Shown here one piece after another: positions 1 to 64,000 of a stretch of 64,000 nucleotides of DNA; position 1 is the stretch's first letter; the number at the start of each line of letters is the position of its first letter. The notes beneath the pieces are model-generated. The model saw nothing but the letters and a program-made list of their open reading frames with translations. It was not told where the DNA came from and ran no database searches. The stretch covers positions 62,001 to 126,000 of the IMG/VR virus record IMGVR_UViG_3300036766_002181; one strand, 5' to 3'. The position numbers and the translations under genes were made by a program.

Positions 1-103
1 ATTGAATATAGTTTACAGCATCTTCTTTTGATTCATATGAAGTTGAATAAAGATCCTCGCTCTCGGTTAGCTCAATAACAACAAATTCGCCACCAACCCT
101 CAA
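1..103 (-). CDS. Partial small hypothetical protein running off the left edge (LRVGGEFVVIELTESEDLYS...)
   Basis: Open frame from TTG at 103 to the window edge, with AAGGAGG Shine-Dalgarno at 114-120 (minus strand); not in the ORF track. Confidence 0.45.
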   Translation of the reverse strand, partial: MRVGGEFVVIELTESEDLYSTSYESKEDAVNYIQ

Positions 104-105
104 AC

Positions 106-957
106 CTAACCAACCTCCTTTGCATCACCAAAATTTATCATATGCCTTACATCATATCCTCTCTCTGCGACAGAAGCCACATATTGTTGAGATATTTTGT
201 CTAAAATATTATATCTCAGTTCAATCATTGTTCTTTCAATGGGCTGAACACCATCTCCCCTGGTACTTAAGCCTTTTTGTTCATCAAGATAATATCCTAA
301 AATTCCTGGGACCATTCCTATTTTATAGTTTTTTGCAAGTCTAATGGCAAAATCAAAGTCTGCTCCTGATTTTAGTTGCTCATCAAAATAACCAATTTTA
401 TTAATTACTTCTTTTTTAAACATAAAAAATGGACCAAGATGCATTCCTCTTTCAAGCTCTTTTGGATTTTCAATTGTAAAAGAATGGTCTACAAGCTTGC
501 CGGTTTTCAATCCTGGCTTATTCACGATAACAAAATTTCCATGAACCACATCATAATCCCTTTTATTAAACAAAAATTCTATTTGTTTAAAAATGCTATC
601 AGGGGTTCTTAAATCATCCACATTCCAAATAGCCAAATATTCGCCTGAAGCCTCTTGAATACACCTATTCATAGAAACCCCAATTGGGTCCACAGGAGAT
701 GCTATAATATGTCTGATTCTATTTGGATATTTTTCTTGAAATTCTTTAACCAACAAAATTTCTTCTTCAGAGGGTTCATTGTGATCAAGAACGACTTCTA
801 GGTATTCGAAACAATGTTGCCTTGGAAGCTCTTCTAAGAAGAGCTTAAGATAATTCTTCATTTTATAACAGGGCGTAATTGTGCTTACTTTTATTCCCCT
901 GTTATCATCTATTAAAACTTGTGTCATAATATGATAAGGCCTCCTTAACTCCAACAT
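106..957 (-). CDS. Glycosyltransferase family 2
   Basis: GT-A motifs: EVVLDHNEPS, SMNRCIQEASGEYLAIWNVDD (DxD-like), DFDFAIRL; true start may be the downstream MKNYLK. Confidence 0.88.
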   Translation of the reverse strand: MLELRRPYHIMTQVLIDDNRGIKVSTITPCYKMKNYLKLFLEELPRQHCFEYLEVVLDHNEPSEEEILLVKEFQEKYPNRIRHIIASPVDPIGVSMNRCIQEASGEYLAIWNVDDLRTPDSIFKQIEFLFNKRDYDVVHGNFVIVNKPGLKTGKLVDHSFTIENPKELERGMHLGPFFMFKKEVINKIGYFDEQLKSGADFDFAIRLAKNYKIGMVPGILGYYLDEQKGLSTRGDGVQPIERTMIELRYNILDKISQQYVASVAERGYDVRHMINFGDAKEVG

Positions 958-1813
958 CTAAAGATATGGTTGGTTTCCAGTCTGTAAAGGCCTTAAGGGC
1001 AAACCCCGGCTCTATCTTGGCATCCTTTTGAACTCTGTCTTTCTTTTGTGCAAATATCAGCTTGCACTTTGTTGCCTTTTCAAACATTTTAGCAAGGTCT
1101 TTTATTTTAACCCATTCTCCTGAAGAAATCTCAAAGGCTGATAAGTTGTTTGTTTTTAACCAGGTTTTTACATGCCTCTGCTTGTTGGCAAGTCTGATTA
1201 AGGCAGAGCAGGCATCTTTAACGTGCAAAAACTGTCTAGACTCTTCTCCGTCGGTTCTCGTTTCTATTTTGCCATTTTTTAAAGCAGAGATTGCAAAATC
1301 ATTCATAACATGATTTTTTTCTTTCTCATCAGGATGTTTATAGTTTATTCCATAAATGTTCCAAAATTGAACAGAGATCCCATCAACAGAGCCAACATAT
1401 CTTTCTCCAAGCAGTTTTAAAAGACCGTATGTTGACTTTGGAATTTTTGTCATCATGGTAGAAGTAAAAATAACAAGCTTATTTTGTTTCTTAATTTCAG
1501 CAAAAACGTTTTTCATTATTGAAATATTGTTTTCAATAAAGGCATATTCGTGTTCGTGCTTCTCAAGATAGTTTGCCCCGCCTACATCAAAGGCCAAGAA
1601 ATAAACCACGTCTGACTTTTTCATTAGACTTCGTAGAAGTTTTTTTGATGATTCCTTGGAAAGGTCTTGCCTAGTTTTATTATTTCTAATATCAAACTCA
1701 TGTACATTAAAGCCTTTTAGCCCAAGTTCCTGAACCAGATGTGAGCCAATTAGACCTTCGGAACCCAGGACAAGGGCAGAAGGTTTTTTTACTTTGTTTC
1801 TTTTGTGCTTCAT
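905..1813 (-). CDS. NAD-dependent epimerase/dehydratase (extended SDR)
   Basis: Rossmann GSEGLIG, YGLLK (YxxxK), NIYG, DGEESRQFLHVKD. Confidence 0.9.
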   Translation of the reverse strand: MKHKRNKVKKPSALVLGSEGLIGSHLVQELGLKGFNVHEFDIRNNKTRQDLSKESSKKLLRSLMKKSDVVYFLAFDVGGANYLEKHEHEYAFIENNISIMKNVFAEIKKQNKLVIFTSTMMTKIPKSTYGLLKLLGERYVGSVDGISVQFWNIYGINYKHPDEKEKNHVMNDFAISALKNGKIETRTDGEESRQFLHVKDACSALIRLANKQRHVKTWLKTNNLSAFEISSGEWVKIKDLAKMFEKATKCKLIFAQKKDRVQKDAKIEPGFALKAFTDWKPTISLDVGVKEALSYYDTSFNR

Positions 1814-2697
1814 GACTCTTTTGACAAGATGTTAAGGTAATTTTCAGCGCCCTGTTTTAGGGTATGATTCTTTAAAATATAGTCTCTTGGAGAATATGTT
1901 TTTAAATTTGATAAAAAGAAGTCAAATTTTTCTTGCCGAAAAGAGGAGCGAATTGGTTCTTCGTCAAAAACATAGCCACAAAATTTATCGTCAAAATAGG
2001 GAACAGAGGTTGCTGCGGCCGTAAAAGAAGAATCTCGCTCATATGTCCATAAGGCTTTATCAAATACAAAACAAGGAACATCCATACTTTGAATATTCAT
2101 GTTGGCAATTCCCTGGCTTTCTGTGTTTGTAAACAAGATGGCAAACTTGGATCTATTGCAAAGGGAGAGCAGTTGATCCTCCTGATAATAACCGTACTCT
2201 ATTATCTCATATTCTAAAGCCCTTTTTTGAAGAGCCGCCTCTATTTTGTCTAAACCAAGTTTATCCCTATTCTTATAATAAACAAAGCAGTCTAAATCTT
2301 TTTCTATATTTGGATTTGGCTTCCAAGCCTCTGCGTCTATTCCAACAGGCCAAACTGAAATATCTTTTCCCCTCATTCCTTGAAAGGCCAGGTATTTATT
2401 CTTTACCCACAGGCTTGGTACAATGAATCTATTAAATTTGGAACAAATAGCTTTTTCTTCAGTTGGCAAAACAAAAATATTGGGGCCAAATACTGATCTG
2501 TCCATCGGAAGGGACTCAACTACCTCGTTAGATGGTCGCTGAAGACAGCCAAACACGTCTGCCTCTCTTGGGTTGTCCACGATCTTAATGTTGTCTCTGC
2601 CTTCCTTTAAGACCAACTGAAGGCCCTTAACGAGGTTCTCTGCTACTTTGCCCGGTCCAAACTTTTGATTAGGATTGTAATAAAGATATATTTTCAT
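1810..2697 (-). CDS. Putative GT-B fold glycosyltransferase
   Basis: GPGKVAENLVKGL, FIVPSLWVK, VWPVGID, ESQGIA...IQSMDVP resemble GT4-type signatures; start re-set to MKIYLYY at 2697 because a separate small ORF occupies 2669-2845. Confidence 0.6.
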   Translation of the reverse strand: MKIYLYYNPNQKFGPGKVAENLVKGLQLVLKEGRDNIKIVDNPREADVFGCLQRPSNEVVESLPMDRSVFGPNIFVLPTEEKAICSKFNRFIVPSLWVKNKYLAFQGMRGKDISVWPVGIDAEAWKPNPNIEKDLDCFVYYKNRDKLGLDKIEAALQKRALEYEIIEYGYYQEDQLLSLCNRSKFAILFTNTESQGIANMNIQSMDVPCFVFDKALWTYERDSSFTAAATSVPYFDDKFCGYVFDEEPIRSSFRQEKFDFFLSNLKTYSPRDYILKNHTLKQGAENYLNILSKES

Positions 2698-2845
2698 TAT
2701 TATTTTCTTCGGCCAAGCGTTCCTGTTCGGCTCGTCTAGAATCAAATCCACAAACATCACAAATCTCACCGTTGCTTGGGCCGCCATTACCAAGTGTAAT
2801 TTCGCACTTATCACACCATCCAATCTGTCTCCAGTTAGTAGACAC
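2669..2845 (-). CDS. Small zinc-ribbon protein (58 aa), missed by the ORF track
   Basis: GTG start, MSTNWRQIGWCDKCEITLGNGGPSNGEICDVCGFDSRR..., two CxxC pairs. Confidence 0.55.
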   Translation of the reverse strand: MSTNWRQIGWCDKCEITLGNGGPSNGEICDVCGFDSRRAEQERLAEENNNENISLLQS

Positions 2846-2869
2846 TTACTTCTCTTTTAGTCTGGCGTA

Positions 2870-3382
2870 TCATTTTCTAACAAAAAATCTTTCTTCAGAG
2901 TTTTCTCCTGCAAAAGAATCTAAAGAAAAACCCCTGTTTCCAAGATATGCCTCAAGTGCAAGGTTTGCTGTCTCATCTTCATCTTTTTTGCTAATAATAA
3001 CATATTTGAAATAACCCAACATTTCTTCTAGGCCTGTAAGAACTTCTGTTTGATTGTTTTTGCAGGCCAGGTGAAGAAGTTCGTTTGTTTCTACATTAAT
3101 TGAAGCAGCATGTTCTCTCCAGAGATCTTTAAAGGTTTTTGTTTTGGCACGTATATCTGTTTTATTCGACAGATTTTCAATAAGAATCTTTTGAATCATG
3201 CCAAAATTTCTTGTTCCAAGATATAAGTCTGAATAAAGCCCCATTTTCTTTTCAACCCAAAGAACCTGGTGAACGCCAAGCCTGTGATAATACCTGGCAT
3301 ATTCTCCCTTTCCTGCGCCAACATGAACAACTCCATTAATCTTGTATGGAGCCAGATTTAACAATAAATTTTTATCAGTCAT
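2870..3382 (-). CDS. FkbM-like methyltransferase, degenerate
   Basis: N-terminal GVVHVGAGKGE...VLWVE matches FkbM motif I; C-terminal half is short and diverged. Confidence 0.55.
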   Translation of the reverse strand: MTDKNLLLNLAPYKINGVVHVGAGKGEYARYYHRLGVHQVLWVEKKMGLYSDLYLGTRNFGMIQKILIENLSNKTDIRAKTKTFKDLWREHAASINVETNELLHLACKNNQTEVLTGLEEMLGYFKYVIISKKDEDETANLALEAYLGNRGFSLDSFAGENSEERFFVRK

Positions 3383-3414
3383 AATGCCTCTTCAGTATAT
3401 TTTAATGCAAATTA

Positions 3415-4287
3415 TCAAAATTGCATATTTTCTAATTGCAACACAATTGGGCAATGAACAGAAATGTTCTCTTGCGCAAGCCTCGTTGTGTTTCCTAGCG
3501 AAATTCTTTTATTGTGATTTACAAACAAATCATTCAATTGATGTATGTCTGAAGTTTCTTCAAAACGATTATTAAATAAAACCTGAACTCGATTTGTTGG
3601 TATGTTGATTAGTTTACTTTCGCCCTCATAACAGGACATATAACCATAAAGCTTTCCCAGGGAAGCCTTCTTTGCATTTAAATGAACTTCAAACATGTTT
3701 GGATTTTGAAATGCTGGCAAACAAGAAATTATTGATTTTATAAAATCGGTATTATAGATATTACCATCCAAGGAAAATGGATAGCCCCAATCTCCTTCGC
3801 AACCTTGCCATTTCCATGTCAAATATTCCTGGTTGTCTCTCGGTGAAAGATCTGTTGGGAGCTTTGTGTCCGTGCTTAAGGCATAGCACTTTGTTATGCC
3901 TTTATATAGTCTCAAAGAAGCGGCCAACATGTGTATATTTTTATTAAGGGCCCTTTCAAATATAGAATCCTTTAATGAAAATTTTGATTTAAAAATAATA
4001 TCGTCAACAAGAAACATTGTGTATGGATTGGCGTCCAGAATAGAAGCTATGGTTGGCTGATTAAGAGGTAGGCCTGTCGCTCCTTGATTTATAAAGTTAA
4101 ATTCAGGATGAAGCTTCTTTACCTTTTCATAGCCCATTTGAAAATCTTTTTCAGAGGCCCTATAAATAACAGACAGGGACATTCCAGGAAGTTCTTTAAG
4201 ATCAATAAAATTCTCCTTAAAGGAACGCAGACATGCCTCAAGCTGCATTGGGCGGTTAAAGGAATAAGCTACTACATTAAGCGTCAT
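3415..4287 (-). CDS. Putative glycosyltransferase (GT-A-like)
   Basis: SFNRPMQLEACLRSF, FLVDDIIF, WGYPFSLDGNIY; lies inside a glycosyltransferase cluster. Confidence 0.55.
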   Translation of the reverse strand: MTLNVVAYSFNRPMQLEACLRSFKENFIDLKELPGMSLSVIYRASEKDFQMGYEKVKKLHPEFNFINQGATGLPLNQPTIASILDANPYTMFLVDDIIFKSKFSLKDSIFERALNKNIHMLAASLRLYKGITKCYALSTDTKLPTDLSPRDNQEYLTWKWQGCEGDWGYPFSLDGNIYNTDFIKSIISCLPAFQNPNMFEVHLNAKKASLGKLYGYMSCYEGESKLINIPTNRVQVLFNNRFEETSDIHQLNDLFVNHNKRISLGNTTRLAQENISVHCPIVLQLENMQF

Positions 4288-4568
4288 TGTGAAATTTTTA
4301 TAAACGTTGTTTTTAAACGATCATAATCAACAACAATTTCTCTGGATATTTTATCAGGCCTTGTCCATGGATCATTTAGGTATCCTGTCAAGAAAAGAAA
4401 AATTCCTATATTTTCGTCATAACTTTCTTTGCCATAAAGATATGGTCTTTCTTCTATGATTTCTTTGACATAAACTATTAATGGTTTATTCTCGGAGAGG
4501 TTATAGGTTTGCCACCTATAAAGTTCTCCGGGGACAAGATGATGATGATTGCTTTTTTCTTTTATCAC
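4284..4568 (-). CDS. Small PGxLY-family protein (SH3/KOW-like barrel inferred)
   Basis: LVPGELYRW motif; ATGA coupling to neighbours. Confidence 0.6.
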   Translation of the reverse strand: MIKEKSNHHHLVPGELYRWQTYNLSENKPLIVYVKEIIEERPYLYGKESYDENIGIFLFLTGYLNDPWTRPDKISREIVVDYDRLKTTFIKISQ

Positions 4569-4954
4569 TTTTTTACAAGCTTATATACCGGAGATTCCCG
4601 TATCCAGTGAATTCCGCCAACAATCTTATCAGTATTTATTTGTTTCATTTCTATATTATATTTTTCTACATCAATATCCTGCCCAAAGTATTTTGTCATA
4701 TTTTGTGGTTCCTTGTCTTTTGTAAGGACTATAACCACATTGTCTATCTTATATGGAGTTAAGATTTGTGTGGTATGTTCAGGTGCAAAAACCATATACC
4801 ATTGCATAAGCAGCAAAAACAATGTGCCAGAAATGCAAAAAAATGGTACAGCTTCGCTTTTTGGGCTAAATTTATCTGCCGCATATATTACAAGAGATAC
4901 AAAACCTATTATTCCTGTGATCGTTAAAAGTGTAAGAATTCCTGCTTCTGGCAT
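4565..4954 (-). CDS. Membrane protein, two predicted TM segments
   Basis: Hydrophobic stretches ILTLLTITGIIGFVSLVIYA and VPFFCISGTLFLLLMQWYMVFA. Confidence 0.6.
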   Translation of the reverse strand: MPEAGILTLLTITGIIGFVSLVIYAADKFSPKSEAVPFFCISGTLFLLLMQWYMVFAPEHTTQILTPYKIDNVVIVLTKDKEPQNMTKYFGQDIDVEKYNIEMKQINTDKIVGGIHWIRESPVYKLVKK

Positions 4955-4955
4955 A

Positions 4956-5330
4956 TTAGTTTCTCCTATTTTCTATTCTTTCAAATGGAAGCTTATCATT
5001 GTCGTCATAAAGACTATACGTTATTAACTTATTATTTATCAAAAAAGTTAAAACCATTTTTATTGAAATTGTGCTGTCTTGGCGTGGAAATAAAAAATTT
5101 TCAGATGAAGTTCGGCCAACAAACATTGTCGCTATCGTATATTTTTGTAGATTGCCTATGCCCGTGTATCGATAAAGTTCTCCTGGTATTAATAAATTAT
5201 CGACCCTCTGCTCAAGCAACTTCCTTTTGTTTTTTAATTTATTCTTCCACTGCCGCTTTTTTGCGACATAAATCAAACATGGAAAAGCAAGCGAGAACAA
5301 CACCCATAATGTCAACATTATAGGACTCAT
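4956..5330 (-). CDS. PGxLY-family protein with N-terminal TM anchor
   Basis: TM helix, basic coiled segment, then LIPGELYRY...TMFVG...FLINNKLI. Confidence 0.6.
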   Translation of the reverse strand: MSPIMLTLWVLFSLAFPCLIYVAKKRQWKNKLKNKRKLLEQRVDNLLIPGELYRYTGIGNLQKYTIATMFVGRTSSENFLFPRQDSTISIKMVLTFLINNKLITYSLYDDNDKLPFERIENRRN

Positions 5331-5713
5331 ATCTCGGCAGAGCCTTCTTCTTCTTCTTCTTCATAGCTTTTTATAAGTGCATGGTGGTCTTCGAAGAATA
5401 ATTCTTTTCTAACAATACCATCTTCATGCAGAAAAAAGGCTTCTATAAAGAGAAAATCCATATCTGGTTCGTCATGTTGGAATCTTCCGCAGCCTGGCTG
5501 TCTTTTGACAAATATCATATAATGATAATCCCGTTGAAGAATATTTCTTCTTTTGTATAATTCGCCAGGAATAAACTTTTTATCAATCCTATTTTCTAGA
5601 GCCAGCATTTTTGTTTTTAACTTTCTAAATTTTAAGAATTCAATAATTTTAATTGTTAAAGAAAAGCCAAGCAGGCCAAACAAAATTTGGTACAAGAAGA
5701 TTGCAGCCATCAC
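5327..5713 (-). CDS. PGxLY-family protein with N-terminal TM anchor
   Basis: TM helix, then LENRIDKKFIPGELYKR...MIFVK; paralogous to 4956-5330 (LEQRVDNLLIPGELY). Confidence 0.6.
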   Translation of the reverse strand: MMAAIFLYQILFGLLGFSLTIKIIEFLKFRKLKTKMLALENRIDKKFIPGELYKRRNILQRDYHYMIFVKRQPGCGRFQHDEPDMDFLFIEAFFLHEDGIVRKELFFEDHHALIKSYEEEEEEGSAEI

Positions 5714-6462
5714 TTGGCCTCTAACCAGGCACCATTTGTACTTGTATTTCTTCTATAAAAATAAAGCGGTTCTTTAAGCACAGATGTTTTCTGAAGCAAT
5801 AAAGTTAAGGAAGTATTATGAGCAGAATCTTCTGCTTTTTGGCTTCGCAAACCCATATTTCCGGGCATAAATTTTAACCCAAAATTCCAAAACTGTTTAT
5901 AAAATAGGGTGCTTGCTCCATGAACCTCATAGTTCTGACCAACATAATAATGATTTATTCCAGGAGTTTTGAATCCCTTATAAACCTGCCCAAGCACTTC
6001 TTCATGACCCATAACATCCTTGTCCTGTACGGGCCCAGAAGGCGTCCATAGAGAAGCCTTGTCAATGTCTTGTTGGCTATGGCAATGTACAAAACCACAG
6101 AGGTTATGATATGAGCCATTATCCTTCAAAACTTTTAGTTGTCTTTCTAATCTATATATACTGGATACATCGTCGGCATCAGCGACCGCTATCAAATCTG
6201 CTCTTGCCTTTTCTATGCCTGAGTTTAGGGCAAACCATTTTCCTCTGTTTTCCTTTAAAAGAATTGGTTGAGCTATTCTTGCATCTGCGCCAGAAATATT
6301 GTTAATAATCTCTGGGCTGTCATCAGTCGAGCAATCGTCAACAATGATTATTTCTATATTCTGAAGGGTCTGTTTTAAAATCGAATCAACGGCCTGTGTA
6401 ATATATTGAGCATGATTAAGGTTGGGTATAATAATGCTTATTTCAGGTTTCATAATGGTCAA
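5710..6462 (-). CDS. Glycosyltransferase family 2
   Basis: ISIIIPNLN, EIIIVDDCSTD, ALNSGIEKARADLIAVADADD, LYFYRR. Confidence 0.92.
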   Translation of the reverse strand: MTIMKPEISIIIPNLNHAQYITQAVDSILKQTLQNIEIIIVDDCSTDDSPEIINNISGADARIAQPILLKENRGKWFALNSGIEKARADLIAVADADDVSSIYRLERQLKVLKDNGSYHNLCGFVHCHSQQDIDKASLWTPSGPVQDKDVMGHEEVLGQVYKGFKTPGINHYYVGQNYEVHGASTLFYKQFWNFGLKFMPGNMGLRSQKAEDSAHNTSLTLLLQKTSVLKEPLYFYRRNTSTNGAWLEAK

Positions 6463-7104
6463 ACATTAGAATATCTAATTTTGGTATCCTTGTCAATGAA
6501 ATTTAAAACAAAAAAGAAGACTTTAAAATATGCGATAATCATATTTCTTTGTTTAAGCGCCATTATTCATTTTTGTATATTCTATTTTAAGATAATGCCA
6601 AAAGCAAACAATCAAAACAACAATATAACCATTTCTATTGAAGAAGAAAAAGAAACAGAAAAGCCATTAACGCCACAGATGCGGCCAAATATTAAGGTTC
6701 TTCCCAATCTGGTCGTTAAAGAAGAAAAACCTTTGCCCTCGCCAACTAAAACAGAAAAGATAACAAGGGGAGATACAGAAAAAAGGAAGACCACAAAGAA
6801 GAAAACAATGCCAATGCAAAAGCATGAGGCAATAGATACGGACAAGGTTTGTCCCTATAACTGGTATGGCGGAATAGGAATTGCAAAGCTTATCGGTCCT
6901 GATGGCTATACTTCGACCATAACAAGCATATTTGAAGGCTATGCTGCCGACAGAAGCGGCCTAAGAATTGGTGATATAATTCGCTATTATGATGATAGCG
7001 ACATTCGTGGAACTCCTGGCACTCCGCTTACTTTAACCATTGAAAGAAATGGCGGAATATTTAAGATAACCCTAATCAGGGTAAGGGTTTGTTATACCTT
7101 GTAA
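6406..7104 (+). CDS. Membrane-anchored PDZ-domain protein
   Basis: TM helix, Pro/Lys-rich linker, C-terminal YGGIGI...SIFEGYAADRSGLRIGDII...IRGTPGTPLTLTIERNG as in the Prc/CtpA PDZ; likely start MKFKTKK. Confidence 0.8.
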   Translation: MSMIKVGYNNAYFRFHNGQTLEYLILVSLSMKFKTKKKTLKYAIIIFLCLSAIIHFCIFYFKIMPKANNQNNNITISIEEEKETEKPLTPQMRPNIKVLPNLVVKEEKPLPSPTKTEKITRGDTEKRKTTKKKTMPMQKHEAIDTDKVCPYNWYGGIGIAKLIGPDGYTSTITSIFEGYAADRSGLRIGDIIRYYDDSDIRGTPGTPLTLTIERNGGIFKITLIRVRVCYTL

Positions 7105-7498
7105 AATGCCGCAGAGAACAGGCCTTGCATAACGTTCTTTGCCAGCCTGTCTTTATTTTATCTACAGCGGCTACTTGACCACAATCTTCGCAAATATATT
7201 GAGAAACATATTCGTGCATGTTGATTAGGTCTTCGACATACCCGTCGCCATAACTGTCAACATAGACTCTCAAGTGAGCAAATTTTTCTTTTATTTGAGA
7301 AAAGCGAACAGGAAACTCTGGCCTTGTTTTTTGTTGATACTCTGTTATTAGCCAGCAAAGACTTTCTAGCAGGTCATACCATCCGTCGCCTACCTCTGGT
7401 ATTGTTGTCATAGTAAAGGAAGAAATCTTTTTATCGGGTTTAAGAATAAAAAGATCAGGATATTGATCAATAAGCTTATTTGCCAGGTTTGAGTTCAT
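7076..7498 (-). CDS. Conserved phage hypothetical protein with C-terminal zinc ribbon
   Basis: GDGWYDLL, QIKEKFAHLRVY, ICEDCG...GWQRTLCKAC, a pattern I recognise from widespread phage proteins. Confidence 0.7.
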   Translation of the reverse strand: MNSNLANKLIDQYPDLFILKPDKKISSFTMTTIPEVGDGWYDLLESLCWLITEYQQKTRPEFPVRFSQIKEKFAHLRVYVDSYGDGYVEDLINMHEYVSQYICEDCGQVAAVDKIKTGWQRTLCKACSLRHFTRYNKPLP

Positions 7499-7745
7499 TT
7501 GCCTTTGCTATCTCTTCTGTTGATGATAAGAAAAAATCTTCTTCAATTCTTTTCTTTGCCAATTCTCTTAATTCTTGAATTCCTTGGTTGGTCTGACTCC
7601 AATCCAACATTCCCTTTGTTTCTTCTGCCATGGCCTCAAGGGTTGAAACCAGATATTTCTCTATATCCACAAGGCTTAATACTCTTGCATTTCTTAGGTT
7701 TGCCTTAAACCGAATTTCTTTTTCTTGTTGATCAAAGTCTATCAT
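7476..7745 (-). CDS. Hypothetical helical protein
   Basis: 89-aa ORF in the co-directional gene array. Confidence 0.55.
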   Translation of the reverse strand: MIDFDQQEKEIRFKANLRNARVLSLVDIEKYLVSTLEAMAEETKGMLDWSQTNQGIQELRELAKKRIEEDFFLSSTEEIAKANELKPGK

Positions 7746-7748
7746 AGA

Positions 7749-8747
7749 TTATTCCTTGTGTTTGTCGCACCAAGCTCTTGCCACTTCTGGAACTGGTCTG
7801 TTAATTGTAACTGCATTTTTTATGGTTTTGCCGTCATAAGCCGCATGAAAAATGTGGCCATTGGAAGCCTCTAGCCTTTTTGCCTCTTCCCTCATCTCTT
7901 GGTCTGTTACTTGATTCCACGGCTTGCTAAAAAATGGATAGCCGTCAGGGTGCGTATCTCCATATAGACTATCCCAAGATTTACTCCAAAATTTTTGAAA
8001 TTTCTTCATCTTCTCATAAATGCTCCACCAGGAAAGATGATAAATGGTTGGTAACTTGTTTATAACGCCATTTAACCATTGTTCATATTCTTTGGCATAA
8101 GAGATATCCGTCGTCGCCCTTTGCCGAAGCTGTTCAGTCTCTGGTTTCATAAAATTAACAAATGAAATCATTTGCCCTGTATTGCTATCAACAATCTCAC
8201 ACCCGTCACATCCATGTTTTGCATACAACAGCCCGCCTTCATATCTTCTAAGGCTTAATGGAATTCCATGTGTAATATGTGGAAGATTTTTGCTCAATCT
8301 CCATTTCCATGGATTAACATCGCAGCGAATCCTATTTGAATTATTCCATGGCTCAACGATGGGCAGGGCCATTACCGGGATGTTCTCGTCCAATTTTTTA
8401 CATAGACTTTCTATTTGCTCTCTACTAGTGGGCATTAATATCTCATCAATATCCTGGGGCCAAAGATAATCTCCCGTGCAACGAAGACGCGCCATGGCCT
8501 TCATTTTTCCATCATAAATTCCCCCATTTTGGGCTGACCAATTTGCATTGCCCCTTATGATCTTAAATTCTTTTTCACCAAATTCTTTCTTAAGTTCCTC
8601 AAGAACCTCAAGAGTGTTGTCTGTTCCGTCGCTTGTATCACAAACAACAATTTCATCAAAATAAGGAAATACAGACCTTATAGATTCCTTTATTGGGTAA
8701 TCCATAGAAACAGCATTTCGTGAGGTCGCATAGACGGAGATTTTCAT
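7749..8747 (-). CDS. Glycosyltransferase family 2
   Basis: DYPIKESIRSVFPYFDEIVVCDTSDGTDNT, GDYLWPQDIDE. Confidence 0.85.
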   Translation of the reverse strand: MKISVYATSRNAVSMDYPIKESIRSVFPYFDEIVVCDTSDGTDNTLEVLEELKKEFGEKEFKIIRGNANWSAQNGGIYDGKMKAMARLRCTGDYLWPQDIDEILMPTSREQIESLCKKLDENIPVMALPIVEPWNNSNRIRCDVNPWKWRLSKNLPHITHGIPLSLRRYEGGLLYAKHGCDGCEIVDSNTGQMISFVNFMKPETEQLRQRATTDISYAKEYEQWLNGVINKLPTIYHLSWWSIYEKMKKFQKFWSKSWDSLYGDTHPDGYPFFSKPWNQVTDQEMREEAKRLEASNGHIFHAAYDGKTIKNAVTINRPVPEVARAWCDKHKE

Positions 8748-8995
8748 TAAATTCTTTCTTTAATATAATCGACAAACCAATAATCTTGTGGTACATAGAT
8801 TATATTCTTATCGTATAAAAAGATAAGATATTCTTTATCACAAGTAAGATACATCAGTGTAGAAGTGGTCGTGATTATTGGATCTATCATTGGCTGCCAT
8901 CCTTCAGAATTGGCCTTATCAATTCTTGCTTTTGTTGTATATAAAAGGAGGTTAGATGTTTTATACAAATTTCCTGGTATAAACTTAAAAATCAT
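8747..8995 (-). CDS. Small PGxLY-family protein
   Basis: FIPGNLYK...LMYL...IFLYDKNII. Confidence 0.65.
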   Translation of the reverse strand: MIFKFIPGNLYKTSNLLLYTTKARIDKANSEGWQPMIDPIITTTSTLMYLTCDKEYLIFLYDKNIIYVPQDYWFVDYIKERI

Positions 8996-9279
8996 TTTTC
9001 TTGCATTTCATTCAAAACCATCGCATATCTTTCACTGGCCATAAACAGAAAGAAAACCAATCTGCCATTCCATAAGAAAATGGGATCAATATGGTGTTGA
9101 TCAAATGCGTGTTCCCTAACAAACATTAAACAGGTGCCGTTCTTTAAAACGGATCTTCCAGGCAGTAGTGAAGATCCTGAATTATGCCCAACATAATAAG
9201 ATTCTTCGAATGGAATTACAAAATTATTTATCTCGCCCGTGATGTGGTAACAATATAGATTCCCTGGCTTAAAAATCAT
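8992..9279 (-). CDS. Small PGxLY-family protein
   Basis: FKPGNLYC...LMFV...IFLWNGRLV. Confidence 0.65.
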   Translation of the reverse strand: MIFKPGNLYCYHITGEINNFVIPFEESYYVGHNSGSSLLPGRSVLKNGTCLMFVREHAFDQHHIDPIFLWNGRLVFFLFMASERYAMVLNEMQEK

Positions 9280-9572
9280 AAAGAAGAATCATCCTCTTGT
9301 ATTTCTTTGAATTGTGCCTGAAAGTGTGCGACTTGGGCCAGATGTAAATTTGGGAAATAAACCAACTTTCCATTGTGAATAAAAAGATACAGGGCCGGAA
9401 GGACACTTACTAGGTTTTTTTCACTAGTTATAAACATCAAAATCTCAAAGATCTTGCCCGCTTCGTTTAAACGAATATATTCGTTTTGATTCCTTGGCTC
9501 CTGAGCCTGACGAACATAATATATTTGTCCATAAAATCTGTAAAGAGATCCCGGCTTAAAAGTTAATGTCAT
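9276..9572 (-). CDS. Small PGxLY-family protein
   Basis: FKPGSLYR...LMFI...LFIHNGKLV. Confidence 0.65.
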   Translation of the reverse strand: MTLTFKPGSLYRFYGQIYYVRQAQEPRNQNEYIRLNEAGKIFEILMFITSEKNLVSVLPALYLFIHNGKLVYFPNLHLAQVAHFQAQFKEIQEDDSSL

Positions 9573-9591
9573 AATAACGGCAATAAGTTTA

Positions 9592-9834
9592 TTATGAAAT
9601 CAAAGAAAAATCAAGATAGGAAAAAGAGAAAATAGTAATAATCTCATTTTCATAAAGAAACCTAGGATAGGTTTCGTATTTGCTAACTTCTGAATTAATA
9701 TACATTAATTGTCTGTTCTCAGGAACAGGAAACCCAAGGCGTTTACGCTTTTCAGAAAAACAAAAGCGCAATATGTTTTTTGTTTCATATAATTCTCCCG
9801 GAATAAACATGTTTGAATTTGCTATATTCTCCAC
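9592..9834 (-). CDS. Small PGxLY-family protein
   Basis: FIPGELYE...LMYI...RFLYENEII. Confidence 0.65.
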   Translation of the reverse strand: MENIANSNMFIPGELYETKNILRFCFSEKRKRLGFPVPENRQLMYINSEVSKYETYPRFLYENEIITIFSFSYLDFSLIS

Positions 9835-9950
9835 AATTGTTGATATTTATAATCGATTTAAGCCACATCCGATACCATGGCTATCCTGCCATCAGGCTCT
9901 TTTGGAAATGTCACAGAATGGCGTACAGGGCCGCCAAGGGCCAAATATAT

Positions 9951-10940
9951 CTATGTGCAGAACTTTGTTCCCCTGTACGGACAAAAGGGTTCACAGGCCA
10001 TCCTGTTTTTAAAGACAAATCCCTTTCTAACCTGGTTTAACATGCTCTCAACCGTATTAAGGGCACGTTCTACTGCCTTTGGGCCGACCGAAATAGGAAC
10101 AAGCTCAAATCGATCCAAAGGCCTTCTTTGTTTTGCAGGAATTCTCTTCATAAGAACAAAGGCACACTTGGCATCCTTGAGATCAAGGTTCATAAGCTTA
10201 CAAAAATAATGCTTATAAAGAATCAATTGCATTTGGGTTTTAAAATCTCTTTTCTTATTTGCTGGCCAGCCCCAGCTACAAGTTTTTAAATCGATAATAT
10301 AATAGTCATATTCCACGGGTGGGAGCCTACCCTCTTTTTCGCATTGAAGCAGGAGTTTTTTTGTTGGCTCCCTTCTAACCTTGATAATTGTGTCTAGGAA
10401 GCCCTTAAACTTTATGTTGGTTTGTTTTTCAATAGACTCAAATAGGGGATATTCAGTAGCAACAAGTTGCCACCTTGTTCCAAAGGCTTCAAGAAGCCAG
10501 GGTTCAATTTGATTTAATGAATCTTCAATGGCACTTACAAACTCTGGTATTTTGTCCTTAATCTTCTCTAGCTGTTCCTCGTTTAGACTAGACTTTAGCA
10601 TGACGCAAAACTCATTTTCCACATCCTTTGCCTTTGGCAATATCTTTGTTTGAAGATAATTTTCCATTGCCGAGTGCATAATTTTTCCATAAACACTGAA
10701 GATGTTTGAATCAGGTACAGGTGGAGGGATTTTATCTATGTGTTTAAGCTTGTGTCTGTATCTACAATCAATCCAATCAGAAACCTCAGAAAATGAAATA
10801 TGATACTTTCCCGTTGGAAGAATTGTAGGATCCTTAAAAAGAGGAAGCTGAACCCTTCTTCCTTCTTCTGTTGTTGGATTTCTTTTTGTTTCTGCTACTG
10901 CTGCTATTTTTTGTTCTTGCTTGGGAAACGGATATTTCAA
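9951..10940 (-). CDS. Cas4/RecB-like PD-(D/E)xK exonuclease with Fe-S cysteines
   Basis: ISFSEVSDWIDCRY, GKIMHSAME, KGFLD, IIDLKT, QLILY, C-terminal CEPFCPYRGTKFC. Confidence 0.85.
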   Translation of the reverse strand: MKYPFPKQEQKIAAVAETKRNPTTEEGRRVQLPLFKDPTILPTGKYHISFSEVSDWIDCRYRHKLKHIDKIPPPVPDSNIFSVYGKIMHSAMENYLQTKILPKAKDVENEFCVMLKSSLNEEQLEKIKDKIPEFVSAIEDSLNQIEPWLLEAFGTRWQLVATEYPLFESIEKQTNIKFKGFLDTIIKVRREPTKKLLLQCEKEGRLPPVEYDYYIIDLKTCSWGWPANKKRDFKTQMQLILYKHYFCKLMNLDLKDAKCAFVLMKRIPAKQRRPLDRFELVPISVGPKAVERALNTVESMLNQVRKGFVFKNRMACEPFCPYRGTKFCT

Positions 10941-10945
10941 TTTTG

Positions 10946-12001
10946 TTATTTGTTAAACCTCACCCCAAATCTGCACTTGTCATGAAACTCTCTTAAGTTT
11001 CTTGCTCCAACATAGGAAAAAGAACTCCTTATTCCACCGGCAATATCTTCGATAACCTTACTAACTGGCCCTGTTGGTTCAAGAATCTCGCTTTTTCCTT
11101 CTGGCGTTGGCATTTGTTTGTCATTCCTGTATGTTTCTTGAACATCCTTAGAGGCCGAGCCTCTATAGGTTCTTCCTTGTGGAGCCTCGTTACAGGCGGC
11201 CAATAATCTTCCGGTCATAATAAAATCTGCACCAGCGCCGAGGCTTTTACAAATGTCTCCAATCTCAACAAACCCGCCATCGGCAACTATTGAAACATTT
11301 CTGTTGGCAACATGTTCTGACATAAGTCTTGCCTGCCTAAGCCCCTCGACTCCCTTAAGAACAGACTCTAGATTTGGAACCGTTACTCCTGTTACGTTTT
11401 TAGTTTGACAAACGCTTCCTTGGGCAATATTAATCTTTACTGCGTCTGCTCCCCAAAGTGCCAAATCCCTTGCCCCTTCCGGCGTTGCAATATTGCCAGC
11501 GACAACATAAACATTAAAGGTGTTCTTAAGGTATTGAATCATTTGTTTCATATGAAGACTGTGACCATGGGCGATATCAATAACAAAGTATCTTGCTCCT
11601 GCGTCATAAAGGGCCTTGGCTCTTTCGTGAGAATCCCTATTTACACCCACCGAAACAAGACTTGGCAACCTGGCAAAACGTTCATTTTCAGATAATTGTG
11701 TTTTTCTAAATTCATTAACATTGTCTGATATTGACATAAATCGATGAAGAGCCCCAATTGCTCCTGCCTTCTTGAGGGCGAGACACATATTTCCATCTGT
11801 GACAGATTCCATGTTTGCAGAAATAACAGGGACAGGAATTTCTATTTGTCCCAGCTTAGAAGAAATATCTAATTCCTTTCTTGATGAAACATCTGAATAG
11901 TTTGGTATGATAAAAACGTCTGAATAGGATATAGAGCTATCGTATTCAGGACGAATTTTAGGATCTATTACGGTCATACTATTCCTTCTATATTGTTCCA
12001 A
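10946..12001 (-). CDS. IMP dehydrogenase / GMP reductase family protein (no CBS domains)
   Basis: SYSDVFIIP, PVISANMESVT, DIAHGHS, AGNIAT, GSVCQT catalytic Cys, VADGG, KSLGAGAD, YRGSAS, PEG, GGIRSSFSYVGA. Confidence 0.9.
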   Translation of the reverse strand: MEQYRRNSMTVIDPKIRPEYDSSISYSDVFIIPNYSDVSSRKELDISSKLGQIEIPVPVISANMESVTDGNMCLALKKAGAIGALHRFMSISDNVNEFRKTQLSENERFARLPSLVSVGVNRDSHERAKALYDAGARYFVIDIAHGHSLHMKQMIQYLKNTFNVYVVAGNIATPEGARDLALWGADAVKINIAQGSVCQTKNVTGVTVPNLESVLKGVEGLRQARLMSEHVANRNVSIVADGGFVEIGDICKSLGAGADFIMTGRLLAACNEAPQGRTYRGSASKDVQETYRNDKQMPTPEGKSEILEPTGPVSKVIEDIAGGIRSSFSYVGARNLREFHDKCRFGVRFNK

Positions 12002-12906
12002 AAAAAGCTTGGTCGAGATCTAAGATAGGCCATAGTCTCTTTAATGTCTCCATTTTTAAACCAGTCTTCATCCTTGTGTTGAACATTTTCGTTTAAGTCA
12101 AGCTCAAGGCCAAGAAGCTTTGCTTCAATTGTGATTCTTGGTGCTGTATCCTTATCTCTAGGAAAAAATACTAGACCCTTAAATTTAGAAAGACTTATAA
12201 GGAAGTCTTCTGGTTTTAAGCCACCACCAACCACCTCATAAAGAAGATTATTTTTTTTGCAATACTCTTCTGTTTCTTGTTGATTTTTTATCCATGAACC
12301 GCCGCCTAAAACTAACCATTTTCCATTATGACCATTCTTAAGTCTTTCCTGATAAAGCCCTTCAAGTTGATCAAGAGTTTTATCATCAAAGGTAGAGCCC
12401 TGAACAATTAATTTGTTTTTTGGCCAATTGTTCATCTCGGGAAAAAGTCGAAGATATTCATTAAGCTGTCCTTGGGACATAAAGAAAACATGCTCTGCGC
12501 GCTCATAGAAGCCCTTTATAAGCTTACCAGGTTTTTCTAGGTGACAGGCACACTCCTTGCCAGTATTAAGTTTGTGAAGTCCACTGGAGCGAAAAATGCA
12601 TGCCTTAAAATCACATTCAATTACTGAGTATTTTAAACCGCTTGTAGCAACCTCTATTAATATGTCTTGAGTCAGGGCACAAAAGTTTCCAAAGATCCAA
12701 TAGATGCCATGCTCTTTTGATTGTTGTATTAAGTCTCTATATGAGTTAAAAATTTGAGAAGATCTAATCTTAAAAACCCTCTCTGGGCACTTGTTTAAAA
12801 TTGCATCCAGCGTAAGCTCTGCGCCTCCCACTAGATCAGAAGAAAAAAAATCAGCCACTCCAACAAACCTAGTGTTTGTTGGAATATAATATATTGGCAT
12901 ATTCAT
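11974..12906 (-). CDS. Putative GT-B (GT4-like) glycosyltransferase
   Basis: GGAELT N-terminal motif, VFFMSQGQL, DTAPRITIEAKLLG. Confidence 0.6.
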   Translation of the reverse strand: MNMPIYYIPTNTRFVGVADFFSSDLVGGAELTLDAILNKCPERVFKIRSSQIFNSYRDLIQQSKEHGIYWIFGNFCALTQDILIEVATSGLKYSVIECDFKACIFRSSGLHKLNTGKECACHLEKPGKLIKGFYERAEHVFFMSQGQLNEYLRLFPEMNNWPKNKLIVQGSTFDDKTLDQLEGLYQERLKNGHNGKWLVLGGGSWIKNQQETEEYCKKNNLLYEVVGGGLKPEDFLISLSKFKGLVFFPRDKDTAPRITIEAKLLGLELDLNENVQHKDEDWFKNGDIKETMAYLRSRPSFFWNNIEGIV

Positions 12907-12962
12907 TTATTGCAATATGACCAGTATCCTATCTTTGCAACGAAATTTATACCTATGTTACT

Positions 12963-13211
12963 TTATATTTTATAAAGTTCAAATAGATCTGAAAATTCAA
13001 AATTAAAGAATGCTCTTTTTACAAGGCCATATCCACAACAAAAAAAGTAGGCCTCAGAAACACCAAGCACACGCTCGCCATCGACAAATCTAATTGGCAT
13101 AACAATGGTATTTCTTAGGATTTCGACCGATTGTTTCTGATAGTGAAACCAAAAGCTAAGATTTGATCTTGTTCTATATAGACTTCCGAGGAGCAGAGGA
13201 TGATTATTCAT
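12963..13211 (-). CDS. Small PGxLY-family protein
   Basis: LLGSLYR...IVMPIRF. Confidence 0.55.
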   Translation of the reverse strand: MNNHPLLLGSLYRTRSNLSFWFHYQKQSVEILRNTIVMPIRFVDGERVLGVSEAYFFCCGYGLVKRAFFNFEFSDLFELYKI

Positions 13212-13431
13212 GGACTATTTTTTCAAAACAATTTGCGAGTTCTTCTTTTGTAAATCTCCATGAAACAATTTTATTATTGCACCATAGTTCATAATACATG
13301 AATACGCCATACGTGAATACGCCCTGCTTGAAACGAACAGGCATTATAACGGTATTCAAAGAGAGATTGTGATAACTGCAAAAATTATCTGTTTCCCTTA
13401 TCCGATATAGTTCGCCAAGTACAAGAATCAC
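13204..13431 (-). CDS. Small PGxLY-family protein
   Basis: VLGELYR...VIMPVRF...NNKIV. Confidence 0.55.
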   Translation of the reverse strand: MILVLGELYRIRETDNFCSYHNLSLNTVIMPVRFKQGVFTYGVFMYYELWCNNKIVSWRFTKEELANCFEKIVHE

Positions 13432-13649
13432 AAGGCTTCGTCAACTTTTTTAAAATGATTTTTTAACTGCTGGCGATTGAAAGCGGAACTATAAACTTGA
13501 CCAAAAACAAGAAAAGTTACCACAATGATCTTATAGCGGACAACTTCTTTCTTTATGAAAACCAAAACAGTGTTTTTCTTAAATTCGGCATTATCTTGAG
13601 CAGACCAAAATGGATTTTTAACAAGATAAAGACTACCGGGAACCAGCAT
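13428..13649 (-). CDS. Small PGxLY-family protein
   Basis: VPGSLYL...VLVFIK...FLVFGQV. Confidence 0.55.
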   Translation of the reverse strand: MLVPGSLYLVKNPFWSAQDNAEFKKNTVLVFIKKEVVRYKIIVVTFLVFGQVYSSAFNRQQLKNHFKKVDEAL

Positions 13650-13652
13650 AAA

Positions 13653-14759
13653 TCATTTTAATTCTTTGTAGTGATGCATCATGTCAAGATCTTGAGCAAC
13701 GCCCCTGTTCGCAATCTTTCCTTCTCTTGTATTGATTCCCTTTAGTAGTTGCTCAGAAATTCGTCTACTACCTTCTGAAGCGGCAAGCCATTCTTCAATA
13801 TAGGACAAGGTTATCTCTGTAAGCTTGACAGAGGCCTCTTCTGGCCTCTGTCCAGGAAGATTGGGGATGCAACAATAGGTTTTATTTTCAAAGACATAGG
13901 TTGGATCTGAATAAGAGGTTACTTTAGATCCACATATACAACCGCCCTGGTCAATTGCAATATCGAAAATCATTCCATTTTTTTGCACCAAAAACTCAAG
14001 ATCCTCTTTTGCAACAACTGTTGGGGCTCTGGTTCCTTTAACAAGAACTGCCCCAATAAGAAGATTTGCTGTCTTAAGGGCAAATCTTAAATCAGAAACT
14101 CCACCATAAAGAGACTTCTCCATATTTTTAATTCTAACCAGTGGGTAATGTTCCAAGAATAAGAAATTAAGTTCCTTAATTCTTTCTTCTCGCTTTTCAA
14201 AAATTGTGATTCTTTTAATGTCTGGCTTTAAAAGTGCCTGTCTTGCTGCCTCTTCGCCAACCACTCCCCCACCCACAATAACAACCTCTTCAAGAGGGCT
14301 TGTCAAATATCTTTCTGCCAAATCAATAGAGGCCCGCCCGGCAATTTCGCTCATTGGCTTTAGAGCAGGAATATTTCCTTTAATGTCTTCAATGGTATCA
14401 TAAGAAATTCCTGTGATATTGTTATTGATCAGTTCTCTGGCCAGACCTTTATTTGCCGCAAGATGCAAAAAGGCAAATAGAGTCTTTCCCTTAAACTCTG
14501 AAAGCCAGGTATTAAATTCTCGACCAACAGGTTCCTTAACCTTGGCAATTACATCACAAATCTTTGCAACGGCAATTGCATTTGGGAGAATCTTGGCACC
14601 AACATCAAGATAGTCTCTGTCTGAATATCCTGAAAGAACGCCAGCTTTGCTTTCAACAAAAACCTCAAAGCCACGAGACTTAAGAAGCATGGCGCAAGTA
14701 GGGGTTAAACCAACTCGGCCTTCATGATCCTTAACTTCTTTAATCGTACCAATTTTCAT
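13653..14759 (-). CDS. ald: Alanine dehydrogenase
   Basis: MKIGTIKEVKDHEGRVGLTP, KVKEP, FLHLA, LKPMSEIAGR, GGGVVG, DIAIDQGGC, CIPNLPG; start at 14759 by ATGA coupling. Confidence 0.92.
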   Translation of the reverse strand: MKIGTIKEVKDHEGRVGLTPTCAMLLKSRGFEVFVESKAGVLSGYSDRDYLDVGAKILPNAIAVAKICDVIAKVKEPVGREFNTWLSEFKGKTLFAFLHLAANKGLARELINNNITGISYDTIEDIKGNIPALKPMSEIAGRASIDLAERYLTSPLEEVVIVGGGVVGEEAARQALLKPDIKRITIFEKREERIKELNFLFLEHYPLVRIKNMEKSLYGGVSDLRFALKTANLLIGAVLVKGTRAPTVVAKEDLEFLVQKNGMIFDIAIDQGGCICGSKVTSYSDPTYVFENKTYCCIPNLPGQRPEEASVKLTEITLSYIEEWLAASEGSRRISEQLLKGINTREGKIANRGVAQDLDMMHHYKELK

Positions 14760-15070
14760 TGCTCGGATCCATAGTAATGAAAGCCTAACTTTTCGTTCCA
14801 TTCCTTAAGAATCCCTTGGGTCATTGAATGAAAGGCATGTCCATAACTTCCGCTCATCAGTTCTTCAAGAGAAATATCAGCTTCATCTAAACGGATTTTT
14901 TGCTCAGGGGTTCGAAGGTACCTTTTAATTGCAGCCATATGATACTTTTCTTCAAAAAACTCCCCATCTTCTTTCCAAAACCTAACAACTTCTTCCCAAG
15001 TTGGATTTCCATGCAATAGCTCTTCCAGGTCTATTGGCGGCTTTACAATTATTTTATTTGCCTTTAACAC
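14756..15070 (-). CDS. Hypothetical protein
   Basis: 104-aa ORF coupled to ald. Confidence 0.55.
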   Translation of the reverse strand: MLKANKIIVKPPIDLEELLHGNPTWEEVVRFWKEDGEFFEEKYHMAAIKRYLRTPEQKIRLDEADISLEELMSGSYGHAFHSMTQGILKEWNEKLGFHYYGSEQ

Positions 15071-15248
15071 AAAGTCTCCTAATCCTATATTTTATTCTAT
15101 AGCATCCGGCAAGCAAAACAAGAGCAAAAACAACAAAATAACCAAGGGCATAAATAATTGCCTTTTCGCCAAAATATAAATTTTTTCTCCTGTTGTTAAA
15201 GGCATCATAAACCCGTCTTGCTCTTTTGCCTACTTTTCTCTTTTTCAT
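15054..15248 (-). CDS. Small single-TM basic protein
   Basis: Hydrophobic IIYALGYFVVFALVLLAGC flanked by Lys/Arg. Confidence 0.5.
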   Translation of the reverse strand: MKKRKVGKRARRVYDAFNNRRKNLYFGEKAIIYALGYFVVFALVLLAGCYRIKYRIRRLCVKGK

Positions 15249-15249
15249 A

Positions 15250-15546
15250 TCAATATAAAGTTACAGAACAATTTTCCCCAACCACAAGGGTTCTATTTTG
15301 CTCTACTTTTACAGTAAGAGGAGAATTTGAAATAACCTTAAAAATGCTGTGATTGGGAACAAAGGCAGGGCAATTAACGTATCCTATGGCGAGCGGCAGC
15401 AACACACGGTTTTCGTCCTCATTCTTTGCCGTCTTGAGAAACTCAACTCCAAACAACAACAATACAATTAACGTAATTCCAGCAATAGAGTATCTGACGG
15501 CATTTTCTTTTCGAGAAAATGGAACCAATCTATTATAACCTGACAT
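15250..15546 (-). CDS. Single-TM protein
   Basis: YSIAGITLIVLLLFGV TM segment. Confidence 0.55.
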   Translation of the reverse strand: MSGYNRLVPFSRKENAVRYSIAGITLIVLLLFGVEFLKTAKNEDENRVLLPLAIGYVNCPAFVPNHSIFKVISNSPLTVKVEQNRTLVVGENCSVTLY

Positions 15547-15549
15547 ATA

Positions 15550-15756
15550 TTATCTCTGCTCCTGTTGCATCAGGCTGTGTTTAAACTCCAAGACATTCTT
15601 TCGACAAGAAGAACAGTCGTTACAACTGGCGAAACAAATGGCAATAATAACAAGCAAAAATCCGGCATTTGTGAAATTGATCAAAAAATCATTAAAATTA
15701 GAAGGAGCCTTTTGGTGCTTCTCTGTCTCTTCTTTGTTTTCGCCTGCCGTTGTCAT
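15550..15756 (-). CDS. Small single-TM protein
   Basis: AGFLLVIIAICFA, followed by a Cys-rich CNDCSSC. Confidence 0.5.
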   Translation of the reverse strand: MTTAGENKEETEKHQKAPSNFNDFLINFTNAGFLLVIIAICFASCNDCSSCRKNVLEFKHSLMQQEQR

Positions 15757-16394
15757 TGTGCTGTATCGGCCTTTTCTTCCCGTGCAACAATGTCAGCAGC
15801 AGGAGCAATGGCAGGCGAAGCCTCGACTTCTGATTCCTGCCCTGCCTCAACATCCTTGCTTCCTGAAACGGCCTCGTGGATTCTAACTTCCATTTCAATC
15901 TCTTCTGAGACACCAAACGGCTTTCCGTCTCTTTCAAGAATTTCTCCAAAGCCCATTCCAAGGGCCACAGACAAGTCCTCAAAGGCAATCTCTGTTTCGA
16001 TTCCCTGATAATCTGGGTTTCTCTTGGCATCTTCCCAGGTCACGTTTCGCGCCTTCATCAAATCCTTTTTTCGATCAATGTCAAGAATCTTAAATTGGTA
16101 GGCAGCCGGTTCGTGGCGGGGATTTGAACCATTTTCATCAATTCCCTTCAAAATACCAAGGCCAACAACGTCCCCGACCAGAATTCCATCAAAAAACTCA
16201 GCAGAGGCTTCGTCCTCGACAACAAGACGACCCTCTTGAAACTTGTCAAGCTGATCATTGTCCAGGTCATACATGAACTTCCTAAGAGCCGTGCCAAAGG
16301 TCATGGAAGGACGGCCAGGATACCTCTCAGCATTGGGGTGGCTCTTTCTCTTGCTCTTTAGCTTAAAAGTATCAACAACCTTGGTTTCTGACAT
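15753..16394 (-). CDS. Hypothetical acidic protein
   Basis: 213-aa ORF with ATGA coupling; overlapping alternative-frame ORFs look like shadows. Confidence 0.65.
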   Translation of the reverse strand: MSETKVVDTFKLKSKRKSHPNAERYPGRPSMTFGTALRKFMYDLDNDQLDKFQEGRLVVEDEASAEFFDGILVGDVVGLGILKGIDENGSNPRHEPAAYQFKILDIDRKKDLMKARNVTWEDAKRNPDYQGIETEIAFEDLSVALGMGFGEILERDGKPFGVSEEIEMEVRIHEAVSGSKDVEAGQESEVEASPAIAPAADIVAREEKADTAQ

Positions 16395-16406
16395 TTGTTC
16401 TTCTTT

Positions 16407-16643
16407 CTATCCTCTTTCCAGTTTTTCAAGAATTGCCGTTGCGTGAAGAAGCTTTTTAAGATTTCCAGGGGTTCGTAGAATCAAAGAAGAAACCTCATAT
16501 TCCTCTTCAATGGGATGCTTCTTCCATTGACAAACTGCCAATTTCTTATTGTCCAGAAACTTCTTTACAACGACCGTATAAAAGCCAAATCTTCCCTCCA
16601 TGGAGAGATCTTCAACAAATACCTCGTCGCCAACCTTTAGCAT
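16407..16643 (-). CDS. Small KOW/SH3-like protein
   Basis: MLKVGDEVFV N-terminus. Confidence 0.55.
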   Translation of the reverse strand: MLKVGDEVFVEDLSMEGRFGFYTVVVKKFLDNKKLAVCQWKKHPIEEEYEVSSLILRTPGNLKKLLHATAILEKLERG

Positions 16644-16649
16644 ATAATG

Positions 16650-16678
16650 ACATTAGCAAAATCCCACGAGCTTGTCAA
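16650..16678 (-). promoter_or_regulatory. Sigma70-type promoter, probably giving a leaderless mRNA
   Basis: TTGACA (16678-16673), N17, extended TGn-TAATGT (16655-16650), then 6 nt to the ATG at 16643. Confidence 0.7.
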
Positions 16679-16686
16679 GCTTATTG

Positions 16687-16875
16687 CTATTCCTGTTTTG
16701 ATTCCTTGAATAACAACATATTAATATAGGGTGTTCCACTTTGAGAATAAACAATTTCTAAGTCAAAATGAGTTGCACCTTCGGGCAGTTGATCCTTGTT
16801 TTTACAGCCGGCATAAATGCAATACTTTCTGTCAAAAGTAAATTTTTGGTTTTGTTTCTTAATAGTCGAGATCAT
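16687..16875 (-). CDS. Small hypothetical protein
   Basis: 62-aa ORF in the co-directional array. Confidence 0.45.
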   Translation of the reverse strand: MISTIKKQNQKFTFDRKYCIYAGCKNKDQLPEGATHFDLEIVYSQSGTPYINMLLFKESKQE

Positions 16876-16976
16876 AGATTATTTATGCCCTTCATCCTCT
16901 GTCAAATCAAGTATTTGGACTTCCTTCTTTTACAAGACAAAAGATGTGTATCTTTTGATGGTTTCATTTTCTAAAT

Positions 16977-17174
16977 TCACTTTTTAGTAAAAGTTACGAC
17001 TCTTACACGTTTTGGATCAAAGCCGAAATCTTGATCTATCTCTACGATGCCGCTGTTAATGGCCTCTTTTAGCCAGTCAAGCCATCCGATTGCACCCAGC
17101 TTAAAATCGGCCTTTTTCTTTTGGGCAGACATTAAAATATTTCTATAATAATTGCCATCCTCGCCCGGCACCAC
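16977..17174 (-). CDS. Small hypothetical protein
   Basis: 65-aa ORF in the co-directional array. Confidence 0.45.
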   Translation of the reverse strand: MVPGEDGNYYRNILMSAQKKKADFKLGAIGWLDWLKEAINSGIVEIDQDFGFDPKRVRVVTFTKK

Positions 17175-17220
17175 CGCACCTACAACGCATCCAGAGTTCT
17201 TCTGTTTCCATGCTCATATC

Positions 17221-17439
17221 CTATGGCTTGTGGTGTTGGTTGTCAACCGGATAAGCATGCAAGAAGCCATCATTATCCTCAACATAATTCTCGTCGGCCT
17301 GCTCACGAGGAAAGCTCCCGTGCCACTTGCCAATATCTGGATCACATTCTGAGCATAGAGCAACCCTTGGTTTCGACCAAAAATATGACAATGCCGTGTT
17401 CTCCACAACGCCACACTTTTTGCACTTATATAGACTCAA
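17221..17439 (-). CDS. Small zinc-ribbon protein
   Basis: YKCKKCGVVENTAL...LCSECDP..GKWHG. Confidence 0.65.
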   Translation of the reverse strand: MSLYKCKKCGVVENTALSYFWSKPRVALCSECDPDIGKWHGSFPREQADENYVEDNDGFLHAYPVDNQHHKP

Positions 17440-17518
17440 CGCCTTCTCTTTCGCTTGGGCACTGGTCTATTATAGCAACTTGTGGCTCAATGTCAAGCAA
17501 TAAAGGCGACGCTTTATG

Positions 17519-18700
17519 TCAAAGAATGCGGGCAGCCAGGGCACTTAGCTCGCTTCTCAGACCCTCATGTAGGGAAACGTGACCAAACAGGGCATATCCG
17601 TGGAACTTCTGAATGGCCGTTGTAAGGGCATTAAACTTGATACTAAGATCAAGTCTATCAATCTGTTCTATATCTCCTGTAAAGATAACCTTTGTATTTT
17701 GCCCGGCTCTTGTTAAAACTGCCTTAAGTTCGTGCGCAGAAATATTTTGTGATTCATCAAGCAATATGATTGAATTATTAATTGATCTGCCACGAATATA
17801 GGTCAAAGCCTCTACCTCAATAATTCCCTTATTAAGAAAATAATCAAGAGTGGTTCCCGGCTGGTGGTGTTGGGTGGCGGCACCACTGGCCTGTCGCTTC
17901 TCATCATGATAACGCCTGTTGCCTTTTCGATTTCTTTTTTGGCCGTTGTATCGAGCGGTTTCAAATCCGGGTTTAAGAACTTTGTTGCCTCCAAAGCTAT
18001 CAACCGAGGCTGCCATCTCTTCATTGTCTTCCAAAAGAAATTTTAGATTATCCTTTATTGGGCTCATCCAAACGTCCAATTTTTCTCGCATATCGCCCGG
18101 CAAATAACCGATATCTTTTCCAACCGGATGGATCGGCCTTATAATAACGAGCCTCTTATATTTTTTGTTTGGTCCCATGATCTGTTCTAGGGCAGATTCA
18201 ATTGCAATTATGGTTTTTCCTGTGCCCGAAGAACCAATCAGAGTTACAAAGTGAACAGAAGGATCTGTAAGAAGCTCAAAGGCAACGACCTGCTCTACAT
18301 TAAGGGGTTTTAATTTTTCGAATCTTTGTTCTTTAACAAACCTATATTTTCCTTCGTCGCAATACCTTAAAAGCATATAAGGCTTTATATTCTTGTCATA
18401 ATTGATAATCAAAAAGTCATTTTCTTTTAAGGGACAATTTTTTGGTTTAATTTGATCTCCCATAGAAAAATGTGGGCTTGCACTAAAGTCGCCATGAGCA
18501 AATCCCTGATATTCTTCCCAAAATCTAGAAAGGGTTTCTTCGTTTGAAATCTTAATGAAGTAACAAGATGGCGGAATAAAGGAATTTTTCTTTTTTGTTC
18601 CTTCTTCTAAAGACACAGAAGGAGTAGCCTTTGGAGAACTTACCACTGTGGCCTTTTTTAATCTTGAAGAAGAAGCGATCGGAGCTTTTGGTTTTTTCAC
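17519..18700 (-). CDS. phoH: PhoH-family ATPase
   Basis: PLNVEQ, GSSGTGKT Walker A, IGYLPG..REKL..W, YIRGRS, LDESQN, RAG, GDIEQID, RSELS. Confidence 0.95.
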   Translation of the reverse strand: MKKPKAPIASSSRLKKATVVSSPKATPSVSLEEGTKKKNSFIPPSCYFIKISNEETLSRFWEEYQGFAHGDFSASPHFSMGDQIKPKNCPLKENDFLIINYDKNIKPYMLLRYCDEGKYRFVKEQRFEKLKPLNVEQVVAFELLTDPSVHFVTLIGSSGTGKTIIAIESALEQIMGPNKKYKRLVIIRPIHPVGKDIGYLPGDMREKLDVWMSPIKDNLKFLLEDNEEMAASVDSFGGNKVLKPGFETARYNGQKRNRKGNRRYHDEKRQASGAATQHHQPGTTLDYFLNKGIIEVEALTYIRGRSINNSIILLDESQNISAHELKAVLTRAGQNTKVIFTGDIEQIDRLDLSIKFNALTTAIQKFHGYALFGHVSLHEGLRSELSALAARIL

Positions 18701-18721
18701 TGTTTTTATTATTGCTATTGT

Positions 18722-19234
18722 TTAAAAAATCAACGGCCAAAGCGCCTTAACAATAATTGCTATGGCCGCAAGAAGAAAGGCCCACAAAACCTTGTTTGTA
18801 TTCTTGTTTAGTCTAACTGCTCCATCCAGGTGTTCTAAACCCTGCCCGCCTATTTTTTTTAAACTGTTTTCAAGATTTTCAACCATCATCAATCTGCTGC
18901 TATATGATTTGGTACTTTCAGAAAGTTCTCTTATCTCGTCAACCAGACCGGCACTTATATTTTTTGTATCCTGAATTCTTCGATAGATGCCATCATCAGG
19001 ATTATATAGGGCCTGTCCTATTTCTCCAATCTTCTCCTTTGTTTCATCCTGTTTAATCATAACCGAGTTAAGATCAGAAACAATTTTTCCTTGAATATCC
19101 TTAATTTCATTTACCTTATTAACAAGCTCGTGAAATTCCCCATTCATGGCTGGTGAGTTTTTTATTTCTCTTAATAGGGAAAGGATTTCTTTTTCTTCTT
19201 GTTGTGCCGAGGGCATACTATTCCAATCCAACAA
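18722..19234 (-). CDS. Coiled-coil protein with C-terminal TM anchor (holin/haemolysin-XhlA-like architecture)
   Basis: Heptad-rich body and C-terminal VLWAFLLAAIAIIVKALWPLIF. Confidence 0.55.
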   Translation of the reverse strand: MLDWNSMPSAQQEEKEILSLLREIKNSPAMNGEFHELVNKVNEIKDIQGKIVSDLNSVMIKQDETKEKIGEIGQALYNPDDGIYRRIQDTKNISAGLVDEIRELSESTKSYSSRLMMVENLENSLKKIGGQGLEHLDGAVRLNKNTNKVLWAFLLAAIAIIVKALWPLIF

Positions 19235-19264
19235 TCGAACAATAACGTATTATAAGATATAAAT

Positions 19265-20794
19265 ATGGAAGAATTTAACAAAATCAATAAATTTACCAAT
19301 TTTAATAATCGACAAGGGTTCTTGGCCGAACTCACAAGAGTCTCTGATAAGTTTGTCAAAAACTATACGAATATAGAGAGCCTAATAACACAAAATTTAA
19401 TTCTTATAGACAAAAATAATTCTTATCATTTTCTTAACGAAATTCTAAAGCCCGACTTAAACAACAAAATAGAAGTTAATATATGTAGGCTTTTAAGCAA
19501 AACAATGCACCAATCAGAATTATTGGCCTGTGATGCTTCTCGCATGGTTTTTGCCGGGGCCTTATTGGCACTTGAAAAAATATTAAGAAATGAAAAGCTG
19601 TTAAATACAATTCTTCATAAAGATGATGATTTTGAGCAGAGCCTAGAACAGGCCATGAGAAAAATCAAGGAAGCAATTCAAAATTGTGCCTCTATACCAA
19701 CAAAAAATACAATAAAAAGCCAATCAGCATTTTTTGCCCAATTCACAACACAAGGTACAGAGCAGTTGCATCGTGTCTGTATTGAAGCAGTTGAATTGGC
19801 CGGCCTAGAAGGCAAGATTTTTATAAAAAATGGAACACAGAATAATCACTACATTCTTGAATTAAAGGATGGCTATACCTTTGACTTGTTAGAATCTTTT
19901 GAAATGTTTTCTCAGCAGCCATCGGGTGGAGTTTGGGAAAAAAGAGAATGCAAGGCCCTTGTTGTTGATGGCTTTGTTGAAAAGGTTTCTGAGATTGATC
20001 AACTTTTGAATGTTGCCTATGAAACAAAACAACCTATGATTATTGTTTCCCAGGGCTTTTCTGAGGAGGTTGTCTCCACTTTATTTACAAATTGGAGACA
20101 AGAAAAACTTCAGGTTTTGCCAATTAAACTAAAACAAGATATAGATAGCCTCAATGTTATTAATGACATTGGTGCGGTTTGCGGTATGGAGCCTATTTCA
20201 TATCTGCGAGGCGAACTATCAAAATATATTAAGTTTGAAAATTTGCCAACAATTGATCGTATTACCGTTGCCTTTAACAAAAAAAGTAGCAAGTCAAAAC
20301 ACCAGGTTTCCTTTGAAAACAATAAAACAAAAAAGGCAGTCTTTGCTCAAATAAAAGCCCTCTCAGAAAAAAGAGAACAAAATAAATTTGTTGAGGACGT
20401 ACAGGGCTTCATGGACAATAGAATTAAAAGCCTATCTCCAAATTCTGTTTATTTTTATTTGCCAAATGAAAGCCCTGCCTCTTTGGATCAAAAAAGAATA
20501 ATAATAGATACCAAGCTAAGACAAATAAAAGGCATGTTTAATTATGGCGTTGTTGACAGCGACGACTGGTGTTATCACCTAACCCGAGATTATTTGCTTC
20601 ATCATAGCGGAATTTATAGCATGGCGGAAAATGAGTTTGAAGAAATTTTTTTCAAGTTTATTACTGAGATTTTTTTCGATATCAGATACGGACACAGCTT
20701 CTCTTCTTTGGCAGTCTACGTAGGACTCCTTTTGGGGATTAAGCTTGGCTTCTCTTTAATTTCTTCGGGTGGAATCATAACAACAGAAAGCTAG
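19265..20794 (+). CDS. Divergent GroEL/chaperonin-like protein lacking the canonical ATP-binding motif
   Basis: Apical-domain-like ALVVDGFVEKVSEIDQLLNVAYETKQPMIIVSQGFSEEVVSTLFTN, DIGAVCG, NYGVV; GDGTT is replaced by CDASR. Confidence 0.8.
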   Translation: MEEFNKINKFTNFNNRQGFLAELTRVSDKFVKNYTNIESLITQNLILIDKNNSYHFLNEILKPDLNNKIEVNICRLLSKTMHQSELLACDASRMVFAGALLALEKILRNEKLLNTILHKDDDFEQSLEQAMRKIKEAIQNCASIPTKNTIKSQSAFFAQFTTQGTEQLHRVCIEAVELAGLEGKIFIKNGTQNNHYILELKDGYTFDLLESFEMFSQQPSGGVWEKRECKALVVDGFVEKVSEIDQLLNVAYETKQPMIIVSQGFSEEVVSTLFTNWRQEKLQVLPIKLKQDIDSLNVINDIGAVCGMEPISYLRGELSKYIKFENLPTIDRITVAFNKKSSKSKHQVSFENNKTKKAVFAQIKALSEKREQNKFVEDVQGFMDNRIKSLSPNSVYFYLPNESPASLDQKRIIIDTKLRQIKGMFNYGVVDSDDWCYHLTRDYLLHHSGIYSMAENEFEEIFFKFITEIFFDIRYGHSFSSLAVYVGLLLGIKLGFSLISSGGIITTES

Positions 20795-21240
20795 GGCAAG
20801 CCACCAAGATATACAACGGAAAGAGTGGGAGTAAGACCGAGCGCAACGCCCGTTACATTAAACCCGCACATTTCTACATAGTCTCCTACAACAAGCCTTA
20901 CGATGGAGGAGACAATGAAGTTTGCTCCTGACTGAGCAACGCTTGTTTCAGACAGTATTGTCGTTCCATTTTTTCTTAGGGCCACAGAAAATCTTTGATA
21001 TGGTGGTAGAGCATATGCGCCTGCTGCCACTTCTCCTGCAAAAAAATAAATACCAGGCCAGCCATCAGGGATTGTTATTCTGCTTGTATTGGTTGTAAGG
21101 CTGTGAAGGCCTCCGTTATTGTAGGTTTGTGCCGTGTAGACTATTGCCACATATGTTGAATTACCTGCAATGAGAGTGCCGGCGGCAGCAGTTACTCTAC
21201 AGCCTGGCGTGACAAAATCATGACCATTTAAGGCTACCAT
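20791..21240 (-). CDS. C1q/TNF-like jelly-roll protein, paralogue 1 (putative receptor-binding subunit)
   Basis: HSLTTNTSRITIPDGWPGIYFF...LRKNG...LVVGDYVE. Confidence 0.65.
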   Translation of the reverse strand: MVALNGHDFVTPGCRVTAAAGTLIAGNSTYVAIVYTAQTYNNGGLHSLTTNTSRITIPDGWPGIYFFAGEVAAGAYALPPYQRFSVALRKNGTTILSETSVAQSGANFIVSSIVRLVVGDYVEMCGFNVTGVALGLTPTLSVVYLGGLP

Positions 21241-21569
21241 GGTATGCCGCCAACATAATGAATGTTAAGACTTGCATATGCGTTTACACTTCCTCCGGAA
21301 GAAGAGTGCTTACCTTGAATCTCCAAGTAATCTCCTGGAACAAGGAAGGCAACTGTTTCGAAAAAATAATATGTATAGTTTAAATACGGATATATGTTGG
21401 TTTTTCCCCAGGTTTGCAGGGTGGTTGCACCGTTTTTTATTATCCAACAAGAATGATCTGTAGTAAAGTTTGCCTTGGTCACAGACCAAATTATTTTACC
21501 GCAAATCAAATATTGTCCAGGCCAGCCATCAGGGATTGTTATTCTGCCTGTATTTGTTGTAAGGCTATG
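21053..21569. repeat. 53-bp direct repeat (21053-21105 and 21517-21569), 50/53 identical
   Basis: CCAGGCCAGCCATCAGGGATTGTTATTCTGC(T/C)TGTATT(G/T)GTTGTAAGGCT(G/A)TG read in both copies. Confidence 0.9.
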
Positions 21570-21722
21570 CATACTATGTGTATCATAGTTTTCAACCGGA
21601 AGAGTAATCGTTGTTGCTACACCTCCATTTGGAACAGATTGGGCACCACTAAAATTTGTAGATTCACATCTTGGCACAATTGGATTAATGCTATCATCGT
21701 TTTTTGAAGTTAAGGATTTCAT
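21234..21722 (-). CDS. C1q/TNF-like jelly-roll protein, paralogue 2
   Basis: ENYDTHSMHSLTTNTGRITIPDGWPGQYLI...IIKNG...LVPGDYLE. Confidence 0.65.
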   Translation of the reverse strand: MKSLTSKNDDSINPIVPRCESTNFSGAQSVPNGGVATTITLPVENYDTHSMHSLTTNTGRITIPDGWPGQYLICGKIIWSVTKANFTTDHSCWIIKNGATTLQTWGKTNIYPYLNYTYYFFETVAFLVPGDYLEIQGKHSSSGGSVNAYASLNIHYVGGIPW

Positions 21723-21725
21723 TAT

Positions 21726-22211
21726 TTAAAATCCTATCCATTGTGCTGAAAAAAACTGCCCTGACATAGTAAATGTGTTTACTTGCACGGTCTGAAATTC
21801 AAAGTAATCTCCGGCAACAGCATTGGCAACCTTGGAAAACGCATAGCCGTGTTGCGTCTCGGGGCCATCACCGACGACCATATAATCTATATTTGTATTA
21901 TTTTTTACAATTGCAAAATGGAGTCCATCTTCATCTCCAACATCTGCTCCTAGACCACCGGCACAAAAAAGATAATATCCTGGCCAGCCTGCCGGTATGG
22001 TTATTCTTCCCGTATTTGTTGTTGTACTATGCATGCCCCCAAAGTCATGATCTTCTGTATTAAAGGTCACAACAACCCACCCACCCCCAGAAGACATTGA
22101 TTGTGTCGTAGAGTTTGTCAGACGACAACCGGGAGCACCAAGCTTGTAAGTTAGACTTGGCCTTCCTCTGCCGTTAATGCCGGCAGGATTTCCTCTACCA
22201 CAACTAATCAT
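21726..22211 (-). CDS. C1q/TNF-like jelly-roll protein, paralogue 3
   Basis: EDHDFGGMHSTTTNTGRITIPAGWPGYYLF...IVKNN...AVAGDYFE. Confidence 0.65.
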   Translation of the reverse strand: MISCGRGNPAGINGRGRPSLTYKLGAPGCRLTNSTTQSMSSGGGWVVVTFNTEDHDFGGMHSTTTNTGRITIPAGWPGYYLFCAGGLGADVGDEDGLHFAIVKNNTNIDYMVVGDGPETQHGYAFSKVANAVAGDYFEFQTVQVNTFTMSGQFFSAQWIGF

Positions 22212-23080
22212 TGATACTTAAACCCAAATTTTACTTGCACACCAGTTGCAGTATATACCGGCGTGTTTGTTGTCCCGTTTACTATGGCAACATAAAGATT
22301 GCTGTCTCCTGCTGCGGCTTTAACCGGCATACTAAGCCCTGACAGGTTTACTACCTTTGCACCGCTTATTGTCACATAATCGCCAGTCGATATACCAACT
22401 GCTGCCACAACGTTTCTTAGATTTGCATCTGAAATGTTTGGAACAGATCCTTCTGTGCCAAACGAAGTATTTGTGCTGCTAATATATAGATAAAAAGAAG
22501 CACCCTGGGCATCTTCGTCTAGGACAAAAATTGAATCAAGAATTGCAGAGCCACCAGCCTCTTGTACGGCAGAGGCTATGGCCTGAGTATCAGCCAACAA
22601 AGAACTTGTTCCATATGTTAAACTTGCTGAAAGAGTCATTGTAACCGTAAAAAGATTTGCAGGGACAGGTCTTACCCATAAACGCTGGTATGAATCTACT
22701 CTGGCAAATTCAAATTGAGCATTTGCTCCAGCACTAGCAGTTGGTGCCGTTTGCATCTCAAACAACGAGGCAACTCCTATGTCTGTCGAACTGGTTGTTG
22801 TATTTATTGATCTCGTGTGTGGAATGTTTGAAATCGAAGCCGTGATCGCTGAATCTGCTGTAACGTGTGCCCATATCCTATGCTTGTCATCTACTCTTGG
22901 TGTTGCATATTTTGCATCGGCCTGCCCTGTAAGGGGCACAAATTGCACCTCAAACAGTGGAGTTAGGCCAACATCGCTAGAGCCTGTAACCTGGCCCTGT
23001 GCCTTTCCGAGCTGAGTTGAGCCTGTTCCAGGAATATGAGAAACTATAGAAGAGCTTAAATTGCCAAAATCTGTTGTCAT
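22208..23080 (-). CDS. Putative tail/baseplate structural protein
   Basis: Ser/Thr/Ala/Gly-rich beta-type composition, internal repeat (LFEVQ..YATPRVDDKHRIW / LFEMQ..FARVDSYQRLW), late-promoter motif upstream. Confidence 0.6.
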   Translation of the reverse strand: MTTDFGNLSSSIVSHIPGTGSTQLGKAQGQVTGSSDVGLTPLFEVQFVPLTGQADAKYATPRVDDKHRIWAHVTADSAITASISNIPHTRSINTTTSSTDIGVASLFEMQTAPTASAGANAQFEFARVDSYQRLWVRPVPANLFTVTMTLSASLTYGTSSLLADTQAIASAVQEAGGSAILDSIFVLDEDAQGASFYLYISSTNTSFGTEGSVPNISDANLRNVVAAVGISTGDYVTISGAKVVNLSGLSMPVKAAAGDSNLYVAIVNGTTNTPVYTATGVQVKFGFKYQ

Positions 23081-23102
23081 AAATTATATTTAAATATTTC
23101 TC

Positions 23103-24602
23103 CTATGGAATTCTTATAATGCTTGATAATGTAAAAAGATTTATCATACTAGCCGCACTAGAAAAATAGCCCTTATTTTGTGCCGAGCCATTCCCCACAT
23201 CCCAATCAAGGTTACTTGCATGACCCAGGGCCGGGGCAGTTGGCAGCAAAAGCTTTCCGCCATAGTTAACGGCAACCGCCAGCCCTGCGCCAGAGGGCTG
23301 TCCTGTTACATCTCCTGCCAAGACAACGTTTGCCGTTGTTACTCTTAGACAGGCTCCAGTAACCGTAGAAAGTTCCGCATTGTCAATTCGTACGCTTGTG
23401 GGATAGGCCGAATATGCTCCAAGCAAGGTTCCTGCATGGATGGCATCATCAGAACTAAGGGCAACAAGTTGTGTGGCCGGATGGAGCGAAGAGCCAACAA
23501 TGGCCACTCCTGTGGCCGGATGAAAAATTCCAAAACCTGCTGTATAACTTGAAGCAGAGGGCGGTGCAATTCGACCAATAAATTTAATTGTCGAATGTTT
23601 GCTATCGCCATTTGACTGATATCTTATTTCGCCAATTAAAATCAAAAAATTAAAATCTTGCAACAAAGCAAAGGTAGCTCGATCCGAGGCATCCTGATGA
23701 GCCCCCCAACCAAGCCATAGATTTGCATTTGAAAGACTTATTGGCGAATTAAGCAAAAAAATTGGCGCTCCAATATTTCCGATCGCTCCAAATCCTACAT
23801 TTGATCTAAAAAAGCTAGGAAACCATCCTGCATAGTCTGCTGTGGCGCCATCAAATGTTTTTTCACAACCAAAAAAAGCGTAATTACAATCTGAAAAAAT
23901 TGGTCTAGCAGTAGAGTTGCTTGCCGCCAATCCAACTCCAATAAAACAATAACCTCCACTTTGGGCCGTATTTTGAGATTGCATGGAGGTTCCTTCAAAA
24001 AATGATTCAGATGTGGCGGCAGGCGTATTAAAAACAATTCTACAAGTATTCCATCGTGTAATTTTATACGAGTCTCCAACGCCCGGCACGGGCGAAAAAG
24101 TAATACAGGGAACAATGTCTGTCGTAGTGTTGTTCCTGATGGTTCTTCTGGCACCGTTTGCCGCACCAGAGGTTAGTTCTACGGTGTAGCCATTCCAAGA
24201 ATCTGCTATCAAGCCCGAATCCTTAACAACCTGGGCTCCTGTTGAGGCTCCTGTTGTTCCTGTTGAAATTGTTGTTTCTACAGTAGAATCCCAATCTTTA
24301 TCTGCTATAAAATAAACCCATTCTGCCAGGGTTCTTTTTCTAAACTTAGATGCCACATAATCCAGTCCCTTTAAATGAATCACCACTGGATTTGTAACAA
24401 TGAAAGGAATCATTGTTTCTGCCTTGCCAAGTGTTTGAATTGCGCTCAATTGAGACAAGCCATCGTTAGTGTCGTCACCAAAAGCAGAATCGACATAAAT
24501 GTGCAAAACCCCTGTCCCGATAGAAATAAGATTAGACAAATCAACATCAACAAGATGCTGCCTTCTGGTGGAGGTATCTATTGTTATAACCTTTTTTGTC
24601 AT
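23103..24602 (-). CDS. Putative tail fibre/tailspike with beta-helix region
   Basis: IYVDSAFGDDTNDGLS...QTLGKA beta-helix cap motif, Gly/Ser/Thr-rich body. Confidence 0.7.
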   Translation of the reverse strand: MTKKVITIDTSTRRQHLVDVDLSNLISIGTGVLHIYVDSAFGDDTNDGLSQLSAIQTLGKAETMIPFIVTNPVVIHLKGLDYVASKFRKRTLAEWVYFIADKDWDSTVETTISTGTTGASTGAQVVKDSGLIADSWNGYTVELTSGAANGARRTIRNNTTTDIVPCITFSPVPGVGDSYKITRWNTCRIVFNTPAATSESFFEGTSMQSQNTAQSGGYCFIGVGLAASNSTARPIFSDCNYAFFGCEKTFDGATADYAGWFPSFFRSNVGFGAIGNIGAPIFLLNSPISLSNANLWLGWGAHQDASDRATFALLQDFNFLILIGEIRYQSNGDSKHSTIKFIGRIAPPSASSYTAGFGIFHPATGVAIVGSSLHPATQLVALSSDDAIHAGTLLGAYSAYPTSVRIDNAELSTVTGACLRVTTANVVLAGDVTGQPSGAGLAVAVNYGGKLLLPTAPALGHASNLDWDVGNGSAQNKGYFSSAASMINLFTLSSIIRIP

Positions 24603-26716
24603 TAGTCTATTTCGATTATCTCGCCCTTTTCAATCACCATATAAGTATCCAAACCTGGAGCTTCATTGCTAAGAACAATCTTTCCAACAGGAACAATAAA
24701 TTCACCAGATCCGGTAGGCATAAGATTTGTATAACTTCCACTTGTTATAGTTGATAGATAAATTCTATCTCCTTCTAACCAAGTAGTTCCCTCTTGAAGA
24801 GAGGCGGTGATAAAGGCATCTCCTGCCCGTTGCACCTCACCAACAGACCCGGCAGCAATCGTGCCTGTCCATCCCTCGGGAATGGCTTGTGGAACAATTC
24901 CTAAAAATTTAGAACCCGTTGCATCATTTGCTATGGCAAGCATCATTTCGTGATTACCGCCTGGGGGCTCAAAAACTGCCTGACCCTCTGTAATTGAAAA
25001 AGCCATGCTGTTTGTTAGGGCAATCGGAAGCTTTGAAGTAAACAAATAATGTTTATAGAAGGTTGTTCCCCCGGCTATAACCGGATCATAAAACCAAAGC
25101 TCGCCATTTCTTGATTGAATTTTGGTTGCATCATCATTTCCTATGTTTAAAGCACCAGAAAATCTTACAGATCCGCCAAAAACAGGAATTCTGTCGCCAG
25201 ATGAACCAGAAGAAATTGTTCCTGATATAAAAACGTGTACATCCGAGCCTATGCTTTTTGCGCTAGTTTCTTTAATTGGTCCAATTACAACATCCTTATC
25301 TGTATAAAGAGACGAATCAACAGAGGTCCAACGAAAATCTGGCAAAGAATATTGCTCTGGCTTTAGATAATAAACATCTAGCAGATCCGTGTTGTTCATG
25401 CCTGGTGCTTCGCCAGTTCCTGCCAACCACCTGATGGTTCTAAAGGATTTTCCTGTTAAAAGGTAATCTCTGCCCTGTCTCTGTTCGCTTCCATTTAAGA
25501 AAAGCAAAACTGAAGATGGATGTTTTGGTGTAAAACTAAGAAATGTACCTAGATTTTGGTCAATGCCAAAAATAGTTTCTGAATCTATTCTTTCTTGGAC
25601 AAGGCCCACATTTGAATCTGCTTGAAAATAAAAGGCCGTTAATATATCGCTTGAAGAAAGCGGAGTTGCCGTGCCTGTATCGGCAAGCCATCTGATTGTT
25701 TGGTTATCTGAGCCTGTTAATAAATAATCCTTGGTTGATCCTTGCGCTTGATAAATTCCATTTAAAAACAATAAAACGCTAGAAGTAATAGGCACATCAA
25801 ATAAGGTTGCCACAAGGTCCACGTCTGAGCCGCTTAAAACGTCTTCTGTGGTTATTTGCTCTTGATTTATCTTTATTCGTTCTGAATCTGAGGCAACATA
25901 GTATACGTCAAACACGTCTGTCGCATCTACATTTTGAGCCACGCCAGAACCGTTGAGCCACCGAATTGTACGAAAATCTTCGCCAGAAGATGTGATGGTA
26001 TATTCTTGTCCATCTCCCTGAAGAGCATGCAGCCCATTCAAAAATAAAAGAACACTTCCAGTTGTTGCAGGATCAAATGAAAGCTGCGTTGGCAGATTGG
26101 CATCATTTCCATCATCTATAAGAGTTGATTGAATTTTTTCTTGTAGATTGTTAATGGTTAACGTATTAAATTCAACATTTTCTTGAGATTGCGAAACTTC
26201 TATTCCATGCTTTTGAACAAGAGTACGAAAATCTAAAGTATCCGTTGCCGATGCCGAAGCAAAAACCTCTGCTCCCTGACCGAGATTGATACCAGAAACA
26301 GGCTTAATTAAAACATCCAGATAACCATCAACCGAACCAGTTACATCCACATTGCCTATAAAATTATAAGATTCAGTATCTCCCTCAACCAGGGCTCCTG
26401 TTAGTTTAGTTTCAAGAGGATTTATAGAGCCTGAACCAAGGTTTAGATTTCCTGAAACGAAAACGTCTCCACCAAAAACAGTTACACCATGACTATCTGA
26501 TTCGTCTCTACTATTAACGGCTCCAGAAACATATAAAAACACATCAGAGCCAATGCTTCCAGAATCAAAGGCATTTGGATTAATTTGTCCTGTATTTGGA
26601 TTTAATCCATCCTCAGATTCAATTGGGTATATTAATATGCTTGCTCCGGTCCCCGTGGAACCCGAGCTTATAATCTTGTTAAGCTGTATTTGATCTGCAC
26701 GAAAATCGCTTGTCAT
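24602..26716 (-). CDS. Tail fibre/virion structural protein with three tandem ~85-aa Ig-like repeats
   Basis: Three copies of SVLLFLNG...QG..Y.(L/I)T....TIRWL.GTG; repeated SIGSDV..SG and VFGG.V..SG segments. Confidence 0.75.
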   Translation of the reverse strand: MTSDFRADQIQLNKIISSGSTGTGASILIYPIESEDGLNPNTGQINPNAFDSGSIGSDVFLYVSGAVNSRDESDSHGVTVFGGDVFVSGNLNLGSGSINPLETKLTGALVEGDTESYNFIGNVDVTGSVDGYLDVLIKPVSGINLGQGAEVFASASATDTLDFRTLVQKHGIEVSQSQENVEFNTLTINNLQEKIQSTLIDDGNDANLPTQLSFDPATTGSVLLFLNGLHALQGDGQEYTITSSGEDFRTIRWLNGSGVAQNVDATDVFDVYYVASDSERIKINQEQITTEDVLSGSDVDLVATLFDVPITSSVLLFLNGIYQAQGSTKDYLLTGSDNQTIRWLADTGTATPLSSSDILTAFYFQADSNVGLVQERIDSETIFGIDQNLGTFLSFTPKHPSSVLLFLNGSEQRQGRDYLLTGKSFRTIRWLAGTGEAPGMNNTDLLDVYYLKPEQYSLPDFRWTSVDSSLYTDKDVVIGPIKETSAKSIGSDVHVFISGTISSGSSGDRIPVFGGSVRFSGALNIGNDDATKIQSRNGELWFYDPVIAGGTTFYKHYLFTSKLPIALTNSMAFSITEGQAVFEPPGGNHEMMLAIANDATGSKFLGIVPQAIPEGWTGTIAAGSVGEVQRAGDAFITASLQEGTTWLEGDRIYLSTITSGSYTNLMPTGSGEFIVPVGKIVLSNEAPGLDTYMVIEKGEIIEID

Positions 26717-26786
26717 ATCCGTAAAGTTAAATATGGCTAATACAGATACTAAATCAGACTATATTAAAACGAATTATTGATATTAA

Positions 26787-27455
26787 TCAAAGCCACAATC
26801 TGGTAAGATTTGCATAAGAAAAAGCTAAAAGCTTTTCTAATTCGGCCTTATCTAAGTTTCCCCTGGCCACATGATTAGAGGCCTTGGCCAGATTCCAAAG
26901 AATTTCTCTTTTTCTTGAATCTGAAATTCTTGAGGTTAGCCAGGTTAGGGCTACAAATCTTTCTCCCTTGACAATTGGCATAATTTGATGTTCTAAAAAA
27001 GATGAAAATACAACTGCCGTTCCTGCTGCTGGTTTAAAAGTAGAATTGACCGAGCCAAAATTAAAAACCATTTCGCCACCGTCATATTCTTCTGGCTCAC
27101 TAAGCAAAATAGAAACTGAAAGATCCCTTCTTTTTAACTTTCCTCTTATTCCCGAATCTACATGTAGGCCGTAATGATCCTTTGTTGCCGAATCATATCT
27201 TGATATAAAAGCTCTTTCTACTTCTTCTGGCCAGGCAATGCTAGAAAATGATGGAGTATTTCTTAATTTGTCCTCTACTAGATCTGATATTTTTTGGGGC
27301 GGCTTTAGCATCTGACTATTTTTCTTTTGACTCTTTGCTCCAAACCCGGCAGTTGTGGCACCCTCTGACCAGCTTTCTTTTGGCTCTAAACTTATGGCAT
27401 TTCTTACTTCTGAAACTTCGTTTTTTGTTAATAGGTCAATTAAAAATATAGACAT
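26787..27455 (-). CDS. PKHD-type 2OG-Fe(II) hydroxylase (PiuC/YbiX-like)
   Basis: TAG..AK..K.N, YGLHVD (HxD), RDLSVSILLSEPEEYDGGE, LEH, GERFVALTW. Confidence 0.9.
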   Translation of the reverse strand: MSIFLIDLLTKNEVSEVRNAISLEPKESWSEGATTAGFGAKSQKKNSQMLKPPQKISDLVEDKLRNTPSFSSIAWPEEVERAFISRYDSATKDHYGLHVDSGIRGKLKRRDLSVSILLSEPEEYDGGEMVFNFGSVNSTFKPAAGTAVVFSSFLEHQIMPIVKGERFVALTWLTSRISDSRKREILWNLAKASNHVARGNLDKAELEKLLAFSYANLTRLWL

Positions 27456-27463
27456 AATTTTTA

Positions 27464-28210
27464 TTATTGACTAGTAACGATAAAATGGATTTTATTTGTC
27501 AGATTTGAACTAATTGTATTTGCAGATCCGCTAAGATTAAAGGATTCGTTTGTAAGCTCAACATTGGCAGTGTTGTTTCCAATCGAATCGTGTGCAGAGG
27601 CCCTGTATTCTATAGTTCCTGGTGTAATGGTATAACTTGCCGTATACGCTGATTGATCTGTCACATCGACTTCTCCGCCATAAATTGTAAACAATGAAGC
27701 CGTAAATGGACTATTTGTTTTGGGAGAACCGCCATGAAGAACCAGGGCCGGATAGTTTGGTGAAAGATCTGAAAATACTGCCCTATATCTAACCGCACCA
27801 GAAAATGGCGCAGAAACACCTACGACAAATTGGCCAGAAATTGGAAGGCTTAAACCAAAGGCATTAATATTTGAAGAACTATTTTCAGTTGGTTCCACAG
27901 AGAAAACAACAAAGGGATCGCCAGAGAACTCAAAATTGTAGTTTCCGGTTACAAAGGTTTCATTATCAAAGTAAACCAATCCTTCATCATACTCGGCATA
28001 CTTGACAATAACCACGCCCTGAAGGTCGTTGTCTTTTATTACAAAATAGTCCCTGTGTCTGTAGGTTTGATTTAAGTCAAATGAAATGCTCTTGGAAGAG
28101 TGGATATCAACAAAGTTTAATATTTTTGGTTTTTGTCTGTTATAAGAATATACCTTGCGCCAAATGTTTCTTTTTCCAGCATAACGAAAGTCTTGACCAT
28201 CTCCAGACAT
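27464..28210 (-). CDS. Putative virion structural protein
   Basis: Beta-rich composition, late-promoter motif at 28215-28222. Confidence 0.55.
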   Translation of the reverse strand: MSGDGQDFRYAGKRNIWRKVYSYNRQKPKILNFVDIHSSKSISFDLNQTYRHRDYFVIKDNDLQGVVIVKYAEYDEGLVYFDNETFVTGNYNFEFSGDPFVVFSVEPTENSSSNINAFGLSLPISGQFVVGVSAPFSGAVRYRAVFSDLSPNYPALVLHGGSPKTNSPFTASLFTIYGGEVDVTDQSAYTASYTITPGTIEYRASAHDSIGNNTANVELTNESFNLSGSANTISSNLTNKIHFIVTSQ

Positions 28211-28256
28211 AGACTTAAGTATTTGTAGGGGCGTTTAATAAGAGGAATAAGGCTTA

Positions 28257-29954
28257 TTACTCTTGTCTTGGAACTATATTAAATCCAGATTTTGACAGGG
28301 CAATAAGCTGGGTATGAACATCTCCAAGTCTAGCCTTCGGTATCTTGTTTTTGTCCATAAATTTTAAGGCAATTTGTTCTAGCTCCTCAGAACTTTGTTG
28401 CTTAAGCGGTTCGGTTCCTGGAAGTGGCTTGCCTGTTGTCTGGCCTGTTGGCTCTACTCCTGCCTGTTCTGTGCCCTGAGTTGGTCTGGCAGGCTTTGCG
28501 CCGCCAAAGGCACTCTTTGCTGCCTGCTGTTGCTGGGATCTACCAGAAGGATCAATTTGAGACACTTCAGGAAGTTTTAATCCTGAGTCTACCTGATCTA
28601 TTTCATTTGCTGACAGGGCCGTAATTTCACTTGCAAATACATCGGGTGAAAGAATTTGTTTTCTAAAGTTAAGGAGTCTTCTTGTGACCGATCGCTTAAC
28701 CATGCTTATAACGGCTTTTGAAGTCTCTTCATATTTGTCACGGTCATCTATAGAAGGAGGCTGTGTCTCGGCCTTGTCTGTATCCAGGGCGCGGTCTACA
28801 GGATAGTCTCCCATTCTGCCCTTGATTGTTGGCCAGGCCTTTAGAAAGGCCTTTAATTCTCCATAGACGTTTAGGATGTCTGCCTCTACGTTTCTACCGA
28901 AAATACTTAAAAGTTTGTCCTTTGCGGCAGAACCTCTTTGCGTCATCACGTCATTTATTTTTTTATTGATTGCATCAATCACTTGTTTTGTTTGCGGCAT
29001 GCGCTTTGCATAGGGAGCAAAGACTTGAGTTACTTTATTAAACTGGCTACCAAGATTTGTTAGCTTTTTATCATCAAGAACAAACTCTCCACCTGCCTCG
29101 CCAAGAAACTCCCTTTCTTTTTCTTCTTCTGTTGGCTCATCCCATTCCTTTAATATTTTTGCAATATCGCCATCAACAGATTCAACGGCATCTGCGGTAG
29201 CACTACCAGCATTGGCAGGAGGCTGCACTGTTGGCTCAGCGGGCGTAGATGATGGAGTTGCCTCTGCTGGTGGAGCCGGCTCTGCCGGCTCCACTTCTTC
29301 TGTGGCAACGACCATTGGAACCTTCCCGATTTCTTTAAGCCTTACCAACTCGTTATAACTTAGGCCCAGAAGTTGGGTTGCAATTCCAGGAGCATCAATA
29401 AAGGGTATTGTTCTAGATCTGTAAATTGCGCTAACAAATCTTTGCTCTTCCTTGCTGGGAACGAGGGCAAAGGTAAAGGCATCCTTTATTGCCTTTGGAT
29501 TATATTTTTCTGTGCCTTCTCCAGGTTGCAAAGAGTCAAGTCTAACGTCTGGGGAATTTTTTGGGGCCAGGAAAAGATGTGAAGATAATAGAACCGGAAG
29601 ATCTGAAGTAAAAAATCTGGAAAAGGCATTATAAAGAAAGCTTAGTCTCTTAAGCGTGTCAGAGGCCTTTTTTTCATTTACCTTGCCTGTTATAACCTTT
29701 TGAAGATCATCTTCTGCCGCATTAAGCTGGGCAGCAATCATGGGAATTTTTGTTTTATAGGGGCCGAAGGTTTCGTCAAACTTGGTTATGGCATTTATAA
29801 TACGCTTAACAGTTATTCTGTTTATTTGCTCATTAACCAAAATAACATTGTTTTCAACCCAACCATAGGCAGCCTTATCAAGGAGTTTTTTCTTGTGCTC
29901 AATGAATTTCTCATATTCCTCTCTGAGCAAGCCGCTTTTTTTAATTCCACTCAT
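28257..29954 (-). CDS. Putative internal head protein with two homologous helical domains and Pro/Ala-rich linkers
   Basis: LLREE, LVNE, ILKE and FLGE motifs; F.PY.. helical block occurs twice; late promoter at 29969; start MSGIKK at 29954. Confidence 0.55.
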   Translation of the reverse strand: MSGIKKSGLLREEYEKFIEHKKKLLDKAAYGWVENNVILVNEQINRITVKRIINAITKFDETFGPYKTKIPMIAAQLNAAEDDLQKVITGKVNEKKASDTLKRLSFLYNAFSRFFTSDLPVLLSSHLFLAPKNSPDVRLDSLQPGEGTEKYNPKAIKDAFTFALVPSKEEQRFVSAIYRSRTIPFIDAPGIATQLLGLSYNELVRLKEIGKVPMVVATEEVEPAEPAPPAEATPSSTPAEPTVQPPANAGSATADAVESVDGDIAKILKEWDEPTEEEKEREFLGEAGGEFVLDDKKLTNLGSQFNKVTQVFAPYAKRMPQTKQVIDAINKKINDVMTQRGSAAKDKLLSIFGRNVEADILNVYGELKAFLKAWPTIKGRMGDYPVDRALDTDKAETQPPSIDDRDKYEETSKAVISMVKRSVTRRLLNFRKQILSPDVFASEITALSANEIDQVDSGLKLPEVSQIDPSGRSQQQQAAKSAFGGAKPARPTQGTEQAGVEPTGQTTGKPLPGTEPLKQQSSEELEQIALKFMDKNKIPKARLGDVHTQLIALSKSGFNIVPRQE

Positions 29955-30031
29955 GTACACCACCAGGGTTAAATATTACCAAATTTATCTAAATTGGCTA
30001 AATAAAAAGCAAACACAATAATACATCTTGA

Positions 30032-30334
30032 ATGGAATATCACATATTATTGATAAAAGGATTTGTCATTATGAGCACACCACAACAGAAAAAGAACAAA
30101 ATCTCACTAGAAGTAGAGAGAACTCTCCATAAACACATGGATAGAGTCAAGGAAGGAACAATAGACTTCGTACATCTCTATATTCAAAAGAACAATATTC
30201 CCGTGGATCGTCCTTCCTTGGCAAAAATTCTTGACATTGTTAGACTTGCTCTAGACAGCGAGCATATGAATAAAATGGATATCTTCCTTAAGGATCTTGA
30301 TTCTGCTCTAACTTCAGCAGTTAAAGACGAGTAA
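30032..30334 (+). CDS. Hypothetical helical protein
   Basis: 100-aa ORF; likely start MSTPQQ. Confidence 0.6.
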   Translation: MEYHILLIKGFVIMSTPQQKKNKISLEVERTLHKHMDRVKEGTIDFVHLYIQKNNIPVDRPSLAKILDIVRLALDSEHMNKMDIFLKDLDSALTSAVKDE

Positions 30335-30354
30335 ACTCGCTAGTTATTTTAGCC

Positions 30355-31044
30355 GTGTCAGGAATTGATAATGATAAGATACAAATTCAACTCGTTGGTC
30401 AACAGAAATCAAAAAAATCATCTACTGTAGTTGAATTGCCTGCCGATGTTTCTTCTTCTTTTAATGTCGAACCTACTGTGACGCCGAAACCCGTCAATAT
30501 ACCGCTCGATAACCAAACTCTCTCTTCCAAGCAAGAGGTTATTCCAAATGTCCCCAAACAACATCAAGCCGATTATATAACGCATCTTATTGAATGCAAC
30601 TGCTTTATTCGTCAATTTAAAAATTCAACAAACCCGCCGAGTCATAAATTTATCGTTTTCAGCGAGCTTGATGAAAGCGCAAATGTTAAGCCAAGTTATG
30701 CCAAGTGTAACAACTGTGGGGCCGTTAGAAGAATAACAGAAATTTGTGTTTCACAGGCAGCACCCTCAATGAACGAAGATTCTAGATCCCTAGAAACAAT
30801 AGATGATATAAGACTAGAACTGCCACAGAATCTTATTAAGATTCTTGAGAAACACGAATGCGAGTTACATACCTGGCAGGAGGCCCGCTTTATTTTAAAG
30901 GCTGGGCTTTTTGGGAGGTTTGTTGTTTTGTCAAAAGAAAGAACAAAAGAGGATCTTGTTATTGGCAAAACATGCCAAATATTGGGAAATGATCTTTATA
31001 AAATTGAAAATTTTGAAAGAGACGAACGTGGGATTTCTTTTTAA
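30355..31044 (+). CDS. Hypothetical Cys-containing protein
   Basis: LIECNC, KCNNCG...EIC suggest zinc binding. Confidence 0.65.
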   Translation: MSGIDNDKIQIQLVGQQKSKKSSTVVELPADVSSSFNVEPTVTPKPVNIPLDNQTLSSKQEVIPNVPKQHQADYITHLIECNCFIRQFKNSTNPPSHKFIVFSELDESANVKPSYAKCNNCGAVRRITEICVSQAAPSMNEDSRSLETIDDIRLELPQNLIKILEKHECELHTWQEARFILKAGLFGRFVVLSKERTKEDLVIGKTCQILGNDLYKIENFERDERGISF

Positions 31045-31376
31045 ATCTCTTCTACTTCGATTCCATTTTCTTCATTTTGTCTATCCTCGATAGCCTGACT
31101 TGCCCAAATCCTAACCTGTTTAGAAGCTTTTTCTAGATGCTCTGCTATCACAAGTAGCTCTTCTTCAAAGATATGGCGTTCTTTTTTGGAATCATTTCTA
31201 TCATAATAGGGATCAAAGTCCCTGTATTCAACATACTGTCTTCCGCTTGGAAGAGTTGATTTTACCAGGGTCCACTGATTTGGTATAACCGCTATTGAAT
31301 CATTTCTTCCAACCTTAGAACGTAGTTTTTTCTTGCTGTTATTCATGTCTTCTATTATACAACTAACATGAAACAA
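31041..31376 (-). CDS. Hypothetical protein
   Basis: 111-aa ORF. Confidence 0.5.
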   Translation of the reverse strand: MFHVSCIIEDMNNSKKKLRSKVGRNDSIAVIPNQWTLVKSTLPSGRQYVEYRDFDPYYDRNDSKKERHIFEEELLVIAEHLEKASKQVRIWASQAIEDRQNEENGIEVEEI

Positions 31377-31460
31377 GTTTAAAATGTTTTAAGTTTTCCC
31401 GCTTCAACTTCATGTACGCACTATACTTTTTCTTATTTTTGGCTCATTATTAAATGAATC

Positions 31461-31766
31461 ATGGAAAATAATAACGACGTTATAGATCCGCTTTCTCCTT
31501 CGGGCCTGCTTGCAGACGAGCCAGAAGAGGGAGTGAAATATATCAATCCAAACATTGAAGTTAAACTTCCTGCCAACAAGAGAATGGAATGTAGAGAAAT
31601 TGTTAAAAAGATAAAAGACTATGGAATAAACCAAAGGCAGCTTGTCTATCTTGTTTATTTATTGGCCCTTGAGCTTGAAAACAGAGAAATGATGTTAACA
31701 ATAACAAAGACGGTTGGGGAACAGAGAAACAATGTTCCAATCTCTGAATTGATTATACCAGAATAA
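31461..31766 (+). CDS. Hypothetical protein
   Basis: 101-aa ORF, CREIVKKIKDYGINQRQ...LALELE. Confidence 0.6.
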   Translation: MENNNDVIDPLSPSGLLADEPEEGVKYINPNIEVKLPANKRMECREIVKKIKDYGINQRQLVYLVYLLALELENREMMLTITKTVGEQRNNVPISELIIPE

Positions 31767-31789
31767 TTGGCATTTTGATCATCAAGATG

Positions 31790-32212
31790 TTATTTCTGTT
31801 GCTTATATTTCTTAGTGTTATATTCTTTCCAATAGATCCAACCACCATTTTCTGTGTGGAAGCCCCATTCTCTTACCTTTGGTCCCATTAGACAGACTGT
31901 GAGGGTTCCAGGAGACACAGAAACAATTGTATGAGCAGTACCCGCACCAATCAGGTTCAACCACCTGTGGGTTTCCAGGCCCGCCATTCGTCTTTCTGTA
32001 TACTGTCCTCTAAGAATAAGAGACAAAAAGGATACAGGATGATCGTGAAGATAGGGCTCGGGATCAGGGTGATTAAGCCAGTGCAAACAAATGGCAAACC
32101 ATGGAGTCTTAAACAGGTGCAACCTGGTGATATAGTTTGTTGGAACAAAGGTCCAACGCCAAAAGCACCAATTGGTTCCTGACTTATATTCTCTGTTTTT
32201 AAACATATTCAA
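31790..32212 (-). CDS. Cupin-fold protein
   Basis: LHWLNHPD...LHDHP.SFLSLILRG.YTE...AHTI...GPKVREWGF (His/His/Glu/His metal ligands). Confidence 0.75.
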   Translation of the reverse strand: MNMFKNREYKSGTNWCFWRWTFVPTNYITRLHLFKTPWFAICLHWLNHPDPEPYLHDHPVSFLSLILRGQYTERRMAGLETHRWLNLIGAGTAHTIVSVSPGTLTVCLMGPKVREWGFHTENGGWIYWKEYNTKKYKQQK

Positions 32213-32796
32213 TATTTTCCAAGAAGCATTCTTACCTGAAGATTCACAAGAGTCTTGCGCAAAACATTATTCCTAATAAAGCCCTGAACAATTGAATTTA
32301 AAACATGTGGCAAGCCTGGATCTGCTCGAAGTCCAAGAAAAACCCTTGTTCCCTTTTCTTGCTGATATTCTGATAGGGCAATCTTCCCTTCAAAAACAGG
32401 AACATTTCCTGATAATTTTCTTATTTCAATATCTACTGTTTTTTTATCAAAGCCCGTTCTTTTATTTACCTGAACCCGCATCCAAAGAATATCTTGGTAA
32501 ACCTTGGTTTCAAGATAACATTCACTTTTAGACAGTCCCACAGAACGATATATGTGCGGAAAAAGTTTATTATAGGATTTACAATCTCCAAGAATATCTG
32601 AAACCTCTTGAACAGAATGCCCTGAAATTGTAATTTCATCCTGTTCCCAGGCAGGAAATGGCCTCTCATCTATTGCCGGCTGTTGTTGCTGGGCCCAAAC
32701 AACTGCCGAGCACATCAAACAACAAGCAACGCCCATAATAAGAGACTTAAAATCGACCATATCGAGTGTCTTCAATGTCATAACCAAGGGCAACAA
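32209..32796 (-). CDS. Exported SRPBCC/START-like domain protein
   Basis: Signal-like N-terminus (MGVACCLMCSAVVWAQ); VQEVSDILGDCKSYNKLFPHI resembles SRPBCC helix 1; ADPGLP. Confidence 0.55.
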   Translation of the reverse strand: MLPLVMTLKTLDMVDFKSLIMGVACCLMCSAVVWAQQQQPAIDERPFPAWEQDEITISGHSVQEVSDILGDCKSYNKLFPHIYRSVGLSKSECYLETKVYQDILWMRVQVNKRTGFDKKTVDIEIRKLSGNVPVFEGKIALSEYQQEKGTRVFLGLRADPGLPHVLNSIVQGFIRNNVLRKTLVNLQVRMLLGKY

Positions 32797-33043
32797 GTCT
32801 GGTTGGCTTGGCGTCTCCCGGAAACAGGTATTCTACTTCGCCATAGGCACTGATCTGTGTATCAGATTTTTTATAAAGCCTTCCTGGAATTTGTTTGTCT
32901 AGTTTAGAAGACTGAAGAGAGCCATCTTCATTTATGAACTGAAGATAGTGAAGATAAAATTCTTTATAAAGTCCATTTGGTAGGCGGCGAAAAACCCGCT
33001 CAATGGAGGTATTCATTCTTGTTGCACTTCTGCCCGTAATCAT
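32747..33043 (-). CDS. Hypothetical protein
   Basis: 98-aa ORF containing IPGRLYK, a possible distant PGxLY member. Confidence 0.45.
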   Translation of the reverse strand: MITGRSATRMNTSIERVFRRLPNGLYKEFYLHYLQFINEDGSLQSSKLDKQIPGRLYKKSDTQISAYGEVEYLFPGDAKPTRLVALGYDIEDTRYGRF

Positions 33044-33066
33044 ATTAAAAGTCTTTCTTTATTTGC

Positions 33067-33633
33067 TCAGTTGCTATCCACAAAAATATTCACGGTAAGA
33101 TCATAAAGCTCTTCGTTGGCAATAGGCTGTCTGCCAACAAAGGTTCTTAGGGAATGGGCTGTACTATTAAGTACATAATAGCCGTCACTAACTCTATGAA
33201 CTCCAAGTGGAAACAGGCCCTTAAGGCTAGTTAAAAGCGCCAGTCTGGTATCCTCTGCCCTGTTCCAGGTAGCAAAGTTTCCCCAAAGAAAACTTGCCTG
33301 CTGAAGTCTTTGTCCATTGGCTTGAAACCAAAAGTAAATCTGGCCCGGCTTTGTTGGCTCCTGGGAATAAAAGCTTGTTTTTTTGACCATCCCACCATTG
33401 CCATAGTTGCAGTTTCTTAAAATTTGGTCATCTTCATATACCTTCCAGGTGCCGCCCTGTTTTAAGCAGGTCTGTTCAACCTCTTCGACGGTTGTTTTTC
33501 CTACCTGGTAACCGGCGAATTTAACATATTCAGAATATGCTCTCTTGTTGTTTTGATCATTGGCAGAAACGCTACTTGCCGCCAGAAGTGCCAGGGATAA
33601 AATTATTGATATTGCCGATACGGTTTTGATCAT
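33067..33633 (-). CDS. Exported protein with signal peptide
   Basis: MIKTVSAISIILSLALLAASSVSA signal peptide; AAAGGA SD upstream. Confidence 0.7.
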   Translation of the reverse strand: MIKTVSAISIILSLALLAASSVSANDQNNKRAYSEYVKFAGYQVGKTTVEEVEQTCLKQGGTWKVYEDDQILRNCNYGNGGMVKKTSFYSQEPTKPGQIYFWFQANGQRLQQASFLWGNFATWNRAEDTRLALLTSLKGLFPLGVHRVSDGYYVLNSTAHSLRTFVGRQPIANEELYDLTVNIFVDSN

Positions 33634-33841
33634 ATTGTTTCCTTTGAATTAAAGAATTGTTGCTATAATTTATTATAAAGCCATTGTTGTTGGTTTTATA
33701 ACAATTATTGCACTTTGCTCACCAATGCATAAAGAATTATTTATATTCGTTTTAAGGGCAGCATAGATCTGCCTGTAGTCGGACCCGTCCAGCATTGATG
33801 GAGTGTCTTAAAATGGCTTCTAGGGGCTCTGGCGACAGAAT

Positions 33842-34600
33842 TTAACTCTTAGCGCCAGCTCTATTAATTTGGCAGAGAATTTCTTGTTTAACAAATTCTC
33901 TTATTAACCTATTTTTTGTTGCTCTTTGCCTTTGTTCCTCTTTAAGATCTTCCAATGGAATATCGGTTATTGTATTTCCCATAAGATCGATTATCTTAAA
34001 GTTGCCTCTCTTGTCTTTTAAGACATTTCTCTGGTGTATGTCGATTAACTCAACCCCAATCTTATTGAGATATTTGGCCGTATTATAACACATTACCAGC
34101 ATTGGAAGATCATTCCTGGAAAAAATATGATGATTGTCTTTTCTTACTCTATAAATCACATCCTTAAGATTTAATAAATGGCCCTCAAAAAAAGTTTGAT
34201 CAGAAACCCTTTCAAAAAAGGCAAACTCTTCCTTGGATAGGGGATATAGCCTTTCTTGAATAATGACATAAAGTTCCAACTCCCAGGTATCATGTTCGTC
34301 TCTTGGCTTGGGATTCTGTACAGTAATCCTTGGAAGTTTATAAACACCATAAATGTTTGATATGTGTTTAAGCTTCTTTCCTTTAAGTCTGGCACTGACT
34401 CTGGCTTCAGACCTGTCTGTTGTAAGCTTAACCACATGACCAGATTTTGTAAGATATGCCTCTCCAAAGGCTCCCTTGCCAAGTTGCTGCAAATCAAATT
34501 TAGAGGTCGGGGTTAGACCAAGTTTGTTTGCCAGACTTGGGTGATGCTCAATTAGGGCATCCTTAAAAAATGTTTCTTTTTCAAACGTGCTCATTGACAA
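33842..34600 (-). CDS. Ser/Thr protein kinase-like protein
   Basis: LGKGAFGEAY, VVKLT, IIQERL, DIHQRN catalytic loop, IIDL. Confidence 0.88.
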   Translation of the reverse strand: MSMSTFEKETFFKDALIEHHPSLANKLGLTPTSKFDLQQLGKGAFGEAYLTKSGHVVKLTTDRSEARVSARLKGKKLKHISNIYGVYKLPRITVQNPKPRDEHDTWELELYVIIQERLYPLSKEEFAFFERVSDQTFFEGHLLNLKDVIYRVRKDNHHIFSRNDLPMLVMCYNTAKYLNKIGVELIDIHQRNVLKDKRGNFKIIDLMGNTITDIPLEDLKEEQRQRATKNRLIREFVKQEILCQINRAGAKS

Positions 34601-34607
34601 ATTATAA

Positions 34608-36008
34608 TTATTTCTTTTTATTGCTGCTGGCGAGCTTAATGTTTCTTATGGCTCCCCTTGCCAGCTTGTCTTGGGTTGGTACTGTTTCGTCGTCAAAGGT
34701 TTGTGAATTAACATTAGATCTAACCCAAATATAGGCCATTTGATCAAGTTTAATATCTCCTATAGAAATAACCTCTTTTTGATATCCATATTCATCAGCA
34801 ATTTCTGATTTGCCAAGAATGTCTGGATTTAATAAGAAGTCATTTCCTCCACCATGAATTTTGGCCCTCATTACAACGAAAAACTTATTTCCCTTGCTAT
34901 ACAGCAACGTTCCCCAATCCTCTTTTATTTTCTTAATAATGGCAGGATTGACTGTCCAGGAAAAGTGATCTCTGGATTGATGGCCTGCAAAAAAATTTCC
35001 ACCTACTTGGGATCTCCATTTTCCATCCTTTTCTTTTTGTCCGTCAATTGCCTTTTTATTGCCACCCAACATTTGTTGAAGAATTTTTGGATCTACCTCC
35101 ATAAATCTATAGGCATACTGATATCTTTGAGGAACCTCTAAAACTTTTTCATATTTTCCTGCATTCTTAAGTTGATCTAGTTTTTTAATCCAAGGATTTA
35201 ATGCTGATGGACTACCGTGGTAATGAACATTCATGGCATTTTTTAAATCTATTTCTTTTCTGGTATTTGGTTCTTTTGGCTTTGGCGTATCTTTTCTTTC
35301 TGGTGCAAATAAATATTGGCCAAAGACTTCATCCTTAGATGCTTCTGGCGCTTCTGATAATAACAATGTTAACTTTATAAGTTCTTCCCTGATCAGGTCT
35401 ACTAATAGCTGCTCATTTTTTATTTTTGGTATTTTTGATTTTTTTGATGAAAAGCCACGAAGATCAATTATTTTTATATTTCCATCTTTATCTTTAAGAA
35501 CATTTTCGCCGTGAACATCTGATAGATAAATTCCCATTTTTAGTAGGTCATTTGACAGTTCTAGACACATGTTTAATAATGGCAAGTCTTCTTTTACAAA
35601 GCCATCGTCTCCTTCCTCATTTTGTTTTGCTACTTCAATTTCATTTTCCAGACCATTGGTAGTAAGCGTTCCCTCAAAAACTTCATGCAGCTTCCAGAAG
35701 AACTCTTGTTCGTGGGCCGACAAGGGATACAATCTTTCTTGTATGATTGCAAACCAATCCTTCATATAGGGAATCTCTGGCAATCTATATACTTCCAAAA
35801 TATTTGCTATATGCTTTATTTTTTTTCCCTTAAGTCTTGCACTAACCGCAACCTCTTTAGTATCTGTTGTAAGCTTAAGAACGTGACCTGATTCTAACTG
35901 GTAGGCATAACCCCAGGCCCCGCCTCCAAGCTCAAGAGAATGCTCTGTTAGACCAAGCTTCTTGGCAACCTTTGGATAAGATTCAATCAGGTCTTCTTTG
36001 AGAGTCAT
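34608..36008 (-). CDS. Protein kinase fused to an R-S-E clade ADP-ribosyltransferase-like domain
   Basis: Kinase: LGGGAWGYAY, VLKLT, DVHGEN, IIDL. C-terminal domain: YAYRFM, FSWT, YQKEVI. Confidence 0.78.
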   Translation of the reverse strand: MTLKEDLIESYPKVAKKLGLTEHSLELGGGAWGYAYQLESGHVLKLTTDTKEVAVSARLKGKKIKHIANILEVYRLPEIPYMKDWFAIIQERLYPLSAHEQEFFWKLHEVFEGTLTTNGLENEIEVAKQNEEGDDGFVKEDLPLLNMCLELSNDLLKMGIYLSDVHGENVLKDKDGNIKIIDLRGFSSKKSKIPKIKNEQLLVDLIREELIKLTLLLSEAPEASKDEVFGQYLFAPERKDTPKPKEPNTRKEIDLKNAMNVHYHGSPSALNPWIKKLDQLKNAGKYEKVLEVPQRYQYAYRFMEVDPKILQQMLGGNKKAIDGQKEKDGKWRSQVGGNFFAGHQSRDHFSWTVNPAIIKKIKEDWGTLLYSKGNKFFVVMRAKIHGGGNDFLLNPDILGKSEIADEYGYQKEVISIGDIKLDQMAYIWVRSNVNSQTFDDETVPTQDKLARGAIRNIKLASSNKKK

Positions 36009-36018
36009 TGGCCAACCC

Positions 36019-36909
36019 TCAAAATAGGTTCTTTACAAAGTCAAGAACTCTTTCAAAGAAGCCGGCTTTCTTTTTCTTTTTTGATGGCAATGGCTTGCCC
36101 GATTCAGAGTCAACAGTTGTCCATACCTCTGATTGCAATCCCCAATCCTCATAGGGAAAATAGGTGTAACCATTATCGGCATATCTTTTGCCCCAAGAGT
36201 TTCTAACAATAAATCCTCCCTTGTCTTTTAGATACCCAACAATGCAAGTTGCATGGTAGCCGAGAAGAGCCTGCTTGTCATTTGCCTGTTTCCACATTCT
36301 TGGTCCATAGTTGTACACGGGAATTGTAAGCAGACAGGGACCATTTTTTACAAGAGCCTTCTTTAGGGCATCTATGCTCTTAACAACAGCATAACCCTGA
36401 ACCCTATATTCTGATGCCTCTTTTTTAAGGGCCTCTGTAATTGGTAGGGTTGTAAGATAGGGATAGTCTTTTTCTGGAACAGAGCCTACCTTTGTTAGGA
36501 TTCTCATCACATCTCTTGGATACATTCCCTCACCCTTTGTAGATCTACTATTATAGATAAACTGGGGGCTCATATAGTCCAAGAAATGAACATCCCTTCT
36601 TTCCTGCCATTCCTTCATTGCGGCAGAGGACATTCCAAAGCAACAACCTTGCTTTCCCTGATCTCTTATGGGAAGAAGCTCTGGTCTATAATCAAGATTG
36701 TCTGGAAGGTCATTTAGATTAATGGCCTGATAAATTGTTTCTGCCTCGTGATCTCTTGGATCGTGTGGACTCCTTTGTACTCTATCCAAACGAACATCCA
36801 GTGCCTCTGTTACCTTTCCACCAGAAGGAGGGGAAACAACAGTAGCAGGATAGATGGTCGTGATTGTTGATGATGGTGATGATTTTTTTGATTTTGATTT
36901 TTTGGCCAT
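36019..36909 (-). CDS. Papain-like (C1) cysteine peptidase
   Basis: LPDNLDYR, IRDQGKQGCC (Q, C), SPQFIY, YHATCIVGY (H), VRNSWG (N). Confidence 0.92.
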   Translation of the reverse strand: MAKKSKSKKSSPSSTITTIYPATVVSPPSGGKVTEALDVRLDRVQRSPHDPRDHEAETIYQAINLNDLPDNLDYRPELLPIRDQGKQGCCFGMSSAAMKEWQERRDVHFLDYMSPQFIYNSRSTKGEGMYPRDVMRILTKVGSVPEKDYPYLTTLPITEALKKEASEYRVQGYAVVKSIDALKKALVKNGPCLLTIPVYNYGPRMWKQANDKQALLGYHATCIVGYLKDKGGFIVRNSWGKRYADNGYTYFPYEDWGLQSEVWTTVDSESGKPLPSKKKKKAGFFERVLDFVKNLF

Positions 36910-36921
36910 ATTGTGATATCC

Positions 36922-36929
36922 TTAAATAT
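36922..36929 (-). promoter_or_regulatory. Putative late promoter ATATTTAA upstream of the peptidase-kinase operon
   Basis: Same GCCATATTTAA context as upstream of the tail fibre gene (26727-26737); one of 11 (A/C)TA(T/C/G)TTA(A/T) sites before late genes. Confidence 0.55.
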
Positions 36930-36956
36930 GGCTTTTCCTATATAAAGCCAATGACT

Positions 36957-37439
36957 TTATTGAGCAATAAGAACTATATTTTCAAGAACTTCTTTTTGGG
37001 AATAGGTAACCCATCTTTTTCCATCAGGCCCCACAAAAACAAGACCATTAAGAAGGTGCCGTCTTTTGCATTCTTTTGCATTGTAACACTTGCCAACATA
37101 CATTAGAATTGTGCCGGTCATGAATATCCCAATATTCATTGTTAGATTGCCTCCTCCTATGTTTGATGCTCCGGTGTTGCAGATGGTTATGTTGTTGTGA
37201 ATATGGCTTGGGTTTCTTATGATCTGATCAACGTCTGTAGGGGGCCAGGAAGAAAATATCAATATTCCATCCAACAATGAAATGTTTGACGATGATGGGG
37301 CATATGGATTAACGATAACAAGAGGAGGATTGCGGGGCAGCCGGTTCTTGTATCTTTGTGATTCTATAAAGACTTCCTGGAATAAGTTCCTTATTCTTGT
37401 TGTTTTCTTTTCTTTTTTGTGACCGGCCTCATATAACAA
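36957..37439 (-). CDS. Hypothetical protein, possible extended PGxLY-family member
   Basis: TILMYVGK...FVGPDG motif shared with the neighbours. Confidence 0.5.
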   Translation of the reverse strand: MLYEAGHKKEKKTTRIRNLFQEVFIESQRYKNRLPRNPPLVIVNPYAPSSSNISLLDGILIFSSWPPTDVDQIIRNPSHIHNNITICNTGASNIGGGNLTMNIGIFMTGTILMYVGKCYNAKECKRRHLLNGLVFVGPDGKRWVTYSQKEVLENIVLIAQ

Positions 37440-37441
37440 TA

Positions 37442-37748
37442 TTAGGTTATTTTAATCAAAAAGTCTTTTTCAATATCAGATTCATGTGTTCCATAGGATC
37501 TCTTTGTTCCAAAGTCATAAAATGTTTTATATGAAAACGGTTCTTCAATAGTCTTATCAGCGGGGCCTTCACCAAGATACATCAAGAGAGTGGCTGCTCC
37601 CTCATGGGTTGGCAGGGTAAAGTAACGAGAACCATTTACTATCAATACCGCCTTCATCTTTTCTGTTTTCTCTTATAAAGAATTCACAAACATGCCAGGC
37701 CACGGGCTTGGTCTTTATTCTTAATCGATATAAGTCTCCTGGGATCAT
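37442..37748 (-). pseudogene. Frameshifted PGxLY-family gene (ORF1 37602-37748, ORF2 37442-37657)
   Basis: ORF1 MIPGDLYR...EGGIDS and ORF2 TLLMYLG...FYD...GTHE together align with the intact neighbour 37745-38080. Confidence 0.6.
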
Positions 37749-38080
37749 ATTAATTTCTTAAAAAACAAAGATATAAAATTATCTTCATGTGTTCCAATCC
37801 ACTGGCTTGCTTGTGGTTCATAAAACAATATACCATCTGGAACTTCTTCTGAATGGCCCATATACATCAGGGTTGTGCCGGCCTTTACGGTATAGCCCTC
37901 TAGATCTGCACGACAATCTATAAACCCTCCTTCAGAAGCGCATATATCTTCCAGACTTGCATCTGACTTAAATCGCCAAAAAGAATAATACCTTGTTTTT
38001 CTTCTTCCCTTTAAAGAAAATAAATCGCCTTCCTTTAAAAATAAAACAGATTTTTTATTTACTTTTTTCTTTTTTATCAT
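37745..38080 (-). CDS. PGxLY-family protein
   Basis: KEGDLF...EGGFID...TLMYMG...FYE...GTHE. Confidence 0.6.
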   Translation of the reverse strand: MIKKKKVNKKSVLFLKEGDLFSLKGRRKTRYYSFWRFKSDASLEDICASEGGFIDCRADLEGYTVKAGTTLMYMGHSEEVPDGILFYEPQASQWIGTHEDNFISLFFKKLI

Positions 38081-38081
38081 A

Positions 38082-38999
38082 TTAAAAATTTAAACTCTTA
38101 TGCTTTTTCTTATGACAATCATGACAAAGAACAATACCAGAAACCTTGTTTGTCAAATGATAATCCGTAACCGCCTTAATAATTTCTTGTTTTAATTGAA
38201 AGGTTTCTATGCTGTATGGCGTGGCAACAGCATAGTGATCAGCCCAACCCAATCGCCTTGCCTCGGATATAACAATAGAAGACATAGATTCTTGATTGTG
38301 ATGGACGTTTAATTTTGGATTTTTATTGCCATTGTTATAAAAATCTTTTCCACATTCCTGACAGGCAAATCTCGCCGCTTCCAAGAAGGGGCGCTTCCAT
38401 TCCTTATAAAGCCTTTTGCTGCTGCTACACATTGTGTGCAACGGAGCAATTCCTCCCTTCCATTGAGAATGCTCTGGTCCGCTTTTTCCCTTAAAAGTTC
38501 CATCTTTCCAATACTTCTTTGCCCTTTCACTTAACCTGGGATCTGCCGATCTGTTTTCGGCCATCTTCTTAATACTTTTATTGGTTTCCTTGGTCTTGCC
38601 CTGTGCCCAATGTTGTCCGGTTTCTTTTTCAAAGAATGGGTGAAAGGTTCCATCCTCAATCATTTTCTTTCGAGTCTCAAGGGACTTTTCTCTTGCCTTC
38701 TGATTGTGACCCCAATTGTTGTTCACACGAGCAGCATGACCACGAATATATTCTCGAAATCCTTCTCGAATTCCAAGAAACTTGGTTTTTTCTCCACAGC
38801 CACAGGCACATCTTGGTTCCGAGCCATTCAATAAGATATAAAGTTCTTTCGATGGTTTTTTGTGGCCTTTTCGAAAGTGAACCGACAAGGAAAGCAAAGA
38901 GGGAAAAAGGGCTGTGCAAAGCGGGCATACATGAGGTTTAATTTCCTCCTCTTCCTCCTCCTCTTTTGATGCTACAATTGCTGCTGTTTTGTTTTCCAT
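38082..38999 (-). CDS. HNH endonuclease with zinc finger and NUMOD-like segments (free-standing homing endonuclease)
   Basis: CPLC...H...H, CACGCG, KSGPEHSQWKGG, CQECG...LNVHH...LCHDCHKKKH. Confidence 0.8.
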   Translation of the reverse strand: MENKTAAIVASKEEEEEEEIKPHVCPLCTALFPSLLSLSVHFRKGHKKPSKELYILLNGSEPRCACGCGEKTKFLGIREGFREYIRGHAARVNNNWGHNQKAREKSLETRKKMIEDGTFHPFFEKETGQHWAQGKTKETNKSIKKMAENRSADPRLSERAKKYWKDGTFKGKSGPEHSQWKGGIAPLHTMCSSSKRLYKEWKRPFLEAARFACQECGKDFYNNGNKNPKLNVHHNQESMSSIVISEARRLGWADHYAVATPYSIETFQLKQEIIKAVTDYHLTNKVSGIVLCHDCHKKKHKSLNF

Positions 39000-39183
39000 A
39001 TCGACTTAATCTCCATCGCCATTTTATTGGGTTATGAAAATTAGTCTAACATAGAACTTTACAAATGTAAACAACAATGTGATGCTGCCATTTTCAACTA
39101 TCGGCTTCGATAATATGGTAGCTCAAGAAACAAGCAGAATAGATCCAAGAAAACGTCGCCACTACATTGTCGAATCAGAGTGT

Positions 39184-39675
39184 CTAGTATTGTGCCACGG
39201 CGTTATCAAATCTCAAAGTTAATGTGATCTCCATCAGGTCAGTTGCAGAGTCATAGGCAAGATCTCCGAACTTGGCCTCTGTAATAAAGGCACCCTTGAT
39301 ATCCCAAAGTTGGACCACTGTTCCAACTGGATCTAACATCTTGATCTGTACGTCTCTCTTGTAAAAGTCAGCATAACCGGCTCTGCCTGAAACTGATTCA
39401 AAACAAAGACGAATCCATTCCATGACCTGCTGGGCTCCTGAAGGGGCAATAGGATCATGAAGGACTACGGCAAGAGTATCAAAGGTGGTTTTTCCGGCAA
39501 CATATCTGGTTGAGTTAATCCAGGGAATAGGAATTTCCTCTGTTTTATAACCAGGGCGAGCAGCAGACTTAACAATAAAAGAATCAATGCCTTCTATGGC
39601 AAAAACGAATCTTCGCTTTGCCAGTGGTTCAAACTTGTTTGGCAACAGGGCAGAGCTATCTAGCGTGATCGTCAT
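39184..39675 (-). CDS. Tail tube protein (T4 gp19-like)
   Basis: RRFVFAIEG, ARPGYKTEEI, YVAGKTTF, QVMEW, YKRD..I.MLDPVG..V..W...GAF, LTLRFD. Confidence 0.9.
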   Translation of the reverse strand: MTITLDSSALLPNKFEPLAKRRFVFAIEGIDSFIVKSAARPGYKTEEIPIPWINSTRYVAGKTTFDTLAVVLHDPIAPSGAQQVMEWIRLCFESVSGRAGYADFYKRDVQIKMLDPVGTVVQLWDIKGAFITEAKFGDLAYDSATDLMEITLTLRFDNAVAQY

Positions 39676-39749
39676 TGTGCTATAATTTCCTTACTTTTTG
39701 AATATCAGTTTATTCTTCTTTTAAGTATGCTAGAATTAACAAAATTTCT

Positions 39750-40847
39750 ATGATATTTGTTCAAAAAGAAGCTGCTGGTGACTCTGGCATGATAGAAAAA
39801 TCTGGAATTTATCAAATTAAAAATATCATAAACAATAAGTTATATATCGGTTCTGCTAGAAACTTCAGAATAAGATTTAATGACCATATTCATAAACTTA
39901 AAAGGAATAGGCATCCAAATAAATATCTTCAAAACGTTTATAATCAAAACCCAAAAAGCTTGGCTTTTACCATAATAGAAATTGTTGAAAACTGGCAACT
40001 TAATCTTCTTATAAAGGAACAAGAATATTTGAATGTCTTCCACGACAAACAGCAGACCTGTTATAACATGTGTCCTACGGCTGGCTCGGCTTTTGGAAGA
40101 AGACACTCAGAAGAAACCAAGAAAAAGATGTCACGATCTGCTATTGGACAACCGTGTTCTATAGAAACCAGGGCCAAAATGTCTGAGATAAGCAAAAAAA
40201 GAATTAAAGATCACTTTAAATCTGGCAAAGAAAATCCAATGTTTGGAAAAACCGGGAGCAAACACCATTTTTATGGAAAGCACCAAAGCTCAGAATCAAT
40301 TCTTAAAAGAAAAGAAACCATAGCAAAAAGAGACAAACCAATTGCCTATCATGCCAGACAAATTGCCCAATATGATATGGAGGGAAATTTAATTCAGATT
40401 TTTAAATCCGTATCAGAAGCAGAAAGACAATTGAAAAACAAAGGCATCAGTAGTTGCATGTATAGAAAAGCACAAACTTCTGCTGGTTTTGTCTGGAGAG
40501 ATCCGCTAGAGGATGGTTCTTTTCCGTCAAAAATTGATGCAATTACAAAAAAGCCCACTGGCTTTTTTGGCAGACATTCACAAGAGACAATAGAGAAAAT
40601 AAGAAAAAATCATCCAAGCAAAAGATCAGTACAACAATTTGACAAACTCAATCAAGCCATATCTCTTGAAACATATTCCAGTCTAAAGGAAGCCAGCAGA
40701 AAAACTGGAATAGTCTATTCTACAATTTGTGCCTGCTGTAAAGGCAAAAGACCATCTGCCGGCGGATTCATATGGAAATATCTTTTAGAAAAAGAACCGC
40801 CAGCAGATAATCAATATCCACCATCATCATCTTCTGGCTTGTTATAA
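39750..40847 (+). mobile_element. Free-standing GIY-YIG homing endonuclease with NUMOD3/NUMOD1 repeats, opposite to the structural operon
   Basis: SGIYQIKNIINNKLYIGSA, HSEETKKKMS, GKENPMFGK, IAQYDMEGNLI..F.S..EA; likely start at 39789. Confidence 0.9.
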
Positions 40848-40951
40848 ATATTGCCGTTTCCAGGCTCATAAAGATCCGTTGTTATCCTCCCCATCTGCTC
40901 AAAATCAAGGCTTCTTCTTTGTAGTAGGCCGGCCGAAGGATCAACAGGCAT
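40811..40951 (-). CDS. Small 46-aa ORF, not in the ORF track
   Basis: ATG directly abuts the upstream stop (TAAATG); MPVDPSAGLLQRRSLDFEQMGRITTDLYEPG... Confidence 0.35.
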   Translation of the reverse strand: MPVDPSAGLLQRRSLDFEQMGRITTDLYEPGNGNIYNKPEDDDGGY

Positions 40952-42385
40952 TTATTTTCCTATTTTAAGCAAAAGTCTCTTTCCAAGTCTTTTTGCTCTT
41001 TCATCGATATCCTCGCCTGACTTATTCCATTCTTCTGGATCAAAGTCCTTATAATAGGCCTCAACTATATTTTCTACAGACATATAGGCGTTATAGGTAA
41101 GTTCTCCTACTGGAAGAACATTAAGAAGGGCCATAATGGTCTGTTGACTGAGAAGATCCTTTTCTTTTCCATTCTTTTCTATGCCGGCCAAAGAAAAGGC
41201 ATACTTCAGGGCAAGTCTATCTTTCTTAGAAAGAGCCATCTCTGCTTCAAGATTTGAAAGAAGTCTTAAACTCTTTTTTCTGTAGCCCTCTGGATTTCCG
41301 AGAAAGTTATCTGCATTATTGTCCTCTTCTGTGTCATCGTCGTCATCATTTTTCTTCATAAAAGGAAGAACCGTACCTTCTTGTTTCATGGTATGGGCAT
41401 CTGCCTTGTAGGGCATTTTAACAGCACCAGAAAATGTTGGATTCTTTGATTTCTTTACAATTCTATCATTGGCCTCAAAGGTTACCTGGGCAATGGCATA
41501 AATCTTTTCAAGAATCTTTGTTCTGATTTTCTTTGATAATGTTTTTATCATGGTTTGAAGTTTTGGTGCAATTCTATAATCTGGGCTTCGATTCATAAGA
41601 ACCTTATGGAGAGCCCAGTTGCTATCATAAATTTTCATAAATTCTTCCCTTGAGGGAAATCCTTTTCTTCCCTTTCCATGAAAAATAAAGGCATCAAGAA
41701 TTTCTTGCAATAAAACAACCTTTATTGCCTCCATTAATCTATCTGTAAGCTCTGCATTTCCAATAACAAGGGCCCGTCTTTCTGGATCCTCTATATATTG
41801 ATCCTCGCAGAAGATTGCATCCTTAAGAACCTTGTCGGTATCAAGATCCCTGTCTTCTTCTTCCTTGTCATCATCATTGGATTCTTTTTTAAGAGGCTCT
41901 TTTTCTTGATCTAGAATTTCTGGATTGTGGTAATGATCGGGCTCATATTCCTCTTTATCATCATAGGGATTATAACGTTTTTTCTTCTTTGCGCCGCCAT
42001 ATCCCCAGCCAAAATCATCGTCGCCATCATCTAAAGAGGTTCTTTTGTTATTAAAATGACCCGGATAACCCCTTGCTTCCTCTACCTCTGTTTTTTCCTT
42101 TGCATCCAAAGAAGTTTTTTTATTATCAAAATGATGATAGCCCCTTGTTGTCCTATCCTTTAATGAAGCATGAAGTTCAATTTCTTTTTGCAGGTCAAAG
42201 TTTGCCTTTAAAAGAGTTTCGTTGGCAAGCTCTACAACCCTATTGTGCGAAACCTCTGCTGCCGTAAAGATGTAGTCGTTAAGGTTTTCTAAATACTTTA
42301 TAAGATAGTTCTTTGCAAGCTCACGACTTTCTCTGGCAGCCTCTTGCATCCAGGGCTTCTGTCTTCTTGGAGGGCGATTGTTCAT
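40952..42385 (-). CDS. Hypothetical acidic/basic protein in the structural operon
   Basis: 477-aa ORF; internal duplicated RGY(P/H)..F.NK(K/R)TSLD. Confidence 0.65.
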   Translation of the reverse strand: MNNRPPRRQKPWMQEAARESRELAKNYLIKYLENLNDYIFTAAEVSHNRVVELANETLLKANFDLQKEIELHASLKDRTTRGYHHFDNKKTSLDAKEKTEVEEARGYPGHFNNKRTSLDDGDDDFGWGYGGAKKKKRYNPYDDKEEYEPDHYHNPEILDQEKEPLKKESNDDDKEEEDRDLDTDKVLKDAIFCEDQYIEDPERRALVIGNAELTDRLMEAIKVVLLQEILDAFIFHGKGRKGFPSREEFMKIYDSNWALHKVLMNRSPDYRIAPKLQTMIKTLSKKIRTKILEKIYAIAQVTFEANDRIVKKSKNPTFSGAVKMPYKADAHTMKQEGTVLPFMKKNDDDDDTEEDNNADNFLGNPEGYRKKSLRLLSNLEAEMALSKKDRLALKYAFSLAGIEKNGKEKDLLSQQTIMALLNVLPVGELTYNAYMSVENIVEAYYKDFDPEEWNKSGEDIDERAKRLGKRLLLKIGK

Positions 42386-43620
42386 TATGGCGCCTGTAGA
42401 TCTACGTCGGGCGGGCCATAGGAATCTGCTATGTCCTGCTGCATTTCATTCCAGGCATCAACTGCCTGTTCCTTGGTTACTTCATCTACAAATTCATTAC
42501 GATTAGAGCTATCAGGGGCTCCGTCATAACAGTTGCCACAACTAATTGTATATCCCCAATAGGATCCATCATAAAGCGTTGGCAAATCTCCACAATCATG
42601 GCATGGAAGAACACCTGGAAGATCCTTGCCTTCTACTTTTCCGCCAGCAAGATCTCTAGGGCCCTCTTCCAAAGCGGGTCTTCTTCCAAATTTATTTGAA
42701 CTTTTATGTCTTCTTTTTTGTTCGTCATAGTCAAAAATAGAACCCAGATCAAAATCATCCTCGCCACAATTTGGACACTTTATGTTTCTCTCATCATCTC
42801 CTATACCAAATCGAGAACCGCAACCATTGCAGCGTATGCGCACCTTTCTAACATCTTCCTTCAGACCTTCTTCTAAAACATCAATATCTGTGCCATGACA
42901 CTTCGGACAGGTAGGATTCATTGAATTTGTACTAAACTTTCTGCCGCATTCCATACATTCAACCCTTACTTTGTGATTATCTTTTCGGGGCTTCTCGGCA
43001 TGTTCGCCTACCGTACCAACAAGAGATCTTTTTGCCACGTTGTTCCTTTTTTCCGTATGCCATGGTTCATAGGCAGAGGGTATTTCCATCCAGGTTGATC
43101 CATCATGGGCACTTGCAAATACTTGGGCAATTTTCTTTTGGATTGGAAACTCATCCAAGACTTTTCTAACCTCTTTGCTATCCTTAACATAGAGATCAGA
43201 TTCAAAATGATGCATTGTCGCATCAATTCCTAAAAGCTCCTGATAAAGACTAGAATGTCCCATTTCTTCATTAACGGGGGCCGGTCTATAGAGGGGTTCT
43301 AATTTGTTTCTTAGCCATTCATAGGGATCGCCTGATCTTGCCTTCTGGATTTCATGGGGCATTTCATCACTATAATAATCAGTTAATACAGACACTAGCT
43401 CTTGAGAAAGGTTGTCTGTTTCTCCTTTAACAAAGGCTTCGAGTTCCTGATCCTCTACAGGATCAAGATCCAATCTTACCTCTTGCTTTTTTACGTAGGG
43501 CCGGAAGCCAAGTTTTTGTGCAACTTTCCTACCAAAAGAAGATTCTTTTAATACAATAGAAGAAACAATTTCTTTCAAATGCCTCTCTGTGAGTTTTGTC
43601 TTAATTGCCATGATTGCCAT
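42385..43620 (-). CDS. Multidomain zinc-ribbon protein with C-terminal Lar-like domain; putative internal head protein
   Basis: CMECG..CPKC, CNGCG..CPNC, and PCHDCG...ISCGNC...EQAVDAWNE; KLTE, LKE and LEE linkers. Confidence 0.65.
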   Translation of the reverse strand: MAIMAIKTKLTERHLKEIVSSIVLKESSFGRKVAQKLGFRPYVKKQEVRLDLDPVEDQELEAFVKGETDNLSQELVSVLTDYYSDEMPHEIQKARSGDPYEWLRNKLEPLYRPAPVNEEMGHSSLYQELLGIDATMHHFESDLYVKDSKEVRKVLDEFPIQKKIAQVFASAHDGSTWMEIPSAYEPWHTEKRNNVAKRSLVGTVGEHAEKPRKDNHKVRVECMECGRKFSTNSMNPTCPKCHGTDIDVLEEGLKEDVRKVRIRCNGCGSRFGIGDDERNIKCPNCGEDDFDLGSIFDYDEQKRRHKSSNKFGRRPALEEGPRDLAGGKVEGKDLPGVLPCHDCGDLPTLYDGSYWGYTISCGNCYDGAPDSSNRNEFVDEVTKEQAVDAWNEMQQDIADSYGPPDVDLQAP

Positions 43621-43645
43621 GATTGCCTCTTAAAACTCCCCTTGA

Positions 43646-46624
43646 TTACACTTGGTTTGTAACCACAAAGTCAATGCTCACCGTTTCAAGCGTCTTGCTA
43701 GGCGTAATAAATATGGATCCTCTTATAATCCTGTTTTCTAAGTCTGCCTGAGTGGTCGTTGTTGTATCGATCTTAACCAAGAATCTTTCAACTCCCTTTT
43801 GATCCTGTATGGCCTTTAAAATTGGGGTTGTAAGCTGGGCAAATCTTGCAAGGGTTTCTTCACGACCCTGCTCAAAGAGCATTCTATAACCAACGGCCTT
43901 AACCTTGCGTCTAATGTCAATTAGAAGCCTTCGAACGTTAACTCTATCAAGAGAGCTTTCAGTTTGAAGAAGTGTCTTTTGTCCCCAAACCACAACTCCT
44001 TCTGAACCTGCAAAAGAAACAAGTGGATTAATGTTTGCATCCTGAAGAGTGTCCATGTTTTCTTTAGACAGTCTAACGGCTGCCGATTCTACTGTGTCTA
44101 GAGAGCCTCTGGTAAATCCAGCAGGAGCAAACCATGGATGGGCTACTGCATCATTCTTTGCAAAGGCACCAAGAACGGCGACTGAGGGTGGCACCACTCT
44201 GGTTCTTCCTGTAAAACTATCTCTAAGAACAACATCTGGGAAATAGGCAGCACCAAAAGAGCTGTTAATTCCACGGGCTGTATGTTGGTTGGAGGTGTTC
44301 TTAACGCTCAAAATCTGATTACTTGAAGAAATTGGCAAATTCTGAATATCATACTGTGGAACATCCATAATAAAGACAGAATCAAATCTGTTTTCATTAA
44401 CAAGAAGCGCCCTATCAGTGATTACTGTATGGCGAATTCCTGGAACTGCCATCATTTGAATGTCAATTTCTGTAACATCCTCAAAGATATCCAATGCCTT
44501 ATTAAAAGCAGCAACCGTTGGTCCGTCAGTAAGGCCACGATCTGCATAGGTCATTTCTTCTGTCACGGCCAAGTCTGTCATGTTGACGGCATCTCTGTCG
44601 AAAACATTTGTTCCATCAAATCCGCCATGCAAGAAGAAGGAGAACTTGGCAACATTGCGTGTTGCGGCATCAGTCAAATCATTTACAGAAAGGGCTCTAG
44701 TGTCGCTGTCCACTGTAACATTACCATCTCTTACATAAATCCACTCATCCATTTTTTGTGTATTTGGTTTATCAAAGGCATTAATTGCAATTTGTATATT
44801 TCCCAGGGAGAACTTATTATGATTAAATCTATCAGCATCAAGAATGCCATTCTCGGCAGAATCGGCAACTCCCTGGTTATTGCTTAAGACCATATTCATA
44901 AAGTCTGTATGGAAATTTGGATAATACTTGTTAAACGACAGGATGTTGGTATCCTGGGCCGTGCTTAGGTTTGGCTCTGCAACGCTGGTCTTTTCTTCAA
45001 ATTGAATGCCCCAATAAAGAGCCTTATCAACAACTCTATTTGGCGTTGAGCCTCTGGTAATTCTTTCTCTAAGAGGAACAGGCAATTGAACAATATTAAA
45101 GAAGGGATCAGAAACAGAAAGATAATCACCATCATCAAAACTGTTAAATGGAGCCGACCCAGAAGTTACAAGGTGTGGAACCCCACGGAAACCAAATGGA
45201 ACTGCGGCAGGAGAAAGTTCGCCATCAGAAACCTTGTTGGCCATTTCAACTCTCATATATCTTGAATTGTTTTCAAAATTGCCTTCGGTAATAAGCTTTT
45301 GTGAGCCAATTGCTGCATCAAAATTAAAGAAGGTTTTTGTATCTCCAACAATTCGAGCAACATATTGCGGAGAATCAGGATTTAGACTTAATCCTCTCCA
45401 TGCCTCAACTGCAACAGGAGCCTTGTCATTGTCGTTAAAATCTCTTACAAGGAGATCAAACTTGCCATAAGGCTCTGCATCTGTGCCTGGGATAATATTC
45501 TCAATTGAGAACTTAAGTCTAGAGTTTGGTTCCTTGCCATCTGAAAGGGCAGAAATCTTAAACAGATTTTCTTCCTGGCCACCAAATTTCTGTGAAACCA
45601 CATAAACAGATTCGGCAGTACGATATCTGTCTTCAAAATTTTCAAAACTTGGGATCGTGGTTGAGCCCGAGTTTCTAGTTGGCGAAGCTGACGTTAATAG
45701 GAAAACAACGTCTTCAGTTTCGAGTGCTCCCGAGACTGCGCCTACACCAAAATCCTCTAAAACAACACCTGAGCCTGTTGGCGTGGCTAGGGCTGGGTGA
45801 ATTTTATAATCAGCATATAGGAGGTGGCCTGCCTGCTCGACCTTATAAGGATCTGTATTAAGCACCTTGGTAAGATAGTTTGGTGCCGTTGGGTCAAAGG
45901 AGGCTGTAATAACATTTGGAAAGGCTGGATCAGGATTGCTGTGTCCATTTAGAAGCACAACAAATTCTTGACGCCCGTTGGCTATGTTTAGAGAGCCTGT
46001 AAGGCTCCCTGAAGCCGTTGAAGAAGTGCCTGTGGCATCTGGTGCATTGTCTGCCACTCTGCTGCTAGAGAGGGTTGCATACACTCCTGAAGCTGCAAAA
46101 ACAATACCACGAACAACCGGAACTCCTTCTATTGGTAGGCCAGCATCGGAAAAAATTGTTGAGGAACCTGTTTGCTTCATATAGCAACCAAGGACAAAGG
46201 TTCTGCCTTCATCTCCTTCGCCAGGAACGGTTACATATTGATTATCATCAAGACCACCACCAGGAGCCTGTGGAAGAACCGCACCGACAACAAAGCCGCC
46301 AAAAACAACACGGCCAGAGTTGTCACCAGCATCTTCTCTTGCCTTGCCTGAACCGGCACCAAGAACCCTAAGAAAGGTTAATGCCTGTGAATTTCTTAGC
46401 CATTCGATGGCTGCCATGGGAGCAGCAGCCTGATCATCTGTCGATGTACCAAAATCTACCACGAAGTCTGAATCCGTTGGAAGGGTTACAGGAACGAAGG
46501 CTGGTCCCTTTTGAGAAGTGCCTATAACTCCAGCCGGAATACCGGCAGGACGAATTGAAGTTGGACCAGTTCTATTGATTACCCTTGTCGTAACTCCTGC
46601 GCTCTTGTATGTTATTTGTGACAT
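43646..46624 (-). CDS. Tail sheath protein (copy 1)
   Basis: GVIGTSQKGPAFVP, LRVLG, GGFDG, AVPGI, YFPDV, PPSVA, PWFAPAG..RG, INP, WGQKTL, RVNVRRL. Confidence 0.95.
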   Translation of the reverse strand: MSQITYKSAGVTTRVINRTGPTSIRPAGIPAGVIGTSQKGPAFVPVTLPTDSDFVVDFGTSTDDQAAAPMAAIEWLRNSQALTFLRVLGAGSGKAREDAGDNSGRVVFGGFVVGAVLPQAPGGGLDDNQYVTVPGEGDEGRTFVLGCYMKQTGSSTIFSDAGLPIEGVPVVRGIVFAASGVYATLSSSRVADNAPDATGTSSTASGSLTGSLNIANGRQEFVVLLNGHSNPDPAFPNVITASFDPTAPNYLTKVLNTDPYKVEQAGHLLYADYKIHPALATPTGSGVVLEDFGVGAVSGALETEDVVFLLTSASPTRNSGSTTIPSFENFEDRYRTAESVYVVSQKFGGQEENLFKISALSDGKEPNSRLKFSIENIIPGTDAEPYGKFDLLVRDFNDNDKAPVAVEAWRGLSLNPDSPQYVARIVGDTKTFFNFDAAIGSQKLITEGNFENNSRYMRVEMANKVSDGELSPAAVPFGFRGVPHLVTSGSAPFNSFDDGDYLSVSDPFFNIVQLPVPLRERITRGSTPNRVVDKALYWGIQFEEKTSVAEPNLSTAQDTNILSFNKYYPNFHTDFMNMVLSNNQGVADSAENGILDADRFNHNKFSLGNIQIAINAFDKPNTQKMDEWIYVRDGNVTVDSDTRALSVNDLTDAATRNVAKFSFFLHGGFDGTNVFDRDAVNMTDLAVTEEMTYADRGLTDGPTVAAFNKALDIFEDVTEIDIQMMAVPGIRHTVITDRALLVNENRFDSVFIMDVPQYDIQNLPISSSNQILSVKNTSNQHTARGINSSFGAAYFPDVVLRDSFTGRTRVVPPSVAVLGAFAKNDAVAHPWFAPAGFTRGSLDTVESAAVRLSKENMDTLQDANINPLVSFAGSEGVVVWGQKTLLQTESSLDRVNVRRLLIDIRRKVKAVGYRMLFEQGREETLARFAQLTTPILKAIQDQKGVERFLVKIDTTTTTQADLENRIIRGSIFITPSKTLETVSIDFVVTNQV

Positions 46625-46676
46625 TATTTCTTCCTATGTATCTATTTCTTTTCTATAACTATTGGTTTTATTCTTT

Positions 46677-49600
46677 TTATACGAAACTGGTCCCGGACCT
46701 AGTTATGACAAAATTCATATCAATAAATTCTACTGATCTAACCGGCTTTAAAACAATTCGACAATTGATTTTATGAGCATTGATATCTGCATCAGAATTG
46801 TTCGAACTATCGCAGATAATCTTAAAAGTCTGGATTCCTTGTCTAATTTGAACGCTTGTCATTACTGAATTAATTTGATTTTTTAATTGATCCCTCAAGT
46901 CAGGAGTAATGTTTTCCCAAATTAGGCGATTTCCAATATCGATAACCTGGCGCTTAAGATCATTAAGCATTCTTACAACGTTTACGCTACCAAGAGCAGA
47001 CTCTTGCTGCTCTAAAGTATTTTGTGAAAATATGACATAACCTTCTCTTGGGAATTTAACAATTGGGTTGATATGAGCCGAGAAAAGTCTATTTCTTTCT
47101 GGCTGGGTGATTCTCGTGGTTGTTCTTTTAACAAAATCAAGAGCAGCTCTGTTAAACCCTGCGGGTGCAAACCAGGGATAGGCAACCCTATCGTTGAAGG
47201 CAAGAGCAGATACGGCTGCCACAGAAGCAGGAGCGGTTACTCTTCTTCCATTTGCCTCGTCGTCCATAACAATTTCTGGGAAATAAGAAGCCACGAATTC
47301 ATTATCAATTGCCCTGCCTTCAAGGGCATTTGCAGTTTTCTGTGGATCTGGAAAAATTCCAGTTTCTCCATCAAAAACTCTTTCGCCTGCGGCGTTATAG
47401 TTTGGAACATCCATTACATATAATGCCAGACCATAATCTCTAACCTTGTCGGCATAAAAATCGGTTACAAGTGGATCTCTCTGTCCCGGCACAGCAACCA
47501 CATTAACATTAGATGCCATTGCATCTGTAATAATCTTGGCCGATTCTCTATATGAGGCAACCGTATTATTGGCTATTCCTACTCCGTTTTGATTAAAATC
47601 AAATCCGGGAGAAATAAATGAGCCGTTAACATTTCCTAGAGTACCATCTGTTCTGTCTTCTGTTGAAGAGGCTCTATCGTCATAGGTGGCAGCATGCTTG
47701 TCAAGAATGTTTGCCCCATCAAACCCGCCTTGAAGAACCAGAGTAAATTTAGCAAATTGTGAAAATGCATTAAAGGTAGCAGCAGTTGCTCCCTTGTTAA
47801 CAAGAGTGGCAAAGGTAATCCTGTTGGTTGCATCGTCTGCATCTGTAATCATATAGTTTGTTACGTCAGGAATACCGTTTCTTATATAGGCAGCTTCCTT
47901 AATGTGCGCTTCAGCAGAAGAGGTTAAATCATTTAAACTGGTATTACCAAATGCAACCTTGGCCAGGGTAAACTTGTGATTGTGGAATCTATCCTGATTC
48001 ATAGAACTCGTTACGACAGCATCAAGCTCAGAAATTCCATTAAATTGAGTGTAGGCTGCAATAAGAGCATTTGGCTCTGTTACAGGATTTGGGTTTAGAA
48101 CATCCTTAATTCTTTCTAGTTTAACGCCCCAGAAGAATCTTCCGTCAACAATTTCAAAGTTGCCAGGAGCACCTTCTAGCTTACCAGCCTCTGTGGATAC
48201 TGCTCCACGGGTAATCTTAAATCTAAATGGAATTGGTGGTACAACGGCGGCCAACAACTCTGCATCTGCACCCGAAGTGCCAAGATTTGCATGCAATCTT
48301 TTGATATCTGCGAAATCAGCAAGAGAGCCAGATCGATCAAGCAATCTAGAGTTTGTGCTTAAAACTTCATAGCCTCTAAAGCCAAATGGAAGCGATTCGG
48401 CTGGAATCAATTTGCGCTCGACTTCATCTGAGGCAACAACCCGAACAACCTTTGATATGTTTGCATATCGGCCAGAAACGATAAGTCTACGGTCCTGCTC
48501 GTCTTCTGCATCAAAGTTATAAAAGGCTTTTCTGTCGCCAATCTTATGACAAATATAGTTTTCTGATTCAGGATCAAGATTCACATTATTAAATTGTTCA
48601 AGTATACTAATGTTCGTATCTGTATCCTCAAAGTCTCTTACAAGAACCGTAAATGTGCCAAACTTATATCTTGGATTTGAGGACTTCTTAATATCAGAGA
48701 TAGAAATCTTAAATTTCTTATTTGGAAAAGCCCCATCATCACGGGCTTCGAAATGGAAAAGATTGTGCTCGGTAATGCCAAAGGGCTGAGAAATAATTGA
48801 AGGAGTCTTTGCCTGTTTATATCTTGTATCAAATCTTCCAAAGGCATTTAAGAAAGGAAGACCCGTATCTCCTGAAAGATCGCTGGTCTGTGCAGAGCCA
48901 GAAGCAATAACAACATCTCCGCTGCTTGTTCCTACGCTTGCAACGGCGTCATCTACGGCGAAGTTTGCATAAACAACGTGCTTATATGTGCTAAATTGTT
49001 CTGGATCGGTGTTAAGTACCTTGGCAAAATAATCATCATTTGAAGGATCAAGAGAGGCGGTTACAATTCTAATTCCAGGATTTCCTTCATCGGCGGCAAA
49101 GCTTGCACCCAAGGAACAAGAAATAACAATCTTAAACTTTTTGGTTGTACTGTTTGCGGTCGCAGCATCATCTGCACCAATGGCCCAGGATTCATCATGA
49201 TCAAGAACCTGAATTCTTGTATCATTGGCCGTAAAGATAACGCCTCTTACAAGACGAGCATCTGAGCCAGAAAGACTGGTATTATGTGAAAATCCTGCCT
49301 GTCCAAAAGATTCACTCACTGAAATCTCGTGTCTTGCCACAAGAAACTGAACGGCACCATGAATTGGCTCTGAAGCCAAGGAGGCACTAACCTTAAAGCC
49401 GGCATTTACAACCGTTCCCTGTGTTCTTGTTGTTTCTATATCATCGGCGGTTGTGTTGCCACCAGCCCCCAAAACACGCACGAAAGTAAGGGCAGACCTA
49501 CTGTTGAGATGTTCGATTACAGCATAGGGAGCAGCAAATCTTGGGTTTAAATTGCCAAATCTTGTTTTAAAATCAGGAAAGGAACCAACCGTAACCGGAA

Positions 49601-49727
49601 CGAAGGCAGGGCCTCTTTCTGAGGCCCCTATGATACCCGCAGGAATACCAACTGGCTCTTGAACTTCGGCACTTAAGTCAACTTCTGTAGAAAAAAAGCC
49701 TGGAAATTTAAACACTTGACTCGTCAT
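46677..49727 (-). CDS. Tail sheath protein (copy 2)
   Basis: FPGFFSTEVD, GASERGPAFVP, VRVLG, GGFDG, AVPG, PWFAPAGFNRA, INP, VNVVRML. Confidence 0.95.
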   Translation of the reverse strand: MTSQVFKFPGFFSTEVDLSAEVQEPVGIPAGIIGASERGPAFVPVTVGSFPDFKTRFGNLNPRFAAPYAVIEHLNSRSALTFVRVLGAGGNTTADDIETTRTQGTVVNAGFKVSASLASEPIHGAVQFLVARHEISVSESFGQAGFSHNTSLSGSDARLVRGVIFTANDTRIQVLDHDESWAIGADDAATANSTTKKFKIVISCSLGASFAADEGNPGIRIVTASLDPSNDDYFAKVLNTDPEQFSTYKHVVYANFAVDDAVASVGTSSGDVVIASGSAQTSDLSGDTGLPFLNAFGRFDTRYKQAKTPSIISQPFGITEHNLFHFEARDDGAFPNKKFKISISDIKKSSNPRYKFGTFTVLVRDFEDTDTNISILEQFNNVNLDPESENYICHKIGDRKAFYNFDAEDEQDRRLIVSGRYANISKVVRVVASDEVERKLIPAESLPFGFRGYEVLSTNSRLLDRSGSLADFADIKRLHANLGTSGADAELLAAVVPPIPFRFKITRGAVSTEAGKLEGAPGNFEIVDGRFFWGVKLERIKDVLNPNPVTEPNALIAAYTQFNGISELDAVVTSSMNQDRFHNHKFTLAKVAFGNTSLNDLTSSAEAHIKEAAYIRNGIPDVTNYMITDADDATNRITFATLVNKGATAATFNAFSQFAKFTLVLQGGFDGANILDKHAATYDDRASSTEDRTDGTLGNVNGSFISPGFDFNQNGVGIANNTVASYRESAKIITDAMASNVNVVAVPGQRDPLVTDFYADKVRDYGLALYVMDVPNYNAAGERVFDGETGIFPDPQKTANALEGRAIDNEFVASYFPEIVMDDEANGRRVTAPASVAAVSALAFNDRVAYPWFAPAGFNRAALDFVKRTTTRITQPERNRLFSAHINPIVKFPREGYVIFSQNTLEQQESALGSVNVVRMLNDLKRQVIDIGNRLIWENITPDLRDQLKNQINSVMTSVQIRQGIQTFKIICDSSNNSDADINAHKINCRIVLKPVRSVEFIDMNFVITRSGTSFV

Positions 49728-49829
49728 TATTTATTAACCTCTTTTAAAGATAAAATTAGATTATTGCTAATTCTTAAATAGGTTCCCAAATATTGAAATT
49801 CGTGTTATTTCTTTTTGTATTCTTTATAT

Positions 49830-51035
49830 TTAAGGAGTTTTTAAAAACTCATCCAGGGTTTCTTGGTCTGAGGCATAAAACACCGTTTCTCCCTTTTTTT
49901 GGTTTGATTCTAAGATAGAAACTGTCTTTTTAATAAGCCTGCCTGTCCTTGGATCCAATATCTCTTTGTGAGAGGCATATCTCTGAAGAGTGGTAGAAGT
50001 TTGCCTTCCTTCTTCTGCCTGATCAATATCATTTAAAACATATTTGTCTTTATTTTCTAGGGCCTCATTTTTTTCAAGATGCGATTTTGGTATAATGTCA
50101 GCCGTTGGAAAAGTATCAAAAACCACGACAGGAGATAACACCTCTCTGCGAATTGGAACCATTCCTGTTTCTGGATTCGGGGCCAGAATAAAACCCTTAA
50201 TTGTTACCTCAAAGGTGTATCTCAAAATCCTGGAATCCTCAGAAAAGTCATCAAGATTATCAGAACCAGAAAAACTGTCCCCAACATAGGCCATAAACCA
50301 ATAACCCTTATCAGTGGTCAATTTATATCCCCTAACCTGCGGCAAGAATGAGCCAACAAGGGTTTCAATTAGATAATTCATGTGTTGGGTATAGCTGGTC
50401 CAAAAAACAACCTCATAGGTTGTTGTAAAGAATTGAGGTTGTGGAATTGTTATAATTTCCCACATATTGTTTCCTAGCCTTGGGCTTAAAAGACCACCAG
50501 AGGCAATCTCTGGATCTCTTCCTGCCTCGCCCTGATTGGCTCTCAGGGAGGATCTCCGTGAATTGTCCATATTCTTTAAGGCCAATTTATTGATAAAGTT
50601 TTGATAATCTAGATCCTGCTCCTTTGTAATTCTTCTTTTTATTCTTAATGTGCCAGTAAATTGGTTTATTCCTCGGCCATTAATATCCTCTGAAGTTTGG
50701 GTAAATGATTTTCGTCTAATTGATATGGCAGGAAGCATTATCTGCTTATTCCTATCTCTTGGCGGGCGAAGACGCTTGGCCACGGCAAAACGTTCCCCTG
50801 TGGCGAATATAACAAATGGCTTTTTTATGGCTATTTTCTTATTTGCCGAGGCAATATTTTTTGCTGAAAATCCTATGTCCTTGTCAAACAGATTAAAAAG
50901 AGCAACATCTGCATCTTCGATTCCGGCCGGTGCGATGGCAAAGTCTGTTACAGGAGAATCTCCCTCATATCCCGAATCTAGGTGTGGTTCTGGATTTCTG
51001 GGATCCCTCTCTATCGTCTGTCTGGTTGTGGCCAT
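49830..51035 (-). CDS. Tail completion / sheath stabiliser (T4 gp15-like)
   Basis: IEDADVALF, LPAISIRR, IPQPQFFTTTYEVVFWT..MN..IE; position next to the sheath. Confidence 0.75.
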   Translation of the reverse strand: MATTRQTIERDPRNPEPHLDSGYEGDSPVTDFAIAPAGIEDADVALFNLFDKDIGFSAKNIASANKKIAIKKPFVIFATGERFAVAKRLRPPRDRNKQIMLPAISIRRKSFTQTSEDINGRGINQFTGTLRIKRRITKEQDLDYQNFINKLALKNMDNSRRSSLRANQGEAGRDPEIASGGLLSPRLGNNMWEIITIPQPQFFTTTYEVVFWTSYTQHMNYLIETLVGSFLPQVRGYKLTTDKGYWFMAYVGDSFSGSDNLDDFSEDSRILRYTFEVTIKGFILAPNPETGMVPIRREVLSPVVVFDTFPTADIIPKSHLEKNEALENKDKYVLNDIDQAEEGRQTSTTLQRYASHKEILDPRTGRLIKKTVSILESNQKKGETVFYASDQETLDEFLKTP

Positions 51036-51054
51036 TTATTAATAAATAGAGATA

Positions 51055-52818
51055 TTAACCGTTATAGTGTAATTGATAAACTTCACGAGAAAGACCATAA
51101 TCAAGCAAAACAACCCTGCCGTCTGCTGTCTTGCCCCAGTGTTCTATGGTCCTTAGATCTCCATTGAGCAGTCCTGTGTCTTCCATGAGATACAAAATAC
51201 TTTGAAAGAATTTATTGTGAATTCTACGAGGATGTTTGGCGAACTCTTCTCTGCCGCCTAGCCTATCTGGAAACTTTGTTACATAAAACAAATCTGCAAC
51301 ATCCTGCTCAAAATCCAGTCCTGTTAATTTTTGGAATTCATTATAATCTGTTATTGGTCTAACAATTTCAGAAACTAACCACTGAAACTTTGGATCATAA
51401 TCGTAAATCTTGGCAACAACCGGCTTTGTTTTGGGATTGGTAAAAACATCTACTTCTGTTTCGTTTTGGGCCAGGCCTCTTGCTCCCTTTGCCCACTTTA
51501 AAACGCTTTTATTATCAACAAGATAAACTCTTCTGGCACTTCCACTGTTAAGAAAGGTTCCGTGTCTTTTAAGATAAAGTTCTTGTACCTCTTCTTTTGA
51601 GAAATGCACAGCATCTCCTGCCGACTGTAAATTTTTAAACCTTTGCAAATCAAGAAATTTCTTTTCCAAAAGAAAAGAACCATAGGCTTCTCTTAGGCCT
51701 TTTGGAAGCCGGGCAGATTCTTCTACTGTCTGTTTACCATTGTTATTTATTCTCCGTCTTAGCTCTTCGTTGCCACCTTCAACGGCAATGCCATAATCCA
51801 ATACAACCAATCTTCCATCTGCCGTTTTACCCCAATGTCCGATATAGGTAAGTTCCGAAGCGTATATACCAACATCTGTAATGAAACTAACAATCTTTTT
51901 TAAAAAAGAATTGTCTTTATATCTGTTGAGCACGCGGCCGAGGCTCTCTTGTTGCCAACAGACGGCATTAAATTCTTCAAAAGGAATTCCTGTTAAAATT
52001 TCAAAGTCCCGGTCGCTTGTTAATTCTTTTACCAACTCAGAAACAAGCCATCTAGGACGTTCAAAGTTTGTATCATAATCAAAAATCCTCGTTACAAGAT
52101 CTTTTGTTTTTGGATTTGTAAACACGTCTAGCTCGGCCTGGTTTTGTCTTAATCCAAACTTGTTATAGGCAAACTTTAAAACCTTGTTGTTTGAAAGCAT
52201 ATAGGTTTCCCTTGAAGAGCCCTGACCAAGATATGCCTCTTTTGGAACTCTATGTGCCAAATAGTATTGTTGATCCTCCCAATTTATTATTTTCTTAAAC
52301 TCATTAAAATCAAAGAATTTTTTCCCTTCATTTATAACAACGGGAAAATAAACCTCTCTTAGTGAGAGCACCTCTTGCTGTGTCACCGTCGCAATTGGCT
52401 CATTAAAACCTTTTGTGTTATAATGATATGGCGCAAGCTGTTGCCCTGTAAGAACATGGGCAAAGTCATTATTTTTGTCTCTATTTGGTTCGTCTCCTGA
52501 ATAAAGATTTGGTGTAGACATAAGCTTACTATAGGCAGCATAGACAGCCTTGTGAAGCTTCTCGCTGGTCAGGGATTGGGTTGTATAGGTTGCCATGCTC
52601 CCAAGCTCTTCCATGACGCCCAGACGAAGCTCGTTCATAACAACCTTTCTAAGATCCAAGCCAAGTCTTTTTGCTATATTCTCTACAAACTCTTCTGTTA
52701 TCGTTTTTGGATTAAGGGGGCGGATTCCTGGATTTGCCAGTCCCATGCCAAGATCATCTCGATTGGTAGCCTGCATGTCTTGCTCTAAATAGATCAATAG
52801 TTGGCCCAAATTATTCAT
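51055..52818 (-). CDS. Tandem double atypical protein-kinase-like protein
   Basis: Two copies of L.(Q/S)GS.R..Y..VLK.A..QN..E..VFTNPKTK..WLVSE..HWGKTADGR.V.LDYG; start probably MNNLGQ at 52818. Confidence 0.8.
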   Translation of the reverse strand: MNNLGQLLIYLEQDMQATNRDDLGMGLANPGIRPLNPKTITEEFVENIAKRLGLDLRKVVMNELRLGVMEELGSMATYTTQSLTSEKLHKAVYAAYSKLMSTPNLYSGDEPNRDKNNDFAHVLTGQQLAPYHYNTKGFNEPIATVTQQEVLSLREVYFPVVINEGKKFFDFNEFKKIINWEDQQYYLAHRVPKEAYLGQGSSRETYMLSNNKVLKFAYNKFGLRQNQAELDVFTNPKTKDLVTRIFDYDTNFERPRWLVSELVKELTSDRDFEILTGIPFEEFNAVCWQQESLGRVLNRYKDNSFLKKIVSFITDVGIYASELTYIGHWGKTADGRLVVLDYGIAVEGGNEELRRRINNNGKQTVEESARLPKGLREAYGSFLLEKKFLDLQRFKNLQSAGDAVHFSKEEVQELYLKRHGTFLNSGSARRVYLVDNKSVLKWAKGARGLAQNETEVDVFTNPKTKPVVAKIYDYDPKFQWLVSEIVRPITDYNEFQKLTGLDFEQDVADLFYVTKFPDRLGGREEFAKHPRRIHNKFFQSILYLMEDTGLLNGDLRTIEHWGKTADGRVVLLDYGLSREVYQLHYNG

Positions 52819-53524
52819 TATAGAATCCATTATTGCCCTGTTCCTCAAAGGCTTCATCCTTTGGATTTCCAAGATCATCCTTCTTTTCTGTGTCTATTTT
52901 TCTTGGGCCATCTCCAAGGGCAATCTCGGCCATATCATTGCCAAGGTGCTCTCGAATCTCTCTCTTGTCTGCCGTAGGCCCCTCTTCGGTTTCTGGGAGG
53001 CCCCTCTGTTGAACAAACTTATTTTGAACCTGGCTATCATTAAAGTTTTTGCTTTTAAACAAAAGCTCCTTAAATGTCTCTATATCAAACTGACCGACTC
53101 TTGATAGCTTGCCGGTTACCTTAACCGCCTTATCATATTCGACCTGGCCATAGATGTTGTCTACGTCTATTGCATTCAATATTTCATAAACCTCTTCACC
53201 ATAAACAAAGAAGTCACCAGAGGTAACAGAAATATCTTTATCAACCAAGTCTCTTGTTTGAATATAAAGCTCAATTGAAGTATCTCCTTCCATGCCAAAG
53301 GCATTCCACTTGGCAGATCTCGTTGGCTGGCCGGCAAGAACATCAAGCTTTATTGGGTTCTCAAAAATCTTTTCAATTGCCTCCTCATAAACCTCATGAA
53401 CCCTTGTCTGAAGCATAGAGATGGGAAAATAAACAATGTATTGGCCAATTACATCTTTTACTAACTCCCTGTTAATATCAGATATAAAATTTTGTTCTTT
53501 AGAACCTATGAATAATCTTGCCAT
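52811..53524 (-). CDS. Neck/head-closure protein (T4 gp14-like)
   Basis: INRELVKDVIGQ..VYFPI, YEEAIEK.F..P, GDFFVYG..VYEI, YGQ; position between gp13-like and gp15-like genes. Confidence 0.8.
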   Translation of the reverse strand: MARLFIGSKEQNFISDINRELVKDVIGQYIVYFPISMLQTRVHEVYEEAIEKIFENPIKLDVLAGQPTRSAKWNAFGMEGDTSIELYIQTRDLVDKDISVTSGDFFVYGEEVYEILNAIDVDNIYGQVEYDKAVKVTGKLSRVGQFDIETFKELLFKSKNFNDSQVQNKFVQQRGLPETEEGPTADKREIREHLGNDMAEIALGDGPRKIDTEKKDDLGNPKDEAFEEQGNNGFYNE

Positions 53525-53559
53525 TTTTTAATTCATTTTCATGTTACATGCAGGACATT

Positions 53560-54645
53560 TTAAAACAAAACCCAGCCTCGATATTTGCCATGTTTCTTTT
53601 TGCCACGTATAAGCTGGCGCAAATTGTGTCTCTCAAGACTGTGTTTCTGACAAATCTCAACTATTGAGTAGCCTTCTACCACTTCTCCCAGCGGAGACAA
53701 AAGTCTTGTCAGAGAGCGGGCTTCAATAGTGTTTAAACAATTGCTTTGATTCCATTCCTCATTATTATAATTTTTATATCGAGTCCAGCCTTTATAAAAC
53801 CACAGACTTTCTCTCGTTATGTCCCTAACCTTTGTTTCAGACAGATTATTTTCATTGGCAAAATCTTGAAGATTTGTTATATTTTTGTAAAGAATACCAC
53901 CTGGCGAAAGAAGATTTGCATTTTGAAAACCTTTGAAATTTCTTGTGTCCTTTCCAACAAAATCAAGTTCTTTTAGAATTGGCCTTGAACAAACCAGCTT
54001 ATGCTTTTCTTTTATATTCTCCAATAATGCCTGTCGGCGCTTTTCTATAGCCTCTTTTGAATGAGTCTTTTCATGCCTATCAGGATCTTCTTGCCACATT
54101 TTTTTGAGCATTTCAGATGTGGCTTGTTTTCTTTTTTCATTGCCTTTCCATTGTTCCTTTCGAATTTCTGAAAGATTTTTTCTATGTTCCTCTGTTTGCG
54201 CAAGTCTATTATTTTCCATCATTTTCTTTCGAATTTCTGGGTTTGCCCAATTGGCAAGAGCAACTGCCGATATTTTTTTGCTTGTTTCTTCAGGTGTTTT
54301 TGAATAACAAGAACGGCCTTCTCCTTTTGATTGTTTTTTGAAGTTATAGCACAGGGCTTGTTTGTCATAATATTTTTCAATATATGATTCCTCAATCAAA
54401 AGCCTATCTTCTTGTGGTCCTTCTACTGTCTCCAAAATATGAAATTCAAATGCCTCTTCTCCGCATTTGTTAAAATCATTCTGAAGAAACTTGTTGTGGT
54501 GGGTTCCCTTTCTTAGGGATTTTAAATGGGCATTGCCACGAGATTTAAACTCTTTTGCAGAACCAACATAAATGCGACCATTTATTATATTAACGATTTT
54601 ATAAACTCCTGACTTAAGAGAATTTCCTTCATATAAAAATTTCAT
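53560..54645 (-). mobile_element. Free-standing GIY-YIG homing endonuclease between the two neck genes
   Basis: SGVYKIVNIINGRIYVGSA, HHNKFLQNDFNK; duplicated C-terminal LLSP.G...GW DNA-binding module. Confidence 0.9.
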
Positions 54646-54721
54646 TTTGATTTTTGTTTTCCTATGATTGTTAAGATGGTTGTTTTTTTAGCCTAGCATG
54701 TGAAGGGGACGTTTTAAACCG

Positions 54722-55990
54722 CTATGCAATCGTCAATGTAACATTTGGTGGCATCGGCACCATCAAAAGTTTCTTCATGTTGTTTTCTGCCAACGTTGCC
54801 TCCAGCTCTGCCAACTTGGCAAAGGTTAGGCTATCCAACTTTGCCGTGAGTCCTGTATCTCCTACCAACAGCCTCTCCTTGTCTTCTTTTGCCTGTGTAA
54901 GCAAGGACTCTGCATTCAGCTTAAGTTCTGCTCCACCAATTGGTATTGTATCTATTTTTCCTCTTACTCTTCCCAGAATCTCTGTACAAAGAGCAAAGGT
55001 GTATTGAAAGATCCAGTTCTTGGCCCAAGGGTTTAGACTTGAATAATTGATAAGACCAAAGGGAATATTGGCAGGGCTGTTAACCCCAAACATGGTATCA
55101 TCTGGAATGTTAATTCCGCCCATACCTCCAATGCTACCAGAAACGCCCATTGCATTTGCAAGGATCTCTGATGTGGGTGATGCAGGAAAGCCAACTCTAA
55201 TCCAGACCCTATTGTTTATTCTTTCTACGGCCGGCCTTGGAATAGGAAAAATACGAATATCCCTACCTGATATTCTATATCGATAATGAGATCTCCTAAC
55301 CCTTTGAGCCTCCTTTAACATACTTGCTCTAAGAACGTCCTCGAAGATCGGCAAGATATAAAATCTTGTATCTGGTATATAACTTTCTACAGGAAGGCCC
55401 GAGGCAATAAAGTTTGAAGCCAGGTTGCTGTTAAAAACATATTGAATTGGGGCGAAGTGAAACACCTCCAAGATTTTCATGACGCCTCTACTACCAGAAG
55501 GCATCTGACTGGCAATTGGCACTCCAGCCCCATCTACAAGATCTGTATATAAATCATAGTCCTGCTTGCCATCTATGAGAGTAATAGAGCCTGAAACCGA
55601 ACCCCTGCTTTGACCATAGCCAATTTCTGCCGAATAGGGTTCAACCTGACGAAGCAGGAATTCTAAATTTGGCTTAATATAATTGTTGGTTAGGTTTATT
55701 GATAGATTGGCCGTATTGGGATCATTTGGATCTACAGAGCCTGTTTGGGTTCCCAGAAGGCTTGTTAGGTTTGACTTGGCCTGATATTCAACTATGTTTG
55801 CATTGAATGTAAAGGTTGCCTCTTCAAAGCAACACCATATCATCTTCTTTGTTAGTTCAACGTTCAATACATCTTCTCCATGCTTCCTTAAGATATAGAA
55901 CACAATCTTGTCTGCGTCTTTTTGAAATACCGGGTCTTTATCAAAAAAACCGAAAGAAGTGGGCTTGATTGTCGAATTAAAGGAAGACAT
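54722..55990 (-). CDS. Neck/head-tail adaptor protein (T4 gp13-like)
   Basis: LRKHGEDVLNVELT, FEEA, QDYDL, WIFQY..AL..EILG.VRGK...IP; start MSSFNS at 55990. Confidence 0.85.
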   Translation of the reverse strand: MSSFNSTIKPTSFGFFDKDPVFQKDADKIVFYILRKHGEDVLNVELTKKMIWCCFEEATFTFNANIVEYQAKSNLTSLLGTQTGSVDPNDPNTANLSINLTNNYIKPNLEFLLRQVEPYSAEIGYGQSRGSVSGSITLIDGKQDYDLYTDLVDGAGVPIASQMPSGSRGVMKILEVFHFAPIQYVFNSNLASNFIASGLPVESYIPDTRFYILPIFEDVLRASMLKEAQRVRRSHYRYRISGRDIRIFPIPRPAVERINNRVWIRVGFPASPTSEILANAMGVSGSIGGMGGINIPDDTMFGVNSPANIPFGLINYSSLNPWAKNWIFQYTFALCTEILGRVRGKIDTIPIGGAELKLNAESLLTQAKEDKERLLVGDTGLTAKLDSLTFAKLAELEATLAENNMKKLLMVPMPPNVTLTIA

Positions 55991-57580
55991 ATGAATTTCT
56001 CTATAATAAATAGAAACACGACGAGGATAACCTATGAAGAGGCGAGAAAAAGATTCGAAGAATACCATCCAGATATTATTCTGCTTGAAAATGGGTATAT
56101 GGGCTGGAGGAAGCCTGCTTGTTTCTTTGATAGAATTATAAATAAACCATTTTCAGGGTGCAGGCCAAAGGATGTACTTCGTTTTAAATCGGTGCATCCT
56201 GATAGACGCAAAGAAAAACAAAAAAAATCATATAGAAAAACTTTAGAAAAACGACCAAAAAAAGAAATAAAACCAAAAAGAACATGGAAAGAAGTGGTCG
56301 AAAGTAGAAAAAAAACAATGAAACAAAAATATGGATTTGAGAATCCCTCTCAAATAAAAGAATTTCAAGAAAAGAAAAAGATAACAAGTCTAAAAAATTG
56401 GGGTGTTATATCTCCGTTGTCTCTTGGATCGGAAATTCGTAAAACAATTGTTAAAACAAATATTAATAAATACGGTGGCAAATCTCCAAGCCATTCAATT
56501 GAAGTTCGCAAAAAAATGAAAGAAACAAATTTAAGAAAATATGGAGTAGAATATTATTCTCAAAGCAAAAAACGCAATTTTGATACGTCAAAAAAAATAT
56601 TATTAAATGATGGGATCACGCTATTAACAATTAAAGAATTTTTTAAAAAATATATTGTTAAGCCGTGGCCAACAAAGGCTACAAATGTACACTGGTTTCC
56701 TGGCCAGGAAATTATCAACGAATCGAATATGATGGAAAAAATAAAAGTTTATCAAAGTCACAAAACAGGATTAGAACATCTGTTTCAAAATCTTTCTGGT
56801 CTATCTCACTTTAATAAAAAGCCAAAAAAAATCAAAAGACTTTTTCGACCAGACTTTTGTTTAAATGATAATGTTTTTGTTAATGTGGATGGACTTTATT
56901 GGCACAGCGAAAAATACCATAATAAACACAGTCACAAAGAAGTAAGAGAATCTTTTGAAGAGGCCCAATTAAGAATTTTGCAGTTTAGAGAAAACGAAGT
57001 ACGACATAATTTTCCAATTGTTTGGTCGATTTGCCAAAATTCTATAGGAAACACAAAAGATAAAATTTTTGCTAGAAAATGCTATATAGAAAAAATTTCT
57101 CAAAAAGAAGCCAATAGTTTTTTACTTAAAAATCATTTAAAGGGAAGCAAAAATGCAAAACATTTTGGTTTAAAAACAAAAGATAATAATGTTTTGGTAT
57201 CTGTTATGTCTTATAAAATCATAAAAAACATTTGTAAAATTGAACGCTTTTGTTCTGTAATAAATACAAATATAGTTGGTGGATTTGGCAAGCTTCTAAA
57301 AATAATAGAAACCAATCTACCGAAAGAATGTACGGCTATTCATTATTGGGTTGATTTAAGATATGGTATAGGAAAATTTTTAACAAACTTTAATTTTATT
57401 CATAAACGAGATACAATTGGGTGGGAATGGACCGATGGATATAGTTGCTTTAACCGTCTTAGGTGTGTCGCCGAAAAGGAATATTCTGAAAAAGAAAATG
57501 CTAAAAGAAAAGGAATCTTTCGTATTTATGATTCAGGACAACGATTATGGGAAAAGAAACTTATCGATGAATCAGAATAA
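55991..57580 (+). mobile_element. Hef-like endonuclease: KYG repeats, Vsr/PD-(D/E)xK-like core, C-terminal GNAT-like module
   Basis: KYGFENPSQ / KYGGKSPS / KYGVEYYSQ repeats; RPDF...VDGLYWHS; FL.KNHLKG...IERFC...GGFGKL...RIYDSG; AGGA SD before the ATG at 55991. Confidence 0.75.
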
Positions 57581-58112
57581 GAGATTATTTGCCTATGACT
57601 TTGACAGTACCCTTGTCACGGATATGGGCCCAAAAATGTGGGTTGTTAAGATAACTGGTGAAAAGATACCAATTGGCCAAACTGATTACCAAAATGAAAT
57701 TTATAAGTTAAAGCCGGGAGAATACATAGATTCTAGCGAATATACGGATGTAGAAGATCCTGTTCTTCACCTAGACATACTTGAATCCTTAAAATCAAAT
57801 CTATCAGAGTCCTGCATTCTTACGGCAAGAACCGAGGCAAGTCCTGTTAGGAGATTCATGAATAAGCTGGGAATATACGTTCCAGTAATTGCTGCCGTTG
57901 GCATACACAATAAACACCATGATTCTGTTAAACTTAATGCCCACAGAAAAAAGTCTTGGCTAGATCAAGAGATTTCTAAAACAAGAATAACCTATCTAGA
58001 AGTCTGGGATGACAATTTGACTAATTTAATTGTTATTAAAACACTAACAGAAAAATATCCAGAATTAACAATAAATGTTAACCTGGTAGATCACAAAGTC
58101 GAAGGAAAATAG
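57567..58112 (+). CDS. HAD-superfamily phosphatase
   Basis: YDFDSTL motif I, ILTAR motif II, K, WDDN motif IV; start MNQNKR at 57567. Confidence 0.85.
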   Translation: MNQNKRLFAYDFDSTLVTDMGPKMWVVKITGEKIPIGQTDYQNEIYKLKPGEYIDSSEYTDVEDPVLHLDILESLKSNLSESCILTARTEASPVRRFMNKLGIYVPVIAAVGIHNKHHDSVKLNAHRKKSWLDQEISKTRITYLEVWDDNLTNLIVIKTLTEKYPELTINVNLVDHKVEGK

Positions 58113-58119
58113 ATTCTTC

Positions 58120-58347
58120 TTATTTTCCTTTAGGAGTGGCCTTGGTGACGGCCTTTTTCTTTGAGTCTTGAATAACCTCATTAAGAGATTCTCGAATCAT
58201 TTTTCTAAGCTCGTCTATTGAAAGCTTCTTTCCTTCTTTTTGAACAGGCAATTGTTTCTTTGCCTTTTGAACAGATTCTTTGACCATCTTCTTTACAAGG
58301 GCCACGAATTGTTGCTCCGTTAGCTTAATTTCTTTGTTTTTTGTCAT
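58120..58347 (-). CDS. Small basic late protein (scaffold/internal-protein-like)
   Basis: IKLTE, MVKES, MIRESLNE motifs; late-promoter motif at 58366-58373. Confidence 0.6.
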   Translation of the reverse strand: MTKNKEIKLTEQQFVALVKKMVKESVQKAKKQLPVQKEGKKLSIDELRKMIRESLNEVIQDSKKKAVTKATPKGK

Positions 58348-58462
58348 ATTTGTTTATTCTCTTATTTAAATAGCCTATATTAGGCTTAAGCATCATTCTG
58401 CTTAGGATTAAGTATCCATAATAAGAATGAAATAGTAATATAAAAACAACGAGGTATTTTTA

Positions 58463-59164
58463 ATGAATAAAAACAGCATGTGTCTTCTTTTTTTCTGTCT
58501 TGCAACTCTGACATCCCTATCTTTTATTGGGGGGTGTGATGGTGGCTTTGATGTTGATACAGGCCAGGATAATACGCCCCAGCATTCAGACTGCACTCAT
58601 CAAACCTATTTTGAAAGAGACTTTCAGGGAAATGGGATATTCCTAGATCCTGTAACCTTGCAACCATATGAGATGACCATTGATGTTGAAAACTTTGAAG
58701 ACTATTTTGGTCTATCTGCGAAACAAACAGCAGAATTTGCCTATTATCTAACCCGGGCTCATAAGAATCTTGGTCTGCCTCATAATGACCTGGTTTATAA
58801 GTATCTAAAATCTGGTCACTATGTCGTTGTTAATGATGACGAAGTTTTTGGTCAGCTTTGGGGAGATCAAGAGGCTGCAAAACATATAGGTGCCTTTGTT
58901 AATTTCTCAAGACGACACTGCTATGAAATTCCAAGAGGAGCAGTTTGGTCCTCTGTTATTCGAGCCCAATATTGGAATCTAAGAGGATCCAATGTTATAG
59001 TTCACGAAATGATTCACATGGTTTCATCGGCCACCTTTGGCGATTCTGATTCTGACCACAAAAATCCTTTGCTATGGGATTTCTTGGATAAGCAAAAATC
59101 CTTAATGGCAGAAACCTTTAGAGAATACGAAAGGGATCACGGAAATGTTCTTCCGTATAACTGA
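58463..59164 (+). CDS. Lipoprotein with zincin HExxH motif
   Basis: Lipobox-like FIGG-C after a hydrophobic stretch; IVHEMIH...DHKNPLLW; GAGGT SD. Confidence 0.7.
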   Translation: MNKNSMCLLFFCLATLTSLSFIGGCDGGFDVDTGQDNTPQHSDCTHQTYFERDFQGNGIFLDPVTLQPYEMTIDVENFEDYFGLSAKQTAEFAYYLTRAHKNLGLPHNDLVYKYLKSGHYVVVNDDEVFGQLWGDQEAAKHIGAFVNFSRRHCYEIPRGAVWSSVIRAQYWNLRGSNVIVHEMIHMVSSATFGDSDSDHKNPLLWDFLDKQKSLMAETFREYERDHGNVLPYN

Positions 59165-59939
59165 TAGCAAGCGCAACAATCCCTATTTTAAAGAAGCCCT
59201 TATAAGACACCTAACCATACTTTCTGTTTGTCTTGGTATTTTATTTGTTCCCCTGTTTATACCAAAAACCGTTCAGGCCTATCAACAAAGAGCCCCCTAT
59301 GTTTCAAAAACAAAACAGGTTTTTGAATACTTCACAAAGCCAAATCCCAATGCATCTTCTAGCTGCATGACCGTTCCAAGTTTTTATTACAAGGAAGATG
59401 ATTTTGGGGTTTATTTTGATGTTATTAATAGTGATAGATTTTTTATTACCCAAATAGAAAGTCAAATACACCTTGATACTGATAAAACCCTATCCGAGGA
59501 TCAGGCCTCTTATTTGCTTTATTTGACCTATGAGGTTGTAACAAAAGAAGAATATAAGAATTTGTCAAAAGACAAAAAAGAAGAACTTTATCACATGTTA
59601 AACAATGTTATGATTGTTGTTTTAAGGGACGAAAAAACAACAAATGCCTTTTGGACCTTTGATAGATCCTATGTTTTATGGGCAGCCATGGACCTGCCTG
59701 ATTATGCCTGCTTTAAAACATCGCCAAAAGCCAAGTGGTTTATGGGAATAACCGGGGAGAGATTTATTAAAAAAGATCCTTCTACCGTTATTCATGAGAT
59801 AATGCATGCTGTTTCCTATGTGATTTATGGACGGAATTTTGATGTTGATCACAAGAATCCAAAACTCTGGACAGACGTTGGAAAAGACAGATCCCTGCAA
59901 TCAAGGGTTTTAAAAAAGTTTCGTCAATATCCTCTATAA
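59145..59939 (+). CDS. Membrane-anchored zincin-like protein, paralogue of the upstream gene
   Basis: TM ILSVCLGILFVPLFI; VIHEIMH...DHKNPKLW. Confidence 0.7.
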   Translation: MFFRITDSKRNNPYFKEALIRHLTILSVCLGILFVPLFIPKTVQAYQQRAPYVSKTKQVFEYFTKPNPNASSSCMTVPSFYYKEDDFGVYFDVINSDRFFITQIESQIHLDTDKTLSEDQASYLLYLTYEVVTKEEYKNLSKDKKEELYHMLNNVMIVVLRDEKTTNAFWTFDRSYVLWAAMDLPDYACFKTSPKAKWFMGITGERFIKKDPSTVIHEIMHAVSYVIYGRNFDVDHKNPKLWTDVGKDRSLQSRVLKKFRQYPL

Positions 59940-59998
59940 AACTCTATGTGATTGGTCAAAAATCTTGCCGTTAAGGCCGCCAGGAGCCCTTCTAAGAC

Positions 59999-60057
59999 GT
60001 TGAGTGTTCCCTGCCCTTACCCGAGGACACTCAACTATCGGTGGTCTTTAAAAGACC
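59999..60057. terminator. Stem-loop plus palindrome between convergent genes
   Basis: GTTGAGTGT (59999-60007) / ACACTCAAC (60027-60035) stem; GGTCTTT-A-AAAGACC (60043-60057). Confidence 0.5.
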
Positions 60058-60062
60058 TGGAA

Positions 60063-60473
60063 TTATGAGTTAATAGGAATATTGAGATATTCAAAAAGAG
60101 CCTTATTATATTCTTTAAAGGAACATTCTGGCCTGGTAATCTCGAAAGGATATACCCATTTGATTATGGCTCCATCCTCTAAAGAGGTAGGAGTTTCTTC
60201 GTAATCTTTTATCAGGAAAGTATGACTTTGAAAGATGCCGCATGGATACTGAAAAATCCTCTCCATGCCAATAACAGATATCCCAATTTCCTCTTTTAGT
60301 TCCCTACACATTGCTTCTTCTAAAGATTCTCCGTCTTCTACTTTGCCCCCTGGCAGACCTGTGTCTTTATGATTATTCTTTCTTGATATGGCCAAGAGAA
60401 GCCTGTCGTTGTTATTTCCTTGCCAGATTAAACCAACAACAGCCTGTGGCCACTTCTCCAACAAGGTGATCAT
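60063..60473 (-). CDS. Nudix hydrolase
   Basis: Nudix box GLPGGKVEDGESLEEAMCRELKEEIGI. Confidence 0.93.
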   Translation of the reverse strand: MITLLEKWPQAVVGLIWQGNNNDRLLLAISRKNNHKDTGLPGGKVEDGESLEEAMCRELKEEIGISVIGMERIFQYPCGIFQSHTFLIKDYEETPTSLEDGAIIKWVYPFEITRPECSFKEYNKALFEYLNIPINS

Positions 60474-60537
60474 GTTTGTTTAATAATAAATAAACAACAG
60501 AGCCCAAACGGCAGCCACAATTGTTACATATAACATT

Positions 60538-60735
60538 TCAGTTAAATCCAATACGCCTTTTGCCACCAAGAGAAGGATCGTCTTTTTTTCTATTTTCTCG
60601 TCGAGAAGCAAGAAATGGGCTTGAAGTTATCGTATGATTGTCTCTGTTACGATCATCCCATTCAAGAAAAAGCCATGAGGCTACCAAGACCAATACGGCT
60701 CCTGTAATCGTTCCACAAATAAAGGTCCATAACAT
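60538..60735 (-). CDS. Small single-TM protein (65 aa)
   Basis: TFICGTITGAVLVLVASWLFL. Confidence 0.6.
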   Translation of the reverse strand: MLWTFICGTITGAVLVLVASWLFLEWDDRNRDNHTITSSPFLASRRENRKKDDPSLGGKRRIGFN

Positions 60736-60744
60736 AATATTTTT

Positions 60745-60885
60745 TTATTTCCTACTTGTTTGTTTCTTTCGACGGCGAAATTGCCGTTCTTGAATTTGAT
60801 GTTCGGATGGCCACAGGGCAAGGATCATATAAACCATACCATACCAGGCAACGCAATAGGCAAGAATTAACAATGAACCCATCAT
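60745..60885 (-). CDS. Small single-TM protein (46 aa), not in the ORF track
   Basis: MMGSLLILAYCVAWYGMVYMILALWPSEHQIQERQFRRRKKQTSRK; ATGA coupling. Confidence 0.55.
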   Translation of the reverse strand: MMGSLLILAYCVAWYGMVYMILALWPSEHQIQERQFRRRKKQTSRK

Positions 60886-60971
60886 AGATTCTTATTTGCC
60901 CAAAAGATAAAGACTCCTGACACGACAAGGCCAATAGCCACTCCAAGAACAATTGCTCCAATGCTATACAT
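60882..60971 (-). CDS. Small single-TM protein (29 aa), not in the ORF track
   Basis: MYSIGAIVLGVAIGLVVSGVFIFWANKNL. Confidence 0.5.
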   Translation of the reverse strand: MYSIGAIVLGVAIGLVVSGVFIFWANKNL

Positions 60972-61013
60972 GATTTTTGTTTCCTTTCAAAATTGCCAAA
61001 TAGAAGCCCTCAT

Positions 61014-61403
61014 TTAGTTGATTTCCTTATCTGTTCCCAGGCACTTCCTACAGGCCCACTTCTTTGGATCATGGATCTGATCTCCCTCAACATGGATTGC
61101 AACATACCCAACCTTTCGTGCCCTGTCTGCTGCAATGCCAGCATCCCTGCCTGTCTTGCCTGAAAGACTTCCACAGAAGTCACAGACAACCTCCCAAACC
61201 GTTCGTGGCCTAAAGGAATAGGATTCCTCTTCTTGCTCCTGTCGTTGTTGTTGCTGCTCGCCAGTGACTTCATCTGACGTTGATGAATCCTCTGATTCAA
61301 ATCTCTGACTCTGACGACGAGACATGCTCTTTCTTCCTTTCCCGTTGCCTCTCTTGTTATCAGAGCGAGGCTCAAAGGGTTGAAGTTTTTCTTGAATTGC
61401 CAT
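61014..61403 (-). CDS. Zinc-ribbon protein with charged N-terminal tail
   Basis: VVCDFCG...WACRKC. Confidence 0.6.
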   Translation of the reverse strand: MAIQEKLQPFEPRSDNKRGNGKGRKSMSRRQSQRFESEDSSTSDEVTGEQQQQRQEQEEESYSFRPRTVWEVVCDFCGSLSGKTGRDAGIAADRARKVGYVAIHVEGDQIHDPKKWACRKCLGTDKEIN

Positions 61404-61440
61404 AATTTATATGTAACCTATTCTTTCTTTTTCTTTTTTG

Positions 61441-62118
61441 TTAGAACCAAAAATGTAAGGAAAACAACTTAGACCAGAATCCTGAAATTTTAGATGTTCC
61501 GTGGGCCATATTACTGCCATCAAGCCTAGCATTCCCTGTTATTTCTGCATTGCCTATAACCGTAGCATGGCCAGAGACTTCTGCGTTGCCCTTGACCCAG
61601 GCCCGATCAGAAACATGACCAAAATCAGAAACCAAGGCTTTATCAGAAACAATTGCATTGTCACTAATAAAGGCACAATCCCTAATATATGCATGATCTT
61701 TTACACAGACCCGGCGTGCCATAAAGACAGAACCACAAACCCTGGCATTACCACAGACTGAGGCATGATCATAAATTTCGGCCAGATCATAAACCTTGGC
61801 ACGATCAAAAACCGTGGCATACCTGCCAACATAGGCCGTAGGAGCCACATAGGCTGTATCTGCTACCCAGCCGCCGCCATTAACGTGGCGATGCGCAGGA
61901 ACAGGACCATTGCCACTGAGAAAATCATGAAAATTGTCTGTTGTGTCTGGAAACAATTTTGATGAAGGCACAAGGAGTCTTCTATTTTCTTCGAATGCAT
62001 CGAAGAGATTTTCAATAGGCTCGCTTGAAAGAGATGCCTTGGTGTGTCTTATATCCAAGGGAGGCCTTTTCTTAGATTGCCTTTTCTTTTTCTTTGAAGA
62101 TTTCACAAGGGTTGTCAT
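61441..62118 (-). CDS. Hexapeptide-repeat (left-handed beta-helix) protein
   Basis: GGGWVADTAYVAPTAYVG, then repeated A.V..(N/D/H/K) hexapeptides. Confidence 0.85.
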   Translation of the reverse strand: MTTLVKSSKKKKRQSKKRPPLDIRHTKASLSSEPIENLFDAFEENRRLLVPSSKLFPDTTDNFHDFLSGNGPVPAHRHVNGGGWVADTAYVAPTAYVGRYATVFDRAKVYDLAEIYDHASVCGNARVCGSVFMARRVCVKDHAYIRDCAFISDNAIVSDKALVSDFGHVSDRAWVKGNAEVSGHATVIGNAEITGNARLDGSNMAHGTSKISGFWSKLFSLHFWF

Positions 62119-62135
62119 AATGCGTGTATGCTCTC

Positions 62136-62438
62136 CTAGTAGGACATTAGTCTTGAGAAGATTTGAATTCTCTCATTTTCTGAAATATCAGGAATGGTTT
62201 CCTGTCTACAAAGTTCCCTTGGAACATCATGCAAAATCTGATTGCAGGATACTCGAATCCAGCCTGGTCCCTTGTCAGGAGAGGGATCATTTAAGACATT
62301 AACAGGAAACCAACCATTTCTAAATTTTACAAACATGTTATTCAACGACAAATTCTTTCTTTGCTTCCTTGATATGCTGAAGAGTAATATCCAACATTTT
62401 CTCTGCCTTGTCAAGGGCATCCTTTTTTGCAGTCTCAA
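62136..62438 (-). CDS. Small hypothetical protein; likely only the C-terminal MFVKFRNGWFP... portion is real
   Basis: SH3-like FRNGWFPVNVL...WIRV; overlaps the upstream gene. Confidence 0.4.
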   Translation of the reverse strand: MRLQKRMPLTRQRKCWILLFSISRKQRKNLSLNNMFVKFRNGWFPVNVLNDPSPDKGPGWIRVSCNQILHDVPRELCRQETIPDISENERIQIFSRLMSY

Positions 62439-62610
62439 TATCTTTGGAAGTGCCCTCTGCTATCCTATTCATTTCTTCGCCATGACCAGGTGTCTCTATA
62501 TACCAATATCCGCTTTTTGCAACATACAAATCAAGCGGACCAAAGGTTATTTCCCATTCGTCTTTGCGGCCATAGGCTTTATTCCAGACGTATCTTTTCA
62601 CGTTCTCCAT
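62338..62610 (-). CDS. Hypothetical protein
   Basis: 90-aa ORF, WYIE...AEGT.KD.ETAKKDA. Confidence 0.55.
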   Translation of the reverse strand: MENVKRYVWNKAYGRKDEWEITFGPLDLYVAKSGYWYIETPGHGEEMNRIAEGTSKDIETAKKDALDKAEKMLDITLQHIKEAKKEFVVE

Positions 62611-62682
62611 ATTATCACCCTTTTCTAAAATGTCAAGAAAATATGACTTGGCCTACTACCTTTCCCTACATGGCATTTGTGG

Positions 62683-63198
62683 TTATAGATCATAAACGGT
62701 GACATCTAGACCGCCCAATGTACGAAGAATAATGGGTTCTATTTGAACCCAGGAGGCACCACCCAAGCCAGTGCCTATTCGGGGCATATGAATGGTTCTG
62801 CTTTCGCTAGTCCTTACTATATTGGCCACCTTTGTAAGACACTGTTCTAGGGCCTCATAGCTAAGTGGAGGTTTGGCATTTGGCTCCTTAGAAGAGTAAT
62901 GAAGGTTGGTATTGTTTTTTCCATATCCATTCTGTGCCAGCATATTAATGACGTTTAAATTCTGCTCAACTTGAATATTTTGAATATTTCCCAACTGAAA
63001 GGTTCCATAGATTGGATGTTCCTGTACCCTGAACCATTCTCGATAGGCTCTTTCTGGCTCAAACCAACGTGCCGATATGGCCAGCACCACGCCACGACCC
63101 CAACCTCCCCGATTATTGCATACATGAATGATATAATGCTCGCCAGTGCCGTTGGCCTCTGGCCTTGTAACGTCTCCCTGCTTATAGGTTATTGTCAC
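62683..63198 (-). CDS. Macrodomain (Poa1p/TARG1/DarG-like ADP-ribose processing)
   Basis: YKQGDVT, IIHVCNNRGGWGRGV, NMLAQ, YEAL..CL, IHMPRIGTGLGG.SW. Confidence 0.92.
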   Translation of the reverse strand: MTITYKQGDVTRPEANGTGEHYIIHVCNNRGGWGRGVVLAISARWFEPERAYREWFRVQEHPIYGTFQLGNIQNIQVEQNLNVINMLAQNGYGKNNTNLHYSSKEPNAKPPLSYEALEQCLTKVANIVRTSESRTIHMPRIGTGLGGASWVQIEPIILRTLGGLDVTVYDL

Positions 63199-63248
63199 AA
63201 TAAAACAATAATAACATCGTTAAGCAAAAAGATATACCACCATCTTTA

Positions 63249-64000
63249 TTATTTCTTTTTGTTATTGCCATCACCAGAAAAACCTGCCTTAACAGATTTT
63301 ATAAAGGCTCTCTTAAAAGAGTCGGCCGTTGGTCCGCTGATATTAAATGGCGTTTTTTTGGATGCGTCTGCAATGGCATCTGCAATAATATCATCAATAT
63401 TTGCCTCTGCCTGTTCTTCTGTTGCTTCTTCTTTTACTATTACTGCTTCTGGTGGTAATGATGATGGTGGTGGTGGTGGTGGTGGTGGTGGTGGCGTTTG
63501 CCTTTGTTGCTCATTGTCGGCAGAATAAAAAGAAGAGGATGATGAGGATGATGAGGAGGAGGAGGAAGAGGAGGAAGAATTTGGAATATTTACAGCTTTC
63601 TTCTCAAGAGCTGGCAACCCATTTACTATTTCTTTTTCTTCTTCTTCTTCTTCTGTGATTTCTATGTCTACGGCCTCTTCTTGTTGCTGTTGTGCCATGG
63701 GCAGGGGTTTTGCTTTTGATAAAAACTTATTTGCCAATCGATCATTTTCGGCAATCTGCTCCCTTGTCCATGTTGTTGTTTCTGCTACCGAAGAAGGCAC
63801 CTCTTTTGTTTTCTTTGGTAACAACAGGGCTTCCTTAAGAGACATGTTTCCTGCAACAACAAGCATAACCGCAAGGGGATCAAAGACAAAGATTAACATC
63901 ATAATAACCCATCTGATGGTTTGATCCAAGTGTGCCTTGGCTCCCTGCTCTCCATAGACAAGTTCTGCAATATATTTGACAGGACCAACCTCTGCCTCAA
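63249..64000 (-). CDS. Conserved phage membrane protein (partial; continues beyond the right edge) with low-complexity tail
   Basis: EVGPVKYIAELVYG...IRWVIMMLIFVFDPLAVML, then poly-E, poly-S and poly-P tracts. Confidence 0.75.
   Translation of the reverse strand, partial: EAEVGPVKYIAELVYGEQGAKAHLDQTIRWVIMMLIFVFDPLAVMLVVAGNMSLKEALLLPKKTKEVPSSVAETTTWTREQIAENDRLANKFLSKAKPLPMAQQQQEEAVDIEITEEEEEEKEIVNGLPALEKKAVNIPNSSSSSSSSSSSSSSSSFYSADNEQQRQTPPPPPPPPPPSSLPPEAVIVKEEATEEQAEANIDDIIADAIADASKKTPFNISGPTADSFKRAFIKSVKAGFSGDGNNKKK
63465..63494. repeat. Perfect (TGG)10 microsatellite encoding Pro10 (CCA x10)
   Basis: Read directly from the sequence; nearby GAT/GAG and TTC triplet runs encode the poly-Ser and poly-Glu tracts. 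Confidence 0.9.

Follow-up and report, generated by a model that had tools for sequence, protein, structure and literature searches.

Phages reprogram their hosts and disarm host defences with injected or early enzymes, as exemplified by the Alt and Mod proteins of T4 and the kinase of T7. The T7 kinase acts as a broad anti-defence enzyme, and a single phage kinase can neutralise many defence systems (PMC13645617). The ADP-ribosyltransferases (ARTs) of myoviruses are reported to be often encoded near morphogenesis genes, and to be packaged (PMC9503650). In the polyvalent proteins, the kinases have lost their C-terminal subdomain while keeping the active site (Iyer et al. 2017, PMC5512222). The locus presented here encodes a papain-family peptidase, a minimal kinase joined to a predicted ART-fold domain, and a second, stand-alone kinase. 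Phage effectors that modify the host are themselves known; the new element, as read from the sequence, is the joining of a minimal kinase to a putative ART-fold domain of an unannotated family. The cassette is most likely a known host-modifying strategy in a new combination.

The cassette belongs to a 244.7-kb record of a very large myovirus from a sediment metagenome, estimated to be 57% complete; in a search of sequencing runs, the sequence was present in the source sediment DNA run only. The window, i.e. the whole stretch analysed, comprises 64,000 nucleotides (IMGVR_UViG_3300036766_002181:62001-126000). The three open reading frames are co-directional and tightly spaced, as noted in the preliminary description, all lying on the minus strand with gaps of 10 nt and 7-13 nt (Table 1). 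The stop codon of the peptidase gene (36019-36021) and the ATG of the kinase-ART gene (34608-36008, with its stop codon at 34608-34610) are separated by 10 nt, while the start of the third gene is either TTG 34600 (7-nt gap) or ATG 34594 (13-nt gap). The ATG is the more likely start, and it is the one used in the database gene call, of 250 aa. This compact arrangement appears to fit a single transcription unit. No terminator was found inside the cassette, and both terminator-like sites reported on the minus strand in 33000-38000 are located upstream of it. The 208-nt spacer that follows the third gene is the likely end of the transcription unit; its folding is no better than that of shuffled sequences (z-score -1.6, not significant), and an Rfam search of the 64-kb window found no family. 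TGGCTTTATA, noted with the hairpin 5' of the peptidase gene, occurs again in this spacer, ahead of the gene that starts at 33633. The cassette sits at the edge of a block of tail genes, with the tail tube gene and two sheath genes upstream on the same strand; the genes downstream are auxiliary-metabolism-like, not structural.

Table 1. Features of the cassette region, in window coordinates.
Feature	Position	Strand	Description
Hairpin TGGCTTT-N8-AAAGCCA	36929-36950	-	In the 47-nt spacer 5' of the peptidase gene; 3' end abuts ATATTTAA
Upstream element AGCCATATTTAA, containing ATATTTAA	36922-36933	-	12 nt 5' of the peptidase ATG
Peptidase gene	36019-36909	-	C1 cysteine peptidase, 296 aa; Pfam PF00112, phrog_16701, PDB alignments
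Fusion, kinase domain (~residues 1-205 of 466 aa)	35394-36008	-	Catalytic motifs; fold inferred from the model of the paralogue
Fusion, C-terminal domain (residues 213-466 and stop codon)	34608-35372	-	Predicted divergent R-S-E ART-fold domain
Stand-alone paralogous kinase	33842-34600	-	250 aa from ATG 34594, or 252 aa from TTG 34600
Spacer after the cassette, 208 nt	33634-33841	-	Longest local intergenic gap; GGCAG/CTGCC hairpin and second TGGCTTTATA

The two kinases are close paralogues, with 44% identity over 236 aa (BLASTP, E 6e-49; 49% in a MAFFT alignment), and the peptides GHVVKLTTD and GHVLKLTTD, from which this relationship had first been proposed, are both found. Both paralogues look active, their catalytic residues being intact. 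The fusion kinase features a G-loop (GGGAWGYAY), K45, E52, D164-x4-N169 and D182-L-R-G, with no C-lobe after the DFG equivalent. The corresponding residues of the stand-alone kinase are K56, E63, D185, N190 and D203 (250-aa numbering); a long C-terminal helix comes after them. In an alignment of 10 relatives, G41, D185, N190 and D203 do not vary, and the conservation of K56 and E63 is at least 90%. The kinase domain ends about 20-30 residues after D-L-x-G, with only one helix following this motif in the model; the AF2 model of the stand-alone kinase (pLDDT 80.1) has an N-lobe and a catalytic core only. As modelled, the kinases match the eukaryotic-type protein-kinase fold: Foldseek returned at least 500 PDB protein-kinase matches (E <= 1e-3, probability 1.0), with CK2alpha and ERK2 at the top, and the neighbours in the ESM Atlas are viral kinases, including Phage_T7_kinase and Kinase-PolyVal. 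Sequence models gave scores below their cut-offs, with 11.7-11.9 bits for Pfam Pkinase (PF00069; cut-off 31.7) and 15.2-16 bits for Kinase-PolyVal (PF18762; cut-off 27), the latter covering the catalytic loop only. A word-indexed protein search with the kinase found only the query itself, and a two-sequence kinase profile only two distant matches; a distant homologue (P0153) carries a Pkinase match. Relatives of the kinases occur as three tandem copies in viral proteins of 1731 aa (L008) and 2255 aa (L011), each of which adjoins a small HExxH protein. The kinase proteins of the cassette are small, unlike these relatives.

Judged from its predicted structure, the C-terminal domain of the fusion is most probably of the ART fold, its triad reading R / S-x-T / [QE]-x-E. 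The key residues are R301, S350-W351-T352 and Q410-K411-E412, together with E246 and E252 in an N-terminal arm. Across a 75-member family alignment R301, E412, W351, E246 and E252 are invariant, S350 is at least 90% conserved, and position 410 is occupied by Q or E. In the AF2 model of the domain (pLDDT 90.6) the triad falls on the expected strands, i.e. β1 (86-93), β2 (136-140) and the start of strand 200-204. A search of 48,161 PDB chains, independent of Foldseek, yielded almost only ART-fold proteins among the top 45, including C3stau2, Vis, Scabin, TreX, pertussis S1, LT, Certhrax, iota, DarT and Tpt1, and the named protein-language-model neighbours are ART families. Sequence profiles do not reach these proteins: the domain gave no Pfam match, to ART models or to others (PF03496 and PF18760 are absent from the genome), the profile of the 75-sequence alignment found no match among PDB sequences, and hhalign of the same alignment with T4 ModA and ModB gave a probability of ~1%, in a comparison of low power with single-sequence templates. 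Two other assignments were rejected. A hot-dog thioesterase or START-like fold received a Foldseek probability of at most 0.08 and a TM of ~0.1; and the N-terminal arm, considered as a cleavable targeting peptide, is modelled with pLDDT > 95 and packs against the domain, and every copy of the domain in P0002 comes with it, so that it more likely belongs to the domain fold.

The domain family comprises 266 representative clusters at E <= 1e-3, mostly viral and mostly from large phages. Of the 151 listed representatives, roughly two thirds lack any flanking region as long as 80 aa; the fusion to a kinase is unique, the kinase being absent from the other 150. The fusion is a derived event, in line with the earlier proposal that the ART domain was gained or lost after the kinase duplication. 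Fusion or adjacency to peptidase-type domains is recurrent in the family: members are fused to HExxH domains (P0002, P0004 and P0007) or a transglutaminase-type core (P0019), and a trypsin-like peptidase gene precedes P0002; a further member (P0038) is fused to NUDIX. Homology between the HExxH domains of this family and the small HExxH proteins beside the multi-kinase proteins is not claimed, the BLASTP match being only marginal (E 0.014). The regions around homologues of the ART-like domain are nucleotide-metabolism or early-like in character, not structural.

The first gene encodes, as had been recognised, a C1 peptidase with a complete Q-C-H-N set: Pfam PF00112 matches residues 68-251 with 65.6 bits (cut-off 20.7, E 8.9e-18), and Q84, C90, H219 and N237 fall on the papain tetrad, aligning with the cathepsin K equivalents of Q19/C25/H159/N175. 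The protein also matches phrog_16701, and a PDB search returned 74 C1 chains at E <= 1e-3, among them 3ois_A (E 1.5e-15). A Lys/Ser-rich N-terminal extension (~1-65) precedes the core (~68-255), after which a Lys-rich linker leads to an amphipathic helix at the C-terminus (GFFERVLDFVKNLF). A secretion signal and an I29 propeptide are typical of C1A zymogens, and are not a strict requirement of the C1 family. In this peptidase neither a signal peptide nor a transmembrane segment was seen, the N-terminus lacking a hydrophobic segment, and residues 1-67 gave no I29 or other Pfam match; the enzyme is proposed to be cytoplasmic. Homologues are found in Lak megaphages, LR756511, FLC9 and THSA-485A, the last lying 16 nt after a GH25 endolysin; a search for relatives in viral contigs found none. 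The closest homologue (L026, 49% identity) has a C-terminal transmembrane helix, and the ORF after it encodes a small membrane protein, not a kinase; it lies on a 1.09-kb metagenome contig, which is too short for a proper synteny test.

The preliminary description looked to relatives for a conserved gene order, and none emerged: the three genes do not co-occur around any homologue of any of them. A peptidase and a kinase within 8 kb of each other were found neither in Lak-B5, Lak-A2, LR756511 or FLC9, nor around any homologue of the kinase or the ART domain, and the genes neighbouring the peptidase differ in every homologue examined. A search for related loci with the closer set of ART domains gave one high-GC contig (L003) with uninformative neighbours. 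DNA and protein searches found no close relative of the phage, the DNA of the cassette matched none of 50,697 phage records, and tblastn searches of phages with the kinase and the ART-like domain were likewise negative.

Upstream of the cassette, ATATTTAA is positioned in the minus sense at 36929-36922, and the 12-mer containing it (36933-36922) also occurs upstream of a 704-aa gene starting at 26716. The motif had been described as a late promoter with the same context as one before a tail fibre gene; the motif and the common 12-mer AGCCATATTTAA stand, while no family match was obtained for the "tail fibre" gene. For the cassette region, "late", "tail fibre" and "ART" are interpretive labels. 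The bare 8-mer ATATTTAA is not over-represented in the window (7 copies, 7.5 expected). Its placement is non-random: all four minus-sense copies in the window lie 5-12 nt 5' of minus-strand starts, and genome-wide 11 of 19 copies are in sense and at most 60 nt upstream of genes, as are 4 of 4 copies of CCATATTTAA. The ATATTTAA within AGCCATATTTAA belongs to a genuine genome-wide upstream element, [AC]TATTTA[AT], of which 25 sense copies occur in 11.1 kb of non-coding upstream DNA, compared with 4.3 +/- 2.0 in shuffles; 17 of the 25 are positioned 4-11 nt before an ATG. The element is a candidate for a promoter-like sequence (-10-type, with a very short leader or none) or for a translation-initiation element. 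The adjoining hairpin is possibly a weak terminator of the upstream genes; it has no T-run and was not called in a terminator scan.

Taken as a compact set of three enzymes that covalently modify or cut proteins, the cassette could serve host takeover by phosphorylation and ADP-ribosylation, a reading to which we give an even chance. During infection, perhaps after delivery with the virion, the kinases would phosphorylate host proteins and the ART domain would ADP-ribosylate host proteins with NAD+, the two modifications together taking over or disarming the cell, in the manner of the T7 gp0.7 kinase and T4 Alt/ModA/ModB. The peptidase would either process the members of this split "polyvalent effector" set or act on host proteins as a third effector. 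The use of NAD+, the protein targets, the timing and the packaging are what we infer. A bolder version, which we regard as a long shot, is a two-step "double lock" effector: the kinase and the ART-fold domain would act in sequence on one host target, phosphorylation creating or gating the acceptor for ADP-ribosylation; the papain-type peptidase would release or activate the halves after delivery; and the ART-like domain would found a new and widespread family of viral ARTs. The acceptor could then be the phosphate itself, as for Tpt1/KptA-type enzymes. Enzymes of this type are among the best structural matches of the C-terminal domain.

Each component of the host-takeover reading has its competitor. 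The kinases may be small-molecule phosphotransferases (APH-, ABC1- or choline-kinase-like) instead of protein kinases: their catalytic loop, D-[VI]-H-x-x-N, is a Brenner-type motif as in APH, and relatives show weak Pfam matches to APH and ABC1. The top structural neighbours, however, are all eukaryotic-type protein kinases, and the T7 kinase and Kinase-PolyVal families among the Atlas neighbours and the Pkinase match of the distant homologue point the same way, making this alternative improbable. The C-terminal domain could have the ART fold without being a protein ADP-ribosyltransferase, and be a nucleic-acid modifier, an enzyme that transfers ADP-ribose to phosphate, an NAD+ hydrolase or a non-catalytic binding module. 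For the first of these the models are DarT, pierisin and Scabin, and for the second the Tpt1/KptA-like enzymes, with the phosphate possibly supplied by the fused kinase. The invariant Arg and Glu with the nearly invariant Ser-Trp-Thr typify the cholera-toxin-like R-S-E clade and not the KptA or DarT clades (H-Y-E-type), and invariance across 75 diverse members argues for catalysis and against a pseudo-enzyme; we consider these alternatives unlikely, if less so than a small-molecule role for the kinases.

The peptidase might be unrelated in function to the kinases, either as a membrane-associated enzyme linked to the envelope or to lysis or as a cutter of host proteins, and merely share their transcription unit. 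The transmembrane helix of the closest homologue occupies the position of the amphipathic helix of this peptidase, with a small transmembrane ORF and not a kinase next to it; the THSA-485A homologue adjoins an endolysin; no kinase or ART-like gene is near the C1 homologues of the Lak phages, LR756511 and FLC9; and the four peptidase superfamilies given for polyvalent proteins do not include C1 (PMC5512222). Against this, the peptidase of the cassette has no signal peptide or transmembrane segment, no endolysin or holin was recognised beside it, and both its 10-nt spacing to the kinase-ART gene and the association of the ART-like family with other types of peptidase favour a functional link. 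On balance an unrelated function seems somewhat unlikely. Since gene order is not conserved, the fusion is unique and the closest homologue has a membrane helix and no kinase gene, we do no more than infer the link of the peptidase with the effectors and its relation to a substrate. The strongest competitor concerns the upstream element, which may act in translation initiation or mRNA stability, or as a promoter of a different temporal class, in which case the cassette would not be a late operon; we hold this to be a serious possibility, falling a little short of an even chance. Most copies lie nearer to the ATG than a normal -10 box followed by a leader and a Shine-Dalgarno sequence, one is 5' of a tRNA nucleotidyltransferase gene, the tail tube and sheath-1 genes have none, and the homologues of the ART-like domain are in early-like regions. 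Conversely, sheath-2, the adjacent 401-aa gene and an adaptor-like gene also have the element in front of them, and a separate sequence, the sigma70-like CTTGACA, is over-represented before other genes and would suit the early class. The absence of the element from the second and third genes of the cassette also speaks against this alternative, as it is expected if the element marks the heads of operons.

Should the ART-fold domain be active, a sizeable family (~266 sequence clusters, unannotated) is missing from the catalogue of viral NAD+-dependent effectors, and the cassette is a natural candidate for a dual-modification enzyme with a candidate dedicated protease, a model for studying the combination and processing of phage effectors. 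Should the domain prove inactive, or the genes have nothing to do with one another, they are merely more megaphage accessory genes of unknown function.

The cassette resembles the polyvalent proteins, including Kinase-PolyVal (PF18762), in that its kinases keep all residues for ATP binding and phosphotransfer and have lost the C-terminal subdomain, in the combination of a kinase with a peptidase and a domain predicted to be of ART type, and in the occurrence of kinase relatives as tandem copies in giant viral multidomain proteins beside HExxH proteins. It differs in that the set is split over three genes with only two domains fused, that the peptidase is of the C1 type, outside the four superfamilies described for them (PMC5512222), and that the kinases score below the PF18762 HMM cut-off. 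The peptidase shares the Pfam C1 domain and the Q-C-H-N tetrad with C1A enzymes (xylellain, 3ois; cathepsin K) and with the phage C1 peptidases of Lak megaphages and THSA-485A, and differs from them in its Lys/Ser-rich N-terminal and amphipathic C-terminal extensions and in that no I29 prodomain or signal peptide was found. With the T7 gp0.7 kinase, the kinases have in common a protein-kinase fold in a phage enzyme, a non-canonical DFG (here D-L-x-G, without Phe) and a presumed role in host takeover or anti-defence by phosphorylation; the T7 kinase has a DPV motif and no detectable sequence homology to them, whereas they have no shut-off (SO) or DNA-binding domain, and it is an early gene while the cassette adjoins tail genes. 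The ART-like domain is predicted to share the split β-sheet fold of T4 Alt/ModA/ModB and of the R-S-E ARTs (C3, Vis, Scabin, pertussis S1, LT), with, in the model, Arg on β1, Ser-x-Thr on β2 and [Q/E]-x-Glu where a later strand begins. It differs from them in having no sequence-profile similarity (Pfam, PDB and hhalign negative), in a conserved N-terminal arm of ~45 residues (FGxYLF..R.D...E.NT..E) with two more invariant Glu, and in its fusion to a kinase, its activity being a prediction. As with T4 Alt/ModA/ModB, it is found in a large myovirus, in a gene near morphogenesis genes.

The three ORFs of the cassette are located where the preliminary description placed them, all on the minus strand, and its sequence observations were correct. 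The genes are separated by 10 nt and then by 7 or 13 nt, according to the start of the third gene, for which the ATG is more plausible than the TTG; the 208-nt spacer that follows is the longest gap locally. The window has a G+C content of ~38% and is transcribed from the minus strand almost throughout. It spans bases 62,001-126,000 of an IMG/VR virus record of 244,715 bp, estimated as 57% complete (CheckV), and the region is present in no sequencing run other than a sediment metagenome. Tail genes lie upstream of the cassette and non-tail genes lie downstream, placing the cassette on the border of the tail block rather than within it. The 704-aa gene that had been called a tail fibre matched no PHROG or Pfam family.

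The match of both sheath paralogues to phrog_23 is confined to the C-terminal third, and both carry long N-terminal extensions. One of the homing-endonuclease-like genes is on the plus strand, with the tail-tube gene on one side and an unannotated 477-aa gene (40952-42385) on the other. Beside the sheath genes, a 607-aa phrog_4301 protein (ORF 51055-52878) gives a very weak second Kinase-PolyVal match at 51490-51576 (E 0.094, 10 bits), which is probably noise.

Positions of the cassette, its neighbours and the upstream element in the window
Feature	Position	Strand	Remark
C1 peptidase	36019-36909	minus	cassette, first gene
Kinase-ART protein, 466 aa	34608-36008	minus	cassette, second gene
Kinase paralogue	TTG 34600 (252 aa) or ATG 34594 (250 aa); end 33842	minus	cassette, third gene
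Tail tube	39184-39675	minus	upstream
Tail-sheath paralogues, tandem, ~1000 aa each	43646-46624 and 46677-49727	minus	upstream
Adaptor-like gene		minus	upstream
Homing-endonuclease-like genes (HNH, GIY-YIG), n=4	38082-38999, 39750-40847 (+), 42385-43620, 53560-54645		interspersed with tail genes
Protein with signal-peptide-like N-terminus	33067-33633		downstream
Cupin/cysteine-dioxygenase-like gene	31790-32212		downstream, auxiliary-metabolism-like
2OG-Fe(II) oxygenase	26787-27455		downstream, auxiliary-metabolism-like
PhoH	17519-18700		downstream, auxiliary-metabolism-like
Alanine dehydrogenase/PNT-like gene	13653-14801		downstream, auxiliary-metabolism-like
[AC]TATTTA[AT], examples	23097, 26734, 29976, 36929, 49781, 51049, 56013, 58373		

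The C-terminal domain of the fusion protein (residues 213-466) had no match among Pfam models or PDB sequences, even when a 75-sequence profile was used. It is nevertheless no orphan: when 1.84 billion representatives were scanned exhaustively with HMMER, 266 clusters reached E <= 1e-3, and 81 of them E <= 1e-10. Of the 151 family representatives listed, about two thirds have no flanking region of at least 80 aa, the typical length being 225-260 aa. Extra regions are present in 47 of the 151; the fusion partners in the family include HExxH (P0002, P0004 and P0007), a transglutaminase-type core (P0019), NUDIX (P0038) and HicA. The kinase is absent from the other 150 members listed, indicating that the fusion is a local, derived event.

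Residues E246, E252, R301, W351 and E412 are invariant across 75 diverse members, S350 is kept in at least 90% of them, and either Q or E occupies position 410 (numbering of the 466-aa protein). The resulting motifs, AYR, SWT and [QE]xE, have the same order and spacing as the R-S-E triad of cholera-toxin-like ARTs. In the AF2 model of the domain, which is confident (pLDDT 90.6, pTM 0.88), R301 lies in strand 86-93 (model numbering), S350 to T352 lie in strand 136-140, which is followed by a helix, and E412 is the first residue of strand 200-204; these are the positions that would be expected for β1, β2 and the ARTT-loop strand. A Foldseek search of the PDB with this model reached E values of 0.02-0.2 only, with a list dominated by pertussis S1, cholera A1, LT, Vis, TreX and Tre1. 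BFVD contributed phage proteins without a characterised function (best E 7e-5) and weak matches to Alt-type ARTs. The structure searches agree in kind, not in strength. The named language-model neighbours in the ESM Atlas, which are independent of structure, are ART families (DUF4765, DRAT, NarE, Lart1, ADPrib_exo_Tox and Scabin/Pertussis_S1). Alignment by hhalign with T4 ModA and ModB as single-sequence templates was negative, and the Pfam ART models found nothing in the whole genome. The domain therefore probably represents a very divergent family of R-S-E ART-fold enzymes, in which NAD+ use and any target class are hypothetical. In the copies of Pfam and PDB that were searched the family has no annotation, and it may be described elsewhere in the literature. 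The domain calls of the preliminary description were largely right, with the qualification that the ART call comes from fold, motif and language-model evidence, not from family membership.

The two kinases are paralogous, as had been proposed, with 44% identity over 236 residues (E 6e-49; 49% in MAFFT). Their single-sequence HMM matches are weak (Kinase-PolyVal, 15 bits; Pkinase, 12 bits; phrog_18305 'kinase', E 9e-5), and the score lies below that required for membership of PF18762. The remaining evidence is much stronger. In an alignment that combines both window domains, two distant database matches and six copies found on two viral contigs, the glycine-loop Gly, the catalytic Asp, the Asn four residues on and the metal-binding Asp are invariant; the β3 Lys and αC Glu are kept in at least 90%. 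The 250-aa paralogue was modelled with AF2 (pLDDT 80.1), and a structure search with this model gave 500 or more PDB matches at E <= 1e-3, all of them eukaryotic-type protein kinases with probability 1.0 and with CK2α and ERK2 at the top. In the ESM Atlas the neighbours fall into viral kinase clusters, Phage_T7_kinase and Kinase-PolyVal among them. Since the chain stops ~20-30 residues past D-L-x-G, the whole C-terminal lobe is absent. Relatives of these kinases occur as three tandem copies with a cytidylyltransferase-like (HxGH) domain in viral proteins of 1731 aa (L008:19-5214) and 2255 aa (L011:5505-12272), which look like unannotated polyvalent effectors. On both of these IMG/VR contigs, the multi-kinase gene is followed by one for a small HExxH protein and then one for a cysteine-containing protein of ~296-299 aa.

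The assignment of the peptidase is clear from its Pfam Peptidase_C1 match (65.6 bits vs a cut-off of 20.7); phrog_16701 'peptidase' is also matched. Among solved structures the best match is a bacterial cysteine protease (3ois_A, E 1.5e-15), and dozens of cathepsins and plant papains come next. Alignment to cathepsin K bears out the complete Q-C-H-N set reported earlier, with Q84, C90, H219 and N237 as the catalytic tetrad. The protein has neither a signal peptide nor a recognisable I29 propeptide. Residues 1 to ~65 are rich in Lys, Ser and Pro, and the C-terminal end is an amphipathic helix (GFFERVLDFVKNLF) preceded by a Lys-rich linker. Homologues with 28-33% identity are found in Prevotella Lak megaphages, the 595-kb uncultured phage LR756511, Burkholderia jumbo phage FLC9 and Thermoanaerobacterium phage THSA-485A.

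The bare 8-mer of the motif upstream of the cassette is no more frequent in the window than expected by chance; its placement is non-random. Of 19 copies genome-wide, 11 are in sense orientation no more than 60 nt upstream of a gene, and this is also true of all four copies of CCATATTTAA. Among 7-mers, CTATTTA (15.7-fold) and ATATTTA (14.1-fold) show the strongest enrichment in non-coding upstream DNA. The combined element, [AC]TATTTA[AT], has 25 sense copies in 11.1 kb of upstream spacers, vs 4.3 +/- 2.0 in shuffles (maximum 12) and 12 antisense copies; it is real. It precedes sheath-2, a neighbouring 401-aa gene, the adaptor-like gene, several very large ORFs and the tRNA nucleotidyltransferase gene, and it marks the head of the cassette, genes 2 and 3 being without it. 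As 17 of the 25 sense copies end 4-11 nt before ATG, a -10-type promoter at this position would produce leaderless or near-leaderless transcripts. The same proximity could reflect a translation-initiation signal instead of a promoter; the pattern suggests either a phage-specific promoter class with such mRNAs or an unusual signal of this kind, and the 'late operon' label for the cassette is hypothetical. CTTGACA, which resembles a σ70 -35 box, is enriched 5.9-fold upstream of eight genes in whole-genome spacers, and may mark a separate, host-polymerase-dependent and possibly early promoter class. A further sequence, TGGCTTTATA, has three copies in the genome, two of which (36941-36950 and 33683-33692, minus) lie 41-50 nt upstream of the first cassette gene and of the next downstream gene (start 33633); the copy at 36941-36950 is the 5' arm of a hairpin abutting the ATATTTAA element.

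The preliminary description also suggested that the peptidase could process the fusion protein, which is plausible but unsupported. A serious alternative is that the peptidase has a membrane- or lysis-linked role, or is an independent effector. Its closest homologue (L026:63-869, metagenome contig Ga0209536_100907328; 49% identity) has a transmembrane helix at its C-terminal end, and the small ORF after it is almost entirely one TM segment, which hints at a membrane-anchored subgroup of phage papain-like peptidases; the THSA-485A homologue comes after a GH25 endolysin gene. Conservation of gene order was tested and not found: the C1 homologues in Lak-B5, Lak-A2, LR756511 and FLC9 have no kinase or ART-like gene within 8 kb, and no C1 peptidase is found near any kinase or ART-like homologue. 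However, the 10-nt spacing to the kinase-ART gene argues for a link between peptidase and effector, as do the HExxH neighbours of the multi-kinase proteins and the repeated joining of the ART-like family to peptidase-type modules of different catalytic classes (HExxH, transglutaminase-core and a trypsin-like neighbour). The last of these is on L004, where a trypsin-like peptidase gene (9088-9942) is directly upstream of that for P0002 (10001-11998), a 665-aa protein with an HExxH domain and two tandem copies of the ART-like domain. L004 is a large phage contig whose other genes include RNR, SNF2 helicase, PolyA_pol and Thy1.

The phage polyvalent-effector theme, in a split and minimal version, describes the cassette best. 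Three of its features are unusual: the fusion of a truncated kinase to an ART-fold family that is unannotated, a stand-alone duplicate of this kinase, and a peptidase of the papain family, a class not previously listed for polyvalent-effector systems. T7 kinase homologues have a non-canonical DPV (PMC13645617); the DFG-equivalent of the window kinases also lacks the Phe, but the motifs differ. Loss of the C-terminal lobe, as seen in the window kinases, was given by Iyer et al. as the distinguishing feature of the kinases in phage polyvalent proteins (PMC5512222). The peptidase domains of these proteins were proposed to process or release effector domains (PMC5512222), and this combination of peptidase and effector domains is mirrored by the peptidase-type associations of the kinase and ART-like families.

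What the first reader, a model, noticed from the sequence alone, without database searches (positions are those of the whole stretch)
34608..36008. Protein kinase fused to an ADP-ribosyltransferase domain with a Q-x-E catalytic motif
The N-terminal half has an intact kinase (GxGxxG, VLK, DVHGEN, IDL). The C-terminal half (about 34608-35350) shows the R-S-E ART triad in the correct order: YAYRFM (about 35100-35120), FSWT (about 34950-34965) and YQKEVI (about 34775-34790). Established: E-x-E ARTs usually modify Arg, whereas Q-x-E ARTs (C3, pierisin/scabin, DarT) modify Asn, Thr or DNA bases. A two-writer protein (phosphorylation plus ADP-ribosylation) in a phage late operon is, to my knowledge, unusual; its target could be host protein or nucleic acid.
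Basis: partly seen in the sequence, partly recalled or inferred. Interest (0 to 1): 0.85.

Follow-up and report, generated by a model that had tools for sequence, protein, structure and literature searches.

The report
Phage kinase fused to candidate ADP-ribosyltransferase
A jumbo-phage gene joins a small protein kinase to a domain from a large, unnamed phage-only family that keeps the catalytic signature of ADP-ribosylating toxins, so it is probably a two-enzyme host-modifying effector, although the toxin-like fold could not be confirmed by structure search.

Summary

The N-terminal about 205 aa is a minimal protein-kinase-like domain with all catalytic residues. A profile of it matches over 1000 solved protein kinases (best E 2e-5). 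It resembles T7-kinase and Kinase-PolyVal clusters. A 44%-identical solo paralog lies immediately downstream.

The C-terminal about 235 aa belongs to a large family:
- It has 879 clusters at 50% identity.
- It is absent from Pfam, PHROGs, NCBIfam and 50,697 GenBank phages.
- Over 108 sequences the only invariant residues are E252, R301, W351 and E412.
- S350 is 90% conserved, and position 410 is only ever E or Q.
- This gives aromatic-R ... S-W-T ... phi-x-x-[E/Q]-x-E, on the strands expected for R-S-E ADP-ribosyltransferases.

Language-model neighbours of two members are all ART-superfamily families. Some relatives are fused to NUDIX or HExxH domains.

Against this, two confident AlphaFold models (pLDDT 91) gave no significant Foldseek match to any solved ART. 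HMM and hhalign comparisons also found nothing.

Verdict: the kinase is solid. The ART is likely (about 0.65-0.7) but unproven. The kinase fusion is unique among 150 relatives and rests on a single contig. "Late operon" is not shown.

The parts
34608..36008 (-). Whole gene: 466-aa kinase + ART-like fusion protein
   Evidence: Single ORF without stops. It is identical to the one database entry P0001, from one 244,715-bp contig, IMGVR_UViG_3300036766_002181.
35394..36008 (-). N-terminal minimal protein-kinase-like domain (residues 1 to about 205)
   Evidence: phrog_18305 'kinase' at 8.8e-5. Kinase-PolyVal at 0.007-0.02 and Pkinase at 0.05-0.15, both below the Pfam cut-offs. The A4 profile matches 1033 solved kinase sequences, best 2.2e-5. 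ESM Atlas gives 0.96 by features and TM 0.74 by structure to viral kinase clusters.
35910..35927 (-). Gly-rich ATP loop G28-G-G-A-W-G33
   Evidence: G28, G30 and G33 are invariant in 8 kinase modules. Translation checked.
35874..35876 (-). K45 (VLK), the ATP-anchoring lysine. Its presumed partner E52 is at 35853-35855.
   Evidence: Both are invariant in A4. They align with the VAIK region of MAPKAPK2.
35502..35519 (-). Catalytic loop D164-V-H-G-E-N169
   Evidence: D164 and N169 are invariant. The loop aligns with the D-x-K-x-x-N loop of solved kinases.
35454..35471 (-). I-I-D182-L-R-G185, the DFG-equivalent metal-binding Asp
   Evidence: D182 and G185 are invariant. The stretch aligns with the DFG of solved kinases.
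34662..35363 (-). C-terminal ART-like domain (residues 216-449), member of an unnamed phage family
   Evidence: The family profile matches residues 216-449 at E 5e-102. The family has 879 representatives at E <= 1e-3. AF2 model: pLDDT 90.9, pTM 0.89.
35253..35321 (-). Conserved extended N-terminal segment of the ART-like domain (G230 ... R238 ... E246 ... T249 ... E252)
   Evidence: E252 is 108/108, E246 107, G230 105 and R238 101. It is modelled without regular secondary structure but at pLDDT 95-98. Its role is unknown.
35106..35111 (-). Y300-R301: aromatic-Arg on the first long strand (the candidate NAD-binding Arg)
   Evidence: R is 108/108. Position 300 is Y (99), W (7) or F (2). The pair lies in strand 84-91 of the model.
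34953..34961 (-). S350-W351-T352: S-x-T motif at the end of a strand, followed by a helix
   Evidence: S 97 / G 10. W 108/108. T 93 / S 13. Strand 134-138 is followed by helix 141-151.
34824..34838 (-). F391-L-L-N394-P395: conserved loop and short strand between the S and E strands
   Evidence: F 106/108, N 99, P 100. A role in nicotinamide or phosphate contacts is inference only.
34773..34796 (-). ARTT-like loop D-E-Y407-G-Y-Q410-K-E412, then strand E-V-I-S-I-G
   Evidence: E412 is 167/167. Position 410 is E (113) or Q (54) only. The phi position is aromatic in 94/167 and otherwise aliphatic. This fits X-X-phi-X-X-E/Q-X-E of PMC7827354.
33842..34600 (-). Adjacent solo paralog of the kinase domain (252 aa). 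The real start may be the ATG at 34594.
   Evidence: 44% identity over 236 aa, E 6e-49, and no ART-like part.
36019..36909 (-). Papain-family (C1) cysteine peptidase gene. It ends 10 nt before the fusion gene and probably shares its transcription unit.
   Evidence: Peptidase_C1 at 8.9e-18 and phrog_16701 at 4.4e-18. That it belongs to the same functional unit is inferred from spacing only.

Best explanation
The gene encodes a two-enzyme phage effector, a small 'polyvalent' protein.

N-terminal half. It is a stripped-down protein kinase of the type seen in phage T7 kinase and in the kinase modules of giant phage polyvalent proteins. All residues for ATP binding and phosphotransfer are present.

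C-terminal half. It belongs to a large, so far unnamed, phage-restricted domain family. I read this family as a divergent clade of R-S-E-class mono-ADP-ribosyltransferases:
- R301 and S350 hold NAD+.
- E412 activates the ribose-nicotinamide bond.
- The loop Y407...Q410 selects the acceptor.

Because this copy has Q-x-E while two thirds of the family have E-x-E, its acceptor is more likely not arginine. It could be another side chain or a nucleic-acid base.

The protein is most likely made with the neighbouring papain-like peptidase and the solo kinase paralog. It would act on host macromolecules to take over or disarm the cell, as T4 Alt/ModA/ModB and T7 kinase do.

Shown: the ORF, the kinase homology, the family, and its conservation pattern.
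Inferred: the ART fold, NAD+ use, the target class, the timing, and any delivery with the virion.
For: Kinase:
- Catalytic residues are invariant in 8 modules.
- The profile hits 1033 solved protein kinases, best 2.2e-5, aligning both lobes.
- ESM Atlas neighbours include Phage_T7_kinase, Kinase-PolyVal, Pkinase and OspG at 0.89-0.96 (the best clusters carry no common Pfam family). Structural TM is 0.74 to a viral cluster half of whose members carry Pkinase.
- The same module occurs three times in 2255-aa and >1731-aa polyvalent-type ORFs.

ART-like domain, sequence conservation:
- The only invariant residues in 108 sequences are E252, R301, W351 and E412.
- S350 is 90% conserved.
- Position 410 is exclusively E or Q.
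- No degenerate copy occurs among 170 instances.
- The ARTT-type phi-x-x-[E/Q]-x-E pattern is present.

ART-like domain, predicted structure:
- In two independent AF2 models (pLDDT 90.9 and 91.5), R, S and E sit on the 1st, 2nd and 5th of six main strands, with a helix after the S strand.
- PMC7827354 describes this arrangement for the ART core.

ART-like domain, similarity searches:
- The listed named ESM Atlas neighbour families of two members about 30% identical to each other are all ART-type: DUF4765 (the ART-like D4 of CNF, PMC7883292), NarE, Lart1, DRAT, Pertussis_S1/Scabin and ADPrib_exo_Tox.
- The highest-probability Foldseek PDB hits are R-S-E ARTs: EcPltA, Vis, CARDS, PltC and pertussis S1. 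They make up 8 of the top 50 for model 1.

Context:
- Relatives are fused to NUDIX, to HExxH domains, and weakly to Tpt1.
- Relatives occur as tandem paralog arrays, like T4 modA-modB.
- Over 40% of jumbo phages are reported to carry ARTs (PMC9503650).
Against: - No Foldseek hit to any solved structure at E <= 1e-3 for either model. ART hits have TM 0.19-0.31 and prob <= 0.21. Hot-dog thioesterases and other folds rank alongside them.
- The family profile finds nothing in PDB sequences at E <= 10.
- No member hits an ART family in Pfam or NCBIfam.
- hhalign against T4 ModA and ModB gives probability below 1%.
- ESM Atlas scores of 0.83-0.91 are 'leads only' by the tool's own calibration.
- The fusion is seen on one contig only.
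- Expression timing and packaging are unknown.
Confidence: 0.65

Rival explanations
1. The N-terminal kinase is real, but the C-terminal domain is not an ADP-ribosyltransferase. On this reading it is a new fold, or a fold not represented among solved structures. Its conserved R, S-W-T and E/Q-x-E would serve another chemistry (for example a hydrolase or a nucleic-acid enzyme) or ligand binding, and the resemblance to the R-S-E signature would be convergent.
For: - Two high-confidence models find no solved ART, or anything else, at significant Foldseek scores.
- There is no HMM or hhalign link to any known ART family.
- The invariant E252 and the conserved N-terminal segment have no counterpart that I can name in classic ARTs.
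- The significant BFVD matches are uncharacterised phage proteins.
Against: - Exclusive E/Q alternation two residues before an invariant E, together with an aromatic-R and an S-x-T on the preceding strands, is the specific pattern of R-S-E ARTs.
- The named language-model neighbours are all ART-type for two divergent members.
- The few structure hits with non-trivial probability are ARTs.
- A relative is fused to NUDIX.
Confidence: 0.2
2. The C-terminal domain has the ART fold and uses NAD+, but it is not a protein-modifying transferase. It would modify DNA or RNA (as pierisin/Scabin, DarT or RhsP2 do), transfer NAD-capped RNA (as T4 ModB does), or simply hydrolyse NAD+ or an ADPr-derived immune signal.
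For: - The Q-x-E variant is shared with DNA-targeting pierisin and ScARP as well as with Asn-specific C3 (PMC7827354).
- NUDIX fusions and weak Tpt1 fusions in relatives point to nucleotide or ADPr chemistry.
- The contig of one relative carries an RNA ligase and a second ART nearby.
- ModB RNAylation is a precedent (PMC10468400).
Against: Nothing here discriminates between acceptor classes. Most of the family is E-x-E, which is typically arginine-specific. The fusion to a protein-kinase-like domain suggests protein targets.
Confidence: 0.25
3. The fusion is not biological. On this reading two adjacent genes, a solo kinase and a solo ART-like gene of the kinds seen elsewhere, were joined by an assembly or sequencing error, or the ART-like part is also made separately.
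For: - The fused protein is known from one contig and one sequence only.
- No other of the 150 best family representatives carries the kinase.
- At the junction, I-K-L-T-L-L-L-S-E-A-P-E-A mirrors the M-K-L...L-x-E-x-P-E-A N-termini of stand-alone relatives, with ATA where they have ATG.
Against: - The frame is continuous, with no stop or frameshift over 1401 nt.
- The kinase's C-terminal helix is complete and runs straight into the family's N-terminal segment.
- Gene fusion by loss of a stop-start junction is a common natural event.
- This domain family is fused to many different partners.
Confidence: 0.1

Closest known systems
R-S-E class mono-ADP-ribosyltransferases (cholera/pertussis/C3/iota toxins; phage T4 Alt, ModA, ModB)
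   Same: - Aromatic-Arg on the first strand.
- S-x-T on the second strand, followed by a helix.
- phi-x-x-[E/Q]-x-E opening the fifth strand, then E-[VI]-[IL] and a hairpin.
- Phage-encoded, often in tandem paralogs like modA-modB.
- Found in a large myovirus.
   Different: - No detectable sequence-profile similarity, and no significant Foldseek similarity to solved members.
- The middle residue of the S motif is an invariant Trp.
- There is an extra, strongly conserved extended N-terminal segment with an invariant Glu (E252).
- There is a small hairpin inserted between the R and S strands.
Polyvalent proteins of phages and conjugative elements (Iyer, Burroughs, Anand, de Souza, Aravind 2017; PMC5512222), including Kinase-PolyVal (PF18762) and ART-PolyVal (PF18760)
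   Same: - Unrelated enzymatic 'effector' domains joined in one polypeptide.
- A reduced protein-kinase module with intact catalytic residues.
- The same kinase module is repeated in giant polyvalent-type ORFs (L007, L008).
- A peptidase gene lies next door.
   Different: - Only two domains and 466 aa.
- The Pfam Kinase-PolyVal score is below threshold.
- The ART of polyvalent proteins is of the H-Y-D type, whereas this domain is R-S-[E/Q]xE and does not match PF18760.
- No MuF, portal or other packaging domain is present.
Phage T7 protein kinase (Gp0.7; PF27024)
   Same: A small phage-encoded protein-kinase-fold enzyme. ESM Atlas feature score is 0.95 and structural TM is 0.58 to T7-kinase clusters. 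Recent work shows that T7 kinase broadly disarms host defences (PMC13645617).
   Different: No direct sequence match was shown here. T7 kinase is an early gene and is fused to a host-transcription shut-off domain, not to an ART.
DUF4765, the ART-like domain D4 of cytotoxic necrotizing factors (PMC7883292)
   Same: It is the best-scoring named language-model neighbour of two family members (0.89-0.91). It is itself an ART-like fold that only structure comparison revealed.
   Different: CNF D4 lacks the R-S-E triad and showed no NAD+ binding or activity. The family here keeps the triad without exception.

Membership tests
R-S-E class ADP-ribosyltransferases | Arg (usually after an aromatic residue) on the first core strand | tested here: met
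   R301 is 108/108. Position 300 is Y, W or F in 108/108. It lies in strand 84-91 (model 1) and 80-88 (model 2).
R-S-E class ADP-ribosyltransferases | Ser (S-T-S-type motif) on the second core strand | tested here: met
   S350 is S in 97 and G in 10. T352 is T or S in 106/108. It lies at the end of strand 134-138, followed by helix 141-151. The middle residue is an invariant Trp, which is atypical.
R-S-E class ADP-ribosyltransferases | Catalytic Glu in an [E/Q]-x-E motif at the start of the fifth strand, preceded by an ARTT loop X-X-phi-X-X-E/Q-X-E | tested here: met
   E412 is 167/167. The -2 position is E (113) or Q (54) only. The phi position is aromatic in 94/167 and is Y407 in this protein. 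The definition is from PMC7827354. E412 opens strand 198-202.
R-S-E class ADP-ribosyltransferases | Six-strand plus helix ART core that superposes on solved ARTs, with R, S and E lining one NAD+ cleft | tested here: inconclusive
   The order of secondary-structure elements fits. However, Foldseek gave no ART at E <= 1e-3. The best were Vis (prob 0.21, TM 0.25-0.28), EcPltA (TM up to 0.31) and PT S1 (prob 0.11).
R-S-E class ADP-ribosyltransferases | Detectable sequence-profile relationship to a known ART family | tested here: not met
   No ART family was hit in Pfam or NCBIfam by any of 108 members. The profile against PDB sequences gave 0 hits at E <= 10. hhalign against T4 ModA and ModB gave prob below 1%.
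R-S-E class ADP-ribosyltransferases | NAD+ binding and ADP-ribose transfer | not testable with these tools
   This needs biochemistry.
Protein-kinase-like superfamily (Kinase-PolyVal / T7-kinase-like) | Gly-rich loop, beta3 Lys, alphaC Glu, catalytic D-x-x-x-x-N and DFG-type Asp | tested here: met
   G28, G30, G33, K45, E52, D164, N169 and D182 are invariant in alignment A4. They align to the equivalent residues of MAPKAPK2.
Protein-kinase-like superfamily (Kinase-PolyVal / T7-kinase-like) | Significant profile or structure similarity to known kinases | tested here: met
   A4 against PDB gave 1033 kinase sequences, best 2.2e-5. ESM Atlas gave 0.96 by features and TM 0.74 by structure. phrog_18305 'kinase' scored 8.8e-5.
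Pfam Kinase-PolyVal (PF18762) | Score above the Pfam gathering threshold (27 bits) | tested here: not met
   15.2-16.9 bits, with only residues 158-182 aligned. It works like, and resembles, this family, but it is not a formal member by HMM.
Pfam ART-PolyVal (PF18760) | H-Y-D active site and an HMM match | tested here: not met
   No HMM hit. The active-site pattern here is R-S-E, whereas ART-PolyVal is H-Y-D according to PMC5512222.
Polyvalent proteins (PMC5512222) | Two or more unrelated effector domains in one polypeptide of a phage or conjugative element | tested here: met
   Kinase plus ART-like domain in one ORF of a 244.7-kb phage contig with tail sheath and tube genes.
Polyvalent proteins (PMC5512222) | Packaging into the virion and delivery at infection | not testable with these tools
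   No MuF or portal fusion is present. Only proximity to tail genes was seen.

The most novel reading that the evidence does not exclude
The C-terminal domain founds a new, large, phage-restricted clade of the ART superfamily. It would have its own N-terminal 'clamp' segment and an S-W-T motif. Its Q-x-E members, including this protein, would modify a non-arginine acceptor, possibly a nucleic acid. In this one phage the ART would be physically coupled to a protein kinase, so that phosphorylation and ADP-ribosylation hit the same host target or regulate each other.
Probability: 0.15. Interest if true: 0.8.

Novelty: new variant of a known kind. Interest (0 to 1): 0.6.

Why it matters
Phage-encoded writers of post-translational marks are now known to be broad tools for host take-over and for disarming defence systems. 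Examples are T4 Alt/ModA/ModB (including RNAylation), AcrIF11 and the T7 kinase.

If the C-terminal domain is an ART, this finding has three consequences:
- It exposes a family of at least 879 sequence clusters that no domain database names.
- The family is missing from cultured phages, so a sizeable part of phage NAD+ biology is currently invisible to annotation.
- The E-x-E / Q-x-E split inside one family would be a natural experiment in acceptor specificity.

The kinase fusion would be a compact model for cross-talk between two modifications.

If the domain is not an ART, it is a confidently predicted fold with no significant match among solved structures, with an absolutely conserved catalytic-looking triad. 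That is also worth a structure.

Tried and rejected
Searches that found nothing:
- Pfam, PHROGs and NCBIfam scans of the C-domain and of 108 relatives gave no family.
- tblastn of the whole protein, the C-domain and two relatives against 50,697 GenBank phages gave no match, even at E 10.
- The family profile against PDB sequences gave nothing.
- hhalign of the family against T4 ModA and ModB gave nothing.
- Word-index search for kinase homologs returned nothing.

Attempts to build deeper profiles of known phage ARTs:
- T4 ModB in IMG/VR gave only 95-97% identical copies.
- ART-PolyVal from L001 gave 3 close homologs and one weak locus.
- This was too shallow, so no profile-profile test against a real ART family could be made.

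Structure searches:
- Foldseek against PDB for two models gave no significant hit. Hot-dog thioesterase hits (TM 0.12-0.15, prob < 0.08) were rejected as noise.
- BFVD gave three significant matches, but they are unnamed phage proteins (phiN3, SP-15). I fetched the first 50 kb of phiN3 and then dropped the trail, because the UniProt entries are 'uncharacterized'.

Context tests:
- I tested whether the gene upstream of a stand-alone relative is a kinase (a split version of the fusion). It is not; it is a second ART-like paralog.
- I tested whether the papain-like peptidase or other neighbours travel with the family. They do not in L001 and L003-L005.
- The T4-type late promoter motif TATAAATA is not enriched.
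- Sigma-70-like promoters and terminators are at chance level.
- The supplementary tables of PMC9503650 are not held.
Full report
**1. What is there**

The window comes from a 244,715-bp IMG/VR contig, IMGVR_UViG_3300036766_002181. Its features mark it as a jumbo myovirus:
- A 992-aa tail sheath gene at 43646-46624 (-).
- A tail tube gene at 39184-39675 (-).
- GIY-YIG and HNH homing endonucleases.
- Its sheath is only about 30% identical to anything in GenBank phages.

The finding is a single ATG-started ORF at 34608-36008 (-), 466 aa, with no internal stop.

The gene is tightly packed between two others:
- A papain-family C1 peptidase gene at 36019-36909, which ends 10 nt before the start.
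- A 252-aa gene at 33842-34600, which is a 44%-identical paralog of the kinase half only.

**2. The kinase half (residues 1 to about 205)**

Single-sequence HMM evidence is weak:
- phrog_18305 'kinase' at 8.8e-5.
- Kinase-PolyVal at 0.007-0.02 and Pkinase at 0.05-0.15, both under the Pfam cut-offs.

IMG/VR holds relatives of this module inside giant ORFs. One is 2255 aa (L007) and one is >1731 aa and truncated (L008). In each, the module recurs three times around a cytidylyltransferase/NMNAT-like domain.

In the 8-module alignment A4, the invariant residues are G28, G30, G33, K45, E52, H66, D164, N169, D182 and G185. These are the Gly-loop, the beta3 Lys, the alphaC Glu, the catalytic D-x-H-x-x-N and the DFG-type Asp.

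The A4 profile hits 1033 solved kinase sequences, best 2.2e-5 for MAPKAPK2. It aligns both the N-lobe and the catalytic-loop/DFG region.

ESM Atlas gives:
- Feature scores of 0.92-0.96 to viral clusters that include members carrying Phage_T7_kinase, Pkinase and Kinase-PolyVal, and 0.89 to an OspG cluster.
- Structural TM of 0.74 to a viral Pkinase cluster.

The 'IIQE' at residues 88-91 fits the conserved Gln that Iyer et al. describe for the reduced kinases of polyvalent proteins (PMC5512222). I regard the kinase assignment as settled. Whether its substrate is protein is inferred from these nearest relatives.

**3. The C-terminal half (residues about 216-449): a large unnamed family**

The word-index search found five relatives. 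They are either stand-alone (226-258 aa) or fused to an HExxH domain.

The exhaustive profile search found:
- 879 representatives at 50% identity with E <= 1e-3.
- 475 at E <= 1e-10.
- 65 at E <= 1e-30.

No Pfam, PHROG or NCBIfam model covers the family. tblastn with three members finds nothing in 50,697 GenBank phages. ESM Atlas labels its clusters as 100% viral.

Architecture within the family:
- Members occur singly.
- They occur as 2-3 tandem repeats within one protein.
- They occur as tandem gene arrays, two in L001 and three in L004.
- They are fused to at least 30 unrelated extensions, including HExxH (three times) and NUDIX (once).
- The kinase fusion is unique among the 150 best representatives.

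**4. Is it an ADP-ribosyltransferase?**

Evidence for, from sequence conservation:
- In 108 sequences (mean column identity 18%), only E252, R301, W351 and E412 are invariant.
- Y/W/F300 precedes R301 in every sequence.
- S350 is S in 97 and G in 10.
- T352 is T or S in 106.
- Position 410 is E (72) or Q (36) and nothing else.
- F391, N394, P395 and G417 are each conserved in more than 90%.
- Across 167-170 instances, including every tandem copy, none has lost R, W or the catalytic E.
- The eight residues ending at E412 read D-E-Y-G-Y-Q-K-E. This is the ARTT consensus X-X-phi-X-X-E/Q-X-E of R-S-E ARTs. The phi position is aromatic in 94 of 167 instances.

Evidence for, from predicted structure:
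- AlphaFold2 models of this domain and of a 30%-identical member are confident (pLDDT 90.9 and 91.5; pTM 0.89 and 0.87).
- Both have the same element order: strand with Y-R; small hairpin; strand ending in S-W-T; helix; long strand; short strand at F391; short helix; strand opening with E412; hairpin partner; C-terminal helix.
- Leaving out the hairpin, R, S and E lie on strands 1, 2 and 5 of six, with one core helix. PMC7827354 states this arrangement for all ARTs.

Evidence for, from similarity searches and context:
- The named ESM Atlas neighbour families listed for both the window domain and P0010 are all ART-type: DUF4765, NarE, Lart1, DRAT, Pertussis_S1/Scabin-like, DUF7587 and ADPrib_exo_Tox. 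DUF4765 is the ART-like D4 of CNF toxins (PMC7883292).
- In the Foldseek PDB lists, the hits with the highest probabilities are R-S-E ARTs. For model 1 these are EcPltA, Vis, CARDS toxin and PltC, 8 of the top 50. For model 2 it is pertussis S1.
- The NUDIX fusion, the weak Tpt1 fusion, and a neighbouring ART-PolyVal gene, RNA ligase and faint YAcAr in L001 place relatives in NAD/ADPr-type contexts.

Evidence against:
- None of those structure hits is significant. The best ART hit has E 0.12, prob <= 0.21 and TM <= 0.31.
- The family profile finds no PDB sequence.
- hhalign against T4 ModA and ModB is blank.
- I could not build deep profiles of known ART families with the tools at hand.
- I could not inspect model coordinates.

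I put the ART reading at about 0.65-0.7.

**5. How it most likely works**

- Shown: the two domains, their conservation and their families.
- Inferred from the class: R301 and S350 bind NAD+, E412 is the catalytic base, and Y407/Q410 in the ARTT-like loop choose the acceptor.
- Inferred from Q-x-E: in R-S-E ARTs, E at this position goes with arginine, while Q goes with asparagine (C3) or guanine (pierisin, ScARP) (PMC7827354). This copy therefore probably does not modify arginine.
- Inferred from analogues: the protein probably modifies host proteins or nucleic acids during infection, like T4 Alt/Mod and T7 kinase (PMC5512222, PMC10468400 and PMC13645617). It is possibly processed by, or acts with, the adjacent C1 peptidase.
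- Not established: 'late operon'. The evidence is only same-strand proximity to the tail genes. Promoter and terminator scans are at chance level, there is one terminator-like hairpin at 37604-37583 (-), and TATAAATA is not enriched.

**6. Is the fusion real?**

The frame is continuous. The kinase's last helix (compare the paralog's C-terminus) runs directly into L-L-S-E-A-P-E-A, which is the N-terminal segment of stand-alone relatives. At the junction there is ATA where the stand-alone relatives have their ATG. This looks like a natural stop/start-loss fusion, but it rests on one contig.

**7. Comparison and novelty**

The protein works like a miniature polyvalent effector. Its kinase resembles Kinase-PolyVal and T7 kinase but is under the Pfam threshold. 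Its second domain is not ART-PolyVal, which is H-Y-D, and is not detectably Alt/Mod. It is best described as a new, unnamed family carrying the R-S-E signature. I rate it as a new variant of a known kind, with interest 0.6. The single fusion matters less than the large, uncatalogued, phage-only candidate ART family, with its built-in E/Q dichotomy.

Noticed in passing
window 33842-34600 (-): A solo 252-aa paralog (44% identity) of the kinase domain lies directly downstream of the fusion gene. Its catalytic loop reads D-I-H-Q-R-N. The likely true start is the ATG at 34594 rather than the TTG at 34600.
   Followed up: partly
window 36019-36909 (-): A papain-family C1 cysteine peptidase has a Lys/Ser-rich N-terminus and a poly-Lys plus amphipathic C-terminal tail. 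It ends 10 nt upstream of the fusion gene. It does not travel with the ART-like family in other loci.
   Followed up: partly
window 35253-35321 (-), and alignment A2: The ART-like family has a strongly conserved, non-helical N-terminal segment (F-G-x-Y-L-F...R...E-x-N-T-x-x-E) with an invariant Glu (E252). It is modelled at pLDDT 95-98. I know of no counterpart in classic ARTs, and its role is unexplained.
   Followed up: no
L007:1514-8281 and L008:19-5214: These are giant polyvalent-type ORFs, 2255 aa and >1731 aa (truncated). Each has three copies of the same kinase module around a cytidylyltransferase/NMNAT-like domain (GRFQPFHxGH). This links the kinase module to another NAD-related enzyme.
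   Followed up: partly
L004:4573-6720 and L001:7216-8681: Three (L004) and two (L001) tandem paralogous genes of the ART-like family are present. L001 also has an ART-PolyVal gene (4694-5278, -), an RNA ligase and a faint YAcAr hit within 3.5 kb.
   Followed up: partly
window 38082-38999 (-) and 39750-40847 (+): An HNH-like gene and a GIY-YIG/NUMOD homing-endonuclease gene are inserted among the tail genes. The HNH-like protein has a close homolog (E 2e-57) 2 kb from the ART-like gene of L003.
   Followed up: no
window 33067-33633 (-): A 188-aa protein with a clear N-terminal signal peptide follows the kinase genes. It has no family assignment.
   Followed up: no
window 26787-27455 (-) and 31790-32212 (-): A 2OG-Fe(II) oxygenase gene and a cysteine-dioxygenase-like gene (phrog_4786, 4.7e-25) lie nearby. 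They are auxiliary metabolic-type genes in the same strand block.
   Followed up: no
window 42385-43620 (-) and 43646-46624 (-): A 411-aa protein rich in zinc-ribbon motifs (HypA, Lar and NrdR-type hits) sits next to an unusually long (992 aa) tail sheath protein. Only the C-terminal third of the sheath protein matches known sheaths.
   Followed up: no
P0051, P0002/P0007/P0035, P0080: Family members are fused to NUDIX (P0051, 1.5e-16), to a shared HExxH domain (P0002, P0007, P0035), and to a region with a weak Tpt1/KptA hit (P0080, 0.004). A further recurrent C-terminal extension of unknown function is shared by 7 representatives.
   Followed up: partly

What the first reader, a model, noticed from the sequence alone, without database searches (positions are those of the whole stretch)
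42385..43620. Zinc-ribbon array ending in a Lar-like (restriction alleviation) domain, directly downstream of the sheath genes
There are two CxxC-CPxC ribbons and a terminal PCHDCG...ISCGNC...EQAVDAWNE unit. The terminal unit matches the Lar-family pattern (PCxxCG...CxxC...A..AWN). Established: Rac prophage Lar modulates EcoKI restriction/modification. Its placement in a structural operon with LxE linkers suggests an injected anti-restriction cargo, analogous in role to P1 DarA/DarB or the T4 internal proteins.
Basis: partly seen in the sequence, partly recalled or inferred. Interest (0 to 1): 0.6.

Follow-up and report, generated by a model that had tools for sequence, protein, structure and literature searches.

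The report
Mosaic zinc-ribbon, Lar-like phage head cargo candidate
A late gene of an uncultured huge T4-like phage encodes a patchwork protein (a short head-targeting-like leader, two unnamed small domains, two zinc ribbons and a Lar-like zinc domain) that may be loaded into the capsid and injected with the DNA, but neither packaging nor anti-restriction activity is shown.

Summary
Window 42385-43620 (minus strand) is one 411-aa ORF, 25 nt downstream of the second of two tail-sheath genes. Its 12 cysteines form exactly three Cys4 units: two paralogous ribbons and a C-terminal unit. The C-terminal unit matches Pfam Lar_restr_allev at 28.3 bits (cut-off 28.6). 23 of 28 members of its "CYDGAPDS" subfamily also match.

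The ORF has no full-length relative. It is a mosaic of five modules that occur alone elsewhere.

Three findings bear on the "injected cargo" idea:
- At least nine otherwise unrelated ORFs of this 245-kb phage share a 14-residue N-terminal leader (MKITKxQLKxIIKE) ending in [LI]xE, the T4 gp21 cleavage motif. Five of them flank the gp21-like protease and the gp23-like capsid gene.
- This ORF and its positional orthologs carry a divergent version of that leader.
- Its ribbons are homologous to ribbons of proteins in the gp67/gp68 prohead-core slot of other T4-like phages.

Head targeting is therefore plausible (about 0.45) but unproven. Anti-restriction rests only on distant membership of a poorly characterised family, whose founder RalR/Lar is also reported as a DNase toxin.

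The parts
42385..43620 (-). The whole ORF, 411 aa (P0001). It is a mosaic protein and is translationally coupled to the next ORF (TAATG overlap).
   Evidence: identical in an independent Logan contig
43540..43620 (-). Residues 1-27: divergent leader MAIMAIKTKLTERHLKEIVSSIVLKE|S, with LKE ending at residues 17 and 26. A 9-bp tandem duplication (GCAATCATG twice) gives MAI-MAI. Counted from the second ATG, the first LKE ends at residue 14, as in canonical leaders.
   Evidence: Alignment A5. BLASTP without the low-complexity filter aligns P0040 residues 2-132 to P0001 residues 9-117. The leave-one-out HMM does not detect it.
43270..43482 (-). Residues 47-117: module A (motif DEMPxxxQKARxGDPxEW), a small helical domain. 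This is the part conserved in the positional orthologs.
   Evidence: AF2 with alignment A3, pLDDT about 90; only weak LuxR/GerE-like HTH matches, Z 3-3.9
43036..43269 (-). Residues 118-195: module B (motif HESDLYV...PFAYxPWW), a small alpha/beta domain. Elsewhere it is a stand-alone protein of about 72 aa.
   Evidence: pLDDT 89-98; no significant fold match
42871..42978 (-). Residues 215-250: zinc ribbon 1 (C222, C225, C238, C241). Up to 69% identical to stand-alone proteins of 44-70 aa.
42745..42846 (-). Residues 259-292: zinc ribbon 2 (C264, C267, C282, C285), a paralog of ribbon 1.
42619..42744 (-). Residues 293-334: charged linker, predicted disordered, containing ALEE|G (317-320).
42421..42618 (-). 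Residues 335-400: Lar-like Cys4 ribbon plus C-terminal helix (C340, C343, C361, C364; AVDAWNE), of the 'CYDGAPDS' subfamily.
43646..46624 (-). Tail sheath paralog 2 (992 aa), immediately upstream.
46677..49727 (-). Tail sheath paralog 1 (1016 aa).
40952..42385 (-). Downstream 477-aa highly charged ORF. It has no family match and is not conserved in the relatives compared.
39184..39675 (-). Tail tube protein (gp19-like), which closes the sheath-to-tube slot.
39750..40847 (+). Free-standing GIY-YIG homing endonuclease inside the same slot.
58120..58347 (-). 75-aa basic ORF with weaker, partly internal leader-like repeats (VKKMVKES; KKLSIDELRKMIRES).

Best explanation
P0001 is a late-expressed accessory protein of an uncultured huge T4-superfamily phage. 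The record is 244.7 kb from sediment and about 57% complete by CheckV. The protein was built by stringing together small modules that elsewhere are separate small phage proteins. In order they are a short N-terminal leader, helical module A, alpha/beta module B, two paralogous Cys4 zinc ribbons, and a Lar-family Cys4 ribbon with a helix.

The proposed mechanism has four steps.
1. The gene is co-transcribed with the sheath genes (inferred from the 25-nt gap and the overlap with the next ORF).
2. The amphipathic leader docks the protein to the prohead core, as the 10-20-residue capsid targeting sequences of T4 internal proteins do (inferred).
3. The gp21-like protease removes the leader after L-K-E. 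It may also cut at the two L-E-E|G linkers, releasing ribbon and Lar-like fragments the size of their stand-alone relatives (inferred).
4. The mature protein or fragments stay with the packaged DNA, enter the host with it, and act before any phage gene is expressed. The Lar-like and zinc-ribbon modules would bind DNA or a host nuclease or modification complex to blunt restriction (inferred by family name only).

Shown here: the module anatomy, the leader family and its clustering, the presence of the protease, the synteny, and the homology of the ribbons to proteins of the prohead-core slot. Not shown: packaging, cleavage, injection, or any activity.
For: MOSAIC. An exhaustive HMMER search gave 382 hits at E<=1e-3, none full length. 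Each hit covers only one block, or one block plus a short overlap into its neighbour: residues 47-136, 118-195, 215-250 (or 215-292), or 335-400. The word search found only the protein itself.

LEADER FAMILY.
- Nine ORFs of the genome share MK[IL]TKxxLKx[IL][IL]xE. L8 and E14 are invariant, and [LI]xE ends at residue 14 in eight of the nine.
- Profile E-values are 1e-8 to 1e-11 per genome.
- Beyond residue 26 these ORFs show no similarity to each other.
- Across all 329 called ORFs, [LI]xE ending at residue 14 is over-represented: 12 against about 4 at other positions.
- Five of the nine leader ORFs flank the Peptidase_S77 gp21-like protease (37.1 + 29 bits) and the Gp23 capsid gene (209.7 bits); the gene order is.
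- The profile also finds N-terminal leaders in a relative's record (3 hits) and in the 484-kb phage LR756508 (4 hits, all within the region spanning its protease, capsid and sheath genes and about 12 kb beyond the sheath). It finds none in T4.

P0001'S LINK TO THE LEADER.
- In three relatives the gene directly after sheath 2 carries module A behind a more canonical leader. These are L003 (161 aa), P0003 (220 aa; leader + ribbon + A) and P0040 (403 aa).
- MAFFT aligns P0001's KLTERHLKEIVSSIVLKE to L004's KLTPEHLKELIEEAIAKE, and places an [LV]x(K)E at matching positions of the alignment in P0001 and L003, with L006's one position away.

RIBBONS.
- Residues 204-292 are 33-44% identical to ribbons of P0021, P0041, P0080 and P0123.
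- Three of those genes, where the context was read, lie in the T4 gp67/gp68 position. Examples: Portal_T4, 222 aa, 79 aa, P0021, 119 aa, Peptidase_S77, T4_CASP; P0123, 393 aa, Peptidase_S77, T4_CASP; Portal_T4 (363.8 bits), 232 aa, 85 aa, P0080.
- Their N-terminal helix matches T4 gp67 residues 2-48 by hhalign (probability 54%, E 1.3e-4).
- P0006 combines three such ribbons with an internal canonical leader string.

LAR-LIKE DOMAIN.

T4 FRAMEWORK FROM THE LITERATURE. gp21 cuts after L/I-x-E. The 10-20-residue N-terminal capsid targeting sequence is sufficient to load foreign proteins. Internal proteins are diverse apart from that sequence, and IPI* blocks GmrSD (PMC9026906; PMC3012670; PMC5694885). 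The N-termini of T4 gp24, gp23, Alt and gp22 read from NC_000866 end in [LI]xE at residues 10, 18, 6 and 9.
Against: - P0001's own N-terminus is NOT detected by a profile of the nine canonical leaders (E>10). Its link is transitive, through orthologs that themselves score only E 0.08-0.5.
- P0001 carries a 4-7-residue N-terminal extension and lacks the canonical E14.
- The gene lies in the tail block, about 30 kb from the prohead protease gene and about 20 kb from the nearest head-module leader ORFs.
- No leader protein has a recognisable function, and no virion proteome exists for any relative; the closest cultured phage has only 31% sheath identity.
- In T4, proteins of the gp67/gp68 slot are mostly degraded and expelled, not injected. 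Ribbon homology therefore argues for 'head core', not specifically for 'cargo'.
- The leader string also occurs internally in P0006, so it may be a general helix.
- Lar membership is sub-threshold, and similarity to RalR is not significant.
- Stand-alone members of the Lar-like subfamily sit in cassettes of small genes, one of them next to an HTH-type regulator gene and typical of early genes. This shows the domain normally works from within the cell.
Confidence: 0.45

Rival explanations
1. P0001 is a late cytoplasmic accessory protein that is never packaged. The modules act inside the infected cell, for example by modulating host or phage DNA modification (Lar is described as also enhancing modification), protecting progeny DNA, or regulating late functions. 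The N-terminal helix would then be an ordinary helix.
For: P0001's leader fails the leave-one-out profile test. Stand-alone relatives of the Lar-like module, module B and ribbon 1 are small proteins. The Lar-like ones whose context was read lie in cassettes of small genes, where they must act from within the cell. In Mel-JY01 and T4 the sheath gene is followed directly by the tube gene, so this slot is an accessory insertion site that also holds a homing endonuclease.
Against: The positional orthologs carry more canonical leaders. The ribbon family recurs in prohead-core-slot proteins. The tight coupling to the sheath genes implies high late expression, which is an odd time to counter restriction from inside the cell.
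Confidence: 0.25
2. P0001 is a prohead core or scaffold-type component rather than cargo. The leader and the ribbons serve head assembly, as T4 gp67/gp68 do. The protein is cleaved and mostly expelled at maturation, and the Lar-like unit is simply a third structural zinc ribbon.
For: Ribbon homologs occupy the gp67/gp68 slot and have a gp67-like helix. Multi-ribbon arrays are typical of those proteins. P0001 is the only bearer of this ribbon pair in the genome record. In T4, core proteins are cut into fragments at L/I-x-E.
Against: The gene is variable and accessory across relatives (161-411 aa; only the window's copy has module B, ribbon 2 and the Lar-like unit). It lies outside the head module. 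The C-terminal unit belongs to a family of independent small proteins found in small-gene cassettes, which is not expected for a purely structural piece.
Confidence: 0.15
3. P0001 is a tail-associated protein, such as an assembly factor or minor tail component. This would explain its conserved place between the sheath and tube genes.
For: A gene carrying module A directly follows sheath 2 in at least four phages of this clade.
Against: The more distant relative Mel-JY01 and T4 lack any gene there. No tail family matches. Module A also occurs alone (77-81 aa) and inside 700-1420-aa proteins in unrelated contexts, for example next to terminase genes.
Confidence: 0.07
4. P0001 is a DNA-targeting selfish or toxic protein. 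The Lar/RalR-like unit could act as a DNase, or the ribbons could be DNA-binding parts of a degenerate homing-endonuclease-like element, matching the homing endonucleases that fill this region.
For: RalR (= Lar) is reported to be a non-specific DNase. PHROG 681 and 559 'endonuclease' families match weakly over residues 161-298. GIY-YIG and HNH genes are neighbours.
Against: The PHROG matches cover only the ribbons. No nuclease catalytic domain was found. Similarity to RalR is not significant. The gene is co-oriented with and coupled to the structural genes.
Confidence: 0.05

Closest known systems
Rac prophage Lar / RalR (Pfam PF14354, Lar_restr_allev)
   Same: The C-terminal unit has the family's layout: PCxxCG, about 15 residues, CxxC, then a helix with A..WN. 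The profile match covers model positions 3-55 of 58, and 23 of 28 subfamily members hit the family.
   Different: The score is 0.3 bits below the cut-off. BLASTP to RalR is not significant. The subfamily carries a YDGAPDSxxRxE insert after the second CxxC. Here the domain is the tail of a 411-aa late protein, not a 64-aa early protein. The family's biochemical function is itself unsettled: restriction alleviation according to the title of King & Murray 1995 as cited in PMC4041452, and DNase toxin in the text of PMC4041452.
T4 internal proteins IPI/IPII/IPIII and Alt, with capsid targeting sequences
   Same: A short N-terminal peptide shared by otherwise unrelated proteins and ending in [LI]xE. 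A gp21-type protease is present in the genome. Several such genes lie beside the head genes. One T4 member, IPI*, is an injected anti-restriction protein.
   Different: The leader sequences are not homologous: the clade's leader profile finds nothing in T4. The leader here is 14 residues (17-26 in P0001). P0001 is multi-domain, whereas the T4 IPs are described as small internal proteins. Packaging is untested.
T4 gp67/gp68 prohead-core slot, and the zinc-ribbon proteins that occupy it in metagenomic T4-like phages (P0021, P0080, P0123)
   Same: P0001's two ribbons are homologous to theirs at 33-44% identity. Ribbon arrays are a shared theme.
   Different: P0001 lacks their gp67-like N-terminal helix, sits between the sheath and tube genes rather than between the portal and protease genes, and adds modules A, B and the Lar-like unit.
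Polyvalent proteins of phages and conjugative elements (Iyer et al. 2017, PMC5512222)
   Same: Several unrelated domains in one polypeptide, each also found solo. The gene is encoded among virion genes. Such proteins are proposed to be delivered with the DNA.
   Different: None of the hallmark polyvalent-protein domains was detected. All modules here are small, non-enzymatic-looking and unnamed.
Phage P1 DarA/DarB/Hdf (head-packaged defence against restriction)
   Same: Only the proposed role is shared: antirestriction proteins carried in the head and processed proteolytically.
   Different: No Dar-family match appeared in the Pfam or PHROG scans. The sizes and architecture are different.
HypA nickel metallochaperone (PF01155)
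   Same: The Cys4 zinc ribbon (model positions 66-100 of 112) scores 43.6 bits over two copies.
   Different: Only the zinc module matches; the rest of the HypA model, including its N-terminal part, is absent. The same partial hit is seen in the stand-alone ribbon proteins scanned. P0001 is not a HypA.

Membership tests
Lar_restr_allev (PF14354) | Profile score at or above Pfam's gathering cut-off (28.6 bits) | tested here: inconclusive
   28.3 bits, E 2.1e-6, in the full protein; 24.8-25.3 bits for the excised domain. A six-frame family search of the genome reported no match.
Lar_restr_allev (PF14354) | Cys4 ribbon PCxxCG...CxxC followed by a helix with the A..WN motif | tested here: met
   C340/C343/C361/C364 and AVDAWNE. 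Invariant columns in the subfamily alignment A1 are C, C, P, C, C, A, D and W.
Lar_restr_allev (PF14354) | Closest relatives are themselves family members | tested here: met
   23 of 28 sequences of alignment A1 hit PF14354, best E 7.8e-9. P0008 scores 30.6 bits, above the cut-off.
Lar_restr_allev (PF14354) | Small stand-alone protein (RalR is 64 aa) encoded among early or recombination genes | tested here: not met
   Here it is the C-terminal domain of a 411-aa ORF in the sheath operon. Stand-alone relatives do fit this feature.
Lar_restr_allev (PF14354) | Alleviates type I restriction and enhances modification | not testable with these tools
   This needs plating assays. The founder protein is also reported to be a DNase toxin.
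T4-type capsid-targeting-sequence (CTS) cargo / internal proteins | Short N-terminal peptide shared by otherwise unrelated proteins of the same phage | tested here: inconclusive
   Clearly met for nine ORFs of the genome. P0001 itself is missed by the leave-one-out profile and is linked only through orthologs and alignment A5.
T4-type capsid-targeting-sequence (CTS) cargo / internal proteins | The peptide ends in the protease motif L/I-x-E | tested here: met
   LKE ends at residues 17 and 26 (14 and 23 counted from the second Met). [LI]xE ends at residue 14 in 8 of the 9 canonical leaders.
T4-type capsid-targeting-sequence (CTS) cargo / internal proteins | A gp21-family prohead protease is encoded by the phage | tested here: met
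   PF03420, 37.1 + 29 bits, at genome 136829-138556, outside the window. The capsid protein is T4 Gp23-like.
T4-type capsid-targeting-sequence (CTS) cargo / internal proteins | Present in virions in processed form and ejected into the host | not testable with these tools
   The phage is uncultured and no proteome is available. Only one DNA run holds the sequence.
Polyvalent proteins (Iyer et al. 2017) | Two or more disparate domains that also occur solo, encoded among virion genes | tested here: met
   Five modules each have stand-alone relatives. The gene lies in a structural operon.
Polyvalent proteins (Iyer et al. 2017) | Contains hallmark polyvalent-protein domains (ArdC-N, MuF, MPTase, LPDs and others) | tested here: not met
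   No such Pfam hit at E<=1.
HypA (PF01155) | Full-length HypA domain, not only its zinc module | tested here: not met
   Only model positions 66-100 of 112 match, twice.

The most novel reading that the evidence does not exclude
This clade of huge T4-like phages has its own 14-residue capsid-targeting tag (MKITKxQLKxIIKE|), which it uses to load a dozen or so unrelated proteins into the head. New cargo would be made by fusing small stand-alone 'early' counter-defence genes (Lar-like, zinc-ribbon, HESDLYV-type) behind a tagged carrier. The prohead protease would then cut at LxE linkers and release them as separate pre-made effectors injected with the DNA. P0001 would be such a multi-warhead cargo. 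It would also be the first Lar-family domain known to be delivered as protein rather than expressed after entry.
Probability: 0.25. Interest if true: 0.75.

Novelty: new variant of a known kind. Interest (0 to 1): 0.55.

Why it matters
If the leader is a true capsid-targeting sequence, it gives a simple sequence rule for listing the injected proteins of an uncultured huge-phage clade. At least nine such proteins are in this record, and all are of unknown function. It would also show how small early anti-defence genes can be converted into pre-made injected effectors by fusion. In addition, it would place a Lar-family domain, whose biochemistry is still disputed, in a context where it must act at the moment of DNA entry, which sharpens what to test. 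A second result stands whatever the mechanism: three widespread unnamed small-protein families (module A, module B 'HESDLYV', and the VECxECGKKF ribbon) are defined here, with confident fold models for the first two. Zinc-ribbon arrays are also shown to be a recurrent feature of proteins in the gp67/gp68 prohead-core slot of T4-like phages.

Tried and rejected
- Word-index homology searches with the whole protein and with the C-terminal 92 aa found only the protein itself. The exhaustive search was therefore used.
- tblastn against 50,697 phage records gave one hit, a stand-alone ORF of about 73 aa in Virus Rctr197k.
- A phmmer or profile search of PDB sequences gave nothing meaningful.
- The single-sequence AlphaFold model was poor (pLDDT 38.6) and was not used for fold searches.
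- A global MAFFT alignment of all 130 short hits mixed the modules (A2) and was discarded.
- The good model of modules A+B (pLDDT 87.3) found no convincing fold relative. In Foldseek PDB the best E was 0.07. In VIA-align the best Z was 4.2, with recurrent but weak LuxR/GerE HTH matches for module A and ferredoxin-like or HAD-cap matches for module B. In BFVD there was one uncharacterised protein at E 2.7e-4.
- The Atlas searches were uninformative.
- Nine of the ten leader ORFs scanned have no usable Pfam or PHROG annotation. The one sub-threshold hit, PF25734 'RelB_like_antitoxin', covers only the leader helix of one ORF.
- The T4 late-promoter string TATAAATA is not enriched (6 against 4.4 expected). 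Sigma-70-like promoter and terminator scans are at background.
- BLASTP of P0080 against T4 gp67 found nothing, and Pfam GP67 did not hit the ribbon proteins. Only hhalign gave a weak match.
- The 477-aa downstream ORF has no relatives among the neighbours compared.
- No RNA run holds the sequence, so expression could not be checked.
- No alternative genetic code was used.


Full report
WHAT IS THERE. The finding is one ORF on the minus strand, window 42385-43620, 411 aa (P0001). The window is bases 62001-126000 of a 244,715-bp IMG/VR virus record that CheckV rates about 57% complete, so this is a huge phage. An independent Logan contig from the only public run that holds the sequence (a sediment metagenome, probably the source sample) covers window 41800-44200 without a single difference. 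The two ORFs upstream are tail-sheath paralogs of about 1000 aa (phrog_23, E 4.6e-51 and 3.2e-44). After P0001 come a 477-aa charged ORF with no relatives, a GIY-YIG homing endonuclease on the other strand, the gp19-like tail tube and an HNH endonuclease. P0001 starts 25 nt after the sheath stop codon and overlaps the next ORF by one base. No promoter or terminator signal rises above background, so co-transcription with the sheath genes is the simplest reading.

The 12 cysteines are exactly six CxxC pairs that make three Cys4 units. Ribbons 1 and 2 are paralogs and give the Pfam 'HypA' hit, which covers only HypA's zinc module. The C-terminal unit matches Lar_restr_allev over 53 of 58 model positions at 28.3 bits, against a cut-off of 28.6. 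I aligned it with 27 stand-alone relatives of 63-125 aa from the exhaustive search (alignment A1). These form a tight subfamily with the pattern PCxRCG, about 12 residues, CxxCYDGAPDSxTRxE, about 8 residues, AIxxWNE. 23 of the 28 sequences hit PF14354 on their own, with a best E of 7.8e-9. Direct BLASTP to E. coli RalR/Lar is not significant. The domain is therefore a divergent branch of the Lar family, not a close homolog of Lar.

THE PROTEIN IS A MOSAIC. The word-index search found only the protein itself. The exhaustive HMMER search found 382 proteins, none full length. Hits fall into separate blocks:
- Residues 47-136, module A (motif DEMPxxxQKARxGDPxEW).
- Residues 118-195, module B (motif HESDLYV...PFAYxPWW), mostly stand-alone proteins of about 72 aa.
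- Residues 215-250, ribbon 1, up to 69% identical to proteins of 44-70 aa.
- Residues 215-292, both ribbons.
- Residues 335-400, the Lar-like unit.
No hit that was scanned or looked up carries a family or source name, and the two modules of P0001 itself match no Pfam or PHROG family. With a two-module alignment (A3), AlphaFold gives a confident model (pLDDT 87.3): a small helical domain followed by a small alpha/beta domain. Fold searches found nothing convincing. Module A's repeated weak matches to LuxR/GerE-type HTH domains (Z 3-3.9) are only a lead.

SYNTENY. In relatives with 57-66% identical sheath proteins, the gene directly after sheath 2 is a shorter protein that shares only the N-terminal part of P0001. 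These are L003 (161 aa: leader + A), the contig of P0003 (220 aa: leader + ribbon + A) and L006 (P0040, 403 aa: leader + A + unrelated tail). L004 has instead a run of small ORFs there. In the more distant Microcystis phage Mel-JY01 and in T4, the tube gene follows the sheath gene directly. The slot is therefore a clade-specific accessory site. Only the window's copy has acquired module B, the second ribbon and the Lar-like unit.

THE LEADER. The small ORFs of L004 and the orthologs begin with the same kind of peptide, so I scanned the whole genome.
- Nine ORFs start with MK[IL]TKxxLKx[IL][IL]xE. L8 and E14 are invariant, and [LI]xE ends at residue 14 in eight of the nine.
- The profile scores them at E 1e-8 to 1e-11.
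- Beyond residue 26 they are unrelated to each other.
- They range from 89 to 384 aa and from basic to very acidic.
- None has a usable family match.
- Five of them flank the head-maturation genes just outside the window. Three follow the gp21-like protease (PF03420). Two lie about 2-4 kb downstream of the Gp23-like capsid gene, beyond one intervening 684-aa ORF.
- The same profile finds N-terminal matches in the record of L004 (3) and in the 484-kb uncultured phage LR756508 (4). Those four lie within the region spanning that phage's protease, capsid and sheath genes and about 12 kb beyond the sheath. The profile finds none in T4.

This is what the T4 literature describes for capsid targeting sequences. 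They are 10-20-residue N-terminal propeptides, shared by otherwise diverse internal proteins. They are sufficient to load foreign proteins into the head, and gp21 removes them after L/I-x-E (PMC9026906, PMC3012670, PMC5694885). T4's own gp24, gp23, Alt and gp22 N-termini, read from NC_000866, show the motif.

HOW WELL DOES P0001 FIT THE LEADER? Only partly, and this is the main caveat. A profile of the nine canonical leaders does not detect its N-terminus, and it detects the orthologs' N-termini only weakly (E 0.08-0.5, always at Met1). MAFFT aligns P0001 from its second Met with a 4-residue insertion. KLTERHLKEIVSSIVLKE then matches L004's KLTPEHLKELIEEAIAKE at 10 of 18 positions. In P0001, L003 and L006 the canonical E14 is replaced, and an [LV]x(K)E follows about one helical turn later. 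A 9-bp tandem duplication at the start codon explains the MAI-MAI beginning.

THE RIBBONS POINT TO THE HEAD CORE. The double-ribbon block of P0001 is 33-44% identical to ribbons in P0021, P0041, P0080 and P0123. These proteins share an N-terminal helix that hhalign matches to T4 gp67 residues 2-48 (probability 54%, E 1.3e-4; BLASTP and Pfam GP67 are negative). The three of those genes whose context was read lie where T4 has gp67/gp68:
- Portal_T4, 222 aa, 79 aa, P0021, 119 aa, Peptidase_S77, T4_CASP.
- P0123, 393 aa, Peptidase_S77, T4_CASP.
- Portal_T4 (363.8 bits), 232 aa, 85 aa, P0080.
P0006 combines three such ribbons with an internal copy of the canonical leader string. P0001 is the only ORF of its genome record with this ribbon pair.

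INTERPRETATION. Three lines of evidence make 'a protein that enters the prohead' the best single explanation, at about 0.45. They are the leader family, the T4-type protease and the head-core affinity of the ribbons. Whether P0001 stays in the head as injected cargo or is a core component that is degraded is open. The variable, accreted architecture favours cargo, as does the fact that the C-terminal unit belongs to a family of independent small proteins found in small-gene cassettes. The two L-E-E|G strings sit exactly at module borders and could be protease sites that release separate fragments. However, the [LI]xE count is not significant (7 against 4.2 expected), and the string after ribbon 1 is part of that ribbon family's own tail. 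The anti-restriction function is the weakest link. It rests on a sub-threshold family match, and the founding member is documented both as a restriction alleviator (the title of King & Murray 1995, as cited in PMC4041452) and as a non-specific DNase toxin (PMC4041452).

COMPARISON AND NOVELTY. P0001 works like a T4 internal protein or a small polyvalent protein (PMC5512222). It is not a member of any T4 IP family and has no hallmark polyvalent domains. It is a divergent member of the Lar family at the domain level only. It is not a HypA. I rate it a new variant of known kinds. The more interesting by-product is the clade-specific leader, which gives a testable list of candidate head-internal proteins in an uncultured huge phage.

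LIMITS. Everything about packaging, cleavage and activity is inference. The relatives are metagenomic fragments.

Noticed in passing
genome G000:C1 126639-127007, 127055-128209, 135616-136125, 136147-136473, 136470-136832 (L015), 166714-167454 (L016), 183350-183658 (L017), 224039-224308 and 224314-224775 (L018); all outside the window: Nine otherwise unrelated ORFs share the 14-residue N-terminal leader MK[IL]TKxxLKx[IL][IL]xE. Five of them flank the gp21-like protease and the gp23-like capsid gene. They are candidates for capsid-targeted proteins. Weaker variants are at window 58120-58347 and at genome 1263-1835 and 183699-184433.
   Followed up: yes
window 36019-36909 (-): A 296-aa papain-family cysteine protease (Peptidase_C1, 65.6 bits against a cut-off of 20.7) sits inside the late structural region. 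It is not the prohead protease, and its role is unknown.
   Followed up: partly
genome 136829-138556 (-) and 130427-132340 (-), outside the window (L010-L013, L015): The gp21-like protease ORF is 575 aa, against 212 aa in T4. Its Pfam match, like that of the 637-aa Gp23-like capsid protein, is split in two by an insertion. LR756508 has the same long protease frame (576 aa), so the insertion is a clade feature and not a recent mobile element.
   Followed up: partly
window 39750-40847 (+), 38082-38999 (-), 53560-54645 (-); genome 128218-130272 (-): Free-standing GIY-YIG and HNH homing endonucleases are scattered through the tail and head operons, as in T4 (segD and segE lie next to genes 23 and 24). 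The 684-aa ORF next to the capsid gene begins with a GIY-YIG-like motif.
   Followed up: partly
genome 139629-146714 (-), outside the window: A 2361-aa ORF lies upstream of the prohead protease block, separated from the protease gene by one 347-aa ORF. It was not scanned, so it is unknown whether it is a portal with insertions or a giant internal protein.
   Followed up: no
window 51055-52878 (-): A 607-aa ORF matches phrog_4301 (E 3.2e-29, unknown function) and matches faintly the Pfam family 'Kinase-PolyVal' (E 0.0023, below the cut-off).
   Followed up: no
window 43603-43620 (-): A 9-bp tandem duplication (GCAATCATG twice) at the start of P0001 creates two in-frame ATGs (MAI-MAI). AAGAGG lies 5 nt before the first ATG. 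The database copy (P0002) is annotated from the second.
   Followed up: partly
L024/L025 8001-9506 and 6589-8094; L023 2126-2647; the contig of P0123: In metagenomic T4-like phages, the gp67/gp68 slot between the portal and prohead protease genes is occupied by proteins with a gp67-like N-terminal helix followed by arrays of Cys4 zinc ribbons (173-501 aa). A search of the held paper library found no description of zinc-ribbon prohead-core proteins.
   Followed up: partly
L026 41-601 (P0006): A 186-aa protein with three zinc ribbons carries the canonical leader string (MKEDQLKKIIREEIE) internally, between ribbons. The leader helix is therefore not strictly N-terminal everywhere.
   Followed up: no
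L008 2262-6524 (P0115): Module A also occurs in the middle of a 1420-aa protein with no Pfam match. That protein is encoded two genes upstream of the terminase genes of a phage contig of about 42 kb. It may be a large virion-delivered protein.
   Followed up: no
L015 10054-10125 (-): The leader of one ORF gives a sub-threshold hit to Pfam PF25734 'RelB_like_antitoxin' (24.1 bits; model positions 4-28 of 43). Only the helix matches, so this is probably incidental.
   Followed up: yes
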